DNA from: Acidimicrobiales bacterium
GTDB lineage: Bacteria > Actinomycetota > Acidimicrobiia > Acidimicrobiales > SZUA-35
DNA: 64,000 nucleotides
NCBI GenBank assembly: GCA_020630065.1
Contig: JAHDCC010000002.1
Coordinates: 204,092 to 268,091, forward strand
Direction of reading: 5' to 3'
In this document: one piece after another, positions 1-64,000 of the stretch
Layout: every line of letters starts with the position of its first letter
Numbering within the stretch: position 1 is the first letter of the stretch
The notes under the pieces: generated by a model
What the model saw: the letters and a program-made list of their open reading frames with translations, nothing else
Database searches by the model: none
Told to the model about the DNA's origin: nothing
Program-made: the position numbers and the translations under genes

Positions 1-93
1 AATCGCTTCGCGCTCTCGGCAACTTCGACCAGAAGTAGTAACAACGCCAACTTCGCGAAAATGTGTCAACTTTCACGGATTCTCTAGAATCTG

Positions 94-117
94 GAGATAG
101 CTCTGAAGAGCTGTCTC
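94..117 (+). other. Stem-loop in the pnp upstream leader (10-bp stem gagatagctc/gagctgtctc with one G-U pair, tgaa tetraloop)
   Basis: Read directly from the sequence. It lies about 245 nt upstream of the pnp ATG and has no U-tract. It could be an upstream-gene terminator or a processing hairpin. Confidence 0.35.
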
Positions 118-361
118 ATCAGGGCCATATAACTGCCGAAAGAGGTAATAGAGGTGCCTGGAACACATCTTGTGTGTATTGCCGCTAGCGTAGTGGGCAG
201 TGCTTGGAAGGACCGGGCACACAACGAGGTAGATCAGCTACCAGTTTCCGGTTCCTCGGCAGAGTCCGCCACCATACGTTCTGCTGTGTGATCGAAATCT
301 GGGATCTGGTCTGTCAGGGAAGACGAAGGACGTTTTCCCGTTTGAAAATAAGGAGATCCCT

Positions 362-2863
362 ATGACGGAAATCGTTTCCGTTAGTGGAACCGTCACATCT
401 GGTGACGGACAAGACCTGCATCTAGAGACAGGTCGGTACGCCGTGCAAGCCGGCGGGGCCGTAATGGCCACCATGGGCGAAACCAGCATTCTGGTAGCTG
501 CAACCGCAGCAAGCAAAGTTCGAGACGGAATTGACTTTTTCCCTCTCACCGTAGATGTCGAAGAGCGTTCTTACGCTGCTGGCAAAATCCCTGGTTCGTT
601 CTTCCGTCGTGAAGGTCGATCATCGGACAACGCCACGCTGACCTGTCGTCTAATCGACCGGCCGTTGCGTCCGTCGTTTGCCGAGGGGTTCCGTAACGAG
701 ACACATATCGTCGTTACCGTAACCTCAGCCGACCAGAAAGTGCCGTACGACGTGTTGGCTATCAACGCAGCGTCAGCGGCTCTGATGGTTTCTGACATTC
801 CGTTCGAAGGCCCAATCGGTGCCGTTCGATTGGCGTTTGACGCCGACGGTGAATGGATTGCTCACCCAACCTATGAAGAAGGCGAAGCTTCGTCGTTCGA
901 AATCGTTGTAGCTGGTCGACAGCTAGACAACGGTGATGTAGCGGTCATGATGGTCGAAGCTGGTGGAACCACCAACTCTTGGACCAACTACGAGGGCGGC
1001 GCTCAAAAGGTTGATGAAGAGGTTCTCGCTGGCGGACTTGTTGCCGCTGAAACCTACATCAAAGAAGCTATCGCACTTCAGCTTGAACTAGTTAAAGGCG
1101 TCGGCGAAAAGCCAGTAATGGATTTCGTCGCCCAAATTGACTACACCGAAGATCAACTCGCTGCAGTAAACAAAATCGCTGAAGCGAAGCTTCAAGACGT
1201 CATGTTTATCACCGGCAATAAACAAGCCCGGGCAGAAGCAACCGATGCTCTTCGTGACGAAGTGGTCGCCGAGCTTCTCCCAACCTTCGCTGGTGACGAC
1301 GAAGCTCTAGCAACCAAACAGCTCAAAGCCGCATTCCGGTCCGCTTCTAAAACCGTAGTGCGACGCAAAATCTCAGAAGACGGATCTCGTATCGACGGTC
1401 GTGGACCAGCCGATATCCGGGCACTTTCCGCCGAGGTTGGCGTTGTCCCTCGAGTTCACGGTTCTGGTTTGTTCCAACGTGGCGACACCCAGGTTCTGAA
1501 CGTTTCTACCCTCGGTATGAAGCGCATGGACCAGATGATCGACGGTATCGATCCGGTCGAGCGTAAAAGCTACATGCACCACTACAACTTCCCTCCATTC
1601 TCAACCGGTGAGACCGGATTTATGCGTGGACCGAAGCGACGCGAGATTGGTCACGGCCTGTTAGCGGAACGTGCATTGGTTCCCGTAATCCCAACCCTCG
1701 AAGAGTGGCCGTACACGATGCGCCTCGTTTCTGAGGTTCTGGCTTCGAACGGTTCGTCTTCTATGGCTTCCGTTTGTGGCTCGACACTGTCGCTTATGGA
1801 TGCTGGTGTTCCAATTAAGGCTCCGGTTGCCGGTATCGCAATGGGTCTCGTCTATGCCGAAGGCAGCTACACTACGTTGACCGATATTCTCGGCGCCGAG
1901 GATGCGTTCGGCGACATGGACTTTAAGATCGCTGGTACCTCCGAGTTTGTAACTGCGTTGCAGCTCGACACCAAGATCGAAAACGGTATCCCTTCTGACG
2001 TGTTGGCTCAAGCCCTCACCCAGGCGAAAGATGCTCGTCTCGCGATTCTCGATGTGATGGCTGCTGCTATTGAAGCTCCTCGTGATGATGTTCGCGAGGG
2101 TGCTCCGAAGATCGTTAGCTTCGAAATTCCGATCGACAAGATTGGTGAGGTCATCGGGCCGAAGGGTAAAGTCATCAACGCTATCCAGGCCGAGACCGGT
2201 GCTGATATTTCGGTTGACGATGACGGCGTTGTTGGTGTCGTATCTATCTCGGCGACCGACAAGACAATTGTTGATGAAGGTGAACGTCAGATTCGTTTGA
2301 TCCTTGATCCTCCAACTGCTGATGTTGGTGCTGAATATCCAGGTCGGGTAGTGAACATCACCAAGTTTGGTGCGTTTGTTAACATTCTGCCTGGCCGTGA
2401 CGGTTTGCTGCACATCTCGAAGATTGGCGGTAAGAGGCGTATCGACAAGGTCGAAGACGAACTCGAGCTTGGTCAAGAGGTTGCGGTTGTGGTCGAGGAC
2501 ATCGACCCGAACGGCAAGATCTCGTTGAAGATGGCTGGCGACGATTCAGCTTCAGACGATGACTCGTCTAGTTCTGATTCTAACGACAGCGCACCGAGTG
2601 GTAAAAGCTCCAGCGACGGCGGGAGCCGCGGTCGTGGTAGCCGCAGTGGTAAGGGTGACCGAGGTCGTTCCGGTTCAAAGTCTAAAGCGGAATCAACGGA
2701 CTCTGCCAAAGTATCGATGTCGTTCGAAGACGAATTCTCAGCAGAAGCAGCGGAAGGCTTCGGAGATCTCGGACCTGAGGGCGCCCCTATCGTGCGGGAT
2801 GAAAACCGTCGAGGTCGCGGCCGTGGTCGTGGACGAAACGGTGGAGGCCGTGGTCGTCGATAA
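362..2863 (+). CDS. pnp: Polyribonucleotide nucleotidyltransferase (PNPase) with an extra ~107-aa Ser/Asp- and RGG-rich C-terminal tail
   Basis: 833-aa ORF. Duplicated RNase PH-like core with the FFRREGR motif, a KH region (IGPKGKVINAIQAETG) and an S1 region (GRVVNITKFGAFVNILPG). SD aaggag lies 6 nt before the ATG. Confidence 0.97.
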   Translation: MTEIVSVSGTVTSGDGQDLHLETGRYAVQAGGAVMATMGETSILVAATAASKVRDGIDFFPLTVDVEERSYAAGKIPGSFFRREGRSSDNATLTCRLIDRPLRPSFAEGFRNETHIVVTVTSADQKVPYDVLAINAASAALMVSDIPFEGPIGAVRLAFDADGEWIAHPTYEEGEASSFEIVVAGRQLDNGDVAVMMVEAGGTTNSWTNYEGGAQKVDEEVLAGGLVAAETYIKEAIALQLELVKGVGEKPVMDFVAQIDYTEDQLAAVNKIAEAKLQDVMFITGNKQARAEATDALRDEVVAELLPTFAGDDEALATKQLKAAFRSASKTVVRRKISEDGSRIDGRGPADIRALSAEVGVVPRVHGSGLFQRGDTQVLNVSTLGMKRMDQMIDGIDPVERKSYMHHYNFPPFSTGETGFMRGPKRREIGHGLLAERALVPVIPTLEEWPYTMRLVSEVLASNGSSSMASVCGSTLSLMDAGVPIKAPVAGIAMGLVYAEGSYTTLTDILGAEDAFGDMDFKIAGTSEFVTALQLDTKIENGIPSDVLAQALTQAKDARLAILDVMAAAIEAPRDDVREGAPKIVSFEIPIDKIGEVIGPKGKVINAIQAETGADISVDDDGVVGVVSISATDKTIVDEGERQIRLILDPPTADVGAEYPGRVVNITKFGAFVNILPGRDGLLHISKIGGKRRIDKVEDELELGQEVAVVVEDIDPNGKISLKMAGDDSASDDDSSSSDSNDSAPSGKSSSDGGSRGRGSRSGKGDRGRSGSKSKAESTDSAKVSMSFEDEFSAEAAEGFGDLGPEGAPIVRDENRRGRGRGRGRNGGGRGRR

Positions 2864-2906
2864 CTGCTGGACGTAGTTAATCTACAATCCCATATTTGTG
2901 TCCTGT

Positions 2907-2949
2907 GCGGCCATCATTGACTCGGTTTCGACGGGTCGGTGGTGGCCGC
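2907..2949 (+). other. 15-bp stem-loop between pnp and dapB (gcggccatcattgac / gtcggtggtggccgc, 3 G-U pairs, 13-nt loop)
   Basis: Read directly. There is no downstream U-tract, so it may be a U-tail-less terminator, an attenuator or a processing site. It overlaps the alternative GTG start of dapB. Confidence 0.4.
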
Positions 2950-2965
2950 CGGTACGCTCAAGGTC

Positions 2966-3757
2966 ATGTCGATTCGAGTTGGAATTTTTGGTGTTGGCGG
3001 ACGTATGGGGCAGGCGGTAGCGAATGCCGTCGTCGCTGACGACGCATTGGAACTTGTGGCTGCGGTGGATCCGTCCTATGCCGGTATTGATATTGCTGAA
3101 GTAGCGCAGGTCAACGGTGTGAGTTTTGATATTGCCTCAACGTCGGAGGCGATGATCCACAGTCGGGTTGAGGTCGCAATTGATTTCACGAACCTGTCAG
3201 CGGCTCGAAAAAACCTAGCGTTTTGCGCCGAAAACGGGATCCATAGTGTGATCGGAACTTCAGGGTTTTCTGAGGACGAGTTTGACGAGATTCGCACGAT
3301 ATTTACAGCGTCGAATTGTCTTATCGCCGCGAATTTTGCGATCGGTGCGGTGTTGATGACAAAGTTTGCCGAGATGGCTGCTCCCTTTTTCGAAACCGGC
3401 GAGATCATTGAGTTCCACCACAACGGCAAATTGGATTCTCCTAGTGGTACCGCCATATATACCGCTGAGAGGATGGCGGCAGCGAGTAGTGATTGGGCAG
3501 ATGATCCGACCGAGTTGGAGACCATTCCTGGCGGTAGAGGGGCAAAGGGTGCTTCCGGGATTCCTATCCACGCGGTAAGAATGCGTGGGATGACAGCTCA
3601 TCAGGAGGTCGTTCTGGGTACGACTGGCCAGACTCTAACTCTGCGACATGATTCGTTTGACCGTTCGTCATTTATGCCGGGGGTTGTCATGGCTGCTAGA
3701 CGGGTTGTTGAAATGCCGGGACTAACAATAGGTCTTGAGGACGCCCTCGATATTTAG
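2966..3757 (+). CDS. dapB: 4-hydroxy-tetrahydrodipicolinate reductase
   Basis: N-terminal dinucleotide loop VGIFGVGGRMG and the signature EFHHNGKLDSPSGTA. I chose the ATG at 2966 (MSIRVGIFG) over the upstream GTG at 2939. Confidence 0.93.
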   Translation: MSIRVGIFGVGGRMGQAVANAVVADDALELVAAVDPSYAGIDIAEVAQVNGVSFDIASTSEAMIHSRVEVAIDFTNLSAARKNLAFCAENGIHSVIGTSGFSEDEFDEIRTIFTASNCLIAANFAIGAVLMTKFAEMAAPFFETGEIIEFHHNGKLDSPSGTAIYTAERMAAASSDWADDPTELETIPGGRGAKGASGIPIHAVRMRGMTAHQEVVLGTTGQTLTLRHDSFDRSSFMPGVVMAARRVVEMPGLTIGLEDALDI

Positions 3758-3791
3758 GGTTGTGTCTGGGATTCTGTAGCCTTCCCATAAA

Positions 3792-3817
3792 CCTATGTCA
3801 GCAAATAATGACATAGG
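3792..3817. promoter_or_regulatory. Perfect 9-bp inverted repeat CCTATGTCA-N8-TGACATAGG (core ATGTC-N10-GACAT); candidate operator upstream of oxd
   Basis: Read directly. It lies 35 to 60 bp upstream of the oxd ATG. The same core with the same spacing recurs upstream of arsR (4945..4964). Confidence 0.6.
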
Positions 3818-3851
3818 TGCTAGGGTGGGTTAGACGGAAGGAATCTTGACC

Positions 3852-4907
3852 ATGGCTTTTGAAGTTGCGTATCCACGTATCGTCAAGGGGCGGCGTCCGG
3901 AAGGGCACACGCCCAGGGCCCCTCGGTACCGACTCACCTGGGACCAACCGACCGGAGGTTTTGCTTGTGCGTATTTTGGTGTTCAAGGAAAACCGCTAGG
4001 TCAGGCTGACGAATCAGACTTCCTGCAGGCGATCACCGAGCTGTTGGGGCAGGTGAATGGGCCTCAGGCGACTGAGGTTATGAGATGTCTCGACGGCGCC
4101 GGATATCAAAACACTATGGTCGTGGCTTATTGGTCAACCATCACCGGGTTTGCTACCTGGCAAGAAACCTCTGGGTTTAGATCGTGGTTTGACCGCTCTG
4201 GCTCAGACGGCGGAGGGTTAGGGCTCTGGTTTGAGCCGTTCGTAAGCCACTTCGATCGTCACGAAACGATATATTCAGAGCCGCATTACAACGTCGGGCT
4301 TGCCAACTTGCCCGGCACATCGATTCGATCGATGACCATAAATGGCTACTTTGGGGCGGCTAGGGACCGTGTTGTGTTGTCGGCCATTGACCCTCTTGAG
4401 AACTTGCTGGAAGTTCCCGATCCTAGAGTGACACTGAGTCATGGCTCTGTGGCGCATGTTCGGGTTGCGTTGCCACACAACACTACACTGCTTCGATCCG
4501 GTCAATTCTGGGAGGATGCAGGACCGGAACAACGGGACGACTACATCGAAACGATGAAACCAAAACTTGAAAGAGGGATGGATCATCTTGCTCAGAATCC
4601 GACAGATACCGGCTGTTTGAGTCTCCGAATGACGGTCAATCTGGACGATGACGGCCAAGAACGAGCTGAGACGTCAACGGTCGCGGTCTTCCACTCGCTT
4701 GATCATCTTGAAAAATGGGCGGCTTCACACAAAACACATCTCGATATCTATAATCACGCGATCAAGATGAATAGGCATTACGGGGCCGACCGGGAAGTGG
4801 TCACGTGGCACGAGTTGTTCGTTCTACAGTACGGGGCGGTTTTTGAGTACATCAACTGCCATTCTCAGACAGGCATGATGTCATACGGTCGGGACATATC
4901 TGTATGA
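3852..4907 (+). CDS. oxd: Aldoxime dehydratase (heme-dependent Oxd family)
   Basis: About 350 aa and collinear with my recollection of Bacillus OxdB and Rhodococcus Oxd. Shared blocks include GYQNTMVVAYW, FDRHETIYSEP, NGYFGAARDR, HLEKWAASHKTHLDIYN, TWHELFVL and YINCHSQTG. ATG at 3852 preferred (SD ggaagga upstream); the ORF track starts at TTG 3846. Confidence 0.85.
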   Translation: MAFEVAYPRIVKGRRPEGHTPRAPRYRLTWDQPTGGFACAYFGVQGKPLGQADESDFLQAITELLGQVNGPQATEVMRCLDGAGYQNTMVVAYWSTITGFATWQETSGFRSWFDRSGSDGGGLGLWFEPFVSHFDRHETIYSEPHYNVGLANLPGTSIRSMTINGYFGAARDRVVLSAIDPLENLLEVPDPRVTLSHGSVAHVRVALPHNTTLLRSGQFWEDAGPEQRDDYIETMKPKLERGMDHLAQNPTDTGCLSLRMTVNLDDDGQERAETSTVAVFHSLDHLEKWAASHKTHLDIYNHAIKMNRHYGADREVVTWHELFVLQYGAVFEYINCHSQTGMMSYGRDISV

Positions 4908-4944
4908 GTTGGGCTAGCGGGGAGATGTGCGGTGTTGTATACTC

Positions 4945-4964
4945 ATGTCTGTACATATTGACAT
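4945..4964. promoter_or_regulatory. ATGTC-N10-GACAT inverted repeat; candidate operator upstream of the ArsR gene
   Basis: Read directly. It lies 19 to 38 bp upstream of the arsR ATG. Core half-sites and spacing are identical to the oxd-proximal palindrome. It overlaps the tandem repeat ACATATT-G-ACATATT. Confidence 0.5.
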
Positions 4965-4982
4965 ATTCGAAATAGGTTTTCT

Positions 4983-5321
4983 ATGGATAGTGACGCAATC
5001 TTTTCAGCATTGAGTGATCCGAATCGCCGGGCGATTATGGCGCTAATCGGTGAAAAAGAAGAGATGGCGGTGGGGGAGATAGTCGAGCGTTTCGACACTA
5101 TTGGGCGGACCGGAATCTCTTCTCACCTTCGTGTATTGCGACTTTCCGGATTGGTGACCGAGCGTCGTGAGGGTAACTTCCGTTATTACTCCATAGCAAC
5201 ACAGTCAGCGGACACTGTAGTTGCGTTTTTGTCGACGGTCTACAAAGACTCGCTAAGTGGTTTGAGCGTATCAGTCGATACCTCTTCCACGGAGTTCGCT
5301 GCCGACGAACGGACAGCTTAG
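4983..5321 (+). CDS. ArsR/SmtB-family winged-helix transcriptional regulator
   Basis: 112 aa with the ALSDPNRRAIMALI opening and an HTH region (VGEIVERF...ISSHLRVLRLSGLV...REGNFRYY) typical of the ArsR family. I saw no obvious metal-binding Cys motif. Confidence 0.85.
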   Translation: MDSDAIFSALSDPNRRAIMALIGEKEEMAVGEIVERFDTIGRTGISSHLRVLRLSGLVTERREGNFRYYSIATQSADTVVAFLSTVYKDSLSGLSVSVDTSSTEFAADERTA

Positions 5322-5333
5322 CGAAAGGTAGTA

Positions 5334-6767
5334 ATGGGCGATCTCGTCTTTACCAGTCAAACAAAGGTGGAGGTCGGCCCAGCCGACTTGTTTGACCTAT
5401 TCGGTTCTGGTGATCGGGAACTGGGTTGGTTGTTTGGTTCTGAGGCGGCAGCTTTACGCCCGGGGGGACTAGTTCGATTGTCGTTGCCGATCGGTGGACT
5501 CTCTGACGCAGACGGCACCGCCCGTATCCAATCGGTAGCCCCGTTTCGACGCATCCTCTTGGCCCATGAGTCGCCGTGGTCGGGGTACATCGATTGTCGT
5601 ATCTCTCCAGGCAGGTCAGGGGGTTCTCAGGTTCGGGTCACGGTTTCAATCTCGCAGGCCGAAATAAGTCGCCTTGGGGCCGGGTTTGGGTTGGCCGTTT
5701 CGCCGCCGCCCAACGGCCATATTTCGGTAGGGCTCTTGACATCGCTTTCCGGTTCTAACGGCATCTTTGGCCGCTCTACCGTCAACTGTGCCCAGCTCGC
5801 GATTGATGAGCTCAACGCCGACGGTGGGGTTCTTGGTCGGCAGGTTAGCTTGTCGGTCGCTGACGATGCCACCAATCCGGTTGTTGGGCAGATCTCGATG
5901 GAGCGACTGCTTAGAACCCCAAATCTAAGTGCCGTAATCGGGTACCACAATTCTGCCACCTTCGCGGTGACAAGTGGTCTAGCCATCGACGCTGGCATTC
6001 CTTATCTTTACACGCCGGTCAGTGAACCGGGTGGTCACCATCCACTGTTGTTCAGGTTGGGAGGCACTCCGCTTGAGCAACTGCGGTTCGCGTTGCCGCG
6101 GCTGGCTCGGGAGACTGGTGGGACGAGGTGGTTTATAGCGGGAAACGATTACACCTGGCCTAGGGCTATTGCGGCTACTGCCAAACCTGTAGTTGAGGGG
6201 ATGGGTGGGACGATTGCCGGTAGGGGCTTTTTGCCGATCGGTACCCGTCGGTTTGAGCCGATAATCGAGGCGATTCGTCGAAGTGGCGCAGAGCATATTA
6301 TTTCTGGATTTGTGGGGCAGGATCAGATTCGTTTTGAGCAGGCCTGTGTTGCTCACGGTTTGCGAGATTCGACCCGTACCTTTGCCCCGTTTTTGGACGA
6401 CGTGGTGGTTGAGCATCTTGGCGATTCGGCTGCCGGTGTGTGGAATGTGCTGGGCTATTTTGAAGGGCTTGACACGACGGAAAATCGTGATTTCTTAAGC
6501 CGGTATAAGGTTCGATTTGGTGAAAATGCTGCTCCGGTATCTGCGGCAGCAGAGGCCGTGTATGAGGCGACCCATCGTTGGGCTCGTGCATGTGTTGCCG
6601 GTCGGGGTGTCGATGCGTCGGCCGTTGTGCATACGTTGAGGGACGCTCGATTTGAAGGTCCCCGGAGGCGAACGAGTTTAGCGTCACCCGATCGCATGCT
6701 GTTGGGTGAAGCGACATCGACCAAGGTTCGTGTGCTCGACAAATTGCCGTCGGTTCATAGCGCCTGA
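5334..6767 (+). CDS. Cytoplasmic fusion protein: N-terminal SRPBCC/AHSA1-like domain plus C-terminal AmiC-type (type 1 periplasmic-binding-fold) ligand-binding domain
   Basis: 477 aa with no signal peptide. From about residue 125 it is collinear with the two exported binding proteins in this cluster (NDYTWPRA vs NDYIWPRG; LNADGGVLGR vs INESGGIGGR). The first ~120 aa have the beta-rich pattern of SRPBCC/AHSA1 proteins that are usually encoded next to ArsR genes. The start is 12 nt after the arsR stop. Confidence 0.7.
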   Translation: MGDLVFTSQTKVEVGPADLFDLFGSGDRELGWLFGSEAAALRPGGLVRLSLPIGGLSDADGTARIQSVAPFRRILLAHESPWSGYIDCRISPGRSGGSQVRVTVSISQAEISRLGAGFGLAVSPPPNGHISVGLLTSLSGSNGIFGRSTVNCAQLAIDELNADGGVLGRQVSLSVADDATNPVVGQISMERLLRTPNLSAVIGYHNSATFAVTSGLAIDAGIPYLYTPVSEPGGHHPLLFRLGGTPLEQLRFALPRLARETGGTRWFIAGNDYTWPRAIAATAKPVVEGMGGTIAGRGFLPIGTRRFEPIIEAIRRSGAEHIISGFVGQDQIRFEQACVAHGLRDSTRTFAPFLDDVVVEHLGDSAAGVWNVLGYFEGLDTTENRDFLSRYKVRFGENAAPVSAAAEAVYEATHRWARACVAGRGVDASAVVHTLRDARFEGPRRRTSLASPDRMLLGEATSTKVRVLDKLPSVHSA

Positions 6768-6956
6768 CAGGCCTTGGGTCTCGCTGTGAGGCGTCGTTTA
6801 TCTATTCGTGATTCGGGTTGTGGAGGATGTGCAGCTGACTCCCTGTACAATCTAAGTCAATACGTAGTGACATAGCTCAAGGGGGAGCTGTCGCTGGGAG
6901 AAATGGCGGTAGCGATATTCGCTGTTGTCATATATCGACATAGATAGGGGAGTATT

Positions 6957-8270
6957 GTGAGTAAGAGCAACAATAATTCGATTGAAGACCCACGAGAGAG
7001 CAACAAACTTGGGCGGCGCCTGGTACTTAAAACCGGTCTGGGGTTTGGGGCAGCCGCCGCACTCGCTCCAGTCCTTGCCGCTTGTTCGTCAGATGCCGCA
7101 GACGAGACCAGTAACACTGGTTCAAACGACACCGCTACCAGCCCAGACGGAACACCAGCTGAAGCAACTGGTGACCCAATAAAGGTCGGATATATCGGTG
7201 ATCTAACCGGGGTACTCGCTCAGCAAGGCCAAATCCAGTTGAACTGTTTCGAACTTGCGGTCAAACAAATAAATGAGTCCGGGGGAATCGGTGGCCGCCC
7301 AATCGAAGCGGTTACCGAAGACACCGCAAGTGACTCAGCACAAGCCATCGAAAAGTCGACCAAGCTGGCTCTAGAAGATGAAGTTGTCACCGTGATTGGT
7401 GGCATCACAAGTTCGGTACGAGAGGCGGCTTTGACCGTCCTGCCTAACGAGAAGATCCCATTCTTTTACACGACGTTCTACGAAGGGGCCGCGGCTGGAG
7501 CAACCGCCTGTGACGAATACCTGATTGCTACTGGACAGATACCGAATCAACAAGTAGCCCCACTCGTTCCATACCTATCCGAAAACGTGGGCAAGAAATA
7601 CATTGTCGTTGGTAACGACTACATCTGGCCTCGAGGCATGACAGAAGTACTCGAAGAGCTTCTGGTCGAAGAGGGCGGTGAAGTAGTTTCATCAACATAT
7701 TTCCCACTCGGGACTACAGACTTCGGTCCGTTCTTTAAAGAACTAGCCGACGCCGACGCAGACATTTGCTGGGTTACCCTGGTCGGCTCTGACCAAGACA
7801 CATTCCTGCAGCAATATAAACAGTTCGGTGCCACAACCCAAATCGTTTCGCTATCGATGAACGACGATATCGCCGCTACGAATCCGGAAATATCCGAAGG
7901 CGTTATCACGGTTCAGAACTACCTGGCTGGGATTGAGAGTGGAAACAACACCAAATTCCTTGAAGAGTACCGCGCCGAAAATGGTGCTGATACCTTCCCG
8001 ATCGCTATCGGGGAAGGCGCCTACAACTCGGTCTATCTATTCAAAGGGGCAGTCGAAGCAGCCGACGGTTCAACCGACCCAACCGACTGGATTCCGAAAT
8101 TGAGCGGAGTGAGTTTCGATTCCCCAAGTGGAAGTATCGGCATTGACGCCGACACACAGCACGCCATCACCAACAGCTACATCGGCAAGGTTGGTGCCGA
8201 CGGTGTCATCGAAATTCTCGACGAAGAGAAAGCCGTTGTACCGGTAGTCGAAGGCTGCATTCTTTCATAA
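6957..8270 (+). CDS. ABC transporter substrate-binding lipoprotein, UrtA/FmdD/AmiC family (urea/short-chain-amide type), paralog 1
   Basis: Signal with RR and a lipobox (RRLVLKTGLGFGAAAALAPVLAAC|SS). Family blocks FYTTFYEG, PNQQ, GNDYIWPRG and IDADTQH match UrtA-like proteins as I recall them. GTG start with ggggag SD. Confidence 0.85.
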   Translation: MSKSNNNSIEDPRESNKLGRRLVLKTGLGFGAAAALAPVLAACSSDAADETSNTGSNDTATSPDGTPAEATGDPIKVGYIGDLTGVLAQQGQIQLNCFELAVKQINESGGIGGRPIEAVTEDTASDSAQAIEKSTKLALEDEVVTVIGGITSSVREAALTVLPNEKIPFFYTTFYEGAAAGATACDEYLIATGQIPNQQVAPLVPYLSENVGKKYIVVGNDYIWPRGMTEVLEELLVEEGGEVVSSTYFPLGTTDFGPFFKELADADADICWVTLVGSDQDTFLQQYKQFGATTQIVSLSMNDDIAATNPEISEGVITVQNYLAGIESGNNTKFLEEYRAENGADTFPIAIGEGAYNSVYLFKGAVEAADGSTDPTDWIPKLSGVSFDSPSGSIGIDADTQHAITNSYIGKVGADGVIEILDEEKAVVPVVEGCILS

Positions 8271-8370
8271 CAAAAGTGGCGGATAGCGGGCACCAACGAA
8301 ACCGGAGCAGGACCAATAAAGCTCCGAAGATTCTACCTGTCTGCTTGTTAAAGAAACGATTGGACATGAT

Positions 8371-9237
8371 ATGGATCTTCTATTCTCTCTGCTCCTCGAC
8401 GGTGCCTTCCTGATCAGCATTCTAGGTTTGGTCGCCCTTGGGCTCGGGGTAATCAACAACCTGTTAGGTATCACCAATATGGCTCATGGCGAGTTCATTG
8501 CGGTCGGGGCTTACACAGTAGTTGTGCTCACCGACCAAGGGCTGCCCTACTGGGTCACCCTCTTCATAGCGGCGCTGGTTGGTATGGCGCTAGGGGTGTT
8601 GTTGGAATCAACACTGATTCGGCGCCTTACCGACCGGCCGCTCGACGCCATCTTGGTGACGCTCGGGTTGGGGCTTGTAATGCAGCAAGTACTTAAAGAA
8701 ATGTTTGGATCAACACCTCGGTCGGTTGTGTCGCCGGTGTCGGGCACGTTCGACGTAGCCGGGCTGAGCTACCCGTTGTTTCGAATAACGATAATTGTGG
8801 CCGCAGTAGCCGCTGTCGCTGCCACGTTTCTGTTCTTCACCAAAAGTTCCTTTGGGCTCGTCGTCCAATCGATCTTTCAGAACAGGGAATCTGCACTAAC
8901 AAATGGAGTGAACGCCGGTAAATACAACCGTTTGGCATTCGGTATAGGGACAGGCCTGGCCGCTCTGGCTGGCAGCTTACTCGCTCCGAATGCGGCCGTT
9001 CTGCCAACGATGGGTGCGTTTTATCTTGCCCCGGCGTTTGTTGCGGTCATTCTCGGAGGTTCGAAACGATTGATGGGCGCCGTAGCGGGGGCGGCCTTTA
9101 TGGGAGGTTTAGAAGTGGTTATTGGTGAATCGTTCACCCGAACGTGGGGGCGAGCCGGTGTTCTTGTGTTAGCCATTATCGTCATACGTATGTGGCCTGA
9201 AGGGCTACTGCGAGAGCCTAAGGCGCGTGTAGCATGA
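8371..9237 (+). CDS. ABC transporter permease, LivH/UrtB-like
   Basis: 288 aa, multi-pass hydrophobic, branched-chain/urea-type permease pattern. Sits in an operon with the binding protein and ATPases. Confidence 0.85.
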   Translation: MDLLFSLLLDGAFLISILGLVALGLGVINNLLGITNMAHGEFIAVGAYTVVVLTDQGLPYWVTLFIAALVGMALGVLLESTLIRRLTDRPLDAILVTLGLGLVMQQVLKEMFGSTPRSVVSPVSGTFDVAGLSYPLFRITIIVAAVAAVAATFLFFTKSSFGLVVQSIFQNRESALTNGVNAGKYNRLAFGIGTGLAALAGSLLAPNAAVLPTMGAFYLAPAFVAVILGGSKRLMGAVAGAAFMGGLEVVIGESFTRTWGRAGVLVLAIIVIRMWPEGLLREPKARVA

Positions 9238-10274
9238 CGGCGGTCGACACAGTGGCCGTGCCGAATAACGCCAACTCGGCTCGTGACTGGATTAGCGGGG
9301 CGAGGACACTAGGTGGCACGGGGCTTCTTCTGGCAGCGTTAGCTATATTGCCGTCGTTTCTTGGCCCGTTCAACATAGTTCTCGGCGCTCAGATTCTCGC
9401 CTACAGCGTGGTGGCATTGAGTCTGCAGTTGTTGTGGGGTCGAGCCGGCCAGCTGAGTTTCGGGCAGGCGGCATTTTTCGGAATGGGTGCCTATGCGTAT
9501 GCCATTCTGGGAACTCGCTATGAACTGAACGGCTGGTACATTTTGGCCGCAGCGCTCGTGATTCCAGCTGGCACGGCTTTGATCCTTGGCTACTTCCTAT
9601 TCTTCGGACGGGTCAGAGACGCCTACTTCAGCATCGTCACACTAGCGTTCGTTCTGGTCGCCAACCAAGTGGTCATTTCGTGGCGGTCAGTGACCGGGGG
9701 CGACACCGGACTCACCCGGGTTCCTGGTCTTGTGTTGCCGTTTGGAGGGTTCGAAGTCGACTTTACGTCGCGCAACGGACGGTACTATCTCGGCTTATTG
9801 ATTTTCTCTATTGCCTTATTCGTAGCACTCCTTGTCCGTCGAAGCTCGTTTGGCTTAGTGCTAGAAGCGATTCGAGATGACGAAAATAGGGCATCGTTTC
9901 TTGGCTACAACACGCCGATGTATCTGACGATGGCGTTCACCCTTTCGGCTGCGCTTGCGGGAGTCGCCGGGGGAGCGTTCGCTTCGATCAGCACGCTCGC
10001 CGCACCGGACATGATCGATCAGTTTCTCTCCATCCAGATTCTTACCTGGGTTGCCATAGGGGGCCGAAACTATCTAGCTGGAGCCCTTGTCGGCACCGTT
10101 GTCATGAGGGTCCTAAACAATCAGGTTTCTGATGTCTTGCCGGAATCGTGGCCACTAGTGGTTGGTTTGTTCTTTGTCGTAGTCGTCATGTTCTTTCCCG
10201 CCGGGCTGGTTGGCGGGTTGGCGAAACTTCGCGCACAGCTAGCGTCTCGCCGAGTTGAGAAGGCGAGGGCCTAA
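9234..10274 (+). CDS. ABC transporter permease, LivM/UrtC-like
   Basis: 346 aa, multi-pass. There is a 4-nt ATGA overlap with the preceding permease gene. Confidence 0.85.
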   Translation: MTAVDTVAVPNNANSARDWISGARTLGGTGLLLAALAILPSFLGPFNIVLGAQILAYSVVALSLQLLWGRAGQLSFGQAAFFGMGAYAYAILGTRYELNGWYILAAALVIPAGTALILGYFLFFGRVRDAYFSIVTLAFVLVANQVVISWRSVTGGDTGLTRVPGLVLPFGGFEVDFTSRNGRYYLGLLIFSIALFVALLVRRSSFGLVLEAIRDDENRASFLGYNTPMYLTMAFTLSAALAGVAGGAFASISTLAAPDMIDQFLSIQILTWVAIGGRNYLAGALVGTVVMRVLNNQVSDVLPESWPLVVGLFFVVVVMFFPAGLVGGLAKLRAQLASRRVEKARA

Positions 10275-11014
10275 TGGACGAATCGCAATCGTTAGCGTTG
10301 GAATCGGTAACTGTCCGATTTGGGGGACTGACCGTCCTCGATGACTTATCACTTCGATTCGGGCATTCTCCGATCAGTTCACTAATCGGACCGAATGGGG
10401 CGGGCAAGACCACCGTATTTAACACCTTCAGTGGCATCGTAAAGCCAGTGTCGGGAAGTCTTTTACTCAACGGGAAAGACATGACTGGCCACTCTCCGAT
10501 TGAGATCGCTCGAGCGGGTGTTGTACGAAAATTTCAAGTTCCCACGGTCTTCCACAATCTAAGTGTCGGCAACAATCTTAAGGTGGCCGCACAGTCTCCG
10601 CGGATAGAAACTGCTGGTTCGGCCAAAGACATTCGCTGGAGTACAGGCGACGTAGCAGAGAAACTCGGACTGTCTTCAAAGATGAAAACCTTGGCCGCCG
10701 AGCTGTCACATGGAGAGCGTCAGTGGCTGGAAATCGGCATGGCGTTCCTAGCTCACCCGCGATTTTTGTTACTGGACGAACCAGCCGCCGGGCTTGGACC
10801 TGAAGAATCCGACCACACTGCAGGCCTCATTCGGACCATATCGGAGTTCTGCAAAACCATCGTGATTGAACATGACATGAGATTCATACGTGAACTTGGT
10901 GGTGACGTCACCGTTCTCCACCAAGGCCGTCTGCTGAAACAGGGAACCATGGAAGAAATAGAAGCCGACCACATTGTGCGCGATGTATACCTGGGACGAG
11001 ACGCCGATGCTTAA
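10274..11014 (+). CDS. ABC transporter ATP-binding protein, LivG/UrtD-like
   Basis: Walker A GPNGAGKTT, signature LSHGERQ, Walker B LLLDEP. Confidence 0.9.
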   Translation: MDESQSLALESVTVRFGGLTVLDDLSLRFGHSPISSLIGPNGAGKTTVFNTFSGIVKPVSGSLLLNGKDMTGHSPIEIARAGVVRKFQVPTVFHNLSVGNNLKVAAQSPRIETAGSAKDIRWSTGDVAEKLGLSSKMKTLAAELSHGERQWLEIGMAFLAHPRFLLLDEPAAGLGPEESDHTAGLIRTISEFCKTIVIEHDMRFIRELGGDVTVLHQGRLLKQGTMEEIEADHIVRDVYLGRDADA

Positions 11015-11708
11015 CATCGAAAACGTTGTGTCCGGGTACGGCAAAATAAAAGTCCTCGACGAGGTGAGTTTTTCTGTCGGCGCAGGCGAACGCGTCGTGT
11101 TGCTCGGACGAAACGGGATGGGAAAGACCACCTTGGCGAAGACTGTCGTAGGGTTGCTTCCGCTCTGGTCCGGTTCGTTGTCGCTGGAATCCAACACCAT
11201 TAACGATTGGCCTCCGTATCGACGGACTTGGGACGGTATCGGCTACGTCCCTCAAGGCCGGGGCTTGTTCCCCAAGTTGACGGTGGAAGAAAATTTGCGG
11301 ATGGGTCTGTATGGTACAAGACCGAGAACCAACTCGATAGCTGACGAAATCTTCGACTATTTTCCTGTTCTCGGCGAGCGTAGAAACCAGGCCGCTGGGA
11401 CGTTGTCGGGAGGAGAGCAACAACAACTTTCGATTGGGCGAGCCTTAGTTGGTAAACCGTCGGTTCTCATATTGGACGAACCTTCCGAAGGTATTCAGCC
11501 AAACCTAGTTGCTTCGATAGCCGACCGTCTTAAGTCGCTGGCAGTAGATACCGGGCTTGCTGTACTGCTGATCGAACAGAACATAGACGCCGCTTTGCGT
11601 TTCGCCGAACGATGTGTGTTTATCGACAATGGCACAGTCGTGCACGCCTGCAGTGCCGAAGACCTCAAACAAGACGAGAGCCTAGTTGGGCAACTATTGG
11701 GCGTCTAA
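11007..11708 (+). CDS. ABC transporter ATP-binding protein, LivF/UrtE-like
   Basis: Walker A GRNGMGKTT, signature LSGGEQQ, Walker B LILDEP. ATG at 11007 (MLNIENV) overlaps the upstream stop (ATGCTTAA). Confidence 0.9.
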   Translation: MLNIENVVSGYGKIKVLDEVSFSVGAGERVVLLGRNGMGKTTLAKTVVGLLPLWSGSLSLESNTINDWPPYRRTWDGIGYVPQGRGLFPKLTVEENLRMGLYGTRPRTNSIADEIFDYFPVLGERRNQAAGTLSGGEQQQLSIGRALVGKPSVLILDEPSEGIQPNLVASIADRLKSLAVDTGLAVLLIEQNIDAALRFAERCVFIDNGTVVHACSAEDLKQDESLVGQLLGV

Positions 11709-11747
11709 TGCACTACAGATTAGCTCACTTATCTCAGCCAAAAGCGA

Positions 11748-11763
11748 GCCGTCGGACGACGGC
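11748..11763 (+). other. GC-rich hairpin gccgtc-ggac-gacggc between the ABC ATPase gene and the amidase gene
   Basis: Read directly; followed by attcgtatttc. Possible partial terminator or attenuator inside the operon. Confidence 0.3.
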
Positions 11764-11811
11764 ATTCGTATTTCACAGCACCGACGTGTCGGTTGGACAA
11801 AGGGACAGATT

Positions 11812-13362
11812 ATGAGTATCCAAACACCAGATGATGAAGAACTTAAACAGATAGCAGATAGATGGCGGTTAGACATCGCCTCAAACGACATTGGCATCTA
11901 CAGACAATTGGTAGACGACGCCCTCGATTCATACGGCCGAGTCGATGAGCTCTACGCCGAACAACAACCGGTAACTCCACAACGAACGAGTCGTGAACCT
12001 GACGGACAAGACAATGCGTTGGGTGCCTGGTACCGGCAATGTTCGATCAAAGAGCAGAGCTTCGGCCCATTGGCCGGGAGCACCTTTGCGGTCAAAGACA
12101 ACACCGCGGTAGCCGGCGTGCCAATGATGAACGGCTCGCGAATCGTTGAAGGCTATGTTCCCGCGGTTGACGCGACCATAGTCAAACGGATACTGGCAGC
12201 CGGAGGCGAAATCAAAGGTAAATCGGTTTGTGAAGACCTTTGTCTGTCGGGGGCCAGCCATACTGCGGCAACTGGTCCGGTACGTAACCCCTGGGACCTG
12301 ACGCGAACCGCTGGTGGCTCTTCAGGAGGAAGCGGCGCATTGGTTGCGTCGGGCGAAGTGGATATGGCTACCGCCGGTGACCAAGGCGGCTCGATTCGGA
12401 TGCCGTCAGCGTTCAACGGCATCTGCGGTCTGAAACCTACCTTCGGTCTCGTACCCTACACCGGTGCCTATCCGATCGAATGGACCATCGACCATCTGGG
12501 TCCGATCGCCCGCAATATCTCAGATCTTGCAACGTTTCTAACCGCTATCGCAGGTCCTGACGGACACGACCCTCGCCAAACCGATGCTCCGTCCGGCGTT
12601 GACTACTCAGCGGGACTCAATGACGGTATTGGCGGGCTCCGAATCGGCATCGTCGCCGAAGGGTTCGGATGGGAAGGTCGAAGCGAACAAGACGTCGATG
12701 ACATGGTCATGGCGGCCGCTCACCGGTTTAAAGACCTAGGAGCAGAAGTCTCGACAATCTCCATTCCGCTCCATCGAGACGCCGAACATGTATGGCGTGT
12801 ACTAGGGACCGAAGGAGGGGTGTGGCAGATGATTCGAGGAAACGGTTACGGCATGAACTACCGAGGCCTCTATGACCCCGAGCAGATTGAGCACTCGAAT
12901 ACGGGTTGGAAAACCAACGCCCGACATGTTTCTAAAACCTTAAAAACAGCGATTCTGTGCGCCGAGTACACCATCGAACAAACCGGTGGGTCAGCTTACG
13001 CCAAAGCGTCTAACGTACGCCCAAGAATCAACGCCGCCCTCGATGCTGCGTTGACCGAATATGACGTGTTGTGTTACCCGACTTTGCCGTATCGGGCAAA
13101 GAAAATTCCTTCGAGTGATGCGCCGATAGAAGAATATGTGGCCCGAGCTTGGGACATGATGCCGAACACGCAAGTAACAAACGTGACCGGACACCCTGAC
13201 CTAACAATACCGGTCGCGCAAGGTGAGGGTCTCCCGGTCGGAATGTCGATTGTAGGAAAACAATGGGACGAAAGAACCGTCCTGCGGGTAGGTCGAGCTT
13301 ACGAAACCATCGTCGGAGGGTTTGAACTCTCACCGATGGCTAAAGAACGCCTGAACGCGTAA
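11812..13362 (+). CDS. Amidase (amidase-signature family), closely resembling the nitrile-hydratase-linked enantioselective amidase of Rhodococcus/Brevibacterium
   Basis: AS motif GGSSGGSGALVASGEVDMATAGDQGGSIRMPSAFNGICGLKPTFGLVPYTG. It is long-range collinear with the Rhodococcus amidase as I remember it (KDNTAVAGVPMMNGSRIVEGY, CEDLC, TIDHLGPIAR). ATG at 11812 (MSIQTPDD) preferred over the ORF-track start at 11686. Confidence 0.9.
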   Translation: MSIQTPDDEELKQIADRWRLDIASNDIGIYRQLVDDALDSYGRVDELYAEQQPVTPQRTSREPDGQDNALGAWYRQCSIKEQSFGPLAGSTFAVKDNTAVAGVPMMNGSRIVEGYVPAVDATIVKRILAAGGEIKGKSVCEDLCLSGASHTAATGPVRNPWDLTRTAGGSSGGSGALVASGEVDMATAGDQGGSIRMPSAFNGICGLKPTFGLVPYTGAYPIEWTIDHLGPIARNISDLATFLTAIAGPDGHDPRQTDAPSGVDYSAGLNDGIGGLRIGIVAEGFGWEGRSEQDVDDMVMAAAHRFKDLGAEVSTISIPLHRDAEHVWRVLGTEGGVWQMIRGNGYGMNYRGLYDPEQIEHSNTGWKTNARHVSKTLKTAILCAEYTIEQTGGSAYAKASNVRPRINAALDAALTEYDVLCYPTLPYRAKKIPSSDAPIEEYVARAWDMMPNTQVTNVTGHPDLTIPVAQGEGLPVGMSIVGKQWDERTVLRVGRAYETIVGGFELSPMAKERLNA

Positions 13363-13402
13363 ATAGGAACACAGAAAATCCGACTGGACTAGGAGACAAT
13401 AC

Positions 13403-14362
13403 ATGTCGACAAATGAGCTTAAGGTGGCAGTGGTTCAAGCCTCTTCCCTTGGGGGCGGAACCGCTGCCACCTTAGACAAAGCTACCGAACTCATCGCTGA
13501 ATGCGGCCGACAAGACGTCTCGTTGGCCGTATTTCCTGAAGCCTTTATCGGTGGTTACCCCAAGGGTGCGAACTTCGATATTTTTGTCGGCGCACGGACC
13601 TCTAAAGGGCGTCAAGAGTACGCTGACTATTGGAGCCAATCTATTGCTGTGCCTGGACCTGAAACTTCGACTCTAGGTCAAGCGGCAAAAGATTCGGAGC
13701 TTTACCTCGTGATTGGGGTAGTCGAAAACGAAGGCGGCACGCTCTACTGTTCGGTCCTCTATTTCGGGCCGTCCGGTGAGCTGCTTGGCAAACATCGAAA
13801 GACGATGCCGACTGGGGCCGAGAGGCTTTGCTGGGGATTTGGTGATGCGTCTACCATGCCCGTGATCGACACTCCTTGGGGCAAACTAGGGGCAGTTATT
13901 TGTTGGGAGAACTATATGCCGCTGCTCCGAACAGTGATGTACGGCAAAGGGGTTACGTTGTATTGTGCACCGACAGCCGATGACCGAGATACCTGGGCAG
14001 CCTCGATGCAACACATCGCTCTCGAAGGCAGGTGCTTTGTGCTGTCAGCTTGTCAATACTTAGAACGGCGCGAATTTTTTCCAACGATGGCTAACAAAAT
14101 TTCCGACAGTGAAGAGGACGTCTTGATGCGTGGGGGAAGCCTGATTGTGAACCCGATGGGGCAGATCGTTGCGGGCCCGCATTTTGGTGAAGAGACTATG
14201 TTGGTGGCCACACTCGATATCGATCAAGTGGTAAAGGCAAAGTTCGATTTTGATGTTGTCGGCCACTACGCACGACCGGATCTTTTTAACCTTGTTGTCG
14301 ATGAGCGGCCAAAGTCTCCAGTAACGAGTATTTCGTCCGAACTTTCTCCAACCGAGGATTAG
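13403..14362 (+). CDS. Nitrilase (carbon-nitrogen hydrolase superfamily, branch 1)
   Basis: Catalytic E-K-C context: FPEAFIGGYP, HRKTMPT, CWENYMPLLR. 319 aa. Confidence 0.9.
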   Translation: MSTNELKVAVVQASSLGGGTAATLDKATELIAECGRQDVSLAVFPEAFIGGYPKGANFDIFVGARTSKGRQEYADYWSQSIAVPGPETSTLGQAAKDSELYLVIGVVENEGGTLYCSVLYFGPSGELLGKHRKTMPTGAERLCWGFGDASTMPVIDTPWGKLGAVICWENYMPLLRTVMYGKGVTLYCAPTADDRDTWAASMQHIALEGRCFVLSACQYLERREFFPTMANKISDSEEDVLMRGGSLIVNPMGQIVAGPHFGEETMLVATLDIDQVVKAKFDFDVVGHYARPDLFNLVVDERPKSPVTSISSELSPTED

Positions 14363-14481
14363 AAATCAGGAGCTAAAAGTGTGTTTGCTGATTTGTTTAA
14401 GTTGTGCCGAAAAGGTGGCGAAATAACCATGAACACCTCTCGCTACCAGATGTCTCGTGCATCTCGGAACGGTAAGAACGT

Positions 14482-15762
14482 ATGTCGGCAAGTAACAATT
14501 CACCGAAGACGGCGGCCGCCCCCAGCCTGGGACGACGATCGATACTTCGCGCTGGCCTAGGACTAGCGGCGGCTGCCGCTCTCGCTCCTGCGCTCGCAGC
14601 CTGTTCGTCTGACTCATCAGTCACCAACGGGAGTGGCAAACCTGCTGCCGCGGGAAGCTCTGACGGTCCGATAAAGCTTGGTTTCCTCAGCGACTTCACC
14701 GGCACACTCGCCACTCAAGGAGAGATCCAGTTCAACTGTTTCAACCTTGCAGTGAATCAGATTAACAGTGCCGGAGGTATCGCCGGTAGAGAGATTCAGG
14801 TCATCGAGGAAGATGACGGCAGCGACTCGACCCAGACCATCGAAAAAGCGACGAAACTTGCGTTGGAAGACGAAGTTGTTGCCATCGTGGGCGGAATAAC
14901 AAGTCTGACGCGTGAAGCGGCCTTGACCGTGCTGCCAGCCGAAAACGTTCCATACCTGTACACGACGTTCTATGAAGGCGCGGCCGCTGGTGCGGTTGCC
15001 TGCGACAGTAACCTGATCAGTACTGGACAGGTTCCGAATCAGCAGATGGAGCCTTTGATCCCGTACCTGACGGAGAACGTCGGCACAAGCTACATGATTG
15101 TTGGGTCAGACTATATTTGGCCACGCGGGACCACCGAGGTCTTAGAACGCTTGGTTGACGATGTCGGCGGATCGGTGCATTCAGCCACATACTACCCGTT
15201 TGGAACTACCGACTTCGGTCCGTTCTTGCAAGAGTTGGAGGAAGTCAATCCAGATATTTGTTGGGTGTCTCTAGCGGGCGCCGATATCAATACATTTCTT
15301 AAGCAATACCAGCAGTTCGGGGCAAGCGCTCAGATCGCTGCCATATCAATGGACGAAGTCATAGCTTCGTTGAGCCCGGGAACCGGTGTTGGTGCAATTA
15401 CCTCGCAATCGTATTTCATGGCAGTCGACAACGAAAACAACAAGAAATTTCTTGCTGACTATCGAACCGCCTACGGTGAGGAAAGCCTCGTGAACGGTAT
15501 TGGTGAAGGTGCCTACAGTGCCGTGTATTTGTTCAAAGGGGCAATCGAGGCAGCTGACGGGTCAACCGATCCTGAGGTGTGGAAACCGAAACTCGGTTCG
15601 GTGACGTTTGAAGCGCCAGGTGGAACCATAAAAGTTGACCCGGAAACCCAACACGTCATCGGCAGTAACTATATTGCGCAGGTCAATCCAGACGGCACGT
15701 TAAAGATACTGTCTGAGCAGCATGACGTTGCGCCAAAGGTCGATAGCTGCAACCTGATTTAG
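14482..15762 (+). CDS. ABC transporter substrate-binding lipoprotein, UrtA/FmdD/AmiC family, paralog 2
   Basis: Signal RRSILRAGLGLAAAAALAPALAAC|SS. Collinear with 6957..8270. My hand count over a ~128-aa central stretch gave about 70% identical positions; this was not computed over the full length. Confidence 0.85.
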   Translation: MSASNNSPKTAAAPSLGRRSILRAGLGLAAAAALAPALAACSSDSSVTNGSGKPAAAGSSDGPIKLGFLSDFTGTLATQGEIQFNCFNLAVNQINSAGGIAGREIQVIEEDDGSDSTQTIEKATKLALEDEVVAIVGGITSLTREAALTVLPAENVPYLYTTFYEGAAAGAVACDSNLISTGQVPNQQMEPLIPYLTENVGTSYMIVGSDYIWPRGTTEVLERLVDDVGGSVHSATYYPFGTTDFGPFLQELEEVNPDICWVSLAGADINTFLKQYQQFGASAQIAAISMDEVIASLSPGTGVGAITSQSYFMAVDNENNKKFLADYRTAYGEESLVNGIGEGAYSAVYLFKGAIEAADGSTDPEVWKPKLGSVTFEAPGGTIKVDPETQHVIGSNYIAQVNPDGTLKILSEQHDVAPKVDSCNLI

Positions 15763-15840
15763 GTTCCGCAAACCAAGGCGCGTCGATTATGTGATCGTTG
15801 GGTATCTATGCGATAGTCATTTTGTAGACGACTGCTCTAG

Positions 15841-16656
15841 ATGGCGTTAGGTTTGGGAAGTGTGGGACGTTCAGAAGCTCAATCTGACTATCAGCTTGTA
15901 ATCCGACGCGCTTTAGAGCTAGCGGACGTGGACGAGACAGCTGGCGGACCCGTCGAACCGGTATCGTTATCGAACCTTCCGAGAGAGGCTGTTCAAGAAA
16001 TCGCGGATGAGCTCGGTATCCCTCAAGCTGCTTTAGCTCAAGCGTTGGCTGAACATTCTGCCGGCGTCAACCAAGACTCATCGCTCGCCGAACGGGTTCT
16101 AGGGGCGAGGTTCGTTTCGGCCAGTCATCGCTGCGGGTTCGAAGAAGAAAACGCTAAACAGCGGCTGTATTCTTGGCTTGAGCGGGGGCATGGGTTACGA
16201 ACCAGAACTACCGCTGAGGGTCTCGTGGTTGGTCACCGTCGCCGAGGGGCAGTCGGGCGTGTTTCTAACACTGTCCGTAAAGCTCGCGGTGAGCAGGGTC
16301 TGAGTACCTCTCGAGAGGTGCGGGCCGCGGTCGTATCTGTAGGTTCGAACAATACCGGGCTGTCAGTGGTCGCTGATGTGTCAGATCAACGGGCGAAGTC
16401 GGTGGCTGCAGGTGCAGTGACTACGGCTGGTGCCGCCGGGTTCGCCAGTATTGTTTTAATCTTCACCCCGGTCGGGCTTATAGGGCTACCAGTTTCGGTT
16501 ATCGCAGGTTTCACCGTTGCTCGATTAACCCATCGTTCTACGGTCCGACGGGTGAAAGCCGAGGTCGAAATGACGGTCGACGCGGTTGCCTCAGGTCAGC
16601 AGCCAGCTGGGGTTGTAGCCTCGGTCGTAAACCGGCTTCGCCCAAAAGAGTTCTAG
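15841..16656 (+). CDS. Hypothetical protein with a C-terminal hydrophobic (probable membrane) segment
   Basis: 271-aa ORF with coding-like composition. Hydrophobic stretch AGAVTTAGAAGFASIVLIFTPVGLIGLPVSVIAGF. No family recognised. Confidence 0.45.
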   Translation: MALGLGSVGRSEAQSDYQLVIRRALELADVDETAGGPVEPVSLSNLPREAVQEIADELGIPQAALAQALAEHSAGVNQDSSLAERVLGARFVSASHRCGFEEENAKQRLYSWLERGHGLRTRTTAEGLVVGHRRRGAVGRVSNTVRKARGEQGLSTSREVRAAVVSVGSNNTGLSVVADVSDQRAKSVAAGAVTTAGAAGFASIVLIFTPVGLIGLPVSVIAGFTVARLTHRSTVRRVKAEVEMTVDAVASGQQPAGVVASVVNRLRPKEF

Positions 16657-16691
16657 CTCGATTCGCCCGCCCACTCTGTTAACTACGCGGC

Positions 16692-17405
16692 TTACTGCTC
16701 TGCGTCAATAGCTGTGGTATCGGCATCGGTAGTCGGTTTGGTCTCGTCGTCTTCGTTGCTGAGGTCGACGAGTGATTTGATTTCACTGTTGTCACCTCGG
16801 AATTCGCCGAACACAGTCCAAAGGACTCCGAGTAGCATGAATCCGAACACCCAGATGCGGTAGCGGCCGATGAAATCGACGGTCCCGCTGACCCACGGCT
16901 CGATTGTTTTGCCCAGATACCAGATAATGACCAGTCGGGCGATCGTCCCAGAAATATTCAACGCAAAGAACGTCTTGAGTTTGATTCCGGTCGCTCCGGC
17001 AAGAGCACAAACATACTGATTCGGTGCTGCGAATATAAAGAAATAGGCTCCTTTACGAAACCAAGATTCGCCGTCTCGGACAAGAGGCCCATAGGTTCGG
17101 CTTCGCCGCTCGATCCACGCGATTGCTTTGTCTCCGTACCAGTAGCCAAGAAGGAAAAACAGCGGATCAGCCGCTATGAGTCGAATGAACCCAACCGTGT
17201 AGTAGCTGACGGCACTAAGTTGCTCGGTGACGAGAAGAAGGTTTCGGTTACGGGCGCTCAACGCGATGAGGGCTAAAGGCCGTTTGTCGACAAAGTCGGC
17301 TAAGAGCAGGTCGCCGGCCAGCGCGGCGACGAAGAAAAAAATGACCAGGCCGATCACTATGCGACTCACGATTTTGGGTGGCGCCACGTTGCGCTGAAGT
17401 ATCAT
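16692..17405 (-). CDS. DedA/VTT-family membrane protein
   Basis: 237 aa, multi-pass. Contains the GYWYGDKAIAWIERR-type block typical of DedA (SNARE-associated) proteins. Confidence 0.8.
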   Translation of the reverse strand: MILQRNVAPPKIVSRIVIGLVIFFFVAALAGDLLLADFVDKRPLALIALSARNRNLLLVTEQLSAVSYYTVGFIRLIAADPLFFLLGYWYGDKAIAWIERRSRTYGPLVRDGESWFRKGAYFFIFAAPNQYVCALAGATGIKLKTFFALNISGTIARLVIIWYLGKTIEPWVSGTVDFIGRYRIWVFGFMLLGVLWTVFGEFRGDNSEIKSLVDLSNEDDETKPTTDADTTAIDAEQ

Positions 17406-17524
17406 CTACGAATTTCCTAGGCTCTGTAATGTCACCACGCTTAGCATAGTGGTCGCTACCAGGGCTTGTTGTGGCGGCTTGGGTCGCGCTCGACTACCCG
17501 GTCGATCGAGGCTAGCATTACAGC

Positions 17525-17845
17525 TTGGCTGATGTAGAAATTGATGACGAACTTTTTTGGGAAGTCGCCGAGGTCTTTCTTGAACGTGGGGCCGATCGAT
17601 CGACGATGATGGGGTACCCCTGTTTGCGGCGTGATGGCAAGTTTTTTGCCAGCCTTGACCGCCGAACCGGTGACCTGGTAGCAAAGCTGTCCAAGGACAG
17701 GGTCGATGAATTAATCGAATCTGATGTGGGTGGCCCGTTTGCTCCTGCCGGTCGCCGATTCAAAGAGTGGGTGGTAGTTGAACAGCGCGACTTCGAGCTT
17801 TGGCAACGCCTATTTGAAGAGGCCTACGAATTCGTCGGTGAATAG
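17525..17845 (+). CDS. Small hypothetical protein (possibly TfoX-N/YjbR-like fold)
   Basis: 106-aa ORF with a TTG start. The MGYPCLRRDGKFFASL pattern resembles TfoX N-terminal-domain proteins. The 3' end overlaps the convergent gene by 22 nt. Confidence 0.4.
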   Translation: MADVEIDDELFWEVAEVFLERGADRSTMMGYPCLRRDGKFFASLDRRTGDLVAKLSKDRVDELIESDVGGPFAPAGRRFKEWVVVEQRDFELWQRLFEEAYEFVGE

Positions 17846-18429
17846 AGGGTTGTTGGGTTGACGCCTATGTCCCACAGGTGATGTATCGGGTCATGAATTT
17901 CGTAGCGGGCGAATGTGGCGACGGTAAATCGGGCTCCATCTGAACGTTGCCCCGTACGTTGTTGTTGGTGGGGTTGTACAGACGCGAAGCGCTTGCTGAG
18001 AGCAATGCCGGCATCGAGCACTTCTTGGGCTACCACGGCCGGGTCCGCTAGGTCGTATCGTAGTTCGGTCGCCGTTATGTTCGGGTTCCAGTCTTCAAAC
18101 TCCGGGTGGTTTTGACGTAGTAGGAGGTCGAGTCTGTGGGTGAATAGTTTGAACACGTCACGAACGTGGCAGCCATATTCGAGTGGGCTCCATACGTCGG
18201 ATTGTGGCCGTTGGTTTACCTCAGGGTGGGTGTTGAGTAGCTCAAACCAGGTTTCAGCGCATCGCCGGTTTAATCTCGCCACTTCGGCTGTCGAGACTGT
18301 GCTGGCGTCCAGTCCACAATCGCGACATGGCCTTTCTAAAACCCAGGTCCAGTCTTTGTCGTCAGGTTGGGCTGCGGGCGGCAAAGAAGGTGGGGATGAC
18401 CTTTCTTCACTATCGATTCTGTCGGTCAT
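17824..18429 (-). CDS. DinB-like / mycothiol-dependent maleylpyruvate-isomerase N-terminal-domain family protein
   Basis: 201 aa. Helical-bundle pattern with conserved His positions (WSPLEYGCHVRD ... IHDPIHHLWD), as in the DinB_2 family. Confidence 0.6.
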   Translation of the reverse strand: MTDRIDSEERSSPPSLPPAAQPDDKDWTWVLERPCRDCGLDASTVSTAEVARLNRRCAETWFELLNTHPEVNQRPQSDVWSPLEYGCHVRDVFKLFTHRLDLLLRQNHPEFEDWNPNITATELRYDLADPAVVAQEVLDAGIALSKRFASVQPHQQQRTGQRSDGARFTVATFARYEIHDPIHHLWDIGVNPTTLYSPTNS

Positions 18430-18480
18430 GGAACCATCTAACCATCGCCAACTCGTACACTATGATGGTATAAATGCATA

Positions 18481-19471
18481 ATGTCGAAAGGATCCTACCT
18501 ACAGCCGCATGCCGTCGGTGTACTGGTTTCGGAACACACGAACCCGTTTGAGATGGGGGTGGCAACCGAAATATTCGGTCTCGATCGGCCAGAGCTACCA
18601 GGGCGCCCCTACCACCTAGAAACCTGTGGTCGGGGGCCGGTCGAAATGAGGCAAGGTTTCTTCACGCTGACGCCTTCGGCCCCACTCGCAGCCCTCGCCA
18701 CGATGGATACGGTGATTGTGCCTTGTCATCCAACCCCTGACCGTCCAAGTCCACCTGAGATCCTGGAACTTCTGCAATCAGCTGCCTCCAACGGCGCTCG
18801 GATTGTCTCATTCTGCAGTGGGTCGTTGGTGCTAGCCGAAGCTGGTTTGTTAGACGGAAAGCGAGCTACGACCCATTGGCAATACGTTGAGCGTTTGACG
18901 AGGCGTTTCCCCCGGGTAAATGTCAAACCAGATGTTCTGTATGTAGACGATGACCCGGTCTTCACCGCAGCAGGTAGTGCGGCTTCGCTCGATTTAGCGC
19001 TTCACCTGGTACGGCTTGACCACGGCGAAGATGCGGTCAATATCGTCGCTCGTCGGTTGGTGTTCGCCGCTCACCGGCATGGGGACCAGCGGCAGTTCGT
19101 TGACCCTCCAACCTTGGCGTCCGGCAGTACGCCATCGGTTGCCGCGCTAGAAGAATTTGTCCTAGAACACCTGCATGAGGCGTTACCGGTTTCTCTCCTA
19201 GCTGAGCGGGCAGCCATGTCAACCACGAGCTTCCATCGTTGGTTCAAAAACCAGACTCAGCAAACGCCCACAACAGTGGGTGATCGCTCGGCGTACGGCG
19301 GCGGCACGGGCGCTTCTCGAATCGTCGGATGACACGGTAGAAACAGTAGCTCAGCGGTGTGGCTTTGGCACCTCCGCCAATCTGAGGCAACACTTTAGAC
19401 GAGCGGTTGGGGTTACCCCAACCGCCTATCGGGCATCTTTTCGGACCAAGATGACAAACGCTCGGTCGTAG
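18481..19471 (+). pseudogene. GlxA-type transcriptional regulator (DJ-1/PfpI-like domain plus AraC HTH) interrupted by a single-nucleotide frameshift
   Basis: Frame 1 (18481..19332) encodes the DJ-1-like domain and the first AraC helix (SFHRWFKNQTQQTP). The expected continuation QWVIARRTAAARALLESSDDTVETVAQRCGFGTSANLRQHFRRAVGVTPTAYR lies in the +1 frame (19274 onward). The frame switch maps to about 19270..19276 (acaACAg). Confidence 0.75.
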
Positions 19472-19495
19472 ATAGACCTACGTTCCATGTTGTCG

Positions 19496-21196
19496 CTACC
19501 GGTCGCACAGTCGTTCGAGTTCATTGTCGGACTGGGACTGGCCGTAATTCCAATCGAGAATTCCTGAACCTTCCGGTTCGGTCCATCGCAGACAGAGCCG
19601 ATCTTTAACATCCGAGCGGAGGGGTTCACTAAGCTGGTCGAGATTGGTGGCCGTAGTTGCGTCACCGTCTCCAGTCTGTTTCTCCATGTGGAAAAGGATG
19701 GAGACTTCGTCCCGGTCGATATTGTGTTGGGCGATGATACGTTCGGGGTTGGCCAAGTTGAGGCCAGCTAACGTCGCGAACCCAAGCACAACTAGTACCG
19801 GGGTAAGCCATTTTTTGGTAGGAGCCAGACCCATTACTCGAACACCGGTAGCGATGAAGGCAGCTCCGACGAGAAGCGAGAAAACTAGGCTGTAGAACCG
19901 CAGCGGGGTCAGTCCGTCATCGGTAACGTACCGTTGTAGCCGTTCATAAGCCACCAGCACGATAAACAATGTTTGCCCTACCGCAATGGCTGAAAGGTAG
20001 CGAAGGGTTGTCGCTCCTTTGTACTGGGTGCGGGTTACCGAATGAAGTGTCGTGATCGTTCCCAGCGTTAAGGTCGCAACGACCAGCAGTTGAAAGAAAC
20101 CTTGACGGGCGTACTGCTTGTAACGAAGCCCGATTTCTGCGAGTGCTTCGTCGCCTGTTTCGGAGAAGGCGAGAAACTGCGAAAAGGTGAACAGCGCAAA
20201 CAGCGAGACCAGTCCACCCAAAATAACTGATGCCTCTACCCACCCGAAGGTCGGGACGTGGGTTTCGGGATGGGGGAGTTTCCGGGACGCTATACGAAGC
20301 AGCAGGGCCATGACAATCGCCCCGATAGCCAGTAAGAACGGGTGGACAAAGAAATTGCCTGGATTAGGCAAATCGAACGTGAAGAAGGAGGCGAATATTG
20401 GATCAGCCGACGCCAGTAACGATCCGAGGATCAGCAGTAATGGCACTGTGATGGCGGCCCCCACAGCTACTGAGCGGATCTGGTCACGGTTCTTGGTGTC
20501 ACGGTTGCGTGAGGCTGCTCGTACACGAATTTCGTCGACTAGTTCTTCGATTCCTGCGAATACTCTCACTATTGGTTCAAGAGAGTCGTTTAGTAACGCT
20601 GTTGGGCCAAAATCCCAGAAATCGTGGCCATGGACATCTCTTGTCCTGCGTCCATATGCGGCGGCTAAGAAAAGTAGAGCTGCTGATGCGAACAGGTTTA
20701 GGGCGATTAGCAGAGGGTCTGTTCGTAACGACAGAAACAAGCCGAACGTCATTGCGCCTACGGTCAACAAACGTGAGGTTCGTGTCTGCATCCAGCCTGA
20801 AAGCAGAAGTCCGATGCCGGTTGCTGCGACCAGAACCGTTCCACCGATATTGTTCCATGGCGGGTTCCGCAAGGTAATGTCGGCCAGGACCCCGATGGCA
20901 AGGACCGCAACGATCCAGTTTCGGTGGAAGGTTGTAGGCCGACGAAGTCTTGAGGGATCATGCGATCTTTGGTGTTGTGTCCAATCTTGTGCGAGAGGTG
21001 ACGCCGGGTATCCCGCAGATCGCTGAGTTGGGTTTATCGGGTCTGTAGGGTCGTGACGAGTTTGGTCTAGGGTTTCATCGTCGTCGGTTAGGTCCAGCTG
21101 TTCAGCATCGTTTTTGGGGCGGTCCGGGCTGCTTTGCATCATTCTCACCTCAAGAGTTAGTGTCCACACAAACCGGTGTTTCGAATCTGTCTGCAT
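19496..21196 (-). CDS. Polytopic membrane protein of unknown function (DUF4153/DUF4173-like)
   Basis: 566 aa. Hydrophilic N-terminus, then at least 10 hydrophobic segments and a soluble C-terminal domain. The start is uncertain (alternative MMQSSP at about 21142). Confidence 0.6.
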   Translation of the reverse strand: MQTDSKHRFVWTLTLEVRMMQSSPDRPKNDAEQLDLTDDDETLDQTRHDPTDPINPTQRSAGYPASPLAQDWTQHQRSHDPSRLRRPTTFHRNWIVAVLAIGVLADITLRNPPWNNIGGTVLVAATGIGLLLSGWMQTRTSRLLTVGAMTFGLFLSLRTDPLLIALNLFASAALLFLAAAYGRRTRDVHGHDFWDFGPTALLNDSLEPIVRVFAGIEELVDEIRVRAASRNRDTKNRDQIRSVAVGAAITVPLLLILGSLLASADPIFASFFTFDLPNPGNFFVHPFLLAIGAIVMALLLRIASRKLPHPETHVPTFGWVEASVILGGLVSLFALFTFSQFLAFSETGDEALAEIGLRYKQYARQGFFQLLVVATLTLGTITTLHSVTRTQYKGATTLRYLSAIAVGQTLFIVLVAYERLQRYVTDDGLTPLRFYSLVFSLLVGAAFIATGVRVMGLAPTKKWLTPVLVVLGFATLAGLNLANPERIIAQHNIDRDEVSILFHMEKQTGDGDATTATNLDQLSEPLRSDVKDRLCLRWTEPEGSGILDWNYGQSQSDNELERLCDR

Positions 21197-21269
21197 TCGA
21201 AGTCTCTAACCATCTGCTATGTAGTGTTGCATACTTGAGACGAGATTGTGACGAACGGGGAACATCGAC

Positions 21270-21878
21270 CTAGTGGTCATGCGTGGTTGGATGCCACGCG
21301 TACTCAAGCTGGTTGGCGGTAGCGGTCGCAAGATCGAGGCCTGCTAGGCGGCTCACCAGGTGGAGTGCCATAGCGATGCCTGAACTCAAACCACCGGCGG
21401 TCACAACCCGTCCAGTGTCGACCCAGCGAACTAGCTTGTGGCCATCACTTGAGTTGATTCGCTTACCTAGATCGTCGACGTCTTCGAAATGGGTAGTCCA
21501 GGCCAGGTTGTTCAGGAAGCCGAGGTCGCCTAGTAGGAATGCCCCGGTGCACACTGATGAAACTATTGTCGGGGTGCGGCACAAGGTTTCGACTGCGTGC
21601 TGAATGTCTTGTCGGCTGGCAACGTCGTCGATATTGATCGCTCCCGGAATAACAACAACGTCGAATCCGTGGTCGTCCGACAGTGCTTGGTGTGGGGTTA
21701 GTCCCATTCCTCCGAAACTCGAAACGGTTTGACCGTTCGTCGAAACAGTCGTTACTTCAAAGATTTTGCCGCCTCCTTCTCGTTGGGAAAGTCGGTCTGC
21801 GGTGAGGAAGACTTCGTATGGCCCGCCAACGTCGAGCAGGTCACAGTCGTCGAAGATAAAGATGCCTATTCGTTTCAT
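21270..21878 (-). CDS. DJ-1/PfpI family protein (class I glutamine-amidotransferase-like fold)
   Basis: 202 aa with the nucleophile-elbow context SSVCTGAFLLG. There is a 4-nt overlap with the upstream gene. Confidence 0.85.
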   Translation of the reverse strand: MKRIGIFIFDDCDLLDVGGPYEVFLTADRLSQREGGGKIFEVTTVSTNGQTVSSFGGMGLTPHQALSDDHGFDVVVIPGAINIDDVASRQDIQHAVETLCRTPTIVSSVCTGAFLLGDLGFLNNLAWTTHFEDVDDLGKRINSSDGHKLVRWVDTGRVVTAGGLSSGIAMALHLVSRLAGLDLATATANQLEYAWHPTTHDH

Positions 21879-22558
21879 GGTGTGGGCCTTTCGTAGTTAG
21901 AGGCGTAGTCAGGTAGGAGATGGGAGTTCGAATGATTACTTGTCTTGGGGTGGCCGTATCGGGTTGTGATGGGAATAACGCCAGTCCAAGTTTCGGATGT
22001 TTCTTCGTTCGGGTCATGTGAGGGTGGTCCGGTGCGTACCTTTGCTGATGCTTCGGAGATGGGAAGGGAGAGCACGGTCGTGGCCCGAATCTCTTTCTCG
22101 GTGTTGGGTCGCATGTCGGCCATCCGGCCGGGTATGAGTCCGTCCACGAAGTAGTTGAGGGCGGCGTCGGCTTCTTGTAGGTCTGTTACTTTTTTGGGCG
22201 TGCCGAAGATGACTACTGAACGATAGTTGAGCGAGTGGTGGAATGCTGTTTGGGCGAGTACCAGTCCGTCGACGATGGTGATCGTTACACAAATCTGTGA
22301 TGCTTGTGCTGAACGTAGCAGGCGGCTGGCGGCTGAACCGTGCAGTAGTAGCTCGTCGCCTCGTCTGACATGCAGGGTTGGGATGACAACCGCACTGCCG
22401 TCGTTAGCCGTGATGCCGACGTGGCTTACGATCGCTTCGTCCAGGATTGAGTTTATGAGTGCACGGTCAAAGTGTCCTCGTTCAGGGTGTCGTTTCAACG
22501 TGGTCTGGTTGCTTGGTTGAATTTCGCTGGGGGTATGTTCGTTCACGCCAACGCCCAC
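21875..22558 (-). CDS. Pyridoxamine 5'-phosphate oxidase-like FMN-binding protein (Pyridox_ox_2-like)
   Basis: 227 aa. KRHPERGHFDRALINSILDEAIVSHVG...VIPTLHVRRGDELLLHGS pattern matches the family. GTG start; the exact start is uncertain. Confidence 0.7.
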   Translation of the reverse strand: MGVGVNEHTPSEIQPSNQTTLKRHPERGHFDRALINSILDEAIVSHVGITANDGSAVVIPTLHVRRGDELLLHGSAASRLLRSAQASQICVTITIVDGLVLAQTAFHHSLNYRSVVIFGTPKKVTDLQEADAALNYFVDGLIPGRMADMRPNTEKEIRATTVLSLPISEASAKVRTGPPSHDPNEETSETWTGVIPITTRYGHPKTSNHSNSHLLPDYASNYERPTP

Positions 22559-22564
22559 TTTCTA

Positions 22565-22598
22565 TTTGTATTGATACAATAAGTATTTTGTATTGATA
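22565..22598. promoter_or_regulatory. Direct repeat TTTGTATTGATA x2, starts 22 bp apart; candidate MocR-type operator
   Basis: Read directly (22565..22576 and 22587..22598) in the divergent intergenic region between the PNPOx-like gene and the MocR-type regulator gene. Confidence 0.55.
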
Positions 22599-22626
22599 GT
22601 TTCGACTGTAAGGGGAGTTGTGATGT

Positions 22627-23985
22627 TTGGCAAACGAGTATTCGAAGGCGTTGGTATTCCGCCAGGTTCAAGCAAGCCAACCCGTCATGTCTAAAGCTTC
22701 TGAGCTAGCAAAAGAAATCGAACAACAAATCCGTGTTGGCGATCTAACAGCCGGCGACCGTCTGCCAGCGGTTCGTGAACTGGCCGAGTCGCGGAATCTC
22801 GCTCCGAATACAGTCGCTTCGGTGTACCGGACCCTGGCCGACCGGGGGTTAGTCCGTGGCGCTGGGCGGAAAGGTACGTTCGTGGCGGGCGCACCGCCCA
22901 TACGTCGTCCAGTAAGCGACCACGTTTCAGCAGGCCTGCAAGATTTGGCAACAGGAAACCCCGACAGCAGGCTTTTACCCGACCTGACGGCGTCACTTTC
23001 GATGGTCGGATCGCACAGCGCGATGTATGGGGCCCCACAGATTCTGCCCGAGCTGTCTGACTGGTTTGTTCAATGGTTCGAAAACGACGAAATACCGATT
23101 GGGGGAATCGGCCTTGCTAGTGGATCGCTGGACGGCATCGAACGGATTTTGGCTGCGAGGACCCGACCTGGAGACAAGGTTGGAGTTGAGGACCCCGGCT
23201 ATGCGTCAATATTCGATTTACTGCGAGCAGCCCGTCTGCAGCCAGTGCCGCTCCAGATCGACTCCGAAGGGATAACCCCGGAGTCGCTGCTAGACGCGAC
23301 GTCTGTCGGTCTCGATGCCCTTATCGTCACTCCTCGTGCCCATAACCCAACCGGCGCCGCGTTTACAAAACAACGAGCAGAAGAGCTAACAGCAATTGTC
23401 GAGCGCCATCCATCGATGCTGGTGATCGAAGATGATCATGCCGCTCACGTCGCTGGGGTTGACTATTTTTCGGTGGTCTCCGAAGCGACTGCCCGCTGGG
23501 CGGTAGTCCGGTCGGCGGCGAAATCCCTAGGCCCCGACCTTAGAGTAGCCGGGCTCGTCGGCGACGTTACGACGATCGACCGAGTTATGGGTCGTCAAGC
23601 GTTAGGGGCAGGCTGGGTCAGTCACATTCTCCAACGGGTCGTGGTCGGGCTGGTATCAGCTCCCGAAATCGATTCGATGTTTTCAGACGTCGCCGATCAA
23701 TATCAGACCCGTCGACAGGCGTTAACGGCATCTCTTTCAGAGTTCGGTATCGAGGCTACGGGGCGATCCGGGCTCAATGTTTGGGTTCCCGTGGATGACG
23801 AAGCCACGGTGGTGGCTGGAATGCAGCGCCACGGATATGCGATTCGAGCCGGAGCCCGATATCGCATCGTGTCAGAACCCGGTGTTCGAATAACTACCGC
23901 TTCGTCGCACCCCGAAACCTTGACGGCGGTAGCCGAAACCCTAGCCGGTGTCCTATCTGCGGGTGGCCAGACCCGGTCGGGTTAA
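22627..23985 (+). CDS. MocR/PdxR-type regulator (GntR HTH fused to a fold-type I aminotransferase-like domain)
   Basis: N-terminal GntR HTH (GDRLPAVRELAESRNLAPNTVASVYRTLADRGLV). C-terminal aminotransferase-like domain with a PLP-lysine context (SAAKSLGPDLRVAG). TTG at 22627 is preceded by SD aggggag; an alternative ATG is at 22687. Confidence 0.85.
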   Translation: MANEYSKALVFRQVQASQPVMSKASELAKEIEQQIRVGDLTAGDRLPAVRELAESRNLAPNTVASVYRTLADRGLVRGAGRKGTFVAGAPPIRRPVSDHVSAGLQDLATGNPDSRLLPDLTASLSMVGSHSAMYGAPQILPELSDWFVQWFENDEIPIGGIGLASGSLDGIERILAARTRPGDKVGVEDPGYASIFDLLRAARLQPVPLQIDSEGITPESLLDATSVGLDALIVTPRAHNPTGAAFTKQRAEELTAIVERHPSMLVIEDDHAAHVAGVDYFSVVSEATARWAVVRSAAKSLGPDLRVAGLVGDVTTIDRVMGRQALGAGWVSHILQRVVVGLVSAPEIDSMFSDVADQYQTRRQALTASLSEFGIEATGRSGLNVWVPVDDEATVVAGMQRHGYAIRAGARYRIVSEPGVRITTASSHPETLTAVAETLAGVLSAGGQTRSG

Positions 23986-24093
23986 CGCACAAGACAACGG
24001 CGGCAGGTTTGTCACTGATAGCCGTTCTGGATTGGCCAGCCATGAACGGTACCCTGTTGAAGGTTGTGATTTAGAGGTACTGCGGAGGCAAGT

Positions 24094-25227
24094 GTGTTCG
24101 GTAAACCAATTCGGTGGAAAGCGGCGACATTGGTCGTGACGAGTTTGTTGGCGGCCGCATGTTCGTCCAGTGGGGTCTCAGTCGAATCCGTCGACGCAGA
24201 AACCAGTAGCCCTCAACAGCCGGCGGCGACAGAAACTACAAGTTTGCCCCCTCAACCAGCGTTGGTATACGTCAGCGTAGGAAAGGACCAGAAAGTCGTT
24301 GTGCTGGAACTCGCCGTAGACGGTACATTAACCGCACGCGATGACCTGTCGCTGAGCCTCCCGGGGGCCGCTGGGGCCATGACTTACTCCGAAAGCGCTT
24401 CTAGGCTCTACGTCGGTACCGGTAACGCTATCTCGACCGTTTCGCTCGACGACTCAGGAGCGCCGAGTCTGCTTGGTACAACACCGGTGGATGGCGAACC
24501 CGTCTACCTTGACCTGGCGACCCAAGACCGATTGTTGGCGGTTGCCTTTTTCGGTGAGGACGAAGTGCGAACGTATGCGGTCGGTGACGATCCAGACGCA
24601 TACCCGCAGGCTCAAGTAGACGCCTGGGATATTGAACCCCACGCAATTGTGGTCAACGACGATGGTACCCGAGCCTATGTTCCTCACCGGAATGCCGATT
24701 CGGTCGGAATCTACAGCATCGATGAAACAGGTGCCTTGACGCAGCAAAGCAGCGTGGTCGATCTTGGCCCAGGTCCCCGACATCTTACTCTTAGCCCCGA
24801 CGGTCGGTTTGTGTTCGTGGTCAACGAACAGGGTGACTCGGTAACCAGTTTTGTCGTGCAACCCGACGGCAACTTGACCGTCAACAATACGGTGTCCACG
24901 ATTCCCGAGGGTTTCGACCCAGAAGGTAACACCGGAGCAGACATTCATATCACGCCCGATGGGCGATACATCTACGCCTCAAACCGAGGCCACGACTCCA
25001 TTGCTATGTTTAGTGTCGGCCAGGATGGCAGCATCACATCGCTGGGAACTATCGAGACCCAAACAAGGCCTCGTGACTTTGGTATGAGTCCTGACGGGAA
25101 GTTCCTTGTCGTTGCCGGGCAAGATTCAGGCCAGGTCGAAAGCTACCAGGTTGGTGAAGACGGGATGCTGACGAGCGTTGGGTCAGTCGCCGTTGGTGAC
25201 GGTCCGGTGTGGGTCGAGATTATTTAG
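24094..25227 (+). CDS. Secreted lipoprotein, 7-bladed beta-propeller lactonase family (6-phosphogluconolactonase-like)
   Basis: Lipobox LLAAAC|SSS. Repeated blades with the GxGPRH/PRDF pattern (GPGPRHLTLSPDGRFVFVVNE; TRPRDFGMSPDGKFLVVAGQ). Confidence 0.7.
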   Translation: MFGKPIRWKAATLVVTSLLAAACSSSGVSVESVDAETSSPQQPAATETTSLPPQPALVYVSVGKDQKVVVLELAVDGTLTARDDLSLSLPGAAGAMTYSESASRLYVGTGNAISTVSLDDSGAPSLLGTTPVDGEPVYLDLATQDRLLAVAFFGEDEVRTYAVGDDPDAYPQAQVDAWDIEPHAIVVNDDGTRAYVPHRNADSVGIYSIDETGALTQQSSVVDLGPGPRHLTLSPDGRFVFVVNEQGDSVTSFVVQPDGNLTVNNTVSTIPEGFDPEGNTGADIHITPDGRYIYASNRGHDSIAMFSVGQDGSITSLGTIETQTRPRDFGMSPDGKFLVVAGQDSGQVESYQVGEDGMLTSVGSVAVGDGPVWVEII

Positions 25228-25293
25228 TCGAGTTCATGTACGAGACCGGGCCGATGCCGCAACAAAGAAAATACCTAGCTATCGTCGATACAG

Positions 25294-26082
25294 ATGCGTA
25301 ACTGGAGTTTCATGAAACGGCCGTTCTGGCTGTTTTCCCATATTTTCGCCGCTTCTGTTATAGCACTGTTTATCTTTCTGGGTTTCTGGCAACTCGATCG
25401 TTTGGGTCTTCGTAAAGCGCAGAACGAGACGATTATCGACCGGACTGACGAACCGCCTGCGATGTTGCAAGAGTTACTTGAAGAACCTATCGACGAGCTC
25501 GAATTTCGGCGCATAGCTGATACAGGTCGATTTATCGACGGTGACGTTGTGCGAATCGGAAGTCAAAGCAAAGATGGCTCTGCCGGTGACCACGTTGTTG
25601 GGCTAGTTGAACTCTCCGACGGCACGAGGCTGCTCGTCAACCGCGGGTTTGTGCCTCTAGCCGCCGTTGACCAGCTAAAACCACCGCCTGAAGAGGAGAT
25701 AACGGTTGCGGGCTGGATTCGTCTTAGTCAAACCAAAGAGGGCGTATTTGGGGCCGCCGACGGTCAGCTAACGGCTGAGCGACTTCCCAGATTTAACGTC
25801 GCGACTATCGAAGATCGGGTTGACGGTGACGTCGCCGCAGTTTACGTTCAACTCAACGCCGATGCCCTAGATCCCGAGTCCGAACTCGAAAGCGACGTCA
25901 GTTCCTTCCCGACACCGCTGGCTCTTCCACCGTTGAGCGAAGGAAGCCATCTCAGCTACGCGGTACAGTGGTTCATTTTTGCAGTATTAGGCGCCGCCTT
26001 TTATGTTGCGCTTGTCCGACGCATTGCTCGAACAAGTGCTCAGAAGGCGAACACGACCCTGAGTGAAGCTGCCGTGGGCTAG
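25294..26082 (+). CDS. SURF1-family protein (cytochrome oxidase assembly)
   Basis: N-terminal TM followed by GFWQLDRL, a C-terminal LSYAVQWFIFA block and a TM, as in the SURF1/Shy1 family. Confidence 0.75.
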   Translation: MRNWSFMKRPFWLFSHIFAASVIALFIFLGFWQLDRLGLRKAQNETIIDRTDEPPAMLQELLEEPIDELEFRRIADTGRFIDGDVVRIGSQSKDGSAGDHVVGLVELSDGTRLLVNRGFVPLAAVDQLKPPPEEEITVAGWIRLSQTKEGVFGAADGQLTAERLPRFNVATIEDRVDGDVAAVYVQLNADALDPESELESDVSSFPTPLALPPLSEGSHLSYAVQWFIFAVLGAAFYVALVRRIARTSAQKANTTLSEAAVG

Positions 26083-26126
26083 GCTGGTGATCCGAGAAAG
26101 CTCTAGATCCCCCAGGTAGGAAACTG

Positions 26127-27017
26127 ATGGCTCAATTTGGTCCCGTTCTGACAGCGATGGTTACCCCATTTACTTCCGACGGAAAGCTCGACCTCGACGC
26201 AGCGCAAACGCTGGCGACCCACCTGGTGTCGAACGGCAACAGCGGACTTGTTCTCGCCGGTACCACCGGCGAATCTCCAACCCTTACCCATGGTGAACAA
26301 ATTGACCTGATTAGGGCTGTCGCCGAAGCGGTACCCGATGCAACTATTGTTGCGGGTGCGGGCAGTAACGACACTGCCGCCGCGATCGAGTTGACGAGTA
26401 AGGCGACCGACGCCGGTGCCGACGCGATCTTGAGCGTCACCCCGTACTACAACCGGCCAGCTCAGCGTGGCCTATACAACCATTTCGCCGCCGTTGCCGG
26501 TTCCACCGACCTTCCGATCATGTTGTACGACATTCCGTTTCGAACGGGACGCAAGTTGGAAACGTCTACGATTCTTGAATTGGCGCAGATCGACAATATC
26601 ACGTCGCTTAAAGACGCTGCCGGCTCACCGGCCGAGACTTCCCACGTTATTGCCCAGGCGTCAGCCGGTTTCGAGGTTTACTCAGGGGACGACAGTTTGA
26701 CGTTGCCGCTTCTAGCCGTTGGCGCGGTCGGCGTTGTCGGGGTGGCGACCCATTGGGTGGGTTCCGAAATGGCAGCCATGATCGAAGCTTTTTCTTCCGG
26801 TGACGTCACAAAAGCGATTGAGCTGAACCAGCTAATGCTGTCGTCATACGACTTCGAGTCGTCAGACGATGCTCCAAACCCGCTTCCGACGAAAGCTCTG
26901 TTGAATTTGATGGGTGTCGAAGTTGGTCCATGTCGGCCACCTCTATCCCCAGCCCCCGAAGATCTGACATCTCGGGCCCAGACGGTTCTGAATGAAATTG
27001 AACGGAGTAGAAACTAG
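26127..27017 (+). CDS. dapA: 4-hydroxy-tetrahydrodipicolinate synthase
   Basis: 296 aa with AGTTGESPTL, TPYYNRP and an active-site Lys context (ITSLKDAAG). Confidence 0.95.
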   Translation: MAQFGPVLTAMVTPFTSDGKLDLDAAQTLATHLVSNGNSGLVLAGTTGESPTLTHGEQIDLIRAVAEAVPDATIVAGAGSNDTAAAIELTSKATDAGADAILSVTPYYNRPAQRGLYNHFAAVAGSTDLPIMLYDIPFRTGRKLETSTILELAQIDNITSLKDAAGSPAETSHVIAQASAGFEVYSGDDSLTLPLLAVGAVGVVGVATHWVGSEMAAMIEAFSSGDVTKAIELNQLMLSSYDFESSDDAPNPLPTKALLNLMGVEVGPCRPPLSPAPEDLTSRAQTVLNEIERSRN

Positions 27018-28690
27018 TGGCTTCACCAGTAAAAGTTGTCTTCCTAGGCGGGCTAGGTGAGATCGGTCGCAACTGCGCAGCGATCGAAGTAGAAGACAAA
27101 ATCATGTTGATCGACTGTGGACTTATGTTCCCCGATTCCGACATGGCAGGTGTGGACCTGGTACTACCTGATTTTTCGTATCTGCGAGAAAACGCCCACC
27201 GCGTGATCGGTGTGGTCGCTACACACGGCCACGAAGACCACATCGGTGCGTTGAGTTTCCTGTTGGCCGAAATGCCTCTGAAGGTGATCGGGTCAGCGTT
27301 GACGATCGGTTTAGCCAGAAACCGAATTGAAGAACGCGGTTTACTTTCCCAAGCCGAGTTCGTCGAGGTAGCTGACAACGAACGAATAAAAATAGGCCCG
27401 TTCAGCCTCGAATTTTTCCCAGTTACTCACTCGGTCCCCAACGGCTATGCCACCGCTTTTCACACTCCTCAAGGCGTGATCTTGCACAGCGGTGACTTCA
27501 AATTGGACATGACTCCGGTTGACGGTCGCCTCACCGACTTAGCCGGTCTGGGGCATTTGGCCCGAGACGAAGGCATCCGGTTGTTGCTTTGTGATTCGAC
27601 AAACGCTGAAGAGAGTGGCTTCTCGTCATCAGAGACGTCGATCGGGAAGTCGATCCGAACGCTTTTCCACGAACACGCAGATCGACGGTTGATCGTGGCC
27701 TGTTTCGCCAGCCACATTCACCGGGTGCAACAGATTGCTGACGCCGCTATCGAGGCTGGTCGAACAGTCGCCACGCTCGGACGGTCAATGAATAAGAACG
27801 TCGGGTTGGCTCGAGATATGGGGCTGCTCCATATTCCTGACAGCAAGCTTCGCAAAATCGAAGATATCGAAGATATCGCTGACGAAGAACTGTGTGTTAT
27901 TTCGACGGGATCTCAAGGTGAACCAATGTCGGCGTTGGCTCGTATGGCCACCGGCGACAGTAAATGGTTGACGGTTAAAAGCAACGACACCGTGGTGTTG
28001 TCGTCTCATCCGATCCCAGGAAACGAGTCGAGTGTTTCAAGAGTGATCGATGGCTTGTTGCAACGAGGCGCTGAAGTCGTCCACTCTGGCATAGCTGATG
28101 TGCACGCTACCGGCCACGCTAAAGCCGACGAGTTGAAGATCATGCACTCGATCACGCAGCCCGAATGGTTTGTTCCCGTCCACGGCGAGTTCCGACACAT
28201 GAGTGCCCACGCCCGCATCGGTGAAGAGATGGGTGTGGACGCCGACAAAATTCTGCTTTGTCGAGACGGTGACAGTCTGATTCTCGATGACAATGGTCTA
28301 CAACGAGGTGACTCTGTCCCATCAGAATACATCTATGTTGATGGCCATGTTGGTGATCTCGCCCAGAGCGTCTTAACCGATCGTAGGATTTTGGGTCAAG
28401 ACGGCTTCGTGTCGGTAATCCTGACGTTAGAAGACATCGACGGTGGGGTCCAGATGGTGAGCCCGCCAACGATCGTTTGCCGCGGTTGGGTCGACGGAGA
28501 AGAGGGCGACAAACTGCGATCCAAAGGAGCGGTCGAAGTTGCTGACGCAGTCGCAGCCGCGATCGACAAAGGCGTGACCGAACACGATGAGTTGTCACGG
28601 GTCGCTCGACGCACATTGGGAAGATTCGTAAATCACACGACCAGACTTCGTCCGATGGTCGTTCCCGTCGTGGTTGACGCCTCCGAATAA
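27017..28690 (+). CDS. rnj: Ribonuclease J
   Basis: 557 aa. Metallo-beta-lactamase motif THGHEDHIG followed by beta-CASP and C-terminal domains. Start overlaps the dapA stop (TAGTG). Confidence 0.95.
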   Translation: MASPVKVVFLGGLGEIGRNCAAIEVEDKIMLIDCGLMFPDSDMAGVDLVLPDFSYLRENAHRVIGVVATHGHEDHIGALSFLLAEMPLKVIGSALTIGLARNRIEERGLLSQAEFVEVADNERIKIGPFSLEFFPVTHSVPNGYATAFHTPQGVILHSGDFKLDMTPVDGRLTDLAGLGHLARDEGIRLLLCDSTNAEESGFSSSETSIGKSIRTLFHEHADRRLIVACFASHIHRVQQIADAAIEAGRTVATLGRSMNKNVGLARDMGLLHIPDSKLRKIEDIEDIADEELCVISTGSQGEPMSALARMATGDSKWLTVKSNDTVVLSSHPIPGNESSVSRVIDGLLQRGAEVVHSGIADVHATGHAKADELKIMHSITQPEWFVPVHGEFRHMSAHARIGEEMGVDADKILLCRDGDSLILDDNGLQRGDSVPSEYIYVDGHVGDLAQSVLTDRRILGQDGFVSVILTLEDIDGGVQMVSPPTIVCRGWVDGEEGDKLRSKGAVEVADAVAAAIDKGVTEHDELSRVARRTLGRFVNHTTRLRPMVVPVVVDASE

Positions 28691-28747
28691 GCGAGCCTGG
28701 GGACTCTCTCACACATCTTAGAGTTGACCCACTAGTATGTAGTAACT

Positions 28748-31597
28748 GTGGCTAGTCAAGACTCGAACCGTACCCGGAAGCAGCCTGCTACCCGGAAAAA
28801 ATCCGCTCCTCGGAAGAAAAGCGCGCGTCAACAAGCTGAAGAGCAACGACGCGACATCCAAGCCCTTGTGCTTATAGCGGTCGGGATTTTGCTAGCCCTC
28901 GGCCTTTACACCCAAGCGACTGGGGTGGTTGGAAGGTCGCTGGCTGACCTTTCAGGGTATTTGGTTGGAGTCGTGCGGTATCTGCTGCCCCTTCTGCTGA
29001 TCGGGTTTGGCGCGTACATGCTGATCAATCGACCGAGTCCAAGGTCGAGACGTCGCAAGAAGCGCCGGACGGTTTCTGGAGTTGAGCTAGTCTCGTACGC
29101 CCTGGCCGGTTTTGCGGCGTTCTCTTTTCTAGATTTCTTTGGCGGTCGTCCTCATCGTTTCTCTGGTGTTGACGAGCTGAGCCAGGCCGGTGGCATGATT
29201 GGGGTATTGACCGGGGGAACGCTCGACCGTTACACCGGTAGCTTCGGGCAAGTTATCTTGACGTTGTTGATGGCGGCGGTCGCTGCCATTCTCATCACTG
29301 ACGTGTCGGTGGGCGAGGTAGTTCGATCGTGGGTCGACCGGTTCTCAGGTGTTTCTGTCGGAGGTACAAAGAGTCGTTCGCGAAGTAGGGGACGGTCTGG
29401 GGCTAAACAATCTGATCTCGCTTCCCGGTTCCGGAAGTTAGTTGATCGAGATGAGGACACAGAGTTCGAAGACGACGATATTCCAGATCTCGACGACGAC
29501 AACACCGAAGTGGTTCTGGACGAACCAGCCGAACATTACATCGACCTCAAAAATTCCGACGTTGACGATGACGATGAACCCGGCGATCGTTGGGAAGACG
29601 AAATCGAACCGGTCATCGAGGTGCCTGAGGTTGCCGTCGTTTCAGATATTCACATGGCTGCGCCGCAACCGCCAGATGGTGAATGGTCTCTACCTTCGCT
29701 AGATCTTCTCGACCGAACAGAAACCCAAGACGTCGACCGCGCCTCCGTCGAAGCTACAGGGCGGCAACTCGAGCACGCTTTGGCCGAACATGGGGTAGAA
29801 ACCCGACTGATCGGCGTCGTGGTTGGGCCTACCGTTTCACGTTTCGAGCTGGAACTGGGACCTGGGGTCAAAGTTCAGCGGGTCACATCACTTCACAAAG
29901 ATATAGCCTACGCAATGGCGACACCCGACGTTCGTATCCTTGCCCCGATACCGGGTAAACAGGCGATCGGTGTTGAAGTGCCTAACGTTCGCCGACAGAT
30001 TATTACCGTAGGTGATCTGCTCATCTCGGAAGAAGCTGTAAGCGCAACCCATCCACTCGAGGTAACGCTGGGACGAGACATCACTGGTAAGACCGTGATG
30101 ATCAACTTGGCCAAGATGCCTCACCTTTTGGTGGCTGGTCAAACCGGTTCCGGTAAGTCGAGCTGTATCAACTCGATGCTGACTTCGATCCTGATGCGGT
30201 CCACCCCGGATCAGGTTCGGCTTATCTTGATCGACCCAAAACGGGTTGAGCTGACTCAGTACGAAAAACTTCCGCACCTGTTGACCGAAGTTGTTACCGA
30301 CCCGAAGAAGGCGGCGAATGCGCTGTCTTGGGCGGTGACCGAAATGGAACGGCGCTACGACCTGTTGAGCGAGGTCGGTGTTCGTGACATGGCTGGCTAC
30401 AACAAGGCAGTCGACGAAGGTCGCCTCGACCCGAGTGTTTCTCATGATGGCCAGACGGTCGAACGTGAGAAGCTGTCGTTCATCGTTATCGTCCTCGACG
30501 AGCTGGCTGATTTGATGATGGTGGCGGCCCGTGATGTTGAAGAGTCGATCTGTCGTATCGCCCAAAAAGCAAGAGCGGTCGGTATTCACCTGGTGATAGC
30601 GACTCAGCGGCCGTCGACAAACGTTATTACCGGTTTGATTAAAGCCAACGTCCCGGCCCGTCTGGCCTTTGCTGTATCGAGCCTTACCGATAGCCGAGTT
30701 ATTCTTGACCAGCCGGGCGCCGAACGTCTGGTTGGCCGCGGTGACGGTTTGATCAACGACGGTACGACATCGACGCCGGTACGGTTCCAGGGCGCCTGGG
30801 TCACCGAAGATGAAGTGTCGACCATTTCTGAACATTGGCGTGAACAGTCACCTGAGGTGGCATACGACAGTCGAGTTGTAGGCGAAGACAAACCGCTGCC
30901 CGGTGTCGGAATTCCTGGTGGCACTACCGGCGACGAAGGCGACGACGAGTTGCTGGTACAGGCAATGGAACTAGTCGTTCGTTCACAACTTGGGTCGACG
31001 TCGATGCTGCAACGGAAACTTCGTGTCGGTTTTGCCCGTGCTGGTCGAATCATGGACCTGTTAGAAGAGCGCGGCGTGGTCGGCCCGTCGGTCGGTTCGA
31101 AACCACGTGAAGTCCTGATTTCCGCCGACGAGCTTGACGCCGGCGTTTGGGCGGCACCTGCCGCTCCGGCTGTTCCAGTCAAAACGGCACCACCGGCAAC
31201 ACGGAAATCTAGTTCTCAACCTGTGGTACCTAAACCCAAGGTTCGTCGCAAGACGTTGGCCGACATTCCTAACCCTGAACCTATGGTTGATAGGCCGAAA
31301 CGTCGTCGTCCTGCTGCGGAACATAACCCTTCAGAAGAGTCAGGTCCGCTTGATCGTCAACTCCGAGAGGTCAAGGAACGTCGAGCTAGTCTGAAGGCCG
31401 TCAAGGATGAGGCCGACGACGAGATCGTCGAACAACAACACAAAAATCCGTTCATTGACGACGACGTATCACTTGATGTTGCCGAGGACGATTTTGAAGA
31501 CCTCTTCGATGAAGACGATGACGACGACTTTGATGAGGACTTCGAGGACGGATCCGACTCGGCACTGGCGCCACCACCCGGTTACAACAACCGCTGA
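28748..31597 (+). CDS. ftsK: DNA translocase FtsK with a ~150-aa extension beyond the gamma domain
   Basis: N-terminal TM segments and a disordered acidic linker. Motor domain with Walker A GQTGSGKS and Walker B IVLDELADL. Gamma winged helix (STSMLQRKLRVGFARAGRIMDLLEERGVVGP), then a Pro/Lys-rich and poly-acidic tail. Confidence 0.95.
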   Translation: MASQDSNRTRKQPATRKKSAPRKKSARQQAEEQRRDIQALVLIAVGILLALGLYTQATGVVGRSLADLSGYLVGVVRYLLPLLLIGFGAYMLINRPSPRSRRRKKRRTVSGVELVSYALAGFAAFSFLDFFGGRPHRFSGVDELSQAGGMIGVLTGGTLDRYTGSFGQVILTLLMAAVAAILITDVSVGEVVRSWVDRFSGVSVGGTKSRSRSRGRSGAKQSDLASRFRKLVDRDEDTEFEDDDIPDLDDDNTEVVLDEPAEHYIDLKNSDVDDDDEPGDRWEDEIEPVIEVPEVAVVSDIHMAAPQPPDGEWSLPSLDLLDRTETQDVDRASVEATGRQLEHALAEHGVETRLIGVVVGPTVSRFELELGPGVKVQRVTSLHKDIAYAMATPDVRILAPIPGKQAIGVEVPNVRRQIITVGDLLISEEAVSATHPLEVTLGRDITGKTVMINLAKMPHLLVAGQTGSGKSSCINSMLTSILMRSTPDQVRLILIDPKRVELTQYEKLPHLLTEVVTDPKKAANALSWAVTEMERRYDLLSEVGVRDMAGYNKAVDEGRLDPSVSHDGQTVEREKLSFIVIVLDELADLMMVAARDVEESICRIAQKARAVGIHLVIATQRPSTNVITGLIKANVPARLAFAVSSLTDSRVILDQPGAERLVGRGDGLINDGTTSTPVRFQGAWVTEDEVSTISEHWREQSPEVAYDSRVVGEDKPLPGVGIPGGTTGDEGDDELLVQAMELVVRSQLGSTSMLQRKLRVGFARAGRIMDLLEERGVVGPSVGSKPREVLISADELDAGVWAAPAAPAVPVKTAPPATRKSSSQPVVPKPKVRRKTLADIPNPEPMVDRPKRRRPAAEHNPSEESGPLDRQLREVKERRASLKAVKDEADDEIVEQQHKNPFIDDDVSLDVAEDDFEDLFDEDDDDDFDEDFEDGSDSALAPPPGYNNR

Positions 31598-31795
31598 AGG
31601 CTCACCGAGAGCCCCATAAGGTTGGCGTAGATCTCGATCAGAGAACGGGACAGCTTTTGTCGGTGACCGCACCCATGAGTCTATTTCGAGATTGTTGTAA
31701 CATGGGGGTAGAAGCTTTAGCCTTCACAGTGTTGGGTATATGTACAGGGTTTTCGGCATATACAAGCGGTCCTAGAGAAAGTCGACGCAGCTGGC

Positions 31796-32722
31796 ATGCT
31801 CACTCAAACCAATACAGAGGTTGTTGAGATAGCTGCCGGGCTCTTGTTCCCTTATGGTGTTTTGTTCTATCGGGATGGTTCTATTCTGGTCACCGAACAG
31901 GCTCGAGGAACGATTACACGCGTCGCCATCGACGGGTCGACTGAGGTTGTTGCAGAATGTGGCGGTAGCCCGGCCGGTATGGCCGTAGGCCCGGACGGGT
32001 GGGTCTATGTTTGTAATGGGGGAGAGTCAAGCTGGCATGAGGTAAACGGCATGGTGGTTCGCGGGGATGCCGCTCGGTCATATCGAAATGGTTCAATCCA
32101 GCGCGTCAACGTTGTTACCCGTGAAGTGCAGACGCTGTATGAGCGAGTGAACGGTCATTTGCTTTCCTCTCCGAGCGATTTGGTTTTTGACCGTAGCGGT
32201 GGTTTCTGGTTTACTGATACCGGGAAGTCAAAGGGCCGGCAACGAGACCGTGGGGGCTTGTATTATGCCGAGCCGGACGGATCTGAGATTCGGGAAGTCG
32301 TATATCCCTTAGACGCTCCGACCGGGGTTGGTCTTTCTTGTGCTGGTGATGTTCTCTATGTAGCTGAGTCGGCTCAGGGGCGTCTGTACCAGTGGCCGCT
32401 TTTCCGCGAAGGGGAGATATCCGGCTATTTCGGTCCGCAGCATCGGGGTTCTATTGTCGCTGACCCTGAGGGCGGTCCGTTATTTAATGCCTTAGTTCTT
32501 GACGAAGGTGATCGGCTTTATATAGCTACTAGTCGTAATGGTGGGGTGACGACGGTTTCTCCGGCTGATCGTTCTTCGTATCACACACCGGTGGATGACC
32601 CGTTAGTTACCGGAGTGGGGTTTGGGGATGCCGATCGGCGAACCCTGTTGTTGACGTCGTCGGGTAGTGGTCGTCTGATGGCGGCAATGTGGCATACCGC
32701 AGGTCAGCAGTCAGCTTTCTGA
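31796..32722 (+). CDS. SMP-30/gluconolactonase/LRE-family protein
   Basis: 308 aa. Beta-propeller repeat pattern with SPSDLVFDRSGGFWFTD and GLSCAGDVLYVAES blocks typical of this family. Confidence 0.7.
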   Translation: MLTQTNTEVVEIAAGLLFPYGVLFYRDGSILVTEQARGTITRVAIDGSTEVVAECGGSPAGMAVGPDGWVYVCNGGESSWHEVNGMVVRGDAARSYRNGSIQRVNVVTREVQTLYERVNGHLLSSPSDLVFDRSGGFWFTDTGKSKGRQRDRGGLYYAEPDGSEIREVVYPLDAPTGVGLSCAGDVLYVAESAQGRLYQWPLFREGEISGYFGPQHRGSIVADPEGGPLFNALVLDEGDRLYIATSRNGGVTTVSPADRSSYHTPVDDPLVTGVGFGDADRRTLLLTSSGSGRLMAAMWHTAGQQSAF

Positions 32723-32854
32723 TTTCTTGACGTGCCCAGCTGTTGACAGATCCGCTCTGGTGTAATTCGCAGCCTTGCCGTATGTGTGATTGTTCGCGAA
32801 CTGCAGCTTGTTGAGCTCTGTTGTGGTGGGGAACGTCCGCTAGTGTGGTGAACG

Positions 32855-33511
32855 ATGGACACAGCGAAGCAGGGTTTTATTCGTCGGCCAACACGGGAGC
32901 TTTGTGCCAGATGGTCGTTTGTTTGGTCTTTCGTGCTGCTCATCGGGATACTGTTTGTGCCGGTGGTTCCAGCCGCCGCCCACACTGACTTGTTGCAGTC
33001 TTCACCTGGTGTGAATCAGACAAGTGGCGGCGATGTGCTGTTTTTCGATTTAGCTTTTAGCGAGCCGATAAGCAATTTTAAAATGACGGTCACTGACCCG
33101 TCTGGGGCTGAGGTCCCGGGCCGAGTTTTAACCGACCAGGGTTCGATCGTGTCGTATGGCTTCGATCAGGCTTTGACCGAAGAGGGGCGGTATCGGGTCG
33201 ACTACAACATGACGTCGTTCGACCTTGACTTCACCGAGCGGGACTTTGCTTTCTCCTATGACAAGTCTGCTCCGCAGCCGTTCCGAATTGGCAGCGATGG
33301 TCGATACATATCTGAACCGGCCGGGACCAACTGGTTGTCGCTTCTCTCGACTCTTCTGCTGGTGTTTAGCGCAGTCGGAATCGCCGTACTGTTTCTATCT
33401 CGTCAGGGTTTCTTCGAGTCATCCAGGGTTATGGGCAAACCGGAACGTATCGACGACTTCGACGAGGGCGAACATGTCGAGGGCGAAACGGAAGACGATT
33501 CCGAGGAATAG
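32855..33511 (+). CDS. CopC-domain protein (copper-binding, exported) with a C-terminal TM anchor and acidic tail
   Basis: Signal peptide ending AAAH|TDLLQSSP, the mature N-terminal His typical of CopC/YobA. One late TM (WLSLLSTLLLVFSAVGIAVLFL). Confidence 0.65.
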   Translation: MDTAKQGFIRRPTRELCARWSFVWSFVLLIGILFVPVVPAAAHTDLLQSSPGVNQTSGGDVLFFDLAFSEPISNFKMTVTDPSGAEVPGRVLTDQGSIVSYGFDQALTEEGRYRVDYNMTSFDLDFTERDFAFSYDKSAPQPFRIGSDGRYISEPAGTNWLSLLSTLLLVFSAVGIAVLFLSRQGFFESSRVMGKPERIDDFDEGEHVEGETEDDSEE

Positions 33512-33625
33512 TTGCCGTTAGGGCTGATTGATACAGTTTCGGCCATCATGTCCGGGTTATTGCGGTAGCTGGGCATCGCACGTGCTGGCGTTTGCTGCTG
33601 GTGGCGCCACGGTACCCTTGAGGCA

Positions 33626-34864
33626 ATGTCTGGTTCGTACTGGGTCGAAACCCTTGGCTGTCCTAAAAATAAGGTTGATTCCGACAAGCTGATTGGCACC
33701 TTGACCGCCGACGGATTGACCGCTGCTGCCACGGTGTCAGAAGCCGATGTTGTTGTTATCAACACGTGCGCCTTTATTGACCAGGCTCGGCAAGAGTCGA
33801 TTGACACGATCCTCGAAGCCGACGGTGCCCGCAAATCAGACTCTGAGCTGGTTGTTACCGGCTGTATGGCTGAACGTTACGGCGACGAACTGACAGAAGC
33901 GTTGCCTGAAGTATCCCAGGTCGCCCCGTTTGGGGTTCCAGTCGAATTGGGGCCTACCAGAAGTAAGAGTCGATCATCGTTTGATCTTTTAGAGCTGCCT
34001 CGTCCAGCAGCGACCGCTCCTTGGGCATATGTGAAAATTGCTGAAGGGTGCGACCGTAATTGTGGGTTTTGCTCGATTCCGTCGTTCAGAGGCAAGCAAC
34101 GTTCGAGAACCATCGGCTCGATTTTGGACGAAGTCGACGGGCTGCAAGCCAAAGAAATCGTGTTAGTTGCCCAAGATTTGGCTGCTTATGGACGAGATCA
34201 GGGGCAAGGGGAACGATCGATCGTTCCGCTCGTCAGACAGGTAGCGGAACGCGTCGACTGGGTCCGGTTGTTGTATCTGTACCCGTCGGACCTCACCGAT
34301 GAGCTGATCGACACCATGTGTGCTACCGGTGTCGCCTATTTCGATTTATCGCTACAGCATGTGTCACGCCCCCTGATGCGGCGTATGCGTCGCTGGGGGT
34401 CCGGCGACGTTTTCGCTGAACGTATCGATGCGATTCGGCGGCGCGAACCAAATGCAGCCTTTAGGTCTAATTTCATTGTGGGTTATCCAGGTGAGACCGA
34501 AGACGATCATGATGAGCTGCTTCGGTTTGTTGAGGAATCTCGGCTCGATTGGTGTGGTTTCTTTCCATTCTCTAATGAAGAGGGAACCTATGCTGCGACC
34601 CTTGACAACCATGTTCCTGATGGCCTGAGGGCTGAACGTCTGGCAGAACTCAGCGCGTTGCAGGACCGGATAACGGCTGAAAAACGAGATGAACAAATTG
34701 GTGAGACGCTGACCGTTCTTGTCGATTCTGCTGGTGTGGCCCGTTCGGTTCGTGAGGCACCAGAAATCGACGGCATCATTCAGGTCCCCACTTCACTGGA
34801 TGTGGGTTCGTTTAACAAAGTTGTTGTGACTGATTCGCTTGGCCCGGACCTGGTGGCGGAGTGA
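33626..34864 (+). CDS. rimO: Ribosomal protein S12 methylthiotransferase RimO (radical SAM MTTase)
   Basis: UPF0004 N-domain Cys residues (TLGCPKN...NTCAF...TGC), radical SAM CxxxCxxC (CDRNCGFC) and a TRAM domain. Its position between ftsK and pgsA is as in other actinobacteria. Confidence 0.88.
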   Translation: MSGSYWVETLGCPKNKVDSDKLIGTLTADGLTAAATVSEADVVVINTCAFIDQARQESIDTILEADGARKSDSELVVTGCMAERYGDELTEALPEVSQVAPFGVPVELGPTRSKSRSSFDLLELPRPAATAPWAYVKIAEGCDRNCGFCSIPSFRGKQRSRTIGSILDEVDGLQAKEIVLVAQDLAAYGRDQGQGERSIVPLVRQVAERVDWVRLLYLYPSDLTDELIDTMCATGVAYFDLSLQHVSRPLMRRMRRWGSGDVFAERIDAIRRREPNAAFRSNFIVGYPGETEDDHDELLRFVEESRLDWCGFFPFSNEEGTYAATLDNHVPDGLRAERLAELSALQDRITAEKRDEQIGETLTVLVDSAGVARSVREAPEIDGIIQVPTSLDVGSFNKVVVTDSLGPDLVAE

Positions 34865-35430
34865 CCTCATTGTCTTTTATGGGTTCATCTCGATGGTCGG
34901 TGGCTGCCAACGCGCTCACCATTTCGAGGATCGTCTTTGCCCCGGTACTTGTCGTATTGATTCTTTACCAGAACCCGTGGTGGGTGACGTTTGTACTTGG
35001 ATGGGTGTTAGGCATCACCGACTATGTCGATGGTGAGCTTGCGCGTCAAGCCGAGCCAACTCGGGCTGGGGCGTTCCTTGACCCTCTCGCCGACAAAGTG
35101 CTGGTTCTAACCGCCGGTTTTGCTCTGGTCTTTTCTGGTCGTCCGGGTTGGCTTTGGCCGATGCTTATCATTGCGGTTCGGGAACTGGGCATTCAGCTAT
35201 ACCGAAGTTATTGGGCTAAACGGTCGTTGGCTATTCCGGCCCGTAAGTCAGCGAAATACAAGACTTTTGTTCAGGGCTTAGCTATCTCGGCGGCCTTAAT
35301 GCCGACACTCGAACCCTACCCGCTGGTGGCAGATGCGATGTTGTGGCTGGCTGTTGGTTTCACGTTGTACTCCGCCGCCCAGTATGTTCTAGACGGGCGA
35401 GCTGCGTTACGGACAACGGGAACCCGCTAA
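34861..35430 (+). CDS. pgsA: CDP-diacylglycerol--glycerol-3-phosphate 3-phosphatidyltransferase
   Basis: CDP-alcohol phosphatidyltransferase motif DYVDGELAR...GAFLDPLADK. The GTG start overlaps the rimO stop. Confidence 0.9.
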   Translation: MTSLSFMGSSRWSVAANALTISRIVFAPVLVVLILYQNPWWVTFVLGWVLGITDYVDGELARQAEPTRAGAFLDPLADKVLVLTAGFALVFSGRPGWLWPMLIIAVRELGIQLYRSYWAKRSLAIPARKSAKYKTFVQGLAISAALMPTLEPYPLVADAMLWLAVGFTLYSAAQYVLDGRAALRTTGTR

Positions 35431-35477
35431 CAGTTCGTCCAGCCAGCAAAGTAGTGAACAGGTCGTAAGGTTTTTAT

Positions 35478-36758
35478 ATGAACGTTGAAGTGGTTGCAAT
35501 CGGCAGCGAGCTGCTGCTTGGGCAGATAGTTGATACAAATTCGTCTTGGATCGGCCAGGAACTTGCCGCCGCCGGTCTCGACTCGTACCACCAAACCAAG
35601 GTGGGTGATAATGCCGGACGCATGAAGAGTGTGCTCGAGTTGGCGCTTAGCCGAAGCGACGCCGTGATCTGTTGCGGAGGGCTGGGTCCAACCCACGATG
35701 ACATCACGCGTGAAGTGATCGCAGACATCATGGGGGTAGAGCTAAAGCTTGATAAACAACTCGTTACCAAGATCGAGGAGATGTTCACTAGTCGGGGGCG
35801 GGTAATGTCACCAACGAACCTTTCTCAAGCGATGGTTCCTGTCGGGGCGTCCATCGTCTCGGAACAGCCCGGAACAGCTGCGGGTCTGATCTGTCCTGTC
35901 GGGGGCGACAAAGTGATTTATGCTGTGCCTGGTGTGCCGTACGAAATGAAAGAGATGATCACGGGAACTATTCTTTCCGACCTCATCGCCCGATCAGGTG
36001 AGTCGGCTGTCATCCGGAGCCGAACACTTCGCACATGGGGAATGTCGGAATCTGGATTAGCCGAGCTTTTAGCTGACTACATCGAGGGCCTCGATGTGTC
36101 CAACGCCGACGAAGCAGCAAACAAGACTGGAACAGCCACCTTGGCGTTTAACGCCAGCGGTGTTGAGGGCTTAAAGGTGCGGATTACTACCAAAGCCGCG
36201 GATGAAGCGGCAGCGATAGCGGTACTCGATACCAAAGAAGCTGAACTTCGGGCGATTCTGGGCGACCTTGTATTCGGGGTTGATGGCGAGAATATGGAGG
36301 TTGCGATCGTCTCGTTGCTAGCCGAAAAGGGCTTAACGGTAGCGGTTGCCGAGTCGGTTACGGGTGGATATATCGCCGGCCGGGTTTGTGCCGTTCCGGG
36401 AGCATCCGAAGTTTTTCGAGGCGGGGTTGTCGCCTACAACAACCAAGTGAAACAGTCGCTGCTCGGGGTTGAGGATGGTCCGGTAGTAACCGAGGAAGCA
36501 GCTGTTGCGATGGCCTACGGTGTTCGAGACTCGTTGGGGGCTGATATTGGGTTGGCTTCGACGGGGGTTGCCGGACCTGAAGAGATGGAGGGTCGACCGG
36601 TGGGTACTGTCTGTATCGCTGTGGCTTCCAGCGATGGAGCGATTGCTACGACGCTGCAACTGCCAGGTGATCGGGAACGAATCCGACAATTTTCGACTAT
36701 TTCGTTACTTAACCTTCTTCGTCAGGTGCTTCGACAGGCCCCGGTGCTCGAGAACTAA
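35478..36758 (+). CDS. cinA: CinA-family protein (MoCF-biosynthesis-like domain plus nicotinamide-nucleotide amidase PncC domain)
   Basis: N-terminal VEVVAIGSELLLGQIVDTNSSWI and GGLGPTHDDITRE. C-terminal PncC block AESVTGGYIAG...GVVAYNNQVK. Confidence 0.9.
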   Translation: MNVEVVAIGSELLLGQIVDTNSSWIGQELAAAGLDSYHQTKVGDNAGRMKSVLELALSRSDAVICCGGLGPTHDDITREVIADIMGVELKLDKQLVTKIEEMFTSRGRVMSPTNLSQAMVPVGASIVSEQPGTAAGLICPVGGDKVIYAVPGVPYEMKEMITGTILSDLIARSGESAVIRSRTLRTWGMSESGLAELLADYIEGLDVSNADEAANKTGTATLAFNASGVEGLKVRITTKAADEAAAIAVLDTKEAELRAILGDLVFGVDGENMEVAIVSLLAEKGLTVAVAESVTGGYIAGRVCAVPGASEVFRGGVVAYNNQVKQSLLGVEDGPVVTEEAAVAMAYGVRDSLGADIGLASTGVAGPEEMEGRPVGTVCIAVASSDGAIATTLQLPGDRERIRQFSTISLLNLLRQVLRQAPVLEN

Positions 36759-36778
36759 CATCACGGCCCAGATTGGGG

Positions 36779-37168
36779 CTATGAAGTGGTGGTTGTGGCG
36801 TGTGTGGTTGATGTCTGCGCAGGTGTAGTGGTGGTGGTTGACGACGTCGTTGTCGAGTTGCGTTCAAGACGAGCTTCACGGTAAAGGGATTCTCGTTCGG
36901 GGCATTCTTGGGTGAAGACAAAGGTTTGGAAGTCGAATTCGTCGTCGTCGAGGTCGAGCCAAATCTGTTGCAGAATTTCTTCATCCATGCTGCACAAAAG
37001 GTCGGCTGCGTCTTTGTATTCCACGACTTCTGTCGGAGACAGTTGTCGCCCAAGTCGAAGCTCAAGGTCTGCTTTGAAACTTCGCTCTTCCGGTGGTTGG
37101 CTACTGCAAGCTGACCCGAATACAGCGAGTGTTAGAGCGGCCACAATCTTGAGGTTTCGAGTCTGCAT
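36779..37168 (-). CDS. Small hypothetical lipoprotein with a Thr/Ser-rich C-terminal tail
   Basis: The internal ATG at 37168 gives MQTRNLKIVAALTLAVFGSAC|SS (lipobox). The tail is STTTSSTTTTTPAQTSTTHATTTTS. The longer ORF-track start (37357) would run through the recA promoter region. Confidence 0.5.
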   Translation of the reverse strand: MQTRNLKIVAALTLAVFGSACSSQPPEERSFKADLELRLGRQLSPTEVVEYKDAADLLCSMDEEILQQIWLDLDDDEFDFQTFVFTQECPERESLYREARLERNSTTTSSTTTTTPAQTSTTHATTTTS

Positions 37169-37269
37169 TGACTTCAAGGTTAGTGGCTGGGGTGAGACCC
37201 GAACGCCTAGAAGGCGGAGTTCGGAAGAAAGTTTCCCTGTACAGGGAGTTTTTGCCCGTTTCGGTTGCA

Positions 37270-37283
37270 CGAACATATGTTCG
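37270..37283. promoter_or_regulatory. LexA SOS box CGAACATATGTTCG
   Basis: Perfect match to the Gram-positive/actinobacterial consensus CGAAC-N4-GTTCG. It lies about 143 bp upstream of the recA start. Confidence 0.8.
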
Positions 37284-37351
37284 TAACTACAGTGATGTAA
37301 TCTGATAAGGTCAAGTAAGAGCCCAGGCCAGTAGTCGCCTGTTCCCTTAAC

Positions 37352-37373
37352 TGTCACATCGGTTATCTAAGGT
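37352..37373 (+). promoter_or_regulatory. RecA-NDp-like promoter motif TGTCAcat-N8-TAAGGT
   Basis: Matches the TGTCR and TAnnnT parts, with the 8-nt spacing, of the mycobacterial LexA-independent DNA-damage promoter motif as I recall it (tTGTCRgtg-N8-TAnnnT). It lies about 52 bp upstream of the recA GTG. Confidence 0.45.
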
Positions 37374-37425
37374 AAAGACGCAATTCAAATCCCCCCGTCT
37401 TAGTTTGTAGATCAGGAGAGTCCCA

Positions 37426-38508
37426 GTGGATAACAATAAAGCCCTAGACATGGCCCTAGGTAACATCGAGAAGCAGTTCGGTAAAGGGTCGGTCATGAAA
37501 ATGGGCGACAAAACCGATATGTCGATCGAGACCGTACCGACGGGTGCGCTTTCGTTAGATTTGGCATTAGGTGTTGGCGGATTGCCACGTGGGCGTGTAG
37601 TTGAAATCTACGGACCTGAATCATCAGGTAAATCTACGCTAGCTATGCACGTCGTAGCCGAAGCCCAGCGTAACGGTGGCACATGTGCCTACATTGACGC
37701 CGAGCATGCTATGGACCCCGTATATGCTTCGGTTATCGGTGTAGATATCGACGAATTGTTGATTTCTCAGCCCGACACGGGCGAACAAGCGCTTGAAATC
37801 GCTGACATCTTGGTGGGTTCTGGAACGATCGACGTTCTCGTAATCGATTCGGTCGCTGCCCTGACACCCCGGGCAGAAATCGAAGGTGACATGGGTGATC
37901 ACCACGTTGGTGCCCAAGCTCGGTTGATGTCTCAAGCTCTGCGTAAAATCACCGGCAACCTGAACAAGACCGACACCATTTGTATCTTTATCAACCAGCT
38001 TCGTGAGAAGATCGGTGTGATGTTCGGTTCGCCGGAGACAACCCCTGGCGGTCGTGCACTCAAGTTCTATAGTTCTGTACGTCTAGATATTCGTCGTATC
38101 GAATCGTTAAAAGACGGCGCCGAGGTTGTTGGTAACCGTACACGGGTCAAGGTCGTGAAGAACAAGGTTGCTCCGCCGTTCCGTCAAGCCGAGTTCGACA
38201 TTATGTACGGCAAAGGTATCAGCCGTGAAGGCTCACTTCTAGATATAGCTGTCGAACGCAATATCGTGAAGAAATCTGGAGCCTGGTACACCTACGATTC
38301 CGAGCAAATTGGTCAAGGTCGAGAAAACGTTAAGAAGTACCTCATTCAAAATCCAGACCTTGTCATTGAAATTGAAAATAAGGTACTCAAAGAAGTTGGT
38401 TTGATTCCTGGTGATGATGACGACGTCGATCTAACTAGTGAAGAACCAACTCCGGCTAAGGGTAAATCGGCTGGAGCGAAGGCGCCTGCTAAGACGAAGT
38501 CAAAATAG
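37426..38508 (+). CDS. recA: Recombinase RecA with a Lys/Ala/Pro-rich basic C-terminal tail
   Basis: Walker [10 protein letters not shown] and canonical blocks ([39 protein letters not shown]). GTG start preceded by aggagag. Confidence 0.98.
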
Positions 38509-38536
38509 AGCTTCGTCTTACATAGTGTGCGACGGG

Positions 38537-38598
38537 AAAAGAGGGCGCACGTACAGCTTGCGGAGACCTGCTGTGCGTCCGTCCTCTTTTAATTTTTT
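38537..38598 (+). terminator. Probable intrinsic terminator after recA
   Basis: aaaagagg+gcgcac pairs with gtgcgt(+ccgt bulge)+cctctttt, followed by ttttaatttttt. It begins 29 nt after the recA stop. Confidence 0.6.
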
Positions 38599-38718
38599 GG
38601 GTGATTGTGTGGTCGTATTGTGCGAATAATCCGACGATAGAGGGCATAACGGTCCGGGAGTTGCGGATTTAACCTGAGGTGGTGCGTCTTTGTTGTTCCC
38701 CGCTGCCAGAATGGAGAA

Positions 38719-39375
38719 ATGATCTCAGCTGTAATATTCGACATGGATGGCTTGTTGACTGACTCTGAAACAAGGTGGCGTCAGGCTGAGCTTGAAGTCG
38801 CAGCCGATATTGGTTTGACGATGACCGTAGATGATCTCAAAGAGACTACCGGCGTGCGTATGGTTGAGGTGGCCCAAATTTGGTATCAAAAATGGCCATG
38901 GGAAGGTCCGAGTCCGTCGGAAGTAGCGGAAAGAGTTGTCGATCGAGTAATTGAACTAGGGGAGACAGCGGTCTGTTTGCCTGGGGTTGAGCAAACCCTA
39001 GATTTAGTTGAACAGTCTGGTCTTCGCGTCGCTCTATGTTCTTCTTCGGACAAGCGACTAATTGACGCCACACTAGACCAACTCGGTTTGACACAGCGTT
39101 TTGAGATCGTGCATTCAGCTGAGCAAGACGAGTTCGGGAAACCCCACCCAATGCCGTACCTGAAAACAGCAGAAGCGCTAGGAGTAGATCCAGCGACCTG
39201 CCTTGCATTTGAAGACTCTCTAAATGGTTGCATCTCGGCTCGAGCGGCTTCGATGCGGGTTGTAGCGGTGCCAGACCGAGAGATGGCCGATCCGGCAGAA
39301 TTTGGGTTTTGCGCAGCGGTGCTCAACTCTCTGGAAGAGATGACTCCGGACATGCTAAAAGATTTTTCATCATAA
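38719..39375 (+). CDS. HAD-superfamily hydrolase, subfamily IA (beta-phosphoglucomutase/sugar-phosphatase-like)
   Basis: Motif I FDMDGLLTDSE, motif II CSSS, and late FEDSLNG. Confidence 0.85.
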   Translation: MISAVIFDMDGLLTDSETRWRQAELEVAADIGLTMTVDDLKETTGVRMVEVAQIWYQKWPWEGPSPSEVAERVVDRVIELGETAVCLPGVEQTLDLVEQSGLRVALCSSSDKRLIDATLDQLGLTQRFEIVHSAEQDEFGKPHPMPYLKTAEALGVDPATCLAFEDSLNGCISARAASMRVVAVPDREMADPAEFGFCAAVLNSLEEMTPDMLKDFSS

Positions 39376-39443
39376 TGTAGATCGTTTGGTTGCCCGGTTG
39401 GCGCCTCTAAAAAGAGGCCTTAGTAACTGAAAGCTCCCAAGTT

Positions 39444-40598
39444 ATGAACTTCACCTTCGCTACAGCTGGTCGTATCCGATTCGGGGCAGGTGTAGCCGAC
39501 GAAGTTGCTCCTACTGCTTCTAGTATTGGGCAGCGGTGGTTGGTTATTGCGGGCTCATCCGGGCATGGGAAAGAACGCATAGTCGAACAACTGGAATGCT
39601 CCGGTTGTGCTGTCGAACTCATTCAACATTCAGGAGAACCGTCGACCGGCGATATCACCACGTACTCGTCCCTGGTAGCGGACTTCGAACCGGATGGTGT
39701 CTTAGCAGTGGGGGGAGGCAGCGTCATCGATACCGCCAAGGCATTGGCGGCACTTTCGGTGAACCCTGGAACACCGCTCGACTATCTTGAGGTAGTTGGC
39801 CGAGGCCAGCAGTTGGCACACGACCCACTCCCGCTGTTAGCGGTCCCGACCACCGCAGGAACCGGGGCTGAGGTGACAAAGAATGCGGTTCTGAGCGTCG
39901 ACGGTCTCTCTCAGAAAGTTAGTTTGCGCGACGAACGGCTTCTCCCCAAACACGCTTTTATCGATCCCGAGCTAGCCATGAGTATGCCTCCGGCGGTTAC
40001 TGCCGCGACCGGGCTAGACGCCTTAACCCAAGTAATCGAACCGTATCTGTCCAAACTCGGCAACCCGATGACCGACGCACTGTCCTCAGAAGGTATACGA
40101 AATGGCGCATGGGCGCTGCTCCGAGCCTATAGAGACGGCTCAGATCTTGAAGCAAGAACAGCAATGTCGTTAACCAGTCTCTTGGGCGGTCTAGCTCTGG
40201 CCAATTCGAAGCTTGGAGCGGTCCACGGATTCGCCGGACCTATCGGGGGACGGTTCCCGGCCCCACACGGAGCAATATGTGGACGTCTTCTGCCAGTAGC
40301 TTTCGAGGTGACTGCTCGTGCGTTGGCTCAACGTTCAACCGATGACCGTCTACGGGCTGGTCCAAGGCAAGTCGCAGCTTTGTTGACTGGAAAGCCGAAT
40401 GCCACGGTTGAACACGGCACAGGGTTTCTACAACAACTGGTCGAGGATCTGTCGGTTCCATCTTTGTCTACCTGGGGAGTGGACCGGTCAGATGTTCCTT
40501 CAGTGGTCGACGCCGCGATGGTTTCTAGTTCAATGGCCGGAAACCCAATAGAGCTGACGAGAGACGAAACAGTCGAAATCATGGAACGTTGCCTCTGA
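39444..40598 (+). CDS. Iron-containing (group III) alcohol dehydrogenase
   Basis: 384 aa with GGGSVIDTAK, a PTTAGTGAEVT block and conserved His residues in the C-terminal helical domain. Confidence 0.85.
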   Translation: MNFTFATAGRIRFGAGVADEVAPTASSIGQRWLVIAGSSGHGKERIVEQLECSGCAVELIQHSGEPSTGDITTYSSLVADFEPDGVLAVGGGSVIDTAKALAALSVNPGTPLDYLEVVGRGQQLAHDPLPLLAVPTTAGTGAEVTKNAVLSVDGLSQKVSLRDERLLPKHAFIDPELAMSMPPAVTAATGLDALTQVIEPYLSKLGNPMTDALSSEGIRNGAWALLRAYRDGSDLEARTAMSLTSLLGGLALANSKLGAVHGFAGPIGGRFPAPHGAICGRLLPVAFEVTARALAQRSTDDRLRAGPRQVAALLTGKPNATVEHGTGFLQQLVEDLSVPSLSTWGVDRSDVPSVVDAAMVSSSMAGNPIELTRDETVEIMERCL

Positions 40599-40605
40599 CC
40601 AAAAG

Positions 40606-40643
40606 CAAAGAAGCGCCGGCGATAATTCGCCGACACTTCTTTG
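40606..40643. terminator. Bidirectional terminator hairpin between convergent adh and flp
   Basis: Outer 8-bp stem caaagaag/cttctttg and inner stem ggcga-taat-tcgcc. T-rich sequence follows on both strands (ggtgtttggttt on +, cttttgg on -). Confidence 0.6.
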
Positions 40644-40679
40644 GGTGTTTGGTTTGGTTGGAGTTATGTGATGGCGGTG

Positions 40680-40862
40680 TTAGGCGATTGCTGAGCCTAC
40701 TTCGCTGAACTTGTCTTCAGCTGATTCGCCGAGGAACTGGATAGCGACGATACATACGACTGCGATAAGTGCTACGAGCAGAGCGTACTCTACAAGGCTG
40801 GCGCCTCGCTCTGAGTCGGTTTTAGCGGTAAGCCAAGCTTTGATGAATTCGTACTGAACCAT
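40680..40862 (-). CDS. flp: Flp-family type IVb pilin
   Basis: 60 aa with the Flp motif ERG|ASLVEYALLVALIAVV (prepilin cleavage after Gly, EY dipeptide, hydrophobic helix). Confidence 0.8.
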   Translation of the reverse strand: MVQYEFIKAWLTAKTDSERGASLVEYALLVALIAVVCIVAIQFLGESAEDKFSEVGSAIA

Positions 40863-41033
40863 GAGGTGATCTCCGTGTGTTTGTTATTCCATCCCGTGTG
40901 GGCTGTCCCTCAATGCTTCGACAAGGTTTCTGAATTGCTATATGGGCTATGTGGGTCAACCTGGGCGGGATACCGTACCTAGACGCCCGCTTAGCCCTCT
41001 GTTTAAGCCGGATTTGGGTGACTGGCGGCGTGT

Positions 41034-41960
41034 TTATTGACGGTGAGGGAACGGAATAGTCATTAGATCCTCGGCTACGACCACGTCTTGATGATGAACA
41101 CGTGCCTGATCGCCGAGCAGAGATGTATCTGGATATCGAGCTGAGAAGTGAGTTAATACCAGACGGCGAGCGTTTGTTTCTTGAGCTAGTTGGCCCGCCT
41201 GGCCTGCTGTTAGGTGCTGGTATTTGCTGGCAAGGTCGGCTTGTTCGTTAGCGAAAGTTGACTCGCATACTAAAAGGTCTACACCATCGGCCAGCTCGGC
41301 TGCCCCGTCACACAACTCGGTGTCCATGACAAAAGCCATCGACTGTCCGGCCTGTGTAATCGAGACCTGCTCAATAGTTGTGGTCTGACCATCGACCGTG
41401 ACGAATCCGTTTGCTAGGAGTTCTCCGACTATCGGGCCGGAAAGGCCGCGGTCTGACAGGGCCTGTTTGTTTAGTTTCTGGCGGTCTGGTTCGTCCAGCC
41501 TGTATCCGAAGGTAGTGATGCGGTGTTTGAGCTCTGCGGTAGAGAGTTGAAGATCTCCGATTTTGTCTACCGGTCCGTTGCCGTTGACGGGGGTGGGTTT
41601 GCTGTAAGACTGGTCGTAGAACGATGAGCAAGTCAACAGACGGTCTAAGAACTTAGCGCCGTCTATCGGGAAGAAGATGGGGAGTCCAGGTGGCGTAATG
41701 TTGTTGTGGGTATTGTCGAGGGAACGCCGTTGGATAACGCCTGGTAGTCCCAGGCAGTGATCGCCATGAAAATGGGAAATACAAATGGCGGTCAGGCGGT
41801 TTAGATTAACCCCGGCAAGAATCGCTTGCCGTTGTGTGTTCTCTCCTGGGTCAAACAGTATGGTCTGACTATCGAAACGTAGAACGGTGCTGACATGGGC
41901 CCGTGTGCGGGTAGGGGCCTGGCTGCCGGTGCCTAAAATGACCAGTTCCCTCGAAGACAT
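41034..41960 (-). CDS. rnz: Ribonuclease Z (MBL-fold tRNA 3' endonuclease)
   Basis: ELVILGTGSQAPT start, HFHGDHCLGLPG metal motif and late THFSARY. ATG at 41960 preferred over the ORF-track start. Confidence 0.8.
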   Translation of the reverse strand: MSSRELVILGTGSQAPTRTRAHVSTVLRFDSQTILFDPGENTQRQAILAGVNLNRLTAICISHFHGDHCLGLPGVIQRRSLDNTHNNITPPGLPIFFPIDGAKFLDRLLTCSSFYDQSYSKPTPVNGNGPVDKIGDLQLSTAELKHRITTFGYRLDEPDRQKLNKQALSDRGLSGPIVGELLANGFVTVDGQTTTIEQVSITQAGQSMAFVMDTELCDGAAELADGVDLLVCESTFANEQADLASKYQHLTAGQAGQLAQETNARRLVLTHFSARYPDTSLLGDQARVHHQDVVVAEDLMTIPFPHRQ

Positions 41961-42041
41961 AATGCTGTTACCCTGACAGAATACTGGCAAGCCTTGGACG
42001 GGCCTGCCGTGTACAATTTTGCGTAATAACCAAGAAAGCTA

Positions 42042-43388
42042 ATGATCTTGACTGATTTCCGAAATGCTGATGCCCTAATCCTCTTTGGAATCACTGGCGA
42101 TCTCGCTCGTCGGAAACTATTTAACTCCCTCTACATGTTAGAAGCAGAACGAAAGCTTAATTGTCTTATCGTTGGAGTCGCAACCCGAGCCTGGACCCGA
42201 GAGATCCTTCATCAGAAAGTTAGAGAAGCGATCGAGGCGTCCGACATTGAGATTGACGAAGAAGTGTGGGCCCGTTTTGTTGAACGGTTCGACTATGTGT
42301 CAGGAGACTATCGAAAATCCGAAACGTTTGACGAAGTGTCGGCAAAGGTAGGCGATGCTCAATGCCCAGTCTGCTATCTGGCGATTCCTCCTTCGCTGTT
42401 TACAACCGTAATCGAGGGCCTAAGTGCGGTAGGCCTAAACCGTGGCCGAGTTGTTCTCGAAAAGCCATTCGGTCGGGATTTAGCGACCTCAAAAGAGCTA
42501 GACGCTGCGGTGTTGGAACACTACCCAGAAGAACGAATCTACCGGATTGACCACTTTCTGGGTAAAGAGCCAGTGCTCAACCTCTTGGTCTTCCGGTTTG
42601 CTAACGTCATTCTGGAACCCCTCTGGAATCGCCAACACATAACAAGTGTCACCATCACGATGGCCGAAGATTTCGGAATAGAAGGTCGGGGCAAATTCTA
42701 TGACAGCGTCGGTGCGTTACGTGACGTCGTCCAAAACCATTTACTCCAGATCGTGGCGCTACTCGCTATGGAACCGCCGGTAAGTAACGACGCGGATTCG
42801 ATGGCCGACGAAGTTATGAAGGTGCTTAGCTCGATCCGCCCATTTGACCCGGCCAAGGTTTGGCGAGGCCAATATGAAGGTTTTCTCGACGAAGATGGAG
42901 TAGCAGAAGATTCCGACACCGAAACCTACGTCAGTCTTGAAGCAGAAATCGATTCATGGCGATGGGCCGGGGTCCCTTGGTATATCAATACCGGCAAAGC
43001 ACTCGACAAAACTATCACTGAAGCGGTCGTAGAATTCGCCTGCCCCCCTCGCACACTATTTAGCGGTGAAGGCCAGCCCAGTCCGAACCGGCTCCGGTTT
43101 GTGATGAAACCTGACGACACAATAGAGCTAGAAATGCAAGCCAAAGTTCCCGGCGACGAAATGAAGAGTCAGCAAGTGAATCTTCAGGTTGATCACAAAG
43201 GCACCGAATTTGGGCCAAGCCCATATCATCGCCTGCTAGGTGACGCTCTGGAGGGCGATAAACAATTATTTGCTCGGGGCGACCAAGTGGAGCAGGCCTG
43301 GCGGATCGTCCAACCAGTACTCGACAACCCGCTACCGGTAACGAAATACAAATACGGTCAAAAGAACCCACGAATTGCTGATAGTTAG
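42042..43388 (+). CDS. zwf: Glucose-6-phosphate dehydrogenase (short form, 448 aa)
   Basis: Dinucleotide loop [13 protein letters not shown], active-site nonapeptide RIDHFLGKE and the DVVQNHLLQ block. Confidence 0.9.
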
Positions 43389-43537
43389 ACCACTTCTTCA
43401 GCCGAAGCATCACCTAGCCGATCGTCTATGTACGGCAATTCCTATAAGCTGAGCAGTCCGCCGTTTAATACTCGAGTCCTATTCCTCCTGTTCCCGTAGC
43501 AATTCGCTTTGGGGCAGCCTGTACCGAAGAAGTAGTC

Positions 43538-44338
43538 GTGGTAGCTGAAGATCTGCATATTCTTGACATTGCCGAGAACGACAGGTGGGTAGCCAGATCC
43601 GCTGACGTCATGCAAGCAGCCATCGAACAGGCCATCCGCCTGCGAGGCCAGTGCTTGCTTGGATTAAGTGGCGGTTCGACCCCGGCCCCAGTTTTTGTTG
43701 AGCTGGCCAGTCGTCCGGTGGAGTGGGACAAAGTCCGTCTTCTCCAGGTCGACGAGCGTATCGTCCCTATCGGGAGCGCCGACCGTAACTTAACAGACCA
43801 GCAGGCGGCGTTCGCTTCCACCGACGCAACCTGGTTTCCGCTCCCGGTCGACGAAGTGCTTGAAGCGATGAACGGATCAGCCGAACAAGAACTCGCACAA
43901 CGGTCACTGTCATTGGCTGACATCGGTGACGTCGATCTTGGGGCAGACAGCGGTTTTGGGTCCAAGCTGGTTCGAGATGTTTTGGCCGAGTTCGACAAAA
44001 AGTTGGTCGAACTCGCAGGTGCACCTCCAGTTCTTGATGTTGTGCATCTTGGGTTGGGTTCCGATGGGCACACCGCATCGTTGCTTCCCGAGGACAACGC
44101 AATCAACGAATTGCTTTTGTACTCGGCTATGACGGGCGAATATCAGGGAACCAATCGTGTCACCCTGACCAGACCGATCATGGACAGAGCGAGAATGGCG
44201 ATTTGGTTGGTACGCGGAACCAACAAGTGTGAAGCATTGGGCCGCCTTTTGGCCGGTGACATGACCATTCCTGCTGGTCTTCTACGCCCCGCTCATTCCG
44301 TAATTATCGCCGACAGCGACGCCGCCTGCCAGTCTTGA
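43538..44338 (+). CDS. pgl: 6-phosphogluconolactonase
   Basis: GLSGGSTP and HLGLGSDGHTASL motifs. GTG start. Confidence 0.85.
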   Translation: MVAEDLHILDIAENDRWVARSADVMQAAIEQAIRLRGQCLLGLSGGSTPAPVFVELASRPVEWDKVRLLQVDERIVPIGSADRNLTDQQAAFASTDATWFPLPVDEVLEAMNGSAEQELAQRSLSLADIGDVDLGADSGFGSKLVRDVLAEFDKKLVELAGAPPVLDVVHLGLGSDGHTASLLPEDNAINELLLYSAMTGEYQGTNRVTLTRPIMDRARMAIWLVRGTNKCEALGRLLAGDMTIPAGLLRPAHSVIIADSDAACQS

Positions 44339-44375
44339 ATCTGGCCTGTTAGCAGCCATGTTGTAAGCTTACGTT

Positions 44376-44666
44376 ATGCGTGTAATTATCGACCTCTGTG
44401 TAGTCCCAATGGGTGTTGGAGTGTCGGTGTCGAACTATGTTTCGGCTTGCCAAGATGTATTAGCAGAGGCTGGGCTTGAACATAGTTTGCATGCGTATGG
44501 AACAAATATTGAAGGCGAGTGGGACGATGTTTTTGCGGCGGTAAAACGATGTCATGAGGTGGTGCACGACATGGGCGCCCCTCGGATTACTACCACCGTA
44601 AAAATTGGTTCTCGCACCGACCGTGTCCAGTCGATGCAAGAAAAAATTGACAGTGTAAGTTCGTAA
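44376..44666 (+). CDS. MTH1187/YkoF-family (DUF77) small ligand-binding protein
   Basis: 96 aa with the ferredoxin-like pattern VIIDLCVVPMG...YVSACQDVL...HAYGTNIEGEWDDV typical of the family. Confidence 0.7.
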   Translation: MRVIIDLCVVPMGVGVSVSNYVSACQDVLAEAGLEHSLHAYGTNIEGEWDDVFAAVKRCHEVVHDMGAPRITTTVKIGSRTDRVQSMQEKIDSVSS

Positions 44667-44676
44667 ACCTTCGGGT

Positions 44677-46146
44677 TTAAGGTTGGTCGATAATAACGAT
44701 CTCACCCTCTCTAACGTTGAGATCGAGGATCAGGTCAGGATCTGATGGTCCGAAGTCTCTGGAAATATTGTCACCTTCGTAGAACTCATCTTGATAGTCG
44801 ACAAAGCCTTCGTCGACGTTGGTTTCGAACCTGATGTCGAGGTCTGCTGGAGCGATTACCTCTAACCTTCCCGTTCCGACCCCAAACTCGGATTCGAACG
44901 GCACGGCGTCTCGATCGGCTGCGGTCACTTCGACGTCAGATAGATCGAGCACCAATGTCCCTTCGCTATCGAAGGCGCCTTCCGGAATGTCTTCAAGCGA
45001 TGTTGGCCGAATAACTCGTTCTACGGTGTCACCACCGAAGTCAACCTGGAAGTTGTCACTATCGGCTTCAAAATAGACGTCGGGTTCGGATGCCACTATT
45101 GCCCCGATAATCGCGATTCCAGCTATAAGTAGAAGTGACATAAACGCCATCAGGCCACCGAAAATTTTCAGTCCAGTTCGGCTTTTGCGTTGTTTCACGG
45201 GGGTTTGTGCACGGTATGCGGTTTGGGTGCTTCCATATGCGCCAGCGGGTGCCGTATACGCCTGTTGGGCAGGTGGTGTAGAGGCAGCGCTGCCAGGCGA
45301 TGATGTTGGTTGGCCGGGCGTAGGTTCAGTTGCCGGTGGCTGCATGAGCAGCCAGATTCCTGCCCCCAAGAGAGTTAAGGGTATAAGAACCGCTCCAGAG
45401 GAGCCAAGCGCTGAGAGTCCGAAAATTACGGCTGCTCCTATAAGCATTGCGCCTAAAGCCCTGCGGGTTTGGTCAGGGTGAGTCGCTGTAACCGTAAGCG
45501 GAATAGCCGACTTTGGGATTATTATCCACGCCGCTAAGTAAGCGAGGATGCCGATCCCGGTAAAAGCGAGAGCCACGATGCCCAGACGAACAATGCTGAT
45601 ATCGAGGCCGTATCGTTTGCCGATCCCGGAAGCGACACCTCCGAGCACGCCGTTGGTGTCGCGTAGCAAGGGAACGTAGTGGGCTGCGGGTACGGCTGTT
45701 CCCGGAAATCCGGTAGCACCAGGGGGCGGAACAGTACCGAAATTGTCTGTCTGATCACTATCGGAATGAGTTGAAGAGGGTTCACTGTCGCTCGTTGCTC
45801 CGGTGAAGACTTCGTCGTCAACGCCGTCGCTGGTTGTGTCGGTGATGTAGTCGTCGAGAGTTGGGTCGTCGCTAGGATTCTCATCTGCTTCAACGGATTC
45901 GGTGAAGTCGTCGCTAGGAGTGGCCGAGTCAAACACATCGGTGCTGGTAGTCGTGTCAGACTCTTCGTTGGTCTGTGCCGGATCGGCCGGTTGTTCTATA
46001 GGTTCTGTCACGTCATTGTTGACAGTGGAACTATCGGCCGGTTCTTCGCTGACGGAATCGCCGTAACCGGTATCGTTGGGCTCTTCGTCCTGAGGTTCTG
46101 AGGGTTCGTTGGTCATAGGTTCATCTTGGTCGAGCGCAGGTAACAC
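44677..46146 (-). CDS. PspC-domain membrane protein with an acidic disordered N-terminus and a C-terminal extracytoplasmic domain
   Basis: PspC domain GVLGGVASGIGKRYGLDISIVRLGIVALAFTGIGILAYLAAWIIIP with several TM segments. The start is uncertain (GTG 46146 or ATG 46116). Confidence 0.8.
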   Translation of the reverse strand: MLPALDQDEPMTNEPSEPQDEEPNDTGYGDSVSEEPADSSTVNNDVTEPIEQPADPAQTNEESDTTTSTDVFDSATPSDDFTESVEADENPSDDPTLDDYITDTTSDGVDDEVFTGATSDSEPSSTHSDSDQTDNFGTVPPPGATGFPGTAVPAAHYVPLLRDTNGVLGGVASGIGKRYGLDISIVRLGIVALAFTGIGILAYLAAWIIIPKSAIPLTVTATHPDQTRRALGAMLIGAAVIFGLSALGSSGAVLIPLTLLGAGIWLLMQPPATEPTPGQPTSSPGSAASTPPAQQAYTAPAGAYGSTQTAYRAQTPVKQRKSRTGLKIFGGLMAFMSLLLIAGIAIIGAIVASEPDVYFEADSDNFQVDFGGDTVERVIRPTSLEDIPEGAFDSEGTLVLDLSDVEVTAADRDAVPFESEFGVGTGRLEVIAPADLDIRFETNVDEGFVDYQDEFYEGDNISRDFGPSDPDLILDLNVREGEIVIIDQP

Positions 46147-46161
46147 AACAATTGGGGATCA

Positions 46162-46213
46162 CCCTGATCTTTCCCTGATACACACTAGTAGAACCTCGGG
46201 GTAATGCCCTGAT
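46162..46213. promoter_or_regulatory. Three copies of CCCTGAT (46162, 46173, 46207) in the divergent pspC-like / kinase intergenic region
   Basis: Read directly. The first two copies are 11 bp apart. They are candidate response-regulator binding sites. Confidence 0.3.
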
Positions 46214-46249
46214 GGAAGTTGGCCGACGATATGAGAGACTGGTATCACG

Positions 46250-47560
46250 ATGATTTCTCGATCACTTCTTTCCCGATGGCAAATGCCTCGTCTCGACACC
46301 GATGGGCGCTGGATTGGCGGTGTTTGTGCTGCCTTAGCTAAAGAGATAGGTGTCCAGCCGCTAGTGATACGCGGTTCTTTCGTGGTTTTGGCATTTGGGG
46401 ATGGTTGGGGTTTGTTGCTGTATGCGGCAACGTGGGCGCTGTTACTTCTTGGTGCGCCGAACGTTGTGGTTGGGGTCTACTCGCCTCAGCCAAAAGGTGC
46501 ATCGTCGTTTCACCGCCATATCGGCATTTTCTTGATCGTGTTGTCGCTGCTCATAACGACCCAGTCATATGACCTCGGGCCGCTAGGGCAGTGGAGTCTT
46601 TTTAGTGAACTCGTTTGGCCGGTTGGCTTTGTAGTCGTCGGCGGCCTCATAGCGTGGACTCAAGGCCGCGATGCCGTCGGTGGGCTGTCCTCGGTCGCCC
46701 GAATCATAGCGGGTGTGGTGGTAGCGGTAAGTGGCTTGACCGCCTTCGGTATCGCATTAACCAATGACACCTTCAGCCTCGTTATTCTAGGAGTCGTAAT
46801 TGTCTTGCTCGCCGGTCTCGGCGTTGTGATCGGTCCGAGTCTTGTGAGGATGGGCAACACGATAGATCAAGAACGCTCCGAACGTATCCGAAGCGACGAA
46901 CGCGCTCAGGTAGCCGCTCACCTGCACGACTCGGTGTTACAAACCTTGTCTTTGATTCAACGTCACTCGGATAACCGAACCCAAGTTGTCCAACTAGCCA
47001 GACAACAAGAACGAGAACTCCGAGGCTGGTTGTATGGCACGAAACCGTCAACTCCGGGAACCACTCGAGTGGGTCCGGCGATTGAGGAAGCAGCGTCTCA
47101 CGTCGAGTCCCTTCACGGCCTTCCAATCGAGGTGGTGTCGGTGGGTGACACCGTCGACTACCAGCCGGAAGACATTCATGGCCTAGTAGCAGCGTCTCGG
47201 GAGGCTATGGTGAATGCGTCTATCCATTCTCAAGCTGACAAGATAGATGTTTTTGTAGAATGTGGCCAGGAGTCGATTGACGTGTTCGTTCGTGATACTG
47301 GTGTTGGATTTGATCCAGCACGTATTGCCGGTGATCGTCGTGGGGTGAGTGAATCGATTGTTGGGCGCATGAAGCGTATTGGGGGAAGAGCAGTAATCGA
47401 TACTGAAGTTGGCCTCGGCACCGAAGTCGAGCTATCTCTGCCAACGCCCCGTTCTACCACCCCGGTAACTGAGCCAACCGACAGGCCCACAGTCAAGGTC
47501 GACGGCAACCAAATGTTCTCGCTAGGTCATAGTGGGATGGAAGGCAAGTCTTATGATTAG
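46250..47560 (+). CDS. Sensor histidine kinase (HisKA_3/LiaS-like) with an N-terminal PspC domain
   Basis: PspC domain RWIGGVCAALAKEIGVQPLVIRGSFVVLAF, TM segments, H-box AAHLHDSVLQTL and HATPase blocks (VRDTGVGF, GLGTEV). Confidence 0.85.
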   Translation: MISRSLLSRWQMPRLDTDGRWIGGVCAALAKEIGVQPLVIRGSFVVLAFGDGWGLLLYAATWALLLLGAPNVVVGVYSPQPKGASSFHRHIGIFLIVLSLLITTQSYDLGPLGQWSLFSELVWPVGFVVVGGLIAWTQGRDAVGGLSSVARIIAGVVVAVSGLTAFGIALTNDTFSLVILGVVIVLLAGLGVVIGPSLVRMGNTIDQERSERIRSDERAQVAAHLHDSVLQTLSLIQRHSDNRTQVVQLARQQERELRGWLYGTKPSTPGTTRVGPAIEEAASHVESLHGLPIEVVSVGDTVDYQPEDIHGLVAASREAMVNASIHSQADKIDVFVECGQESIDVFVRDTGVGFDPARIAGDRRGVSESIVGRMKRIGGRAVIDTEVGLGTEVELSLPTPRSTTPVTEPTDRPTVKVDGNQMFSLGHSGMEGKSYD

Positions 47561-48182
47561 CATTGTTTTAGTAGACGACCATGCACTGGTACGCGCCGGG
47601 GTGAGGGGAGAACTCGATCAGGCCTTCAACGTGGTTGGTGAGGCTGGCGACGTCGCCGAAGCTGTCGAAGTGATTTGTTCGACTAAACCCGATGTCGTGT
47701 TGTGCGATGTGCATCTTCCTGGCGGTAACGCTCCAGCGGTTTTAACTGGAGTGGTTGAGCGCGGTGTGTCGGCGAAATTTCTGGCGCTTTCGGTTTCGGA
47801 CGCGGCCGAAGACGTTATCTCTGTAATCCGGGCCGGAGCTCGCGGTTACGTTACAAAAGCTATTTCGGGTGACGACCTTCGATCAGCTATTCAACGGGTT
47901 CATAGCGGTGACGCCGTTTTTTCGCCTCGTCTGGCTGGGTTTGTTTTGGACGCATTTTCGCCGACCTTGGAGCATCCGACGTCGGAACTCGATGTTCTAA
48001 CTGCACGAGAGCAAGAAGTTATGCGGCTGTTGGCCCGCGGTCTCGCCTACAAAGAAATAGCCCGTAAGTTAACTATCTCGATTAAAACAGTAGAGTCTCA
48101 CGCTTCGGCCGTTCTACGTAAGTTGCAGGTTTCGAATCGAAGCGAACTGGCCCGTTGGGCCGCCGACCGTCGGATACTCTAG
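47553..48182 (+). CDS. Response regulator, NarL/LuxR family
   Basis: REC domain (VLVDDH...VVLCDVHLP...K) plus LuxR HTH (LTAREQEVMRLLARGLAYKEIARKLTISIKTVESH). ATG at 47553 overlaps the kinase stop (ATGATTAG). Confidence 0.9.
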   Translation: MISIVLVDDHALVRAGVRGELDQAFNVVGEAGDVAEAVEVICSTKPDVVLCDVHLPGGNAPAVLTGVVERGVSAKFLALSVSDAAEDVISVIRAGARGYVTKAISGDDLRSAIQRVHSGDAVFSPRLAGFVLDAFSPTLEHPTSELDVLTAREQEVMRLLARGLAYKEIARKLTISIKTVESHASAVLRKLQVSNRSELARWAADRRIL

Positions 48183-48183
48183 G

Positions 48184-48247
48184 CCTCTTCATACATAGCT
48201 CTTTATTGTCGGTCCGCGGGTTTAGTGGTCGAGCTGTGTTCAAGAGG
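48184..48247. terminator. Imperfect long hairpin between convergent response-regulator and lrp genes
   Basis: cctctt...gctc pairs with gagc...aagagg, with a mismatched middle. Weak call. Confidence 0.3.
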
Positions 48248-48257
48248 TTGGTACAGG

Positions 48258-48704
48258 TTAACGAAGGACCGAGCTGAGGAGCAGGCTTGTTTCGCTATTG
48301 ACTACTCCGGCGATTCCTCGTATGTGGCCGAGTACTTGGTCAAATTCGGGGAGCGAAGTGACGTGGATTTCCGCCACCAAATCCCATCCTCCGTTGGTTG
48401 AGTGAAGCGCCCGAACCTGGTGGAGACCTCGGAGCTGTTGAATGACTGCGGTGGTCGTTCGGCCTTCAACCTCTATCAGAGAAATTGCTCGGATCGTGTC
48501 AAAGTCTTCGTTTTCTCTGACCCGAACCGTGAAACCAAGAACGGTGCCATTTTCCTCGAGTCTCTCAAGGCGGTTGTTGACCGTCGCTCTGGAAACGCCG
48601 ATACGGCGAGCCAGCGTAGTCACCGGGGCTCGGGCATTGGTGCGTAGCTCCGCAATGAGTTTGCGATCGACATCGTCTAGCTCGAACATAGCCATATTGT
48701 ACAT
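48258..48704 (-). CDS. Lrp/AsnC-family transcriptional regulator
   Basis: LDDVDRKLIAELRTNARAPVTTLARRIGVSRATVNNRLERLEENG HTH plus a C-terminal RAM/ACT-like domain. Confidence 0.9.
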   Translation of the reverse strand: MYNMAMFELDDVDRKLIAELRTNARAPVTTLARRIGVSRATVNNRLERLEENGTVLGFTVRVRENEDFDTIRAISLIEVEGRTTTAVIQQLRGLHQVRALHSTNGGWDLVAEIHVTSLPEFDQVLGHIRGIAGVVNSETSLLLSSVLR

Positions 48705-48815
48705 TTCAGGTGTCGTTTTGTTTAGAAGTAAGCCAAATAGCTAACTTTTTGTTTCTTGTGGTGCAATATCGGCAAAATTATCCTGATATGTAGGACCCAA
48801 ATACAAGGAGAAGCC

Positions 48816-49829
48816 ATGGTTACATTCGTCAACGTCCAGAACGTGGCATCATGGATTTCAGCCGTCGGTGTTGAACCCATCATCGACGGAATGGTGTCGT
48901 ATCTCGAAGCCGATTTCGGTCGCTGGGACCGCTTTGACAAGACTCCCAGAGTGGCAAGCCACTCGCTATACGGCGTAATCGAACTTATGCCTACCAGCGA
49001 CGGAACCACCTATGGCTTCAAATACGTCAACGGGCACCCGGTCAACCCAAAACGTGGTCTCCAGACCGTCACCGCCTTTGGTGTGCTCGCAGATGTTGAA
49101 AGCGGGTACCCCACATTCATCTCTGAAATGACGCTACTTACCGCCCTACGGACTGCCGCAACCTCGGCGATGGCAGCCAAACTCTTGGTCCCCAAAGATG
49201 CCACAACAATGGCCATGATCGGAACCGGCTCACAATCAGAATTTCAAGCCCTTGGGTTTCGGAGCGTTCTCGGAATCGAGAGCCTTCGTATCTGGGACAC
49301 CGACCCGGATGCGATGGCAAAACTAGTTACCAACATCGAACCATTAGGATTCGATATCACCGTTGCCTCGAGCGCCGCCGATGCACTCGACGGGGCACAA
49401 ATCATCACGACCTGCACAGCCGACAAAACCAACGCCACAATTCTCAATGACGCCGATATTGTCGGCGGTGTCCACATCAACGCCATCGGCGGTGATTGTC
49501 CAGGAAAAACCGAACTAGACACCGCCCTTCTGCGTCGTTCGATGATCGCAGTTGAATACACCGAACAAACCCGCATCGAAGGTGAAATTCAGCAGCTCGA
49601 AGAAAATTGGCCGGTAACTGAACTTTGGGAGATCTTGACCGGCAAGAAACCGGGAAGATCCGACGCCGAACAGATAACGATCTTTGACTCTGTTGGGTTC
49701 GCGATTGAGGACTTTTCCGCATTGAGGTATCTACGAGACGGGGTCGAGGGGACCGATTTTTTCGATTCGCTGGACCTGATCGCCGACCCGGAAGATCCGA
49801 AAAACCTCTACGGAATGTTGGATGTCTAA
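48816..49829 (+). CDS. ocd: Ornithine cyclodeaminase
   Basis: Collinear with Pseudomonas putida OCD as I recall it (RVASHS..GVIELMP, FKYVNGHP, VTAFGVLADVESGYP, NAIGGDCPGKTEL, QTRIEGEIQQL, IFDSVGFAIEDFS). ATG at 48816 is preceded by aaggaga. Confidence 0.9.
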   Translation: MVTFVNVQNVASWISAVGVEPIIDGMVSYLEADFGRWDRFDKTPRVASHSLYGVIELMPTSDGTTYGFKYVNGHPVNPKRGLQTVTAFGVLADVESGYPTFISEMTLLTALRTAATSAMAAKLLVPKDATTMAMIGTGSQSEFQALGFRSVLGIESLRIWDTDPDAMAKLVTNIEPLGFDITVASSAADALDGAQIITTCTADKTNATILNDADIVGGVHINAIGGDCPGKTELDTALLRRSMIAVEYTEQTRIEGEIQQLEENWPVTELWEILTGKKPGRSDAEQITIFDSVGFAIEDFSALRYLRDGVEGTDFFDSLDLIADPEDPKNLYGMLDV

Positions 49830-52800
49830 TGGGTGGCTTAAACCGAAACCACAATGTCGGTGTAGCAGAACCTGCATCGGACTGGCCGGTAGAGGACCTG
49901 GTAGAACCGGCCATCAAACTTGTCGCCCATTGGCTTGAGCGATACGGCGAGCTGGAAACCCGGCAAGATCGTCGAGCGATGGAACGACTCTTCGAACTTA
50001 TCCAAGACGACGATGGCGTCGATTTTGTGATGAAATTCATCGACCGGGTAACCCGCCCAGACGATGTAGCCGTAGCTGCTCGACAGTTGGCAACGTTGGT
50101 GAACTCGGCACAGCTGCCAACGTTCTTGTCGCAGGTAGACCGGGCACTGCTCCGAGCGGGAGCGGTTGTGGCTCCTCGGCTGCCGAAGGTCGTGATCCCA
50201 TTGGCGTTATGGCGAATGCGTTCGATCGTTGGGCACTTGGTGGCTCCGGCCGATCACAAATCGTTACGTAAACACATGGAAACACAGCGGGCTGCCGGTT
50301 ACCAGTCCAATGTCAACCTGCTCGGAGAAGCCGTTCTGGGGGAGCGAGAAGCCCAGGCTCGCCTCGACGGACTACTGGCAATGGTAGAGGTGCCTGAGGT
50401 CGACTATGTGTCGGTAAAGACCAGCGCAGTTGCTTCACAACTTAACCACTGGGACTACGACGCTTCTCTTGAACGAGTAATAGATCGAGTCGCTCATCTC
50501 ATCGATCGGGCCGCAGCCGCCACTCCGCCAACGTTCGTCAACTTCGATATGGAGGAATACCACGACCTTGGGTTAACCGTCGATGCGTTTCGTTCGGTTC
50601 TCGACGAACCAGAACGTAGCGGCGTCGACGCTGGGATCGTGCTGCAAGCGTACTTACCTGACGTATTCGATGTGCTGCGTGGCCTTGTCGAGTGGGCTAA
50701 TGAACGTCATCAAAAAGGCGGAGGGACGATCAAGATCCGGTTGGTGAAGGGTGCCAATTTGGCTATGGAAAAAGTTGATGCCGCCATGCACGGATGGGAA
50801 CAGGCACCGTACACAAACAAGGCCGATACCGACGCGAGTTATAAACGCTGCGTTGATTGGCTACTGAGGGAGGAAAACGTGACTGGTGTTCAGGTTGGAA
50901 TCGCCAGTCACAATCTTTTTGATGTTGCGTGGGCTTGGCTGGTAGCTCAGCGGCGCAACGTGGCCGATCGTGTCCAGTTCGAAATGCTGCAAGGCATGTC
51001 TCCGGCACAGGCGGCGGCAGTCAACGAAACAACAGAATCTCAAGCCCCGCTATTGCTGTACACGCCAGCGGTTTCTGACGACGACTTTGATGTCGCTATC
51101 GGCTACCTTTTTCGACGACTAGAAGAGAACGCGGCCGAAGATAACTTCATGCGGTCCTTGTTCGATTTGCGACCTGGATCGGACGAGTTCCTGGCCCAAG
51201 CACAATCGTTTCGCGCATCGGTTGAACGGCGCCTACAGGTCGGTACTGGTCCCGCCCGCCAGCAGAACCGAACCGCCGAGGTCGTTCCACATTCAACCGA
51301 ATTCGGCTTTGTGAACGAGGCCGATACGGACCCCAGTCTGGCTGCCAACAGGTCATGGATAGCCAGCGTCGTTTCCACCCCGTTTGTACGATGTCGCACC
51401 GAGCTGACCGTTGAGCGGGGAGGGGTCGATTCGATCGTTCAGACCGCTAGGTCGGCTGCCCATAGCTGGAGAGACGTGTCGCCTCAAGCGAGACGATCAA
51501 CCCTCTATAAGGTCGCCGATGAACTATCTAGACGTAGAGGCGAGTTGCTTTCTACGATGATGAACGAAGCATCAAAGACTATTAGCGAAGCCGATAGCGA
51601 AGTGTCAGAAGCCATTGACTTCGCCCGATGGTACGGCGACCGCTGTCTTGAGCTGGACGAACAGCCCGGTGCCACCTTCACCCCTCATGGGGTTGTTGGA
51701 GTTATACCTCCTTGGAACTTTCCTGTCGCGATTCCGGCTGGTGGTGTGTTTGCCGGCTTAGCAGCCGGAAATTCGGTGGTGCTCAAACCGTCTCTGCTGA
51801 CTCCTCGCTGTGCTGAACTAGTCGCCGAAATATGTTGGGACGCCGGAGTGGGAAGGGACGTGTTGCAGTTTGTGCTTACCGAGGACAACGATGTCGGTCG
51901 TCACCTGGTCGAGTCGTTCGACGCCGTAATCCTCACCGGGTCGTGTGAGACCGCCGACCTTTTTCGTTCATGGAAACCCGACATAAACCTGCTGGCAGAA
52001 ACTTCCGGCAAGAACGTCATCATCGTCACCCCTAGCGCCGATATCGATTCGGCAGTTGAACAGCTTGTTGTGTCGGCGTTTGGTCATGCTGGACAGAAAT
52101 GTTCAGCGGCCAGCCTCGTGCTAGCGGTCGGAAGTGTAAATGGCGATCAGCGGTTTAGAAGTCAACTGATCGACGCTGTCGAGAGTTTGACCGTAGGAAG
52201 CTCGACGGAGTTGGGTACAGATATTGCCCCACTAGTTGGGGGCGGGAACGAACGCTTGTCACGAGTCGTATCAAAATTGGATGGTCAACAACGTTGGCTA
52301 GTGGAGCCCCAAGTTCACAATGGTGTTATGACTCCTGGTGTGCTCGATGGGGTAACCCCAGAGTCGTGGTTTTATCAGACCGAATGTTTTGGGCCTGTGT
52401 TAGGAATTGTGTATGTGCGGGATCTAACCGAAGCGATCGCTATGGCAAACGGCAGCGCGTTTGGGCTTACCGGCGGTATCCAATCTCTTGACCCAGCGGA
52501 GATTAAAAAGTGGATGGAAACTATCGAGGTCGGGAACGGTTATGTCAACCGGTCGATTACTGGCGCTATCGTTCGGCGTCAACCTTTTGGCGGATGGAAA
52601 CGTAGCTCGGTTGGTCTTGGAGCTAAAGCTGGAGGTAGTAACTATCTGATGCAACTCGGGACCTGGGGAGTTTCTGAACCCGGAATCTCCGATGACTATA
52701 AACAACAGTGGGAAACCCACTTCTCTCGACAGCACGATGATGCCGGGTTGTTCTGCGAAGCCAACATTTTTCGATACCGACCATACGACGTAGTTGGCTT

Positions 52801-53152
52801 GCTAATAAGCCAACACGCAACTGAGGCAGAGGTGAACCGGGTAAGAAAAGCCGCTCGGCTCTGCGGCGTTCGACTAGCCGAATTGCAACTCGGCGAAGGT
52901 GTATCTGAACAAGTCGAATCGTTGTCGCGGCTCGGTGTTGAACGAATCCGGTTGGTCGGTGCTGAACCGTCGATGGAACTGCGTAACGCCGCGATCGGGC
53001 AAGGAATCCATCTCATCTCTGGCCCGGTCACACCATCGGGGCGTCTGGAACTACAGCACTATCTTAGAGAACAAGCCATGTCTGTGACACTACATCGATT
53101 CGGGAATTTGGTATTGAACCCGTTGCTGACCGAAGCAGGAACGACGACATGA
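49829..53152 (+). CDS. putA: Bifunctional proline dehydrogenase / L-glutamate-gamma-semialdehyde (P5C) dehydrogenase PutA, without an N-terminal DNA-binding domain
   Basis: 1107 aa. PRODH TIM-barrel region (VNLLGEAV, IRLVKGAN, SHNLFD, FEMLQGM) then an aldehyde dehydrogenase domain (PWNFP, ETSGKN, catalytic GQKCSAAS). Start overlaps the ocd stop (TAATG). Confidence 0.92.
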   Translation: MGGLNRNHNVGVAEPASDWPVEDLVEPAIKLVAHWLERYGELETRQDRRAMERLFELIQDDDGVDFVMKFIDRVTRPDDVAVAARQLATLVNSAQLPTFLSQVDRALLRAGAVVAPRLPKVVIPLALWRMRSIVGHLVAPADHKSLRKHMETQRAAGYQSNVNLLGEAVLGEREAQARLDGLLAMVEVPEVDYVSVKTSAVASQLNHWDYDASLERVIDRVAHLIDRAAAATPPTFVNFDMEEYHDLGLTVDAFRSVLDEPERSGVDAGIVLQAYLPDVFDVLRGLVEWANERHQKGGGTIKIRLVKGANLAMEKVDAAMHGWEQAPYTNKADTDASYKRCVDWLLREENVTGVQVGIASHNLFDVAWAWLVAQRRNVADRVQFEMLQGMSPAQAAAVNETTESQAPLLLYTPAVSDDDFDVAIGYLFRRLEENAAEDNFMRSLFDLRPGSDEFLAQAQSFRASVERRLQVGTGPARQQNRTAEVVPHSTEFGFVNEADTDPSLAANRSWIASVVSTPFVRCRTELTVERGGVDSIVQTARSAAHSWRDVSPQARRSTLYKVADELSRRRGELLSTMMNEASKTISEADSEVSEAIDFARWYGDRCLELDEQPGATFTPHGVVGVIPPWNFPVAIPAGGVFAGLAAGNSVVLKPSLLTPRCAELVAEICWDAGVGRDVLQFVLTEDNDVGRHLVESFDAVILTGSCETADLFRSWKPDINLLAETSGKNVIIVTPSADIDSAVEQLVVSAFGHAGQKCSAASLVLAVGSVNGDQRFRSQLIDAVESLTVGSSTELGTDIAPLVGGGNERLSRVVSKLDGQQRWLVEPQVHNGVMTPGVLDGVTPESWFYQTECFGPVLGIVYVRDLTEAIAMANGSAFGLTGGIQSLDPAEIKKWMETIEVGNGYVNRSITGAIVRRQPFGGWKRSSVGLGAKAGGSNYLMQLGTWGVSEPGISDDYKQQWETHFSRQHDDAGLFCEANIFRYRPYDVVGLLISQHATEAEVNRVRKAARLCGVRLAELQLGEGVSEQVESLSRLGVERIRLVGAEPSMELRNAAIGQGIHLISGPVTPSGRLELQHYLREQAMSVTLHRFGNLVLNPLLTEAGTTT

Positions 53153-54054
53153 ACCTTTCACTAACAAATGTCCATCTCGATTTAGGTGCAGGGCGGCGGG
53201 GTACCGATATGGGGCCCAGTGCGATACACGTTGCCGGTTTGGTGCCTGCGCTAGAAAAATTGGGTCATACGATCGAAGCGGTTGAAAGTATTACGGCACC
53301 AAGTTACGAATCGGTCGACGCCGGTGATCCGAACGCCCGTTTTTTACTTGAGATACATAAGGTCTGTTCGCAGGTGGCTGGTGTCGTTGCCCGTAGCGTG
53401 ACGGTTGGCCAGTTGCCGTTGGTGTTGGGTGGTGATCATGCCCTAGCGATGGGAAGTATCTCTGGGTTGGCTAGACACTACCGGACGAAAGGTCAGCGGG
53501 TTGGCGTGTTGTGGGTGGACGCCCATACCGATATGAACACCCCGGACACTACGCCGAGTGGCAATGTGCACGGCATGCCGCTGGCGGCCTTGCTAGGTAT
53601 CGGGCACCCGGACTTGGTCGGGTTGGCTGGATCGGAGCCGGCGTTAGACGCCCGTGATGTGGTGGTTGTTGGTGCCCGCGATATCGACTCCACCGAGCTG
53701 GCCCTCGTGAAGGACCTAGGGGTCAGGGTTTACACGATGCATGAGATCGACCGGCGCGGAGCTGCTGTTTGTTTTGAGGAAGCGCTTGAACAAGTAACTC
53801 GAGATACAGCTGGAGTGCACGTTTCGTTTGATCTGGACGGAGTTGACCCCGAGTGCGCTCCTGGGGTTGGAACTCCAGTTCCAGGTGGTCTGACTTTGCG
53901 GGAATCGCATCTGATTTGTGAGATGGTAAATCAAACAGGTGCGTTGCTCGGTTTGGAGATGGTGGAGCTCAATCCGACTTTTGATCATGAGAATAAGACT
54001 GGTCGGCTGGCCGTGTGGCTGGTTCAATCGGCACTAGGCAAAACTATTTTGTAG
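53149..54054 (+). CDS. rocF: Arginase
   Basis: Ureohydrolase Mn-binding motifs [20 protein letters not shown] and SFDLDGVDP, plus [14 protein letters not shown] overlap with putA. Confidence 0.92.
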
Positions 54055-54089
54055 AGATCAGATGTGATTCTGGGGTAGAGGAATCGACG

Positions 54090-54773
54090 TCAGTGTTGTC
54101 GGCGGACCGGTGGGTGGAGTTGGGTGGCTGGGCCGGGTCGGAAGAGTTGGGCGGGTCGACCACGACCGGCTGAGGTATGTTCACCTGTTGGTTCAACAAA
54201 ACCTTCGCTGGCAAGGACTTTGCGGTGAAAGTTTCGTGGGTCAATGGTCGTATCCCAGACGAGTTCGTAGACGTGGCGTAGGTCGGCGATGGTGAATGGG
54301 TTGGAACAGAAGCTGGCTGCAAGAGTGGTGTATTCGAGTTTGGCTCGGGCACGTTCTAAGCCATCTTGTAGGATTGTCAAGTGGTCGAAGGCCATCTTGG
54401 TAGACAGTGTCGCTGATAGGGGGGACCATTGAGCACTGGCGGCGTCGGTTCCCGCTACTGGTGTGGCTAAATCGGCGGCGAAGGCGAGATAGGCGACACT
54501 GACGGTTCTCATGCGGGGATCTCTTTTAGGGGTGCCGTATGTGCCCAGTTGTTCAAGGTGTAGACGGTCGACCGATCCGATGTTGGTTTCTTCGAGTAGC
54601 TCTCGTGCCGCAGCGGTGTCAAGATCCTCGTTGACTTTGACGAACCCTCCTGGGAGGGCTTTGCGTCCCTTAAATGGGGACTCCCCTCGGCGTATGGTCA
54701 GGACGTGGAGGGCGTCGTCGCGGATCGTGAATACGACAAGGTCAACCGTGACGGCAAAGGGTGGGAAGGCCAT
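54090..54773 (-). CDS. nrtR: NrtR-type regulator (Nudix domain fused to a C-terminal winged helix)
   Basis: Near-canonical Nudix box GGFVKVNEDLDTAAARELLEETNI (the final G is replaced by N). C-terminal block FTIADLRHVYELVWDTTIDPRNFHRKV...GRGRPAQLFR is typical of the NrtR wHTH. ATG at 54773 (MAFPPF) preferred over the ORF-track start. Confidence 0.75.
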   Translation of the reverse strand: MAFPPFAVTVDLVVFTIRDDALHVLTIRRGESPFKGRKALPGGFVKVNEDLDTAAARELLEETNIGSVDRLHLEQLGTYGTPKRDPRMRTVSVAYLAFAADLATPVAGTDAASAQWSPLSATLSTKMAFDHLTILQDGLERARAKLEYTTLAASFCSNPFTIADLRHVYELVWDTTIDPRNFHRKVLASEGFVEPTGEHTSAGRGRPAQLFRPGPATQLHPPVRRQH

Positions 54774-54791
54774 AGGTCGAGTATATGTGAC

Positions 54792-54826
54792 TATCGTCGA
54801 CTTGACGATAAACCCTTTTATCGTCA
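54792..54826. promoter_or_regulatory. Inverted repeat TATCGTC-N5-GACGATA plus a third half-site (TTATCGTCA); candidate NrtR operator
   Basis: Read directly (IR 54792..54810, extra half-site 54818..54826) in the 91-bp divergent region between nrtR and the SPFH gene. Confidence 0.45.
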
Positions 54827-54864
54827 TACTGAGGATAAATGAAATCGAAACTTCGAAAGGAACT

Positions 54865-55893
54865 ATGGACATGGCAAACATAACCCTCCGGCCCCTGGTC
54901 CGGCACCTCCAGGTCTCCTCCAACACCTATATTCGTCAGACCAGATCTGGCAAAGTCATCAAGGCCGGTGCAGGCCAATCCTTCTGGTTCAGGCCTCGAA
55001 CGTCCAGTATCAGCGAACTGCCGTTAGACGAACGAGAACTACCACTGATCTTTCGAGACCGGACGATCGACTATCAAGAAGTCGCCGTCCAAGCGTCGGT
55101 CACCTATCGATTCGTCGACCCAGAAACCGCCGTCAACCGAATCGACTTCACCATCGACAACACAAACGGGCTATGGACCTCAACCCCACTAGAACAAGTC
55201 GGCGGTCTTCTCACAGAGCTGGCCCAACAACACGCAGTAAGCGTCTTAGCTAACATGAAACTCACCGACGTCATGGCAAACGGCATCACCCGTCTACGGG
55301 ATTCGATAACGACCGGACTTCGCGGAGACGACCGTATCGAACAAACCGGTATCGAAATCGTCGATGTTCGAGTTGTCGCAGTCCGACCGGGCCCCGAAAT
55401 GGAAAAGGCGCTTCAAACCCCTATCAGAGAACAACTGCAGCAGAAAGCAGACAAAGCTACCTTCGAACGGCGGGCGTTAGCGGTAGAACAAGAACGCGGG
55501 ATCAGCGAAAACGAACTACAAAACCGAATCGAACTAGCAAAACAAGAAGAGCAGTTAGTCATTCAACAAGGAGCAAACGAACAAAAGCGAATCGCCGACG
55601 AAGTCAACGCCACCAAAATCAAGGTCGCAGGCGATGCTCAGAATGTAGAAGTTCGGGGTAAAGCGAAAGCGCAGGCGATGCGAGAAGTAGGTGCCGCCGA
55701 GGCCGAAACCGAACGCAGCAAGGTCGAAGCGTACACCGACGCCGGCGACGCTGTACTGTTGGCCTTGGCGGTTAAAGACCTGGCGGGCAACCTGCCAAAC
55801 GTAGGCACATTAGTGGTTAGCCCAGAAATGATCACGCCGCTTCTTGCCAAACTAGTCAGCGCCGAAAAACAATCTGGCGAAGGTAAAAACTAA
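54865..55893 (+). CDS. SPFH/Band-7 domain protein without a recognisable TM segment, with a long C-terminal coiled-coil-like region
   Basis: 342 aa from ATG 54865. SPFH-like core (QEVAVQASVTYRFVDPE ... GIEIVDVRVVAVRP..EMEKAL) followed by an Ala/Glu/Lys/Gln-rich helical region. The ORF-track N-terminal 118 aa run antisense through nrtR and are rejected. Confidence 0.75.
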   Translation: MDMANITLRPLVRHLQVSSNTYIRQTRSGKVIKAGAGQSFWFRPRTSSISELPLDERELPLIFRDRTIDYQEVAVQASVTYRFVDPETAVNRIDFTIDNTNGLWTSTPLEQVGGLLTELAQQHAVSVLANMKLTDVMANGITRLRDSITTGLRGDDRIEQTGIEIVDVRVVAVRPGPEMEKALQTPIREQLQQKADKATFERRALAVEQERGISENELQNRIELAKQEEQLVIQQGANEQKRIADEVNATKIKVAGDAQNVEVRGKAKAQAMREVGAAEAETERSKVEAYTDAGDAVLLALAVKDLAGNLPNVGTLVVSPEMITPLLAKLVSAEKQSGEGKN

Positions 55894-56777
55894 TGGCTGT
55901 TTCTCCTAGGGCCTTGATTATCACGAGGCCCACCGAATACGACCAGCTTCTGGGAACACACGGCACCCGCCAGCAAGTTTCATTCTTCCTGGAACAACGA
56001 GGACAGACGATCACTGAACTTGACGAACGCCATTCGTTGCAGCAACAAGCGATGCAGGTAGTGTCAAAGGCCATTCCAACCGAATGGCGTCGAGCACGAC
56101 TGGACCGCGCGGACTTGGACCGATTCGTCTTTGGCCCCGAAGACATCATCGTGGCCGTTGGTCAAGATGGGTTAGTGGCCAATGTTGCAAAGTATCTCGA
56201 CGGCCAGCCTGTTGTTGGCGTAAACCCAGACCCAATCCGAAACCCTGGAGTGTTAGTCGCCCATAAGGCCGACATGGTCGCCGAGATTTTCCGCACATTG
56301 ATTGGAGGTAGGGCCACGTTCGAACACCGAGCGATGGTTGAAGTCGAATCCGATGACGGACAGCGCCTTGCTGCTCTCAACGAAATTTTCGTAGGACACC
56401 ACGGACATCAATCTGCTAGATATCGCATCGAGGTCGATGACGCGAGCGAGGTCCACAGCTCGTCAGGGATTCTGATTGGAACAGGAACCGGGGCGACTGG
56501 ATGGTGCGGGTCGGTTCATCGAGAACGCAACCTTGCTTGGGAACTGCCAGAAGTGACATCGACCGATCTAGCTTGGTTCGTTCGCGAAGCCTGGCCGTCT
56601 CCATGGACCGGCACCACCTTGACTGCAGGGCGACTTTCAACCGGAACGTTGAGAATTCGTTGTGAAAGTGACCGACTCGTAGCGTTCGGTGACGGCATCG
56701 AAGCCGACCATATCGAACTCTCATGGGGGCAGTGGCTGACAGTCAGCCCAGCAAAAGAAGCTCTCGTTTTAGTATGA
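55893..56777 (+). CDS. NAD-kinase-fold protein (divergent; GGDG motif replaced by GQDG)
   Basis: IIVAVGQDGLVANV (GGDG-like), ALNEIFV (NE motif) and SSGILIGTGTGATGW (compare the NadK xDGxxxSTPTGSTAY block). ATG overlaps the SPFH stop (TAATG). Confidence 0.65.
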   Translation: MAVSPRALIITRPTEYDQLLGTHGTRQQVSFFLEQRGQTITELDERHSLQQQAMQVVSKAIPTEWRRARLDRADLDRFVFGPEDIIVAVGQDGLVANVAKYLDGQPVVGVNPDPIRNPGVLVAHKADMVAEIFRTLIGGRATFEHRAMVEVESDDGQRLAALNEIFVGHHGHQSARYRIEVDDASEVHSSSGILIGTGTGATGWCGSVHRERNLAWELPEVTSTDLAWFVREAWPSPWTGTTLTAGRLSTGTLRIRCESDRLVAFGDGIEADHIELSWGQWLTVSPAKEALVLV

Positions 56778-56785
56778 AATAACAA

Positions 56786-57424
56786 ATGAAGGAATCCATG
56801 AACCAACGAATGAACGACCCCAGCGACATCCCTACCCGTCAGATACGAGCGGTCTACAACAAAGACACCATCAGGGTGTATCAAGCCTATGGACCCTCAA
56901 TCGCTGAATCGCTCCACTTCAACGGAGCATTTGTCGAACCCCCATTCAAAATGACACGTATGACGTGGATCAAACCGTCGTTTCTCTGGATGATGTACCG
57001 CTGTGGATGGTCGTATAAAGACGACGGCCAACGCCGAGTGTTCGCCTTTGATATCAAACGGGACGGATTCGAATGGGCACTAGCCAATAGTTGTTCGAGT
57101 CACCCCAAAGGCCTAACCAAAACAGAGGCCCGCAAATTGATGGATACCCATCCGGTTCGCGTGCAATGGGACCCCGAACGAGATCTTCATCTCAACCCTT
57201 TGTCACATCGGTCAATCCAAGTAGGGCTGAGTCGTGAAGCGATACAACACTACGTACACGATTGGATAGTCGACTTCGAAGAAATAACCGATCAGGCCAA
57301 GAAAATATATGAGCTTGTCCAAACCGAAGAATTCGCCCAAGCAAACTCGCTGCTGCCAGCCGAACAGCCATATCCATTGCCGGATGAACTAGTCGCCCAT
57401 GTACAAGCCAGTCCAGTCATATAA
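56786..57424 (+). CDS. DUF4291-family protein
   Basis: IRAVYNKDTIRVYQAYGPSIA and RMTWIKPSFLWMMYRCGW blocks match my recollection of DUF4291 proteins. It starts 8 nt after the preceding stop. Confidence 0.6.
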   Translation: MKESMNQRMNDPSDIPTRQIRAVYNKDTIRVYQAYGPSIAESLHFNGAFVEPPFKMTRMTWIKPSFLWMMYRCGWSYKDDGQRRVFAFDIKRDGFEWALANSCSSHPKGLTKTEARKLMDTHPVRVQWDPERDLHLNPLSHRSIQVGLSREAIQHYVHDWIVDFEEITDQAKKIYELVQTEEFAQANSLLPAEQPYPLPDELVAHVQASPVI

Positions 57425-57454
57425 AGCGCTGTAATGACTCGGATGGTTTGGCTT

Positions 57455-57853
57455 TTACGGTCCGTCGAGTTCTTTGATAAGTTTTTTTGGAGCGATCATT
57501 CGATAGGCGTCCCGCAAAATAGCGTCAACCTCATCCCAGTCGAGATCAATGTCGAGACGTAAACCGATCCAACCTCGATGACCAACATAGGGCGGGACAA
57601 AGAAACGCTCCGGCTCCCGGTCAACCAATTCTGCTTGAACGCCAACCGGTGCCGCACACCACAAAGCGACTGCTCCGTCATCGCCTCCTGAAGATTTGTG
57701 GCTTCCTTCCCACAAACTACACAACACTTTCTTGTCGCGAATAAAGAAAGTCGGGGTGTGATGAGATGGGCGTTCAGAGACTTCCGGGTAACGAGCACAG
57801 ACCTCTCGCAGATCCTCCAGAATATTCTGAGCTTCCACAGATTCGATTGCCAT
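57455..57853 (-). CDS. MmcQ/YjbR-family protein
   Basis: 132 aa with the YPEVSERPSHHTPTFFIRDKKVL ... GWIGLRLD pattern typical of the YjbR (DUF419) family. Confidence 0.6.
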   Translation of the reverse strand: MAIESVEAQNILEDLREVCARYPEVSERPSHHTPTFFIRDKKVLCSLWEGSHKSSGGDDGAVALWCAAPVGVQAELVDREPERFFVPPYVGHRGWIGLRLDIDLDWDEVDAILRDAYRMIAPKKLIKELDGP

Positions 57854-57862
57854 AAGACAAGC

Positions 57863-58765
57863 CTAACGGTCAGCCCGGCTCGCAAACCAAGCGCCAGCAA
57901 GTGTTAGGAACGCACCAACCAATTCGCTGACCAAGAGCCCCTCAGATCGAAACACGACACCAAGCGCGATCGCTACCGGCGTCGCTATGTAAGTCAGAAC
58001 CGACGCTCTAGTAGCGCCCACCCGGCCACTCAAGGTAGCAGCGGCGACAAACCCAACCCCGGTTCCGAACACACCAAGGACAACCAAGGCGGCCACCGGT
58101 TTTATGTCGAACGTCGAGGACTTGAGTCCGTAAAGCATAAACGGAAACGTCGCGACCAGCGAAATGAACTGAGATCGCCACAACACGGGTAACGAACCGT
58201 AGGTCTGCACCAGGGGCATCGCCACGTTCAGGGCAATTCCATAACACATCACTGCAACAAGAATAAGGCTCACCCCGAGAGCGGCGTTGGTGCTGGCGCC
58301 GACCGATGGTAGCCCAATCAACACGATTCCAGTAAAACCGACGACGATACCTACCAATTGACGGCGCCCAGGGAGACGCCGGAGTAAGACGGTGGCGATC
58401 AAGGCAGTAGCTAGCGGAGTCGCTCCGTTGAGCATCCCGGCAATTGCCGAATCGACATATTGTTGCGCTATCGGGTAGAGGGTCAGTGGAATTCCCATCC
58501 AAGCTAAACCGACGATGACTAGCCGAGGCCAATCCTTCCGGTCAATGGACGTTCTAGTTGCCGGTACAAAAGAAAGCGCCAGAAAACCGAACCCGATGCG
58601 ACCAAACGTCACCACCCCAGGGGAAACGTAATCAAGCCCTATTGCCATGAACAAGAAACTAGCGCCAAATATCTTTGACGAACCCAGCAGTAAAAACCAG
58701 TCAAAACGTTCAAACCGGTCTCGATTTGTGCCCTCAGTTGTGGAAAGAACGGTCTTGGTGGTCAT
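57863..58765 (-). CDS. EamA/DMT-superfamily transporter
   Basis: 300 aa, about 10 TM segments in two repeated halves. Confidence 0.85.
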   Translation of the reverse strand: MTTKTVLSTTEGTNRDRFERFDWFLLLGSSKIFGASFLFMAIGLDYVSPGVVTFGRIGFGFLALSFVPATRTSIDRKDWPRLVIVGLAWMGIPLTLYPIAQQYVDSAIAGMLNGATPLATALIATVLLRRLPGRRQLVGIVVGFTGIVLIGLPSVGASTNAALGVSLILVAVMCYGIALNVAMPLVQTYGSLPVLWRSQFISLVATFPFMLYGLKSSTFDIKPVAALVVLGVFGTGVGFVAAATLSGRVGATRASVLTYIATPVAIALGVVFRSEGLLVSELVGAFLTLAGAWFASRADR

Positions 58766-58899
58766 CTTCAGCCGATCCTACCTCTGGGGTTGTCACCAAG
58801 TAGACGAAATTGGCACCAGAACTGGACGGGTTCGTAACGTCTGGTGCAGTCAACGCATCAAGGGTCGGAGCGACGCCGTTGGTCGTCTAGGCTGACTGG

Positions 58900-60324
58900 G
58901 TGACTAAGCGGTACCTGATGCGCACCTACGGGTGTCAGATGAACGAACACGACTCAGAGCGAATCGCCGGACTTCTCGAGGCCGACGGCTACTCGGCGAC
59001 CTCTGACGAAGCCGACGCCGACGTCGTCGTGCTAAACACATGCTGCATAAGGGAGAATGCCGACAACAAGCTCTACGGTGCACTCGGCAACCTCAAGGTG
59101 CTTAAAGAACAGAAAAAAGAGCAGAACCAGGATTTGCAGATAGTGGTCGGCGGATGTCTCGCCCAGAAAGACCGTGACCTGATCCAACAACGCGCTGGTC
59201 ATGTCGACGTTGTACTCGGCACCCACAACGTTCATCGTGCTGCCGAACTGATGTCCGAAGCCAAACTCAATGGGCCAATCACCGAGATTTGGGAAGAAGC
59301 TGCACTCGACGAGGCTGAAGCATTTCCTTCAGCATTGCCAGTTAAACGAAACAGCGATTATTCGGCGTGGCTGACCATCCAAATCGGATGTGATAACTCA
59401 TGTGCGTTTTGTATTGTTCCATCGGTGCGCGGGGTTGAGATTTCTCGGCCGGTGTCCGACATAGTTGACGAAGCGCGTCGACTTGCCGATAGTGGTGTTT
59501 CTGAAATAACGCTGCTGGGGCAAAACGTCAATTCGTATGGTCGTGATTTGGCTCTCGCCGCCCGCAAATCCGGTGAACAGGTGCGAGTGCGTCCTATGTT
59601 TGCTCAGCTGCTTCGGGAGGTCGGTTCGCTCGACGGTATCGAACGGGTCCGATTTACGAGTCCTCACCCCAAAGATATGACGCCGGATGTCTATGAAGCG
59701 ATGGCTGAGACGCCGGCCTGTGTCCCGCATCTTCATTTTCCTCTTCAAGCTGGCTCCGATCGGGTCTTAAAAAGGATGCATCGAGGCTATACCGGTGAAC
59801 GGTTCTTGGAAAAGATCGAACAGGCGCGAGAAACTATCGATGACTTAGCGGTTACCACCGACATCATCGTCGGCTTTCCAGGGGAAACAGAAGAAGACTT
59901 TGTGCGTACCTTGGAGGTGGCGGCCGCCGCCGAATTTGATAGCGCATACACGTTCGTGTTCTCGCCGCGGCCCGGTACTGAAGCCGCCGAGATGGTCGAC
60001 GACTTCTGCGACCCGGATGAGGTGCACGAGCGGTACGAGCGTTTGCGAACGGTCATTCGACGGTCTGCGTTAATGAAACACCAAGCCCGTGTTGGTCGGA
60101 CAGAAGAGGTCATTGTCGAAGGGCCGTCTAAAAAAGATCTAGCAGTTTTGACTGGGCGTACTGTTCACAACAAGTTGATCCATTTCCCATCTGATCCACT
60201 TAAGATTGGGACGTTCGCCAACGTGACTGTTACCGAAGCTTCGTACCAGTTTCTGTTGGGTGAGCTTGTCGAGGTGACACGTAAACCCCGTCACCGAACA
60301 AAGATCTCGGTGACCGCTCTCTAG
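58900..60324 (+). CDS. miaB: tRNA-2-methylthio-N6-dimethylallyladenosine synthase MiaB
   Basis: TYGCQMNEHDSE opening, NTCCIRE, GGC, radical SAM CDNSCAFC and a C-terminal TRAM domain. Confidence 0.93.
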   Translation: MTKRYLMRTYGCQMNEHDSERIAGLLEADGYSATSDEADADVVVLNTCCIRENADNKLYGALGNLKVLKEQKKEQNQDLQIVVGGCLAQKDRDLIQQRAGHVDVVLGTHNVHRAAELMSEAKLNGPITEIWEEAALDEAEAFPSALPVKRNSDYSAWLTIQIGCDNSCAFCIVPSVRGVEISRPVSDIVDEARRLADSGVSEITLLGQNVNSYGRDLALAARKSGEQVRVRPMFAQLLREVGSLDGIERVRFTSPHPKDMTPDVYEAMAETPACVPHLHFPLQAGSDRVLKRMHRGYTGERFLEKIEQARETIDDLAVTTDIIVGFPGETEEDFVRTLEVAAAAEFDSAYTFVFSPRPGTEAAEMVDDFCDPDEVHERYERLRTVIRRSALMKHQARVGRTEEVIVEGPSKKDLAVLTGRTVHNKLIHFPSDPLKIGTFANVTVTEASYQFLLGELVEVTRKPRHRTKISVTAL

Positions 60325-60358
60325 CTTTTGGGCTGAACCTGCTTCGTGCTTGACCCGC

Positions 60359-62137
60359 TTAGGCGGCGTCTTCTTCTTCGGTCTCTGTTTCGGTTTCTTC
60401 TTGACGAAGTTCTTTCTTGGAAAGTTTGCCGACCAAGGTTTTGGGGAGTTCGTCGCGAAACTCGATCTCTCGTGGCATCTCAATTTTGGAAAGTTTGACC
60501 TTTAGGAAACTTAAAAGTTCTTCCTCGGTGAGGCTGTCGCCATCATGAAGTTTCACAAAAGCTTTCGGCGCCTCGCCCCGGTATTCGTCACGGACCGCAA
60601 CGACGGTTACTTCTTCGACCGCTGAATGTTGGTAGATGGCATCCTCGATCTGGCGTGGGTATACGTTGAAACCGCTGCAGAGGATGATGTCTTTGATCCG
60701 GTCGACAATATATACGAACCCTTGTGGGTCCATGGTGGCAACATCACCCGTTCGGAGAAAGCCGTCTACGAACACGTTGTTGGTGTCTTCTGGTCGGTTC
60801 CAATAGCCCTTCATTATCTGAGGGCCGGAAACGCATATTTCACCACGTTCGCCAAGGTCTACTTCTTGTGTCGGGTCCTCCAAGCTGCGTAACGAAAGTA
60901 CGGTGCCTGGCATTGGGAGACCGATTGACTGGTCTCTGATCGGTCCGGGGAGCGGGTTGCAAGAAACTACTGGGGAGGACTCTGACAGGCCGTACCCTTC
61001 GACGAGTTTGCAGTGGGTGAGTTCTTCGAACTTGTTTTTGGTAGCTAGGGGGAGTGGTGCGCCACCTGAGAAACAAAACTGTAGGGACGAGAGTTCGTAT
61101 TTGTTCAGGTCATCGTGGTTGATGATGGCGGTGTAGAGGGTGGGTACACCAGGCATGCAGGTCGGTTTGGTTTTAGTGATTGTCTTGAGTGCATCTTCTA
61201 ATTCGAATTTGGGTATAAGAACGATTTCAGATGCTCGCCCGATGGCGAAGTTCATAACAACCGTCATGCCGAATACGTGGAAGAACGGCAAGATCGCCAT
61301 CACGGACTGTTTGCCGTCTTTGAGTTCGGGGGCCCAGGCCATTATTTGATAGGTGTTGACGTAGAGGTTTTCGTGAGTCAACATCGCCCCCTTAGGGGTT
61401 CCGGTGGTACCTCCCGTGTACTGCAGGACTGCAACGTCTTCTGCCGGGTCGATGTCGACCGCCGAGAACCGGCCGTCGTTGTCTCGGATCGTCTTGTCGA
61501 AGACAACTTTGTCTCGAACAGGAGATGACTTTATCTTGGCTAGGTCTTTGCGTTTGGCGACTTTGAACAGTGTCGACTTGACGCCGGGAAGCAGTTTGGT
61601 GAAATCGCAGACTATCGCTTGGCCTAGTGTGGCGTTTTGAAGCAACGCTTCGACTTTGTCGAAGAGCAACGCAAGATTGAGTGTCACCATGATAGTTGTG
61701 CCCGAGTCTTTGACTTGGGTTTCTAATTCTTCGACGGTGTAGAGGGGGTTGAAATTTACGACCGTGGCGCCCAGTTTGAGGGTGGCAAAGTAGTAGATCA
61801 CATACGACGGGCAGTTGGGGAAGAAAAGGCCTACTCGGGTGCCTTTGGTGACTCCAAGTTTTTCTAGTCCGGCCGCGGTGTGTTGGACCGCTGAGGCGAT
61901 CTCGCTGTACGTTTGGGTTTTGCCTAAGAAGTTGGTGCAAACGTTGGCTGGGAAGCGGCCAACGGCTGAGTCGAGTAGTTCATATAGTGGTTGGGGTTCG
62001 AAGGTCTGATGCCAGTCAACGTCATCTGCGACCGTGTTGAGCCATGGGTAGTCAGATGGCGGCTGTGAGCTGTCAGCGTCAATGATGTCGTCAGTTTGGT
62101 TCCCTGTCGGCGCGTCTTGAGAAGTGGCGTCAGTCAT
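60359..62137 (-). CDS. Long-chain acyl-CoA synthetase (AMP-forming, ANL superfamily) with a short acidic C-terminal tail
   Basis: AMP-binding motif LQYTGGTTGTPKGAMLTHENL, GYGLSE, RTGD and late GKLSKKELR. ATG at 62137 is preceded by ggaggacac. The ORF-track 112-aa N-terminal extension is rejected. Confidence 0.9.
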   Translation of the reverse strand: MTDATSQDAPTGNQTDDIIDADSSQPPSDYPWLNTVADDVDWHQTFEPQPLYELLDSAVGRFPANVCTNFLGKTQTYSEIASAVQHTAAGLEKLGVTKGTRVGLFFPNCPSYVIYYFATLKLGATVVNFNPLYTVEELETQVKDSGTTIMVTLNLALLFDKVEALLQNATLGQAIVCDFTKLLPGVKSTLFKVAKRKDLAKIKSSPVRDKVVFDKTIRDNDGRFSAVDIDPAEDVAVLQYTGGTTGTPKGAMLTHENLYVNTYQIMAWAPELKDGKQSVMAILPFFHVFGMTVVMNFAIGRASEIVLIPKFELEDALKTITKTKPTCMPGVPTLYTAIINHDDLNKYELSSLQFCFSGGAPLPLATKNKFEELTHCKLVEGYGLSESSPVVSCNPLPGPIRDQSIGLPMPGTVLSLRSLEDPTQEVDLGERGEICVSGPQIMKGYWNRPEDTNNVFVDGFLRTGDVATMDPQGFVYIVDRIKDIILCSGFNVYPRQIEDAIYQHSAVEEVTVVAVRDEYRGEAPKAFVKLHDGDSLTEEELLSFLKVKLSKIEMPREIEFRDELPKTLVGKLSKKELRQEETETETEEEDAA

Positions 62138-62299
62138 CAGGTGTCCTCCGTCAGGGTGGGTTTTGCTATCTATAGCATAGGTCACACGTTTTCGATTTTT
62201 AGCTGGATGTTGGTTTTTGGCTTCGTTTTGGTCGGGAAATCTGCGGAGACGACGCCGGTCTGTATTGAGAATTAGTGAGAATTTATCTATAGTGGTTGA

Positions 62300-63235
62300 A
62301 TGGCAACCAATTGTGAAGGCTCCGAACACGCCCCGGGTCACGACCACGGATACTCGAAGTCGAAAATGTCCGTCTTGGTTGGTGTCTTGCTGCTTAATGC
62401 CAGCTTTCTCGTCGTTGAGGCTGTCGGTGGATGGCTCGCCGGCTCGCTCGCATTGCTTGCCGACGCGGTCCATATGTTGACCGACGTCTCCGGTCTGCTG
62501 ATCGCCATCGTCGGGCTTCGCCTAATGGCGCGAGCCACCACCAAAAGACATTCTTTCGGCTTCTTCCGAAGTGAAGTTCTCGCTGGTTTAGGCAACGGGG
62601 TCTTGTTGTTGGCTGGCTTGATTTGGATCGTATTTGAAGCAATTCGGCGTTCGGTGGTCGGTATTGAACAAGATGTTGACGTTGGGGTTGTTGTTGGTGT
62701 TGGTTTGGTTGGTCTCGTCATCAACTTGGCCAGCGTCGCCTGGCTTCACGGCGGCCGAGACGAGAATTTGAACATGCGCGGTGCGTATCTGCATATGGCG
62801 GCTGATGCGTTGAGCTCGGTTGCCGTGGTTGGCGCTGCTCTATTGATTTGGGTAACCGGGTGGCTGTGGCTAGACCTACTGGTCTCGCTAGCTATCGTCG
62901 CGTTGGTGTTCGTTCCGTCGGTTCGATTGATTCGGGACGCACTCGTAGTATTGATGGAAGCGACACCGCCGTCGGTGGACGTCGAAGATATCACCGGTGC
63001 CGTCAACGTATTAAACGGTGTTGAAGACTTCCATCATGTTCATGTCTGGCAGCTGTCCGCCGGAAACCACGCTCTTTCTGGACATGTCACGGTGGCGGCC
63101 GAAGGAGCGAGCTTGCACGAAGCGCAGCTAGTTGGCGACGGTGTCTCCGAGATGTTGGCGTCGCGGTTCTCTATTCAGCACGCAACGTTGGCTCTTGAAT
63201 GTCACCCCTGTGGGTCTGAGATTCATGCCTCGTGA
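62300..63235 (+). CDS. Cation diffusion facilitator (CDF) divalent-metal efflux transporter
   Basis: His-rich N-terminus (HAPGHDHGY). TM2 and TM5 metal-site motifs LLADAVHMLTD and HMAADALSS. C-terminal cytoplasmic domain with HHVHVWQ. Confidence 0.9.
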   Translation: MATNCEGSEHAPGHDHGYSKSKMSVLVGVLLLNASFLVVEAVGGWLAGSLALLADAVHMLTDVSGLLIAIVGLRLMARATTKRHSFGFFRSEVLAGLGNGVLLLAGLIWIVFEAIRRSVVGIEQDVDVGVVVGVGLVGLVINLASVAWLHGGRDENLNMRGAYLHMAADALSSVAVVGAALLIWVTGWLWLDLLVSLAIVALVFVPSVRLIRDALVVLMEATPPSVDVEDITGAVNVLNGVEDFHHVHVWQLSAGNHALSGHVTVAAEGASLHEAQLVGDGVSEMLASRFSIQHATLALECHPCGSEIHAS

Positions 63236-64000
63236 AGGCTGTGAGGTGAGGCTCGGAGTAAGGCGGCGATGAGATTGTCGGCCGCCGGGTTGGGTAGTGC
63301 GTCCTCGCGTTGAGCGATAACTAAATGGCGTTGAATGAGTGGCTGGGGTTGGGCTCTTTGGAGCGGGTTGGGGCCTTGTTCGGCTTGCACTACCGGTAAA
63401 ACAGTCCACCCCATGCCCAATTGGACCATTTCTCGAAGCACGTCAGGTTGGTTCGATACTGCCGTGACCTGGACGGGAGCGCCTCGGGTTTGCAAAGCTT
63501 GGGCAACCAATTGGCGGGTATGGGACACCTCTGGAAACAGAACCCAGGGGCCCCACGTGGCTGGATCGCCCTGAATCGTCCCGTCGGGTGCGTATATGGC
63601 TAGATCTTCAGCGAGGACTTCGGTTAGGTGGCAGTCCACTATCGTTTTGGGTGGTTTCACTACGAGCGCAAACGCTAACTCACCAGCAAGGACCGCCTCG
63701 ACCAACTGGGCTGAGGAAGCGACGGTGAGGCTGAGATCGAGGTCAGGGTGCTGGGCTATAAAGGCCTGTAGCGTACGGGGAAAGTGGGCGACCGCGGCTA
63801 CATCTATCATTCCGATTCGTAAGGTTCCGGTTTGGCCGGCGTTGAGTTCGTTGGCCCAGCGGGCGAGGTCGGTTGTTTGAGCCAGAACGTTTTGGGCGTA
63901 CCGGACAACTTCGTTGGCGTTGTTGGTTAAGACTCGGCGGCGTCCCATCCGTTCGAATAGGGGAATCCCGAGGCGTCGTTCGAGTTCGGCTAAACCTTGG
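63223..64000 (-). CDS. LysR-family transcriptional regulator (5' end lies beyond the window)
   Basis: Reverse translation up to the window edge reads ...GLAELERRLGIPLFERMGRRRVLT, which is the end of a LysR HTH, followed by the type 2 PBP-like effector domain. The 3' end overlaps the convergent CDF gene by 13 nt. Confidence 0.85.
   Translation of the reverse strand, partial: QGLAELERRLGIPLFERMGRRRVLTNNANEVVRYAQNVLAQTTDLARWANELNAGQTGTLRIGMIDVAAVAHFPRTLQAFIAQHPDLDLSLTVASSAQLVEAVLAGELAFALVVKPPKTIVDCHLTEVLAEDLAIYAPDGTIQGDPATWGPWVLFPEVSHTRQLVAQALQTRGAPVQVTAVSNQPDVLREMVQLGMGWTVLPVVQAEQGPNPLQRAQPQPLIQRHLVIAQREDALPNPAADNLIAALLRASPHSLHEA

Follow-up and report, generated by a model that had tools for sequence, protein, structure and literature searches.

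As judged by sequence comparison, the ArsR-type repressor and the adjacent 477-aa cytoplasmic sensor encoded in a 64-kb stretch of DNA (the window) are a distant, full-length homologue of the Rhodococcus NhlD/NhlC pair. The sensor aligns with NhlC of R. rhodochrous pNit along residues 1-466 (37% identity over 466 aa, E=1e-91) and with "nitrile hydratase regulator1" of Rhodococcus sp. JVH1 along residues 6-419 (36% identity), and the ArsR proteins of the window and of the L-NHase cluster, each 112 aa long, share 46% identity over 93 aa. Gene order (ArsR, then sensor) and the two-domain build of the sensor are common to the window, to NhlD/NhlC and to Nhr2/Nhr1 of the Fe-type nitrile hydratase clusters; the likeness to NhlD/NhlC extends to the missing signal peptide, the setting in a nitrile/amide catabolic cluster and an ATGTC-N10-GAC(A/G)T-like site upstream of the structural genes. 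In 1996, Komeda, Kobayashi and Shimizu reportedly found that NhlD represses and that NhlC lifts the repression when amide is present. Control of an ArsR-type repressor by an AmiC-like sensor is thus already known as the NhlC/NhlD (Nhr1/Nhr2) scheme, and in view of the full-length homology the different wiring put forward in the original prediction is not new. The useful domain-level lead, of which we found no earlier mention, is an N-terminal AHSA1/SRPBCC-like domain throughout the sensor family, with a possible link to the widespread ArsR-AHSA1 gene pairs.

The two systems differ in host (Acidimicrobiia-like in the window, Rhodococcus for NhlD/NhlC) and in the genes they adjoin. The L-NHase cluster of R. 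rhodochrous runs ArsR, sensor, nthB, nthA, accessory gene, HoxN-type Co transporter and amidase; the window has no nitrile hydratase detectable by tblastn, and its pair lies instead among genes for an aldoxime dehydratase (Oxd), a nitrilase, an amidase, a UrtA-like importer and two binding lipoproteins (Table 1). Since nitrile hydratase is missing from the window, the ligand sensed there could be another than the amides that act as inducers in Rhodococcus. The catabolic character of the cluster is given by Oxd, amidase and nitrilase, the match of Oxd to the NCBIfam aliphatic aldoxime dehydratase model (4e-55) falling under the family cut-off. The sensor gene starts 12 nt after the arsR stop codon, as the original prediction stated and as ORF coordinates and ArsR profiles confirm; it is preceded by an AAAGG ribosome-binding site, and both genes lie on the + strand. 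For the amidase, the listed ORF start is 11686, yet the family match begins only at residue 43.

Table 1. Genes, sensor domains and putative operator sites of the cluster (coordinates within the window).
Feature	Coordinates	Strand	Basis or remark
O1, perfect 10-nt inverted repeat ACCTATGTCA-N8-TGACATAGGT	3791..3818	.	putative operator
oxd, haem-containing aldoxime dehydratase (Oxd)	3846..4907	+	PF13816, E=2.7e-82
O2, exact ATGTC-N10-GACAT	4878..4897	.	inside oxd 3' end, 86 nt upstream of arsR
O3, exact ATGTC-N10-GACAT	4945..4964	.	19 nt upstream of arsR start codon
arsR, ArsR/SmtB-family winged-helix repressor, 112 aa, NhlD homologue	4983..5321	+	profile matches
Cytoplasmic sensor, 477 aa, NhlC/Nhr1 homologue	5334..6767	+	homology to Rhodococcus sensors
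Sensor N-terminal domain, aa 1-117, SRPBCC-like, nearest AHSA1 (remote)	5334..5684	+	model, family profile
Sensor AmiC/UrtA-type type-I periplasmic-binding-protein-fold domain, aa 130-455	5721..6698	+	Peripla_BP_6, Foldseek
O4, AAGTC-N10-GACAT, one mismatch, inside palindrome 6852-6875	6854..6873	.	putative operator
Exported UrtA-like binding lipoprotein 1, RR motif and LAAC lipobox	6957..8270	+	profiles, sequence reading
ABC importer, 2 permeases and 2 ATPases	8371..11708	+	gene-order likeness to related loci
ABC importer permeases	8371-9237, 9234-10274	+	
ABC importer ATPases	10274-11014, 10974-11708	+	
Amidase-signature amidase	11812..13362	+	PF01425, 6.8e-88; NF005565, 3e-205
Nitrilase (CN_hydrolase)	13403..14362	+	profile matches
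Exported UrtA-like binding lipoprotein 2, RR motif and LAAC lipobox	14482..15762	+	profiles, sequence reading

The sensor was predicted to lack a signal peptide, and direct reading of the sequence reveals neither a signal peptide nor a lipobox; its N-terminus, MGDLVFTSQTKVEV, forms strand 1 of a globular domain in the structure model. Both neighbouring binding proteins carry export features. We therefore rejected the reading of the sensor as an exported binding protein, given the missing export signal and the folded N-terminal domain. The claim that the sensor is clearly paralogous to these two exported proteins is an overstatement, as identity to them is only 25%, against 36-37% to NhlC and Nhr1. 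The protein occurs in identical form on 4 independent contigs, and the suggested search for the same fusion in other genomes yielded more than 90 full-length homologues (~480 aa) in Actinomycetota with the same two domains, the closest being from Acidimicrobiia metagenome bins from sponges. Short family members (P0213-P0219, P0076) were considered as stand-alone domains and rejected, as they are fragments or frameshifted gene calls.

The predicted AmiC-type nature of the C-terminal module was borne out at the level of both sequence and fold. Peripla_BP_6 spans sensor residues 130-455 (E=7e-67), and the best solved folds found with Foldseek are UrtA urea-binding proteins and AmiC (E 1e-22 to 1e-28), with the AmiC structures 1pea, 1qnl and 1qo0 matched at E ~1e-22 and TM scores of 0.83-0.85 normalised to AmiC. 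UrtA/LivJ-type ABC substrate-binding proteins share Peripla_BP_5/6 and the fold with the sensor, and UrtA provides its best structural matches; unlike the sensor, however, they are exported, whereas the sensor has no export signal, has an extra N-terminal domain and is linked to a repressor. Sensor residues S207, Y226 and Y273 align with S85, Y104 and Y150, the amide-binding residues of AmiC, so that the triad is conserved. AmiC T106 aligns with P228 of the sensor, and the position equivalent to AmiC Y104, a Tyr in the window, is a His in the Rhodococcus and Pseudonocardia branch.

The N-terminal domain is far more divergent. Because the window's own residues 1-129 gave no Pfam match, even at E≤10, the predicted SRPBCC/AHSA1 assignment was reached through a profile of the family, through further members of it and through the fold, all of which support it. 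AHSA1 (PF08327) is matched directly by 5 of 19 family members (best 7.6e-6) and Polyketide_cyc2 by 4 of 19, and the family profile retrieves one PDB chain, 3q6a (5.6e-4). Searched against 1.84 billion proteins, this profile retrieves bona fide AHSA1 proteins with E values of 1e-5 to 7e-4 and matches only 97 representative clusters, which marks the domain as very divergent; aligned by hhalign with a single stand-alone AHSA1 protein (from the Streptomyces locus L042), it gives a weak match, with E=0.0045 and a probability of only 7.8%. Modelled with AlphaFold (pLDDT 86.5), the domain has a compact helix-grip fold, arranged as strand, helix, five strands and a short helix, and its top 50 Foldseek matches in the PDB are all of the SRPBCC/Bet v 1 type (E from 6e-6, TM 0.5-0.6). 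The C-terminal helix, which elsewhere closes the SRPBCC cavity, is short in the model, at ~10 residues. We conclude that the domain is SRPBCC-like and nearest to AHSA1, the AHSA1 link being remote. In the full-length sensor model (pTM 0.90), confidence is maintained across the domain junction, suggesting a rigid packing of the two domains into a single unit. The literature searches returned no mention of an AHSA1/SRPBCC-like N-terminal domain in NhlC/Nhr1 sensors, searches by regulator name giving unrelated papers, and the genome paper of strain BAA-870 treats regulators in general terms only.

Genomic context ties this domain closely to ArsR. Each of the 34 genomic loci that encode the two-domain protein has an arsR gene directly upstream; the intergenic distance is -26 to +140 nt except in L020, in which the ArsR gene looks frameshifted (two tblastn pieces). 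All 34 fusion loci adjoin at least one gene for amidase, nitrile hydratase, Oxd, nitrilase or UrtA-like ABC components. By contrast, none of the 46 loci encoding only the binding domain has an adjacent ArsR gene, and one relative without the N-terminal domain (L025) is also without ArsR. Viewed from the repressor, the next gene encodes a 470-481-aa binding-fold protein for 4 of 4 further ArsR homologues; these four, the nearest ArsR relatives examined, are all paired with the fused form and none with a stand-alone AHSA1 protein. An ABC importer follows the sensor directly in the window and in the sponge-metagenome relatives.

The cluster also contains a recurrent palindrome, ATGTC-N10-GACAT, that may serve as the operator. 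Exact sites number 3 in the 64 kb, against ~0.06 expected from a simple arithmetic estimate, and all lie upstream of oxd or arsR. The core within O1 (3795-3814) precedes the oxd start by 28 nt, and O1 overlaps the only sigma-70-like promoter match of the region; O4 directly follows a TACAAT box and precedes the first binding-protein gene of the transporter operon by 84 nt, and at the equivalent position the sponge-metagenome relatives have ATGTCAA..CTCACAT. The fusion loci and the window together hold five exact N10 sites (three in the window, one in L021 and one in L017, the latter at position 35, far from the cluster) and none with spacings of N8, N9, N11 or N12, and the loci with the binding domain only hold none at N8-N12. 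Palindromes with one mismatch are present in the corresponding intergenic region of relatives and, in R. rhodochrous, 60 nt upstream of nthB. Within the Rhodococcus loci, counts of the motif at ≤2 mismatches are not above chance, its positions alone being suggestive.

The ArsR protein matches HTH_20 (1e-9), HTH_5 (5e-6) and the NCBIfam ArsR/SmtB model NF033788 (3e-21). It contains no Cys, and its only His lies within the recognition helix; on direct reading, the Cys/His metal-binding site of ArsR/SmtB metalloregulators is absent. AHSA1-linked ArsR proteins have likewise been reported without metal motifs (PMC2701414).

On balance we favour an NhlD/NhlC-type two-protein switch, as a probable though by no means assured reading, with a palindrome-bound ArsR, an amide-sensing anti-repressor and the N-terminal domain as the likeliest ArsR contact. 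ArsR, having no metal-sensing residues, would most likely bind ATGTC-N10-GACAT as a dimer ahead of oxd, of its own operon and of the transporter operon, and would thereby repress the genes for Oxd, importer, amidase and nitrilase. The AmiC-like domain of the cytoplasmic sensor would bind a small amide-type inducer, and the ligand-bound sensor would neutralise ArsR, acting as an anti-repressor, with the AHSA1/SRPBCC-like domain as the likeliest surface to touch the ArsR dimer. The parts of this scheme that we infer are the direct contact between sensor and ArsR and the direction of that contact, what the N-terminal domain does, and which ligand is sensed; that the SRPBCC domain relays to ArsR is suggested by its strict co-occurrence with ArsR in the fusion loci versus those with the binding domain only.

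AmiC/AmiR of Pseudomonas aeruginosa offers a close precedent outside this family, AmiC being likewise a cytoplasmic amide receptor of type-I binding-protein fold that controls another regulator. It is ~23% identical to the sensor, has no extra AHSA1-like domain and acts on the ANTAR antiterminator AmiR, whereas the partner of the sensor is a DNA-binding repressor of ArsR type. AmiC releases AmiR upon amide binding; in the Rhodococcus genetics of Komeda et al. from 1996, by contrast, the ligand-bound sensor is said to inactivate its partner. Antitermination of the AmiC/AmiR type was rejected for the window: the partner is an ArsR, and, in agreement with the original prediction, no ANTAR domain was found among the scanned cluster genes or in the 8 AmiR-sized ORFs of 10 scanned elsewhere in the window.

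The AmiC comparison also bears on the interface, which need not be the N-terminal domain, since AmiC touches AmiR with the binding-protein domain itself (PDB 1qo0). The switch could accordingly be of the NhlD/NhlC type with the AmiC-like domain touching ArsR, as AmiC touches AmiR, and the AHSA1-like domain serving as a dimerisation module, a second pocket for a hydrophobic ligand (nitrile or aldoxime) or a stabiliser of the binding domain. We regard this as unlikely, if worth serious attention. The rigid two-domain unit suggested by the full-length model would suit such a contact, and SRPBCC domains are classically small-molecule binders (PMC2577659), although the short cavity-closing helix speaks against a pocket here. 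The contact through the AmiC-like domain is countered by the constant company of the N-terminal domain and an adjacent ArsR, L025 lacking both, and by the stand-alone AHSA1 protein being the habitual partner of metal-site-free ArsR (PMC2701414; L042).

It is improbable that the 477-aa protein is no regulator at all and serves the transported amide as binding component, chaperone or buffer, with ArsR sensing the ligand alone. Its database name, substrate-binding protein, and the importer next to it in the window and the sponge-metagenome relatives would fit such a role, but it has none of the export features of the true binding proteins beside it, and many relatives, for example in Rhodococcus, Pseudonocardia and Nocardioides, keep the ArsR-sensor pair with no ABC transporter nearby. 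The Rhodococcus homologue, moreover, is said to have a genetic regulatory role. Still more remote is the notion of a toxin-antitoxin-like or stress module of ArsR and AHSA1-like domain with no specific tie to amide sensing: ArsR-COG3832 pairs did surface in a search for toxin-antitoxin-like two-gene modules, but that study considered regulation or resistance the likelier function (PMC2701414), and the module here is fused to an amide-receptor domain, always lies within nitrile/amide catabolic clusters and shares putative operators with the catabolic promoters. That an assembly or sequencing error has fused two genes into the long ORF is next to impossible: we found nothing in its favour, and against it stand the identical protein on four independent contigs, the two-domain homologues and the confident junction in the model.

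Returning to the NhlD/NhlC-type switch with the N-terminal domain at the interface, its wider interest lies in the ArsR-AHSA1 (COG0640-COG3832) pairs, which the original prediction described as widespread and poorly understood. This is documented, as is the regular pairing of AHSA1-family genes with ArsR proteins that carry no metal motif (Makarova, Wolf and Koonin 2009; PMC2701414). Per few hundred genomes, the stand-alone pairs run into the hundreds, and no function is known for them. Like these modules, the window has a metal-motif-free ArsR followed by a gene that begins with an AHSA1-like domain; it differs in that the domain is shortened (~117 aa, short C-terminal helix), divergent and fused to an amide receptor. 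In the stand-alone pair from Streptomyces (L042, 5696-6699), the two genes overlap by 4 nt and the ArsR is 32% identical to that of the window. We tentatively propose, as a possibility that we would not yet call probable, that NhlC/Nhr1 sensors are ArsR-AHSA1 modules that gained an AmiC receptor, that the AHSA1-like domain is the anti-repressor surface meeting the metal-blind ArsR dimer and that stand-alone ArsR-COG3832 pairs are ligand-controlled switches. If so, in those pairs the AHSA1 protein would be the sensor and ArsR the DNA-binding output, and the AHSA1-like domain would give a genetically anchored handle on a question that has stood since at least 2009. We know of no earlier handle of this kind on the function of ArsR-AHSA1 pairs.

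The NhlD/NhlC-type switch would, moreover, range from Rhodococcus to Acidimicrobiia-like bacteria related to sponge metagenomes, and would reach a cluster of aldoxime dehydratase, nitrilase, amidase and importer genes without nitrile hydratase. The proposed operator ATGTC-N10-GACAT could be useful for engineering amide- or nitrile-inducible expression. Finally, members of the family appear in public records as "ABC transporter substrate-binding protein" or even "nitrile hydratase", and reading them as cytoplasmic regulators would correct a systematic mis-annotation.

The sensor gene lies in a cluster that encodes an aldoxime dehydratase, a nitrilase, an amidase, a UrtA-like ABC importer and two Tat-type binding lipoproteins, without a nitrile hydratase, and every gene of the cluster region is on the + strand of the window (see table). 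The sensor ORF starts 12 nt after the stop codon of the ArsR gene and has an AAAGG ribosome-binding site. As mechanically called, the amidase ORF opens with a TTG at 11686, within the preceding ATPase gene; since similarity to the family starts at residue 43 (MSIQTPDDEEL), translation probably begins at the ATG near 11812. An ORF of 271 aa directly after the second binding-protein gene (15841-16656), without a Pfam match and with a hydrophobic segment close to the C-terminus, may also belong to the cluster. Neither tRNA genes nor Rfam matches at the gathering score were found across the whole window (1-64000).

Genes and candidate operators (ATGTC-N10-GACAT) of the cluster region, in window coordinates
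Feature	Position	Strand	Remark
pnp	362-2863		housekeeping, before the cluster
dapB	2939-3757	+	housekeeping; cluster starts directly after
candidate operator, exact	3795-3814		within perfect 10-nt inverted repeat 3791-3818, before oxd
haem-type aldoxime dehydratase (oxd)	3846-4907	+	
candidate operator, exact	4878-4897		
candidate operator, exact	4945-4964		ends 19 nt upstream of arsR start
ArsR-family gene	4983-5321	+	112 aa
sensor ORF	5334-6767	+	477 aa
candidate operator, one mismatch	6854-6873		just after TACAAT box, before transporter operon
UrtA-like binding lipoprotein, first	6957-8270	+	
two permeases and two ATPases	8371-11708	+	by gene order and similarity, not Pfam scan
amidase	about 11812-13362	+	
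nitrilase	13403-14362	+	
second binding lipoprotein	14482-15762	+	

The original prediction, an AmiC-type module fused to an SRPBCC-like domain directly after an ArsR gene, was confirmed by domain matches, a structural model and homologues. Peripla_BP_6 spans residues 130-455 of the sensor (Pfam, E=7e-67), and residues 1-129 have no Pfam match even at E<=10. By direct reading of the sequence, the N-terminus carries no hydrophobic signal, which bears out the predicted absence of a signal peptide, and both neighbouring binding proteins have an RR motif and an LAAC lipobox. The two-domain ORF is real, because the identical protein is present on four independently assembled contigs with unchanged neighbours, more than 90 homologues of about 480 aa can be aligned from residue 1 to the end, with conserved N-terminal motifs (GWLFG, Pro at P52 and HExPWxG), and the AlphaFold model of the full sensor, built from the homologue alignment, is confident throughout (pLDDT 89, pTM 0.90). 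Structure predictions covered single chains only, namely the full sensor and the N-terminal domain alone. One database protein of the family, P0288 (518 aa), has an ArsR helix-turn-helix and a low-complexity stretch ahead of the two sensor domains; most likely a frameshift has merged the neighbouring ArsR and sensor genes, a natural three-domain fusion being less likely.

Modelled alone, the N-terminal domain (pLDDT 86.5) consists of a strand, a helix, five strands and a short helix, and the best 50 PDB matches listed for it are all SRPBCC/Bet v 1-type folds (E from 6e-6, but TM-scores of only 0.5-0.6), including PR-10 proteins, SMU.440, SA2116, 3q64, 3q6a, CalU16, NE0264 and human Aha1 (8z3h). 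The family profile of this domain reached one PDB chain, 3q6a (5.6e-4), and Pfam AHSA1 and Polyketide_cyc2 matched 5 (best 7.6e-6) and 4 of 19 family members, respectively. Searched against 1.84 billion representative proteins, the profile retrieved only 97 clusters, nearly all of them 470-490-aa fusions or fragments of such fusions, and reached a few stand-alone bona fide AHSA1 proteins (E 1e-5 to 7e-4). The fold matches, 3q6a, the AHSA1 matches and the profile search together identify a shortened, very divergent SRPBCC domain, the nearest family being AHSA1 (COG3832). Pfam precomputed matches flag Polyketide_cyc2 in at least one family member (P0207), so databases see the domain sporadically. 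The literature searched contained no description of the AHSA1/SRPBCC nature of the family's N-terminal 120 residues or of the link to ArsR-COG3832 modules.

The closest structural matches of the C-terminal domain are UrtA urea-binding proteins and Pseudomonas aeruginosa AmiC (Foldseek E 1e-22 to 1e-28). We checked that the AmiC reference sequence was identical to PDB 1pea chain A and aligned it with the sensor family. S85, Y104 and Y150 of AmiC, which hold the amide in that protein, correspond to sensor S207, Y226 and Y273; S207 and Y273 are invariant across the family, and position 226 separates the Acidimicrobiia-like branch (Tyr) from that of Rhodococcus and Pseudonocardia (His). The pocket differs from that of AmiC at T106, where the sensor has Pro. 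The description of this domain as clearly paralogous to the two exported binding lipoproteins of the cluster proved too strong, identity to these being only 25%, below that to a Rhodococcus protein described next.

Two Rhodococcus loci are decisive for the identity of the pair. In Rhodococcus sp. KRD197 (L027), the ArsR and sensor genes are followed by genes for amidase, Fe-type nitrile hydratase alpha (CSLCSC) and beta, an activator and aldoxime dehydratase, and the sensor is 67% identical to the GenBank entry "nitrile hydratase regulator1 [Rhodococcus sp. JVH1]". The second locus, on plasmid pNit of R. rhodochrous ATCC BAA-870 (L091), encodes in order ArsR (112 aa), a "substrate-binding protein" (471 aa), nthB, nthA, an accessory protein, a HoxN-type cobalt transporter and an amidase, which reportedly is the arrangement nhlD-nhlC-nhlB-nhlA-nhlE-nhlF-amdA of the strain J1 L-NHase cluster (Komeda, Kobayashi and Shimizu, J Biol Chem 1996). 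The window sensor shares 37% identity with the pNit protein in the NhlC position (residues 1-466, E=1e-91), and the two ArsR proteins share 46%. In strain J1, NhlD reportedly resembles ArsR, CadC and MerR and has a negative role, NhlC resembles AmiC and has a positive role, and amides induce; NhlC is said to have been proposed to block NhlD in the presence of amide. Of the "different wiring" predicted earlier, the tie of an AmiC-like sensor to ArsR without an antiterminator thus stands, but its novelty does not: the pair is a further instance of the known NhlC/NhlD scheme. In public records, family members are named "ABC transporter substrate-binding protein", "urea transport system substrate-binding protein" or "nitrile hydratase", and "nitrile hydratase regulator1" is carried by only one of the records examined.

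The NhlD/NhlC systems belong to Rhodococcus hosts and clusters with nitrile hydratase, whereas the nearest relatives of the window pair are in Acidimicrobiia-class bins, many from sponges, and its predicted regulon lacks nitrile hydratase and comprises instead the aldoxime dehydratase, nitrilase, amidase and importer genes. Given these sponge bins, and nitrile metabolites such as aeroplysinin-1 that sponges of the genus Aplysina make (PMC3766881), one may speculate that aldoximes, nitriles or amides derived from a sponge host are substrates of the cluster.

The same domain fusion recurs elsewhere. A scan of one genome per species, counting matches that start at or near residue 1, gave 34 fusion loci, in Acidimicrobiia metagenome bins (many from sponges), Nonomuraea, Streptomyces, Allokutzneria, Pseudonocardia, Nocardioides, Solirubrobacteraceae, Actinomycetospora and Rhodococcus. 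All 34 have an ArsR homologue directly upstream in the same orientation, at gaps of -26 to +140 nt except in L020, where the ArsR gene is apparently frameshifted; an adjacent ArsR gene is present in 0 of 46 loci matching the binding domain only. A search with ArsR as query added four homologues, each followed by a 470-481-aa binding-fold protein. In the loci examined, the pair is always accompanied by nitrile or amide genes (amidase, beta-alpha or alpha-beta nitrile hydratase, aldoxime dehydratase, nitrilase, cobalt transporters, UrtA-like ABC importer). Genes for the cobalt transporters CbtA and CbtB flank the pair in L084 (5888-6939) and L088 (2822-3899), an Amycolatopsis genome and a metagenome contig with beta-alpha nitrile hydratase, a parallel to the HoxN-type transporter of the R. 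rhodochrous cluster. A relative in Streptomyces sp. CA-249302 (L025, 9698-11080), 42% identical over the binding domain only, has neither a recognisable N-terminal domain nor an ArsR gene and adjoins an amidase gene on the opposite strand; this copy may be decayed or rewired.

Two sites noted in the original prediction share the core ATGTC-N10-GACAT, of which the 64 kb contain three exact copies versus about 0.06 expected by calculation; with up to one mismatch, six copies were seen versus a shuffle mean of 1.9, and six were reached in 1 of 100 shuffles. The region 3700-7000 has a single sigma-70-like promoter match, which the copy before oxd overlaps. Fusion loci and window together hold five exact N10 copies (three in the window, one in L021 and one in L017 at position 35, far from the cluster) and none at N8, N9, N11 or N12 spacing; loci with the binding domain only have none at N8-N12. 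Relatives have copies in equivalent places: these precede the amidase gene in L021 (exact), L011 (one mismatch) and L030 (two, one mismatch each), precede arsR, exact or with one mismatch, in L015, L017, L021 and L024, and follow the sensor gene directly in L022 (one mismatch). Sponge-metagenome relatives carry ATGTCAA..CTCACAT after the sensor gene and ahead of the transporter operon. On pNit, ATGTCATCAGGTCATGACGT lies about 60 nt upstream of nthB; the motif is only suggestive in Rhodococcus loci, because counts of two-mismatch copies there are not above chance.

The mechanism that we propose as most likely joins the observed architecture, homology, linkage, pocket triad and motif to the regulatory direction reported for Rhodococcus. 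An ArsR dimer on the palindromes would keep oxd, the arsR operon and the operon of importer, amidase and nitrilase repressed; in the cytoplasm, the sensor would take a small amide-type molecule into its AmiC-like cleft and, by analogy with NhlC, the ligand-bound form would inactivate ArsR and relieve repression. The ArsR protein, read directly, has no cysteine and one histidine, so the usual metal sites are unusable. We infer that the sensor contacts ArsR directly and that the AHSA1-like domain takes part; the part of this domain is proposed because it and the ArsR gene always co-occur, L025 lacking both, and because stand-alone AHSA1 genes habitually partner metal-motif-free ArsR genes. In the main rival reading, ArsR would be contacted by the AmiC-like domain, for which AmiC-AmiR is a precedent, and the N-terminal domain would have another role.

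The pair offers a testable lead on the wider question of ArsR-AHSA1 gene pairs, 259-280 of which were counted in 750 genomes, their function being left open (Makarova et al. 2009, PMC2701414). A convenient test case for this general hypothesis is a stand-alone pair in Streptomyces sp. AD2-2 (L042, 5696-6699, minus strand), with ArsR (124 aa, 32% identical to the window ArsR) and AHSA1 (210 aa, PF08327 2.8e-14) genes that overlap by 4 nt at stop and start, a few kb from a binding-protein gene.

Follow-up and report, generated by a model that had tools for sequence, protein, structure and literature searches.

A probable divergent NrtR-type unit with an nrtX-nrtY (SPFH–NADK2-like kinase) gene pair and a lineage-specific DUF4291 gene in an Acidimicrobiales bacterium

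Organization of the locus

Within the window, meaning the whole 64,000-nucleotide (64-kb) stretch of Acidimicrobiales DNA that was analyzed, the locus comprises a gene for a Nudix and winged-helix regulator and, divergent from it, three consecutive genes for an SPFH/Band-7 protein, an NAD-kinase-fold protein, and a DUF4291 protein (Table 1). The regulator and SPFH genes are separated by 91 bp (54774-54864), and a TAATG at 55893 joins the SPFH and kinase genes, the TAA stop overlapping the kinase ATG by 1 nt; both features, like every other sequence feature recorded in an earlier sequence-only reading of this DNA, were confirmed where that reading had placed them. The SPFH protein may start at 54865 or at 54871. 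For the DUF4291 gene, the ATG at 56798 is the more likely start: AAGGA precedes it at 56789-56793, and public gene calls on near-identical contigs annotate a 208-aa product. From this start the gap to the kinase gene is 20 nt, not the 8 nt given earlier; the tight packing stands, and the spacing is operon-like either way. A strain-variable segment of 5.9 kb adjoins nrtR.

Table 1. Features of the locus, with positions counted from the first letter of the window.
Feature	Position	Strand	Basis
nrtR, Nudix + winged-helix regulator, 227 aa	54090..54773	-	Pfam, NCBIfam profiles
nrtR promoter-like site, TCGTCA, 17 nt, TATACT	54780..54808	-	Consensus match only
Putative NrtR operator 1, CTATCGTCGACTTGACGATAA, 21-bp palindrome, GT-N7-AC core	54791..54811	.	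Consensus match
SPFH-operon promoter-like site, TTGACG, 17 nt, CATACT	54802..54830	+	Consensus match only
Putative NrtR operator 2, TTATCGTCATACTGAGGATAA, 21 bp, one mismatch to family consensus (GT-N7-AG)	54818..54838	.	Consensus match
nrtX-type SPFH/Band-7 protein, 342 aa (340 aa from ATG 54871)	54865..55893	+	Band_7
nrtY-type NADK2-like NAD-kinase-fold protein, 294 aa	55893..56777	+	Motifs, PDB search, profile, model
DUF4291 protein, 212 aa (208 aa from ATG 56798 likelier)	56786..57424	+	Pfam, model

The regulator and its operators

Profile searches with the regulator returned Pfam NUDIX (9e-16) and NrtR_WHD (1.6e-15), the latter supplying the DNA-binding domain that the sequence-only reading had expected, together with the NCBIfam NtrR model (6.8e-40), for which the score of 137 bits lies below the equivalog cut-off of 400 bits. 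The Nudix box (GX5EX7REUXEEX-N-U) is near-intact. Judged by its domains, the product is a true NrtR-type protein, as had been proposed, and the intergenic sites match the published form of the NrtR motif, 21 bp with a GT-N7-AC core (PMC2330246).

A search of the 64-kb window with the operator consensus yielded two matches, both in the intergenic region, against 0.02 expected by chance. The region had been described as an inverted repeat plus a third half-site; the repeat is present, but the arrangement is actually two tandem 21-bp NrtR-type palindromes. Operator 1 contains the predicted -35 element of the SPFH operon and overlaps that of nrtR, and operator 2 contains the predicted -10 element of the operon.

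We compared 160 homologous loci in total: the 80 closest actinobacterial kinase loci and 80 distant loci from other phyla. In nearly all of the 80 actinobacterial loci the SPFH gene is preceded by tandem sites of the form TTATCGTCA-N3-TGACGATAA; Streptomyces, whose nrtR is located elsewhere, is among them. Across loci operator 1 keeps its TTGACG half, and most loci also have the second site. Providencia, Xenorhabdus, and Proteus carry a TGTC-N5-GACA variant at 33-nt spacing, and the double operator is thus kept from Actinomycetota to Proteus. Two details of the present locus count against our preferred reading, that of a divergent NrtR unit: its operators are spaced by 27 bp rather than the 33-34 bp seen elsewhere, and the core of operator 2 carries a mismatch.

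Conservation of the SPFH–kinase pair and its relation to nrtX-nrtY

An SPFH gene lies directly upstream of the kinase gene in 79/80 actinobacterial and 77/80 other-phyla loci, with a stop-start overlap in 66 of those 79 and 34 of those 77. An nrtR ortholog is divergent from the SPFH gene in 46 of the 80 actinobacterial loci and accompanies the pair across phyla, so the co-occurrence of pair, regulator, and sites raised by the earlier reading holds across genomes. The pair, its overlap, and the double operator are kept across at least 8 phyla, and synteny is stable at 50-60% identity over hundreds of Actinomycetota species; no conserved third gene was found beside the pair in the loci compared. 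Neighbours in the other-phyla loci include genes for ADP-ribosylglycohydrolase (7 loci), nadV (7), pncB (6), pncA (3), and prs (3), which bears out the suggested NAD or ADP-ribose link for the pair. The kinase family also occurs on accessory replicons, namely Rhizobium megaplasmids and small tet(H) plasmids, and a blastn search with an enterobacterial copy matched 0 of 5,426 E. coli genomes at the nucleotide level. These results indicate that the SPFH–kinase pair is a widespread bacterial gene pair, of which the present locus holds a real copy.

The three genes had been taken for a candidate undescribed module containing no classical type of NrtR target. Neither claim holds for the pair, since its arrangement matches nrtR<#>nrtX-nrtY, listed among NrtR targets as of unknown function in Frankia, Kineococcus, Streptomyces, Proteus mirabilis, and Hahella in the founding NrtR paper (groups Actinobacteria-2b and Gammaproteo-1a; Rodionov et al. 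2008, NAR 36:2047, PMC2330246). The arrangements that we recovered in Frankia, Streptomyces, and P. mirabilis agree with the table of that paper; from the matching organisms and arrangements we infer that the pair is nrtX-nrtY, the main text being silent on the products encoded. Regulator type and 21-bp operator form agree; so do the layouts, which are divergent here and in Frankia and Proteus and, as published, split between separate loci in Streptomyces. The present locus differs in its Acidimicrobiales host, its operator spacing, and its extra DUF4291 gene. Our searches of the literature found no biochemical or genetic characterization of any member of the pair; new here are the grouping of the kinase with NADK2 and the modelling of the DUF4291 protein as an ADP-ribosyltransferase (ART) fold.

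The kinase resembles mitochondrial NADK2

The kinase carries VGQDG (residues 89-93), LNEIF (162-166), and GTGTGATGW (196-204), in agreement with the NE and TGTGATGW blocks and the replacement of GGDG by GQDG noted previously; of the NADK2-type motifs set out by Ohashi 2012, PVVGVNPDP and the Trp were also found. NADK2 came first in a PDB sequence search (4e-12), and the kinase family profile matched human mitochondrial NADK2 at 7e-21, compared with 4e-7 for the best canonical NADK. The AlphaFold2 model (pLDDT 87.7) found NAD kinases in all of its best 50 Foldseek matches, again with NADK2 first. By family-specific similarity, the kinase groups with human mitochondrial NADK2.

In NADK2, D161 is catalytic and W319 stacks on the nicotinamide ring (PMC9245612); they align to D92 and W204 of the kinase. 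Across both clades of the kinase family, W204, G90, G93, N163, and S190-S191-G192 are invariant, and D92 is kept in at least 90% of sequences. The best match by sequence, by profile, and by structure is human NADK2 (C5orf33); with it and plant NADK3 the kinase has in common the catalytic Asp, the NE motif, PhxGhNxDP, a REP motif, and the SSG...TGTGxxxW block, which includes the nicotinamide-stacking Trp. It differs in an identity of only about 17-18% in Foldseek structural alignments, in GQDG for GGDG, and in lacking the metazoan dimerisation insert (EMKA) and the adenine-stacking His (His191 of NADK2); it is also bacterial, predicted to be NrtR-regulated, and paired with an SPFH gene.

Canonical NadK/PpnK (PF01513/PF20143; M. 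tuberculosis PpnK, 1u0r) shares the two-domain fold (Foldseek E about 1e-11) and the NE and Gly-rich motifs, whereas the kinase falls below the family thresholds (Pfam NAD_kinase, 18.3 bits against 25.5; NCBIfam NadK equivalogs, 40 bits against 211-371), has Trp for Tyr in motif III, differs in its N-terminal helical region, and is accessory in distribution and predicted to be repressor-controlled. It is therefore very improbable that this product is the only housekeeping NadK of the cell, even though it has the fold and motifs of NAD kinases and no canonical nadK was found within the 64-kb window: the scores are far below the NadK cut-offs, the family is patchy and partly plasmid-borne, and its gene lies under a predicted repressor. 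Canonical nadK/ppnK is essential and is present in Mycobacterium, Streptomyces, Rhizobium, and Proteus, which carry the present kinase gene besides it.

Throughout the kinase family the GGDG position reads G[Q/P/I/R/A]DG, and with the failed Pfam and NCBIfam thresholds this means that the substrate or phosphate donor could differ. NrtY might phosphorylate some other derivative of NAD (ADP-ribose, NaAD, or a nucleoside-diphosphate sugar, for example) and so help to dispose of or salvage what NAD breakdown leaves, instead of serving NADP(H) synthesis, with the SPFH and NrtR roles unchanged. The loss of the adenine-stacking His, the neighbouring ADP-ribosylglycohydrolase genes, and the sensing of ADP-ribose by characterised NrtR relatives (PMC2330246) would suit such a kinase. 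We consider it unlikely, as the nicotinamide-stacking Trp is invariant, NADK2 and plant NADK3, the closest homologues to have been characterised, act as NAD+/NADH kinases, and the structural neighbours are all NAD kinases. Most likely, it would be an auxiliary NAD(H) kinase that is derepressed by ADP-ribose and has the SPFH protein as its partner.

The SPFH protein

The nrtX-type protein has a Band_7 domain (Pfam, 2e-14) followed by a long, helical C-terminal half rich in Glu, Ala, and Lys. As previously read, TM-like segments are absent: over 19-residue stretches the Kyte-Doolittle mean peaks at 1.42. No NCBIfam model matched it, and the family profile found no close solved structure (best HflK, E 0.03). 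The domain order and the tight two-gene operon with a partner recall the stomatin-NfeD, HflK/HflC, and flotillin systems; the present protein differs in having no membrane anchor, a kinase rather than NfeD or a protease as partner, and a similarity to HflK that is no more than marginal. The SPFH protein and the kinase may interact physically, as judged from gene order and translational coupling.

The DUF4291 gene is a local addition

The DUF4291 protein matches its Pfam model over the full length (5.7e-67). The family, thought in the earlier reading to have no assigned function, was predicted in 2025 to adopt an atypical ART fold (BMC Genomics, PMC12522546), which our AlphaFold2 model (pLDDT 93.3) and Foldseek reproduce: the top matches are the RhsP2 ART toxin, exotoxin A, PARP4, and RES, and the protein models as an ART-like fold. 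Its QAY, WIK, and SIQ motifs correspond to the QA[YF], WIK, and [AS]IQ of that family. Compared with the family and with the RNA-targeting toxin RhsP2 (7rt7), it lacks an H-Y-E or R-S-E catalytic triad, is not set in a secretion or Rhs context, is not accompanied by an immunity gene, and sits under a predicted NrtR promoter.

SPFH, kinase, and DUF4291 had been proposed to form one three-part NAD or ADP-ribose module. As a conserved trio this is refuted: DUF4291 is absent from 158/160 pair loci (80/80 closest, relatives at 70-71% identity included, and 78/80 distant), and NrtR, SPFH, and kinase genes are all missing from the surroundings of the 80 nearest DUF4291 loci. The DUF4291 stretch is also slightly lower in GC (49-51% versus 53-57%). 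An obligate module is improbable on these grounds, although the genes are packed in the present lineage (1-nt overlap, 8-20 nt gap), DUF4291 and the pair are also neighbours in two lineages that are unrelated (Pseudomonadales and Bacillota), above chance by a rough, uncomputed estimate, and elsewhere Nudix, Macro, and ADP-ribosylglycohydrolase genes are overrepresented around DUF4291 (PMC12522546). DUF4291 is a lineage-specific, local addition to the operon.

More improbable still is a conflict or anti-phage module, in which NAD pools would be manipulated in the infected cell by an ART-fold effector and the kinase, and SPFH would serve at the membrane or in abortive infection. An Rhs ART toxin is the best structural match of DUF4291, the module occurs on plasmids, and the segment adjoining nrtR is strain-variable. 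Set against this, PADLOC models match 0/3 operon proteins, the sole match, weak at E 3e-4, being that between PDC-S07 and the Nudix part of the regulator; synteny is stable across Actinomycetota; the neighbours are NAD salvage rather than defence genes; an immunity partner is absent at the locus; and the SPFH protein has no membrane segment.

Proposed model

The sequence-only interpretation is partly supported: the NrtR regulator and the SPFH–kinase pair stand, while the trio and the novelty do not. We favour, at a joint probability of about 0.55 that includes its inferred steps, a divergent NrtR unit in which nrtR and two operators face nrtX(SPFH)-nrtY(NADK2-like kinase), extended in this Acidimicrobiales lineage by a DUF4291 gene; the operon is apparently switched by a sensor of NAD breakdown. 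NrtR would repress both promoters until released by ADP-ribose, the signal of NAD consumption, which we assume as effector by analogy with other NrtR proteins, for which such release has been demonstrated. Derepression would then yield a soluble SPFH oligomer and the kinase in stoichiometric amounts, the latter phosphorylating the 2'-OH of NAD+ and/or NADH as an inducible auxiliary to the housekeeping NadK, with the SPFH partner scaffolding or gating it. The DUF4291 product may be an NAD-binding ART-fold enzyme or binder simply recruited under the same ADP-ribose-responsive promoter.

Organization of the divergent locus

The sequence-only reading had placed a Nudix plus winged-helix regulator gene head-to-head with genes for an SPFH protein, a NAD-kinase-fold protein and a DUF4291 protein, and this observation was confirmed, because the ORFs, the Pfam, NCBIfam and PADLOC matches and the SPFH hydropathy agree. 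Pfam domains identified the regulator, the SPFH protein and the DUF4291 protein as the gene types proposed, and the kinase gave a sub-threshold match. The overlap of the SPFH stop TAA with the kinase ATG (TAATG at 55891-55895) is present in both the ORF listing and the raw sequence. An 8-nt gap after the kinase stop, likewise reported earlier, holds for the 212-aa DUF4291 ORF of the listing, but translation more likely starts at ATG 56798, since AAGGA precedes this codon and near-identical contigs carry a DUF4291 protein of 208 aa in public gene calls. The SPFH gene could alternatively start at 54871. A scan of the + strand past 57424 detected no convincing terminator.

Genes and operators of the divergent locus in the window
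Feature	Coordinates	Strand	Description
NrtR gene	54090-54773	-	227 aa; Pfam NUDIX and NrtR_WHD
Operator 1	54791-54811		CTATCGTCGACTTGACGATAA
Operator 2	54818-54838		TTATCGTCATACTGAGGATAA
SPFH gene	54865-55893	+	342 aa; Pfam Band_7 (PF01145), 2.1e-14, residues 20-199
Kinase-fold gene	55893-56777	+	294 aa; Pfam NAD_kinase sub-threshold
DUF4291 gene	56786-57424	+	212 aa; Pfam DUF4291 (PF14124) matched full length, 5.7e-67, model positions 1-180

The SPFH protein consists of the Band_7 domain followed by a long charged helical tail. Its hydropathy, averaged over 19 residues, peaks at 1.42 close to the C-terminus, with values of 1.3-1.8 in four homologues, and the earlier statement that it has no transmembrane segment stands, as no hydrophobic stretch is able to span a membrane. 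Stomatin, HflK/C and flotillin carry an N-terminal anchor or hairpin, whereas none was found in the window protein by hydropathy. A sequence search of solved structures returned no significant match for the SPFH protein.

The regulator and its tandem operators

The regulator combines an N-terminal Nudix-like domain (PF00293, 9.1e-16, residues 13-136), whose Nudix box reads GFVKVNEDLDTAAARELLEETNI, with a C-terminal winged helix (PF21906 NrtR_WHD, 1.6e-15, residues 158-212); the proposed NrtR-like architecture, including the DNA-binding domain, was thus recovered by profile HMM. Against the NCBIfam equivalog NF050029 (ADPR-responsive repressor NtrR) the protein scored 137.1 bits, below the 400-bit cut-off. 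Judged by these profile matches, it is a NrtR family member outside the NF050029 orthologous group.

Two tandem 21-bp palindromes, operators 1 and 2, lie in the divergent region. The repeat sequence noted previously is correct, but its reading as an inverted repeat plus a third half-site gives way to two complete tandem palindromes. Scanning the 64-kb window for TTATCGTCA-N3-TGACGATAA with up to 3 mismatches allowed yielded 2 matches against 0.02 expected, and both are the operators. Published NrtR sites are 21-bp palindromes built around a GT-N7-AC core (PMC2330246); the core is exact in site 1 and GT-N7-AG in site 2. Consensus pattern matching predicted an operon promoter with its -35 element (TTGACG) within site 1 and its -10 element (CATACT) within site 2, and a divergent nrtR promoter with its -35 element also within site 1. 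This predicted geometry is that of an autoregulating repressor.

The Nudix box (REx2EE) is essentially complete in 43-46 of 46 actinobacterial NrtR orthologs, and the orthologs beside the SPFH–kinase pair in other phyla have a degenerate box with Lys at two Glu positions. The pattern suggests that NrtR is catalytically competent in the actinobacterial clade only, where the near-intact box means that the regulator may also hydrolyse its own ligand.

Counted from start to start, the operators are 27 bp apart in the window and 33-34 bp apart in nearly all other loci, proteobacterial ones included, so that a pair of bound dimers would be oriented differently in the window.

Conservation of the SPFH–kinase pair

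A scan with one genome per species found at least 521 relatives of the kinase, the best 80 of which were analyzed as loci. All 80 belonged to Actinomycetota, apart from a few Chloroflexi MAGs, with identities of 52-71%. An SPFH gene lay immediately upstream of the kinase in 79/80 of them and a divergent NrtR gene was present in 46/80, with no adjoining NrtR gene in the loci of Streptomyces, Kitasatospora and Actinomadura. Two TTATCGTCA-N3-TGACGATAA sites, 33-34 bp apart, were found 5' of the SPFH gene in nearly all 80 loci, Streptomyces included. No conserved gene 3' of the pair was found in this set.

Searching 1.84 billion cluster representatives exhaustively with HMMER gave 229 clusters at E <= 1e-30, among them full-length kinase relatives at 33-39% identity. 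With an alignment of these relatives as the query, at least 591 further genomes were retrieved, from Gamma-, Beta- and Alphaproteobacteria, Paenibacillus, Clostridia, Verrucomicrobiota, Planctomycetota and Nitrospirota, and the best 80 were again analyzed as loci. The SPFH gene was directly upstream of the kinase in 77/80 and a NrtR gene lay within 4 kb in 33/80. The SPFH stop overlapped the kinase start in 66/79 actinobacterial and 34/77 other-phyla loci, and Morganellaceae and relatives carried two TTAnTGTCA-N3-AGACAnTAA sites 33 nt apart.

The trio of SPFH, kinase and DUF4291 put forward by the sequence-only reading did not hold up when its co-occurrence was checked across genomes: DUF4291 was near the pair in 0/80 loci of the actinobacterial set (best 80 of at least 521) and in 2/80 of the other-phyla set (best 80 of at least 591). 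Conversely, no NrtR, SPFH or kinase gene lay in the neighbourhood of the 80 nearest DUF4291 loci, which belong to Planctomycetota, Acidimicrobiales, Stenotrophomonas, Variovorax and many Streptomyces. Because DUF4291 loci lack these partners and pair loci mostly lack DUF4291, gene order indicates that the conserved unit is the pair under NrtR control and that DUF4291 is a local addition. A true three-part module of SPFH, kinase and DUF4291 is an unlikely alternative, and DUF4291 does recur beside the pair in a Pseudomonadales locus, L165 (nadV-DUF4291-SPFH-kinase), and in a Bacillota MAG, L211; by rough estimate this recurrence exceeds chance, because the DUF4291 family is rare. As a conserved trio, the arrangement is ruled out by the pair loci without DUF4291 and the DUF4291 loci without the pair.

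A defence role for the locus was also considered. Among the four proteins, PADLOC-DB 2.0 matched only the Nudix part of the regulator, weakly (E 3e-4), with no match for the SPFH, kinase or DUF4291 protein, and the neighbours of the pair are NAD salvage genes, which argues against such a role. Neighbours counted in the other-phyla set (best 80 of at least 591) were ADP-ribosylglycohydrolase (7), NamPT/nadV (7), pncB (6), pncA (3) and prs (3).

Two loci carry further features around DUF4291. At 2099-2352 of L165, an insert of about 250 nt splits the DUF4291 gene precisely in its conserved W[IV]K motif; an intron, a small mobile element or pseudogenisation are candidate explanations, and an Rfam search of the insert gave no match. 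L211 (481-2943) encodes an 820-aa protein between DUF4291 and the pair, with a C-terminal methyltransferase domain and no Pfam match in its N-terminal 540 residues.

Probable identity with nrtX-nrtY of the NrtR regulon

The arrangement is very likely the nrtX-nrtY pair of the 2008 NrtR study. Table 1 of Rodionov et al. lists "Streptomyces (2): #nrtR2; #nrtX-nrtY", "Kineococcus, Frankia alni: nrtR2<#>nrtX-nrtY", "Proteus mirabilis: nrtR<#>nrtX-nrtY" and "Hahella: #nrtX-nrtY" (PMC2330246). Our loci reproduce three of these layouts: divergent nrtR and the pair in Frankia (L069); the pair with two sites and no adjacent nrtR in Streptomyces; and, on the Proteus mirabilis chromosome (L247), nrtR<>SPFH-kinase with NrtR-like sites. 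The earlier description of an undescribed module is therefore withdrawn, the pair being already among the NrtR-regulon entries of that paper (PMC2330246) and still uncharacterised: the locus is a further case of it. A literature search on the pair found only the 2008 paper (PMC2330246) and no later one, and in public annotations the kinase appears as "hypothetical protein", "sugar kinase" or "ATP-NAD kinase PpnK-type protein". What is new is that nrtY can be recognised as NADK2-like, that the pair is broadly distributed and tightly coupled, that its double operator recurs across phyla and that DUF4291 is accessory.

NrtY as a NADK2-type NAD-kinase-fold enzyme

The kinase scored 18.3 bits against PF01513, below the 25.5 threshold, and at best 40.6 bits against an NCBIfam NadK equivalog with a cut-off of 260 (all cut-offs 211-371). 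A phmmer search of the PDB nevertheless ranked human mitochondrial NADK2 first (4e-12; T. maritima NADK, 2e-6), and a profile built from both kinase clades matched NADK2 at 7e-21 versus 4e-7 for the best canonical NADK, with the NADK2 alignment reaching the N-terminal helical region and a common REP motif. The AlphaFold2 model (pLDDT 87.7) has the predicted two-domain fold of NAD kinases, and the top 50 Foldseek hits in the PDB were all NAD kinases, NADK2 first, with E values down to 6e-13.

As read from the window sequence, GGDG is replaced by GQDG and the NE (N163-E164) and TGTGATGW blocks are kept, the latter Gly-rich and ending in the invariant W204. Across both clades, G90, G93, N163, S190-S191-G192 and W204 are invariant, at least 90% of sequences keep D92, and Q, P, I, R or A, never G, stands between G90 and D92. 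D161 of the NADK2 GGDG motif is catalytic and W319 stacks on the nicotinamide (PMC9245612); W204 is the equivalent of W319. C5orf33-type enzymes are defined by PX-GXN(T/S)DP and an invariant Trp (Ohashi et al.); the kinase has PVVGVNPDP, with Pro for Thr/Ser, as motif 1, and W204 as the Trp. The EMKA insert of NADK2, which is animal-specific (PMC9245612), and its mitochondrial targeting are not in the 294-aa kinase, whose alignment has gaps opposite NADK2 residues. Since the sequence, profile and Foldseek rankings favour NADK2 and the C5orf33-type motif 1 and Trp are recognisable, we file the kinase as a NAD-kinase-fold enzyme of NADK2 type, although it falls short of the curated NadK thresholds and of a literal GGDG. 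Its most likely predicted activity is that of a NAD(H) kinase; action on a different NAD-derived substrate is the less probable alternative.

A housekeeping NadK was the further rival. A motif scan found no canonical nadK in the window, and the compared loci contained a single truncated fragment, which lies at the L132 edge. The kinase is nonetheless rejected as housekeeping enzyme because its distribution is patchy, its genes also occur on Rhizobium megaplasmids and small tet(H) plasmids, and kinase-bearing genera are known to possess an essential canonical nadK as well. E. coli genomes gave no kinase match at blastn sensitivity, a weak negative.

DUF4291 as an ART-like accessory protein

The DUF4291 family was proposed in 2025 as an atypical ART family with motifs QA[YF], WIK and [AS]IQ, and its neighbourhoods are reportedly rich in Nudix, Macro, ARH and Tpt1 genes (PMC12522546). 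The corresponding motifs, Q33-A34-Y35, W61-I62-K63 and I144-Q145, are invariant or nearly so. A sequence search of solved structures gave no significant match for the window protein. Its structure model (pLDDT 93.3) retrieved the RhsP2 ART toxin by Foldseek (E 6e-5, probability 1.0), followed by exotoxin A, PltA, PARP4 and RES, and this modelled structure confirms an ART-like fold. Neither classical catalytic triad, H-Y-E or R-S-E, is present, the equivalent positions being Q/Y, W-I-K and Q, and any catalysis by the protein is putative. The GC content over the DUF4291 and YjbR genes (window 56900-57800) is 49-51% versus 53-57% around them, a weak hint that this stretch may have been acquired separately.

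Proposed mechanism and significance

We propose a circuit in which NrtR dimers on both operators would repress nrtXY and nrtR. NAD consumption would generate ADP-ribose, the ligand of characterised NrtR proteins, which would release NrtR; translational coupling would then allow the SPFH protein and the kinase to be made together, the kinase would turn NAD(H) into NADP(H), and the SPFH oligomer would scaffold or gate it. In the window lineage, the ART-fold DUF4291 protein would be co-expressed with the pair. The full reading, to which we give roughly three chances in ten, combines a soluble SPFH assembly with an ADP-ribose-induced NADK2-type NAD(H) kinase that it would hold or gate, with NrtY as an unrecognised prokaryotic sister of mitochondrial NADK2/NADK3 and DUF4291 wired into the same circuit in the window lineage.

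NADP synthesis in bacteria is usually credited to a single housekeeping NadK. A second NAD-kinase-fold enzyme, under repressor control and nearly always paired with a membrane-less SPFH protein, occurs in well over 1000 species-level genomes as a lower bound, and the pair has been listed in the NrtR regulon since 2008 with no explanation since. Mitochondrial NADK2 is mutated in human NADK2 deficiency. Three testable hypotheses follow from the NADK2-type identity: that the kinase acts on NAD(H) and is induced by ADP-ribose, that it is the soluble client of an SPFH scaffold, and that it is a candidate bacterial relative of mitochondrial NADK2. Where the eukaryotic mitochondrial NADK2/NADK3 clade comes from has been described as unknown (PMC6675116). 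The actinobacterial "nadK2" of Vickman & Erives (PMC6675116) may belong to the kinase family of the window. For the window, the gene-set boundary is corrected from the trio to the pair, which is a concrete target for NAD biology, not a categorically new one.

Mobility and genomic surroundings

The nrtR<>SPFH-kinase module adjoins tet(J) in P. mirabilis (L247, 2166-6849) and tetR(H)-tet(H) on plasmids such as Moraxella osloensis pNP7-1 (L248, 3103-7850). Plasmid copies of the kinase, from Moraxella, Acinetobacter and uncultured bacteria, are about 80% identical in protein sequence to the Xenorhabdus kinase, and the module has apparently moved together with tetracycline efflux genes. The PLSDB entries NZ_OL790811.1 and NZ_OL790812.1, "Proteus mirabilis plasmids" of about 4.08 Mb, are evidently chromosomes.

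Next to the locus, a 5.9-kb segment (window 48188-54045) carries genes for an AsnC-type regulator, ornithine cyclodeaminase, PutA and arginase. This arginine/ornithine/proline catabolism block, whose end lies 44 nt away from the nrtR stop, is a strain-level indel, absent from a 99%-identical metagenome contig (L161) and present in another (L244). Elsewhere in the window, a metallo-beta-lactamase-fold gene at about 41034-41990 on the - strand (558-1484 of L161) has a precomputed Pfam match to Anti-Pycsar_Apyc1, a cyclic-nucleotide-degrading protein family known from phages; its setting is chromosomal, adjoining G6PD.
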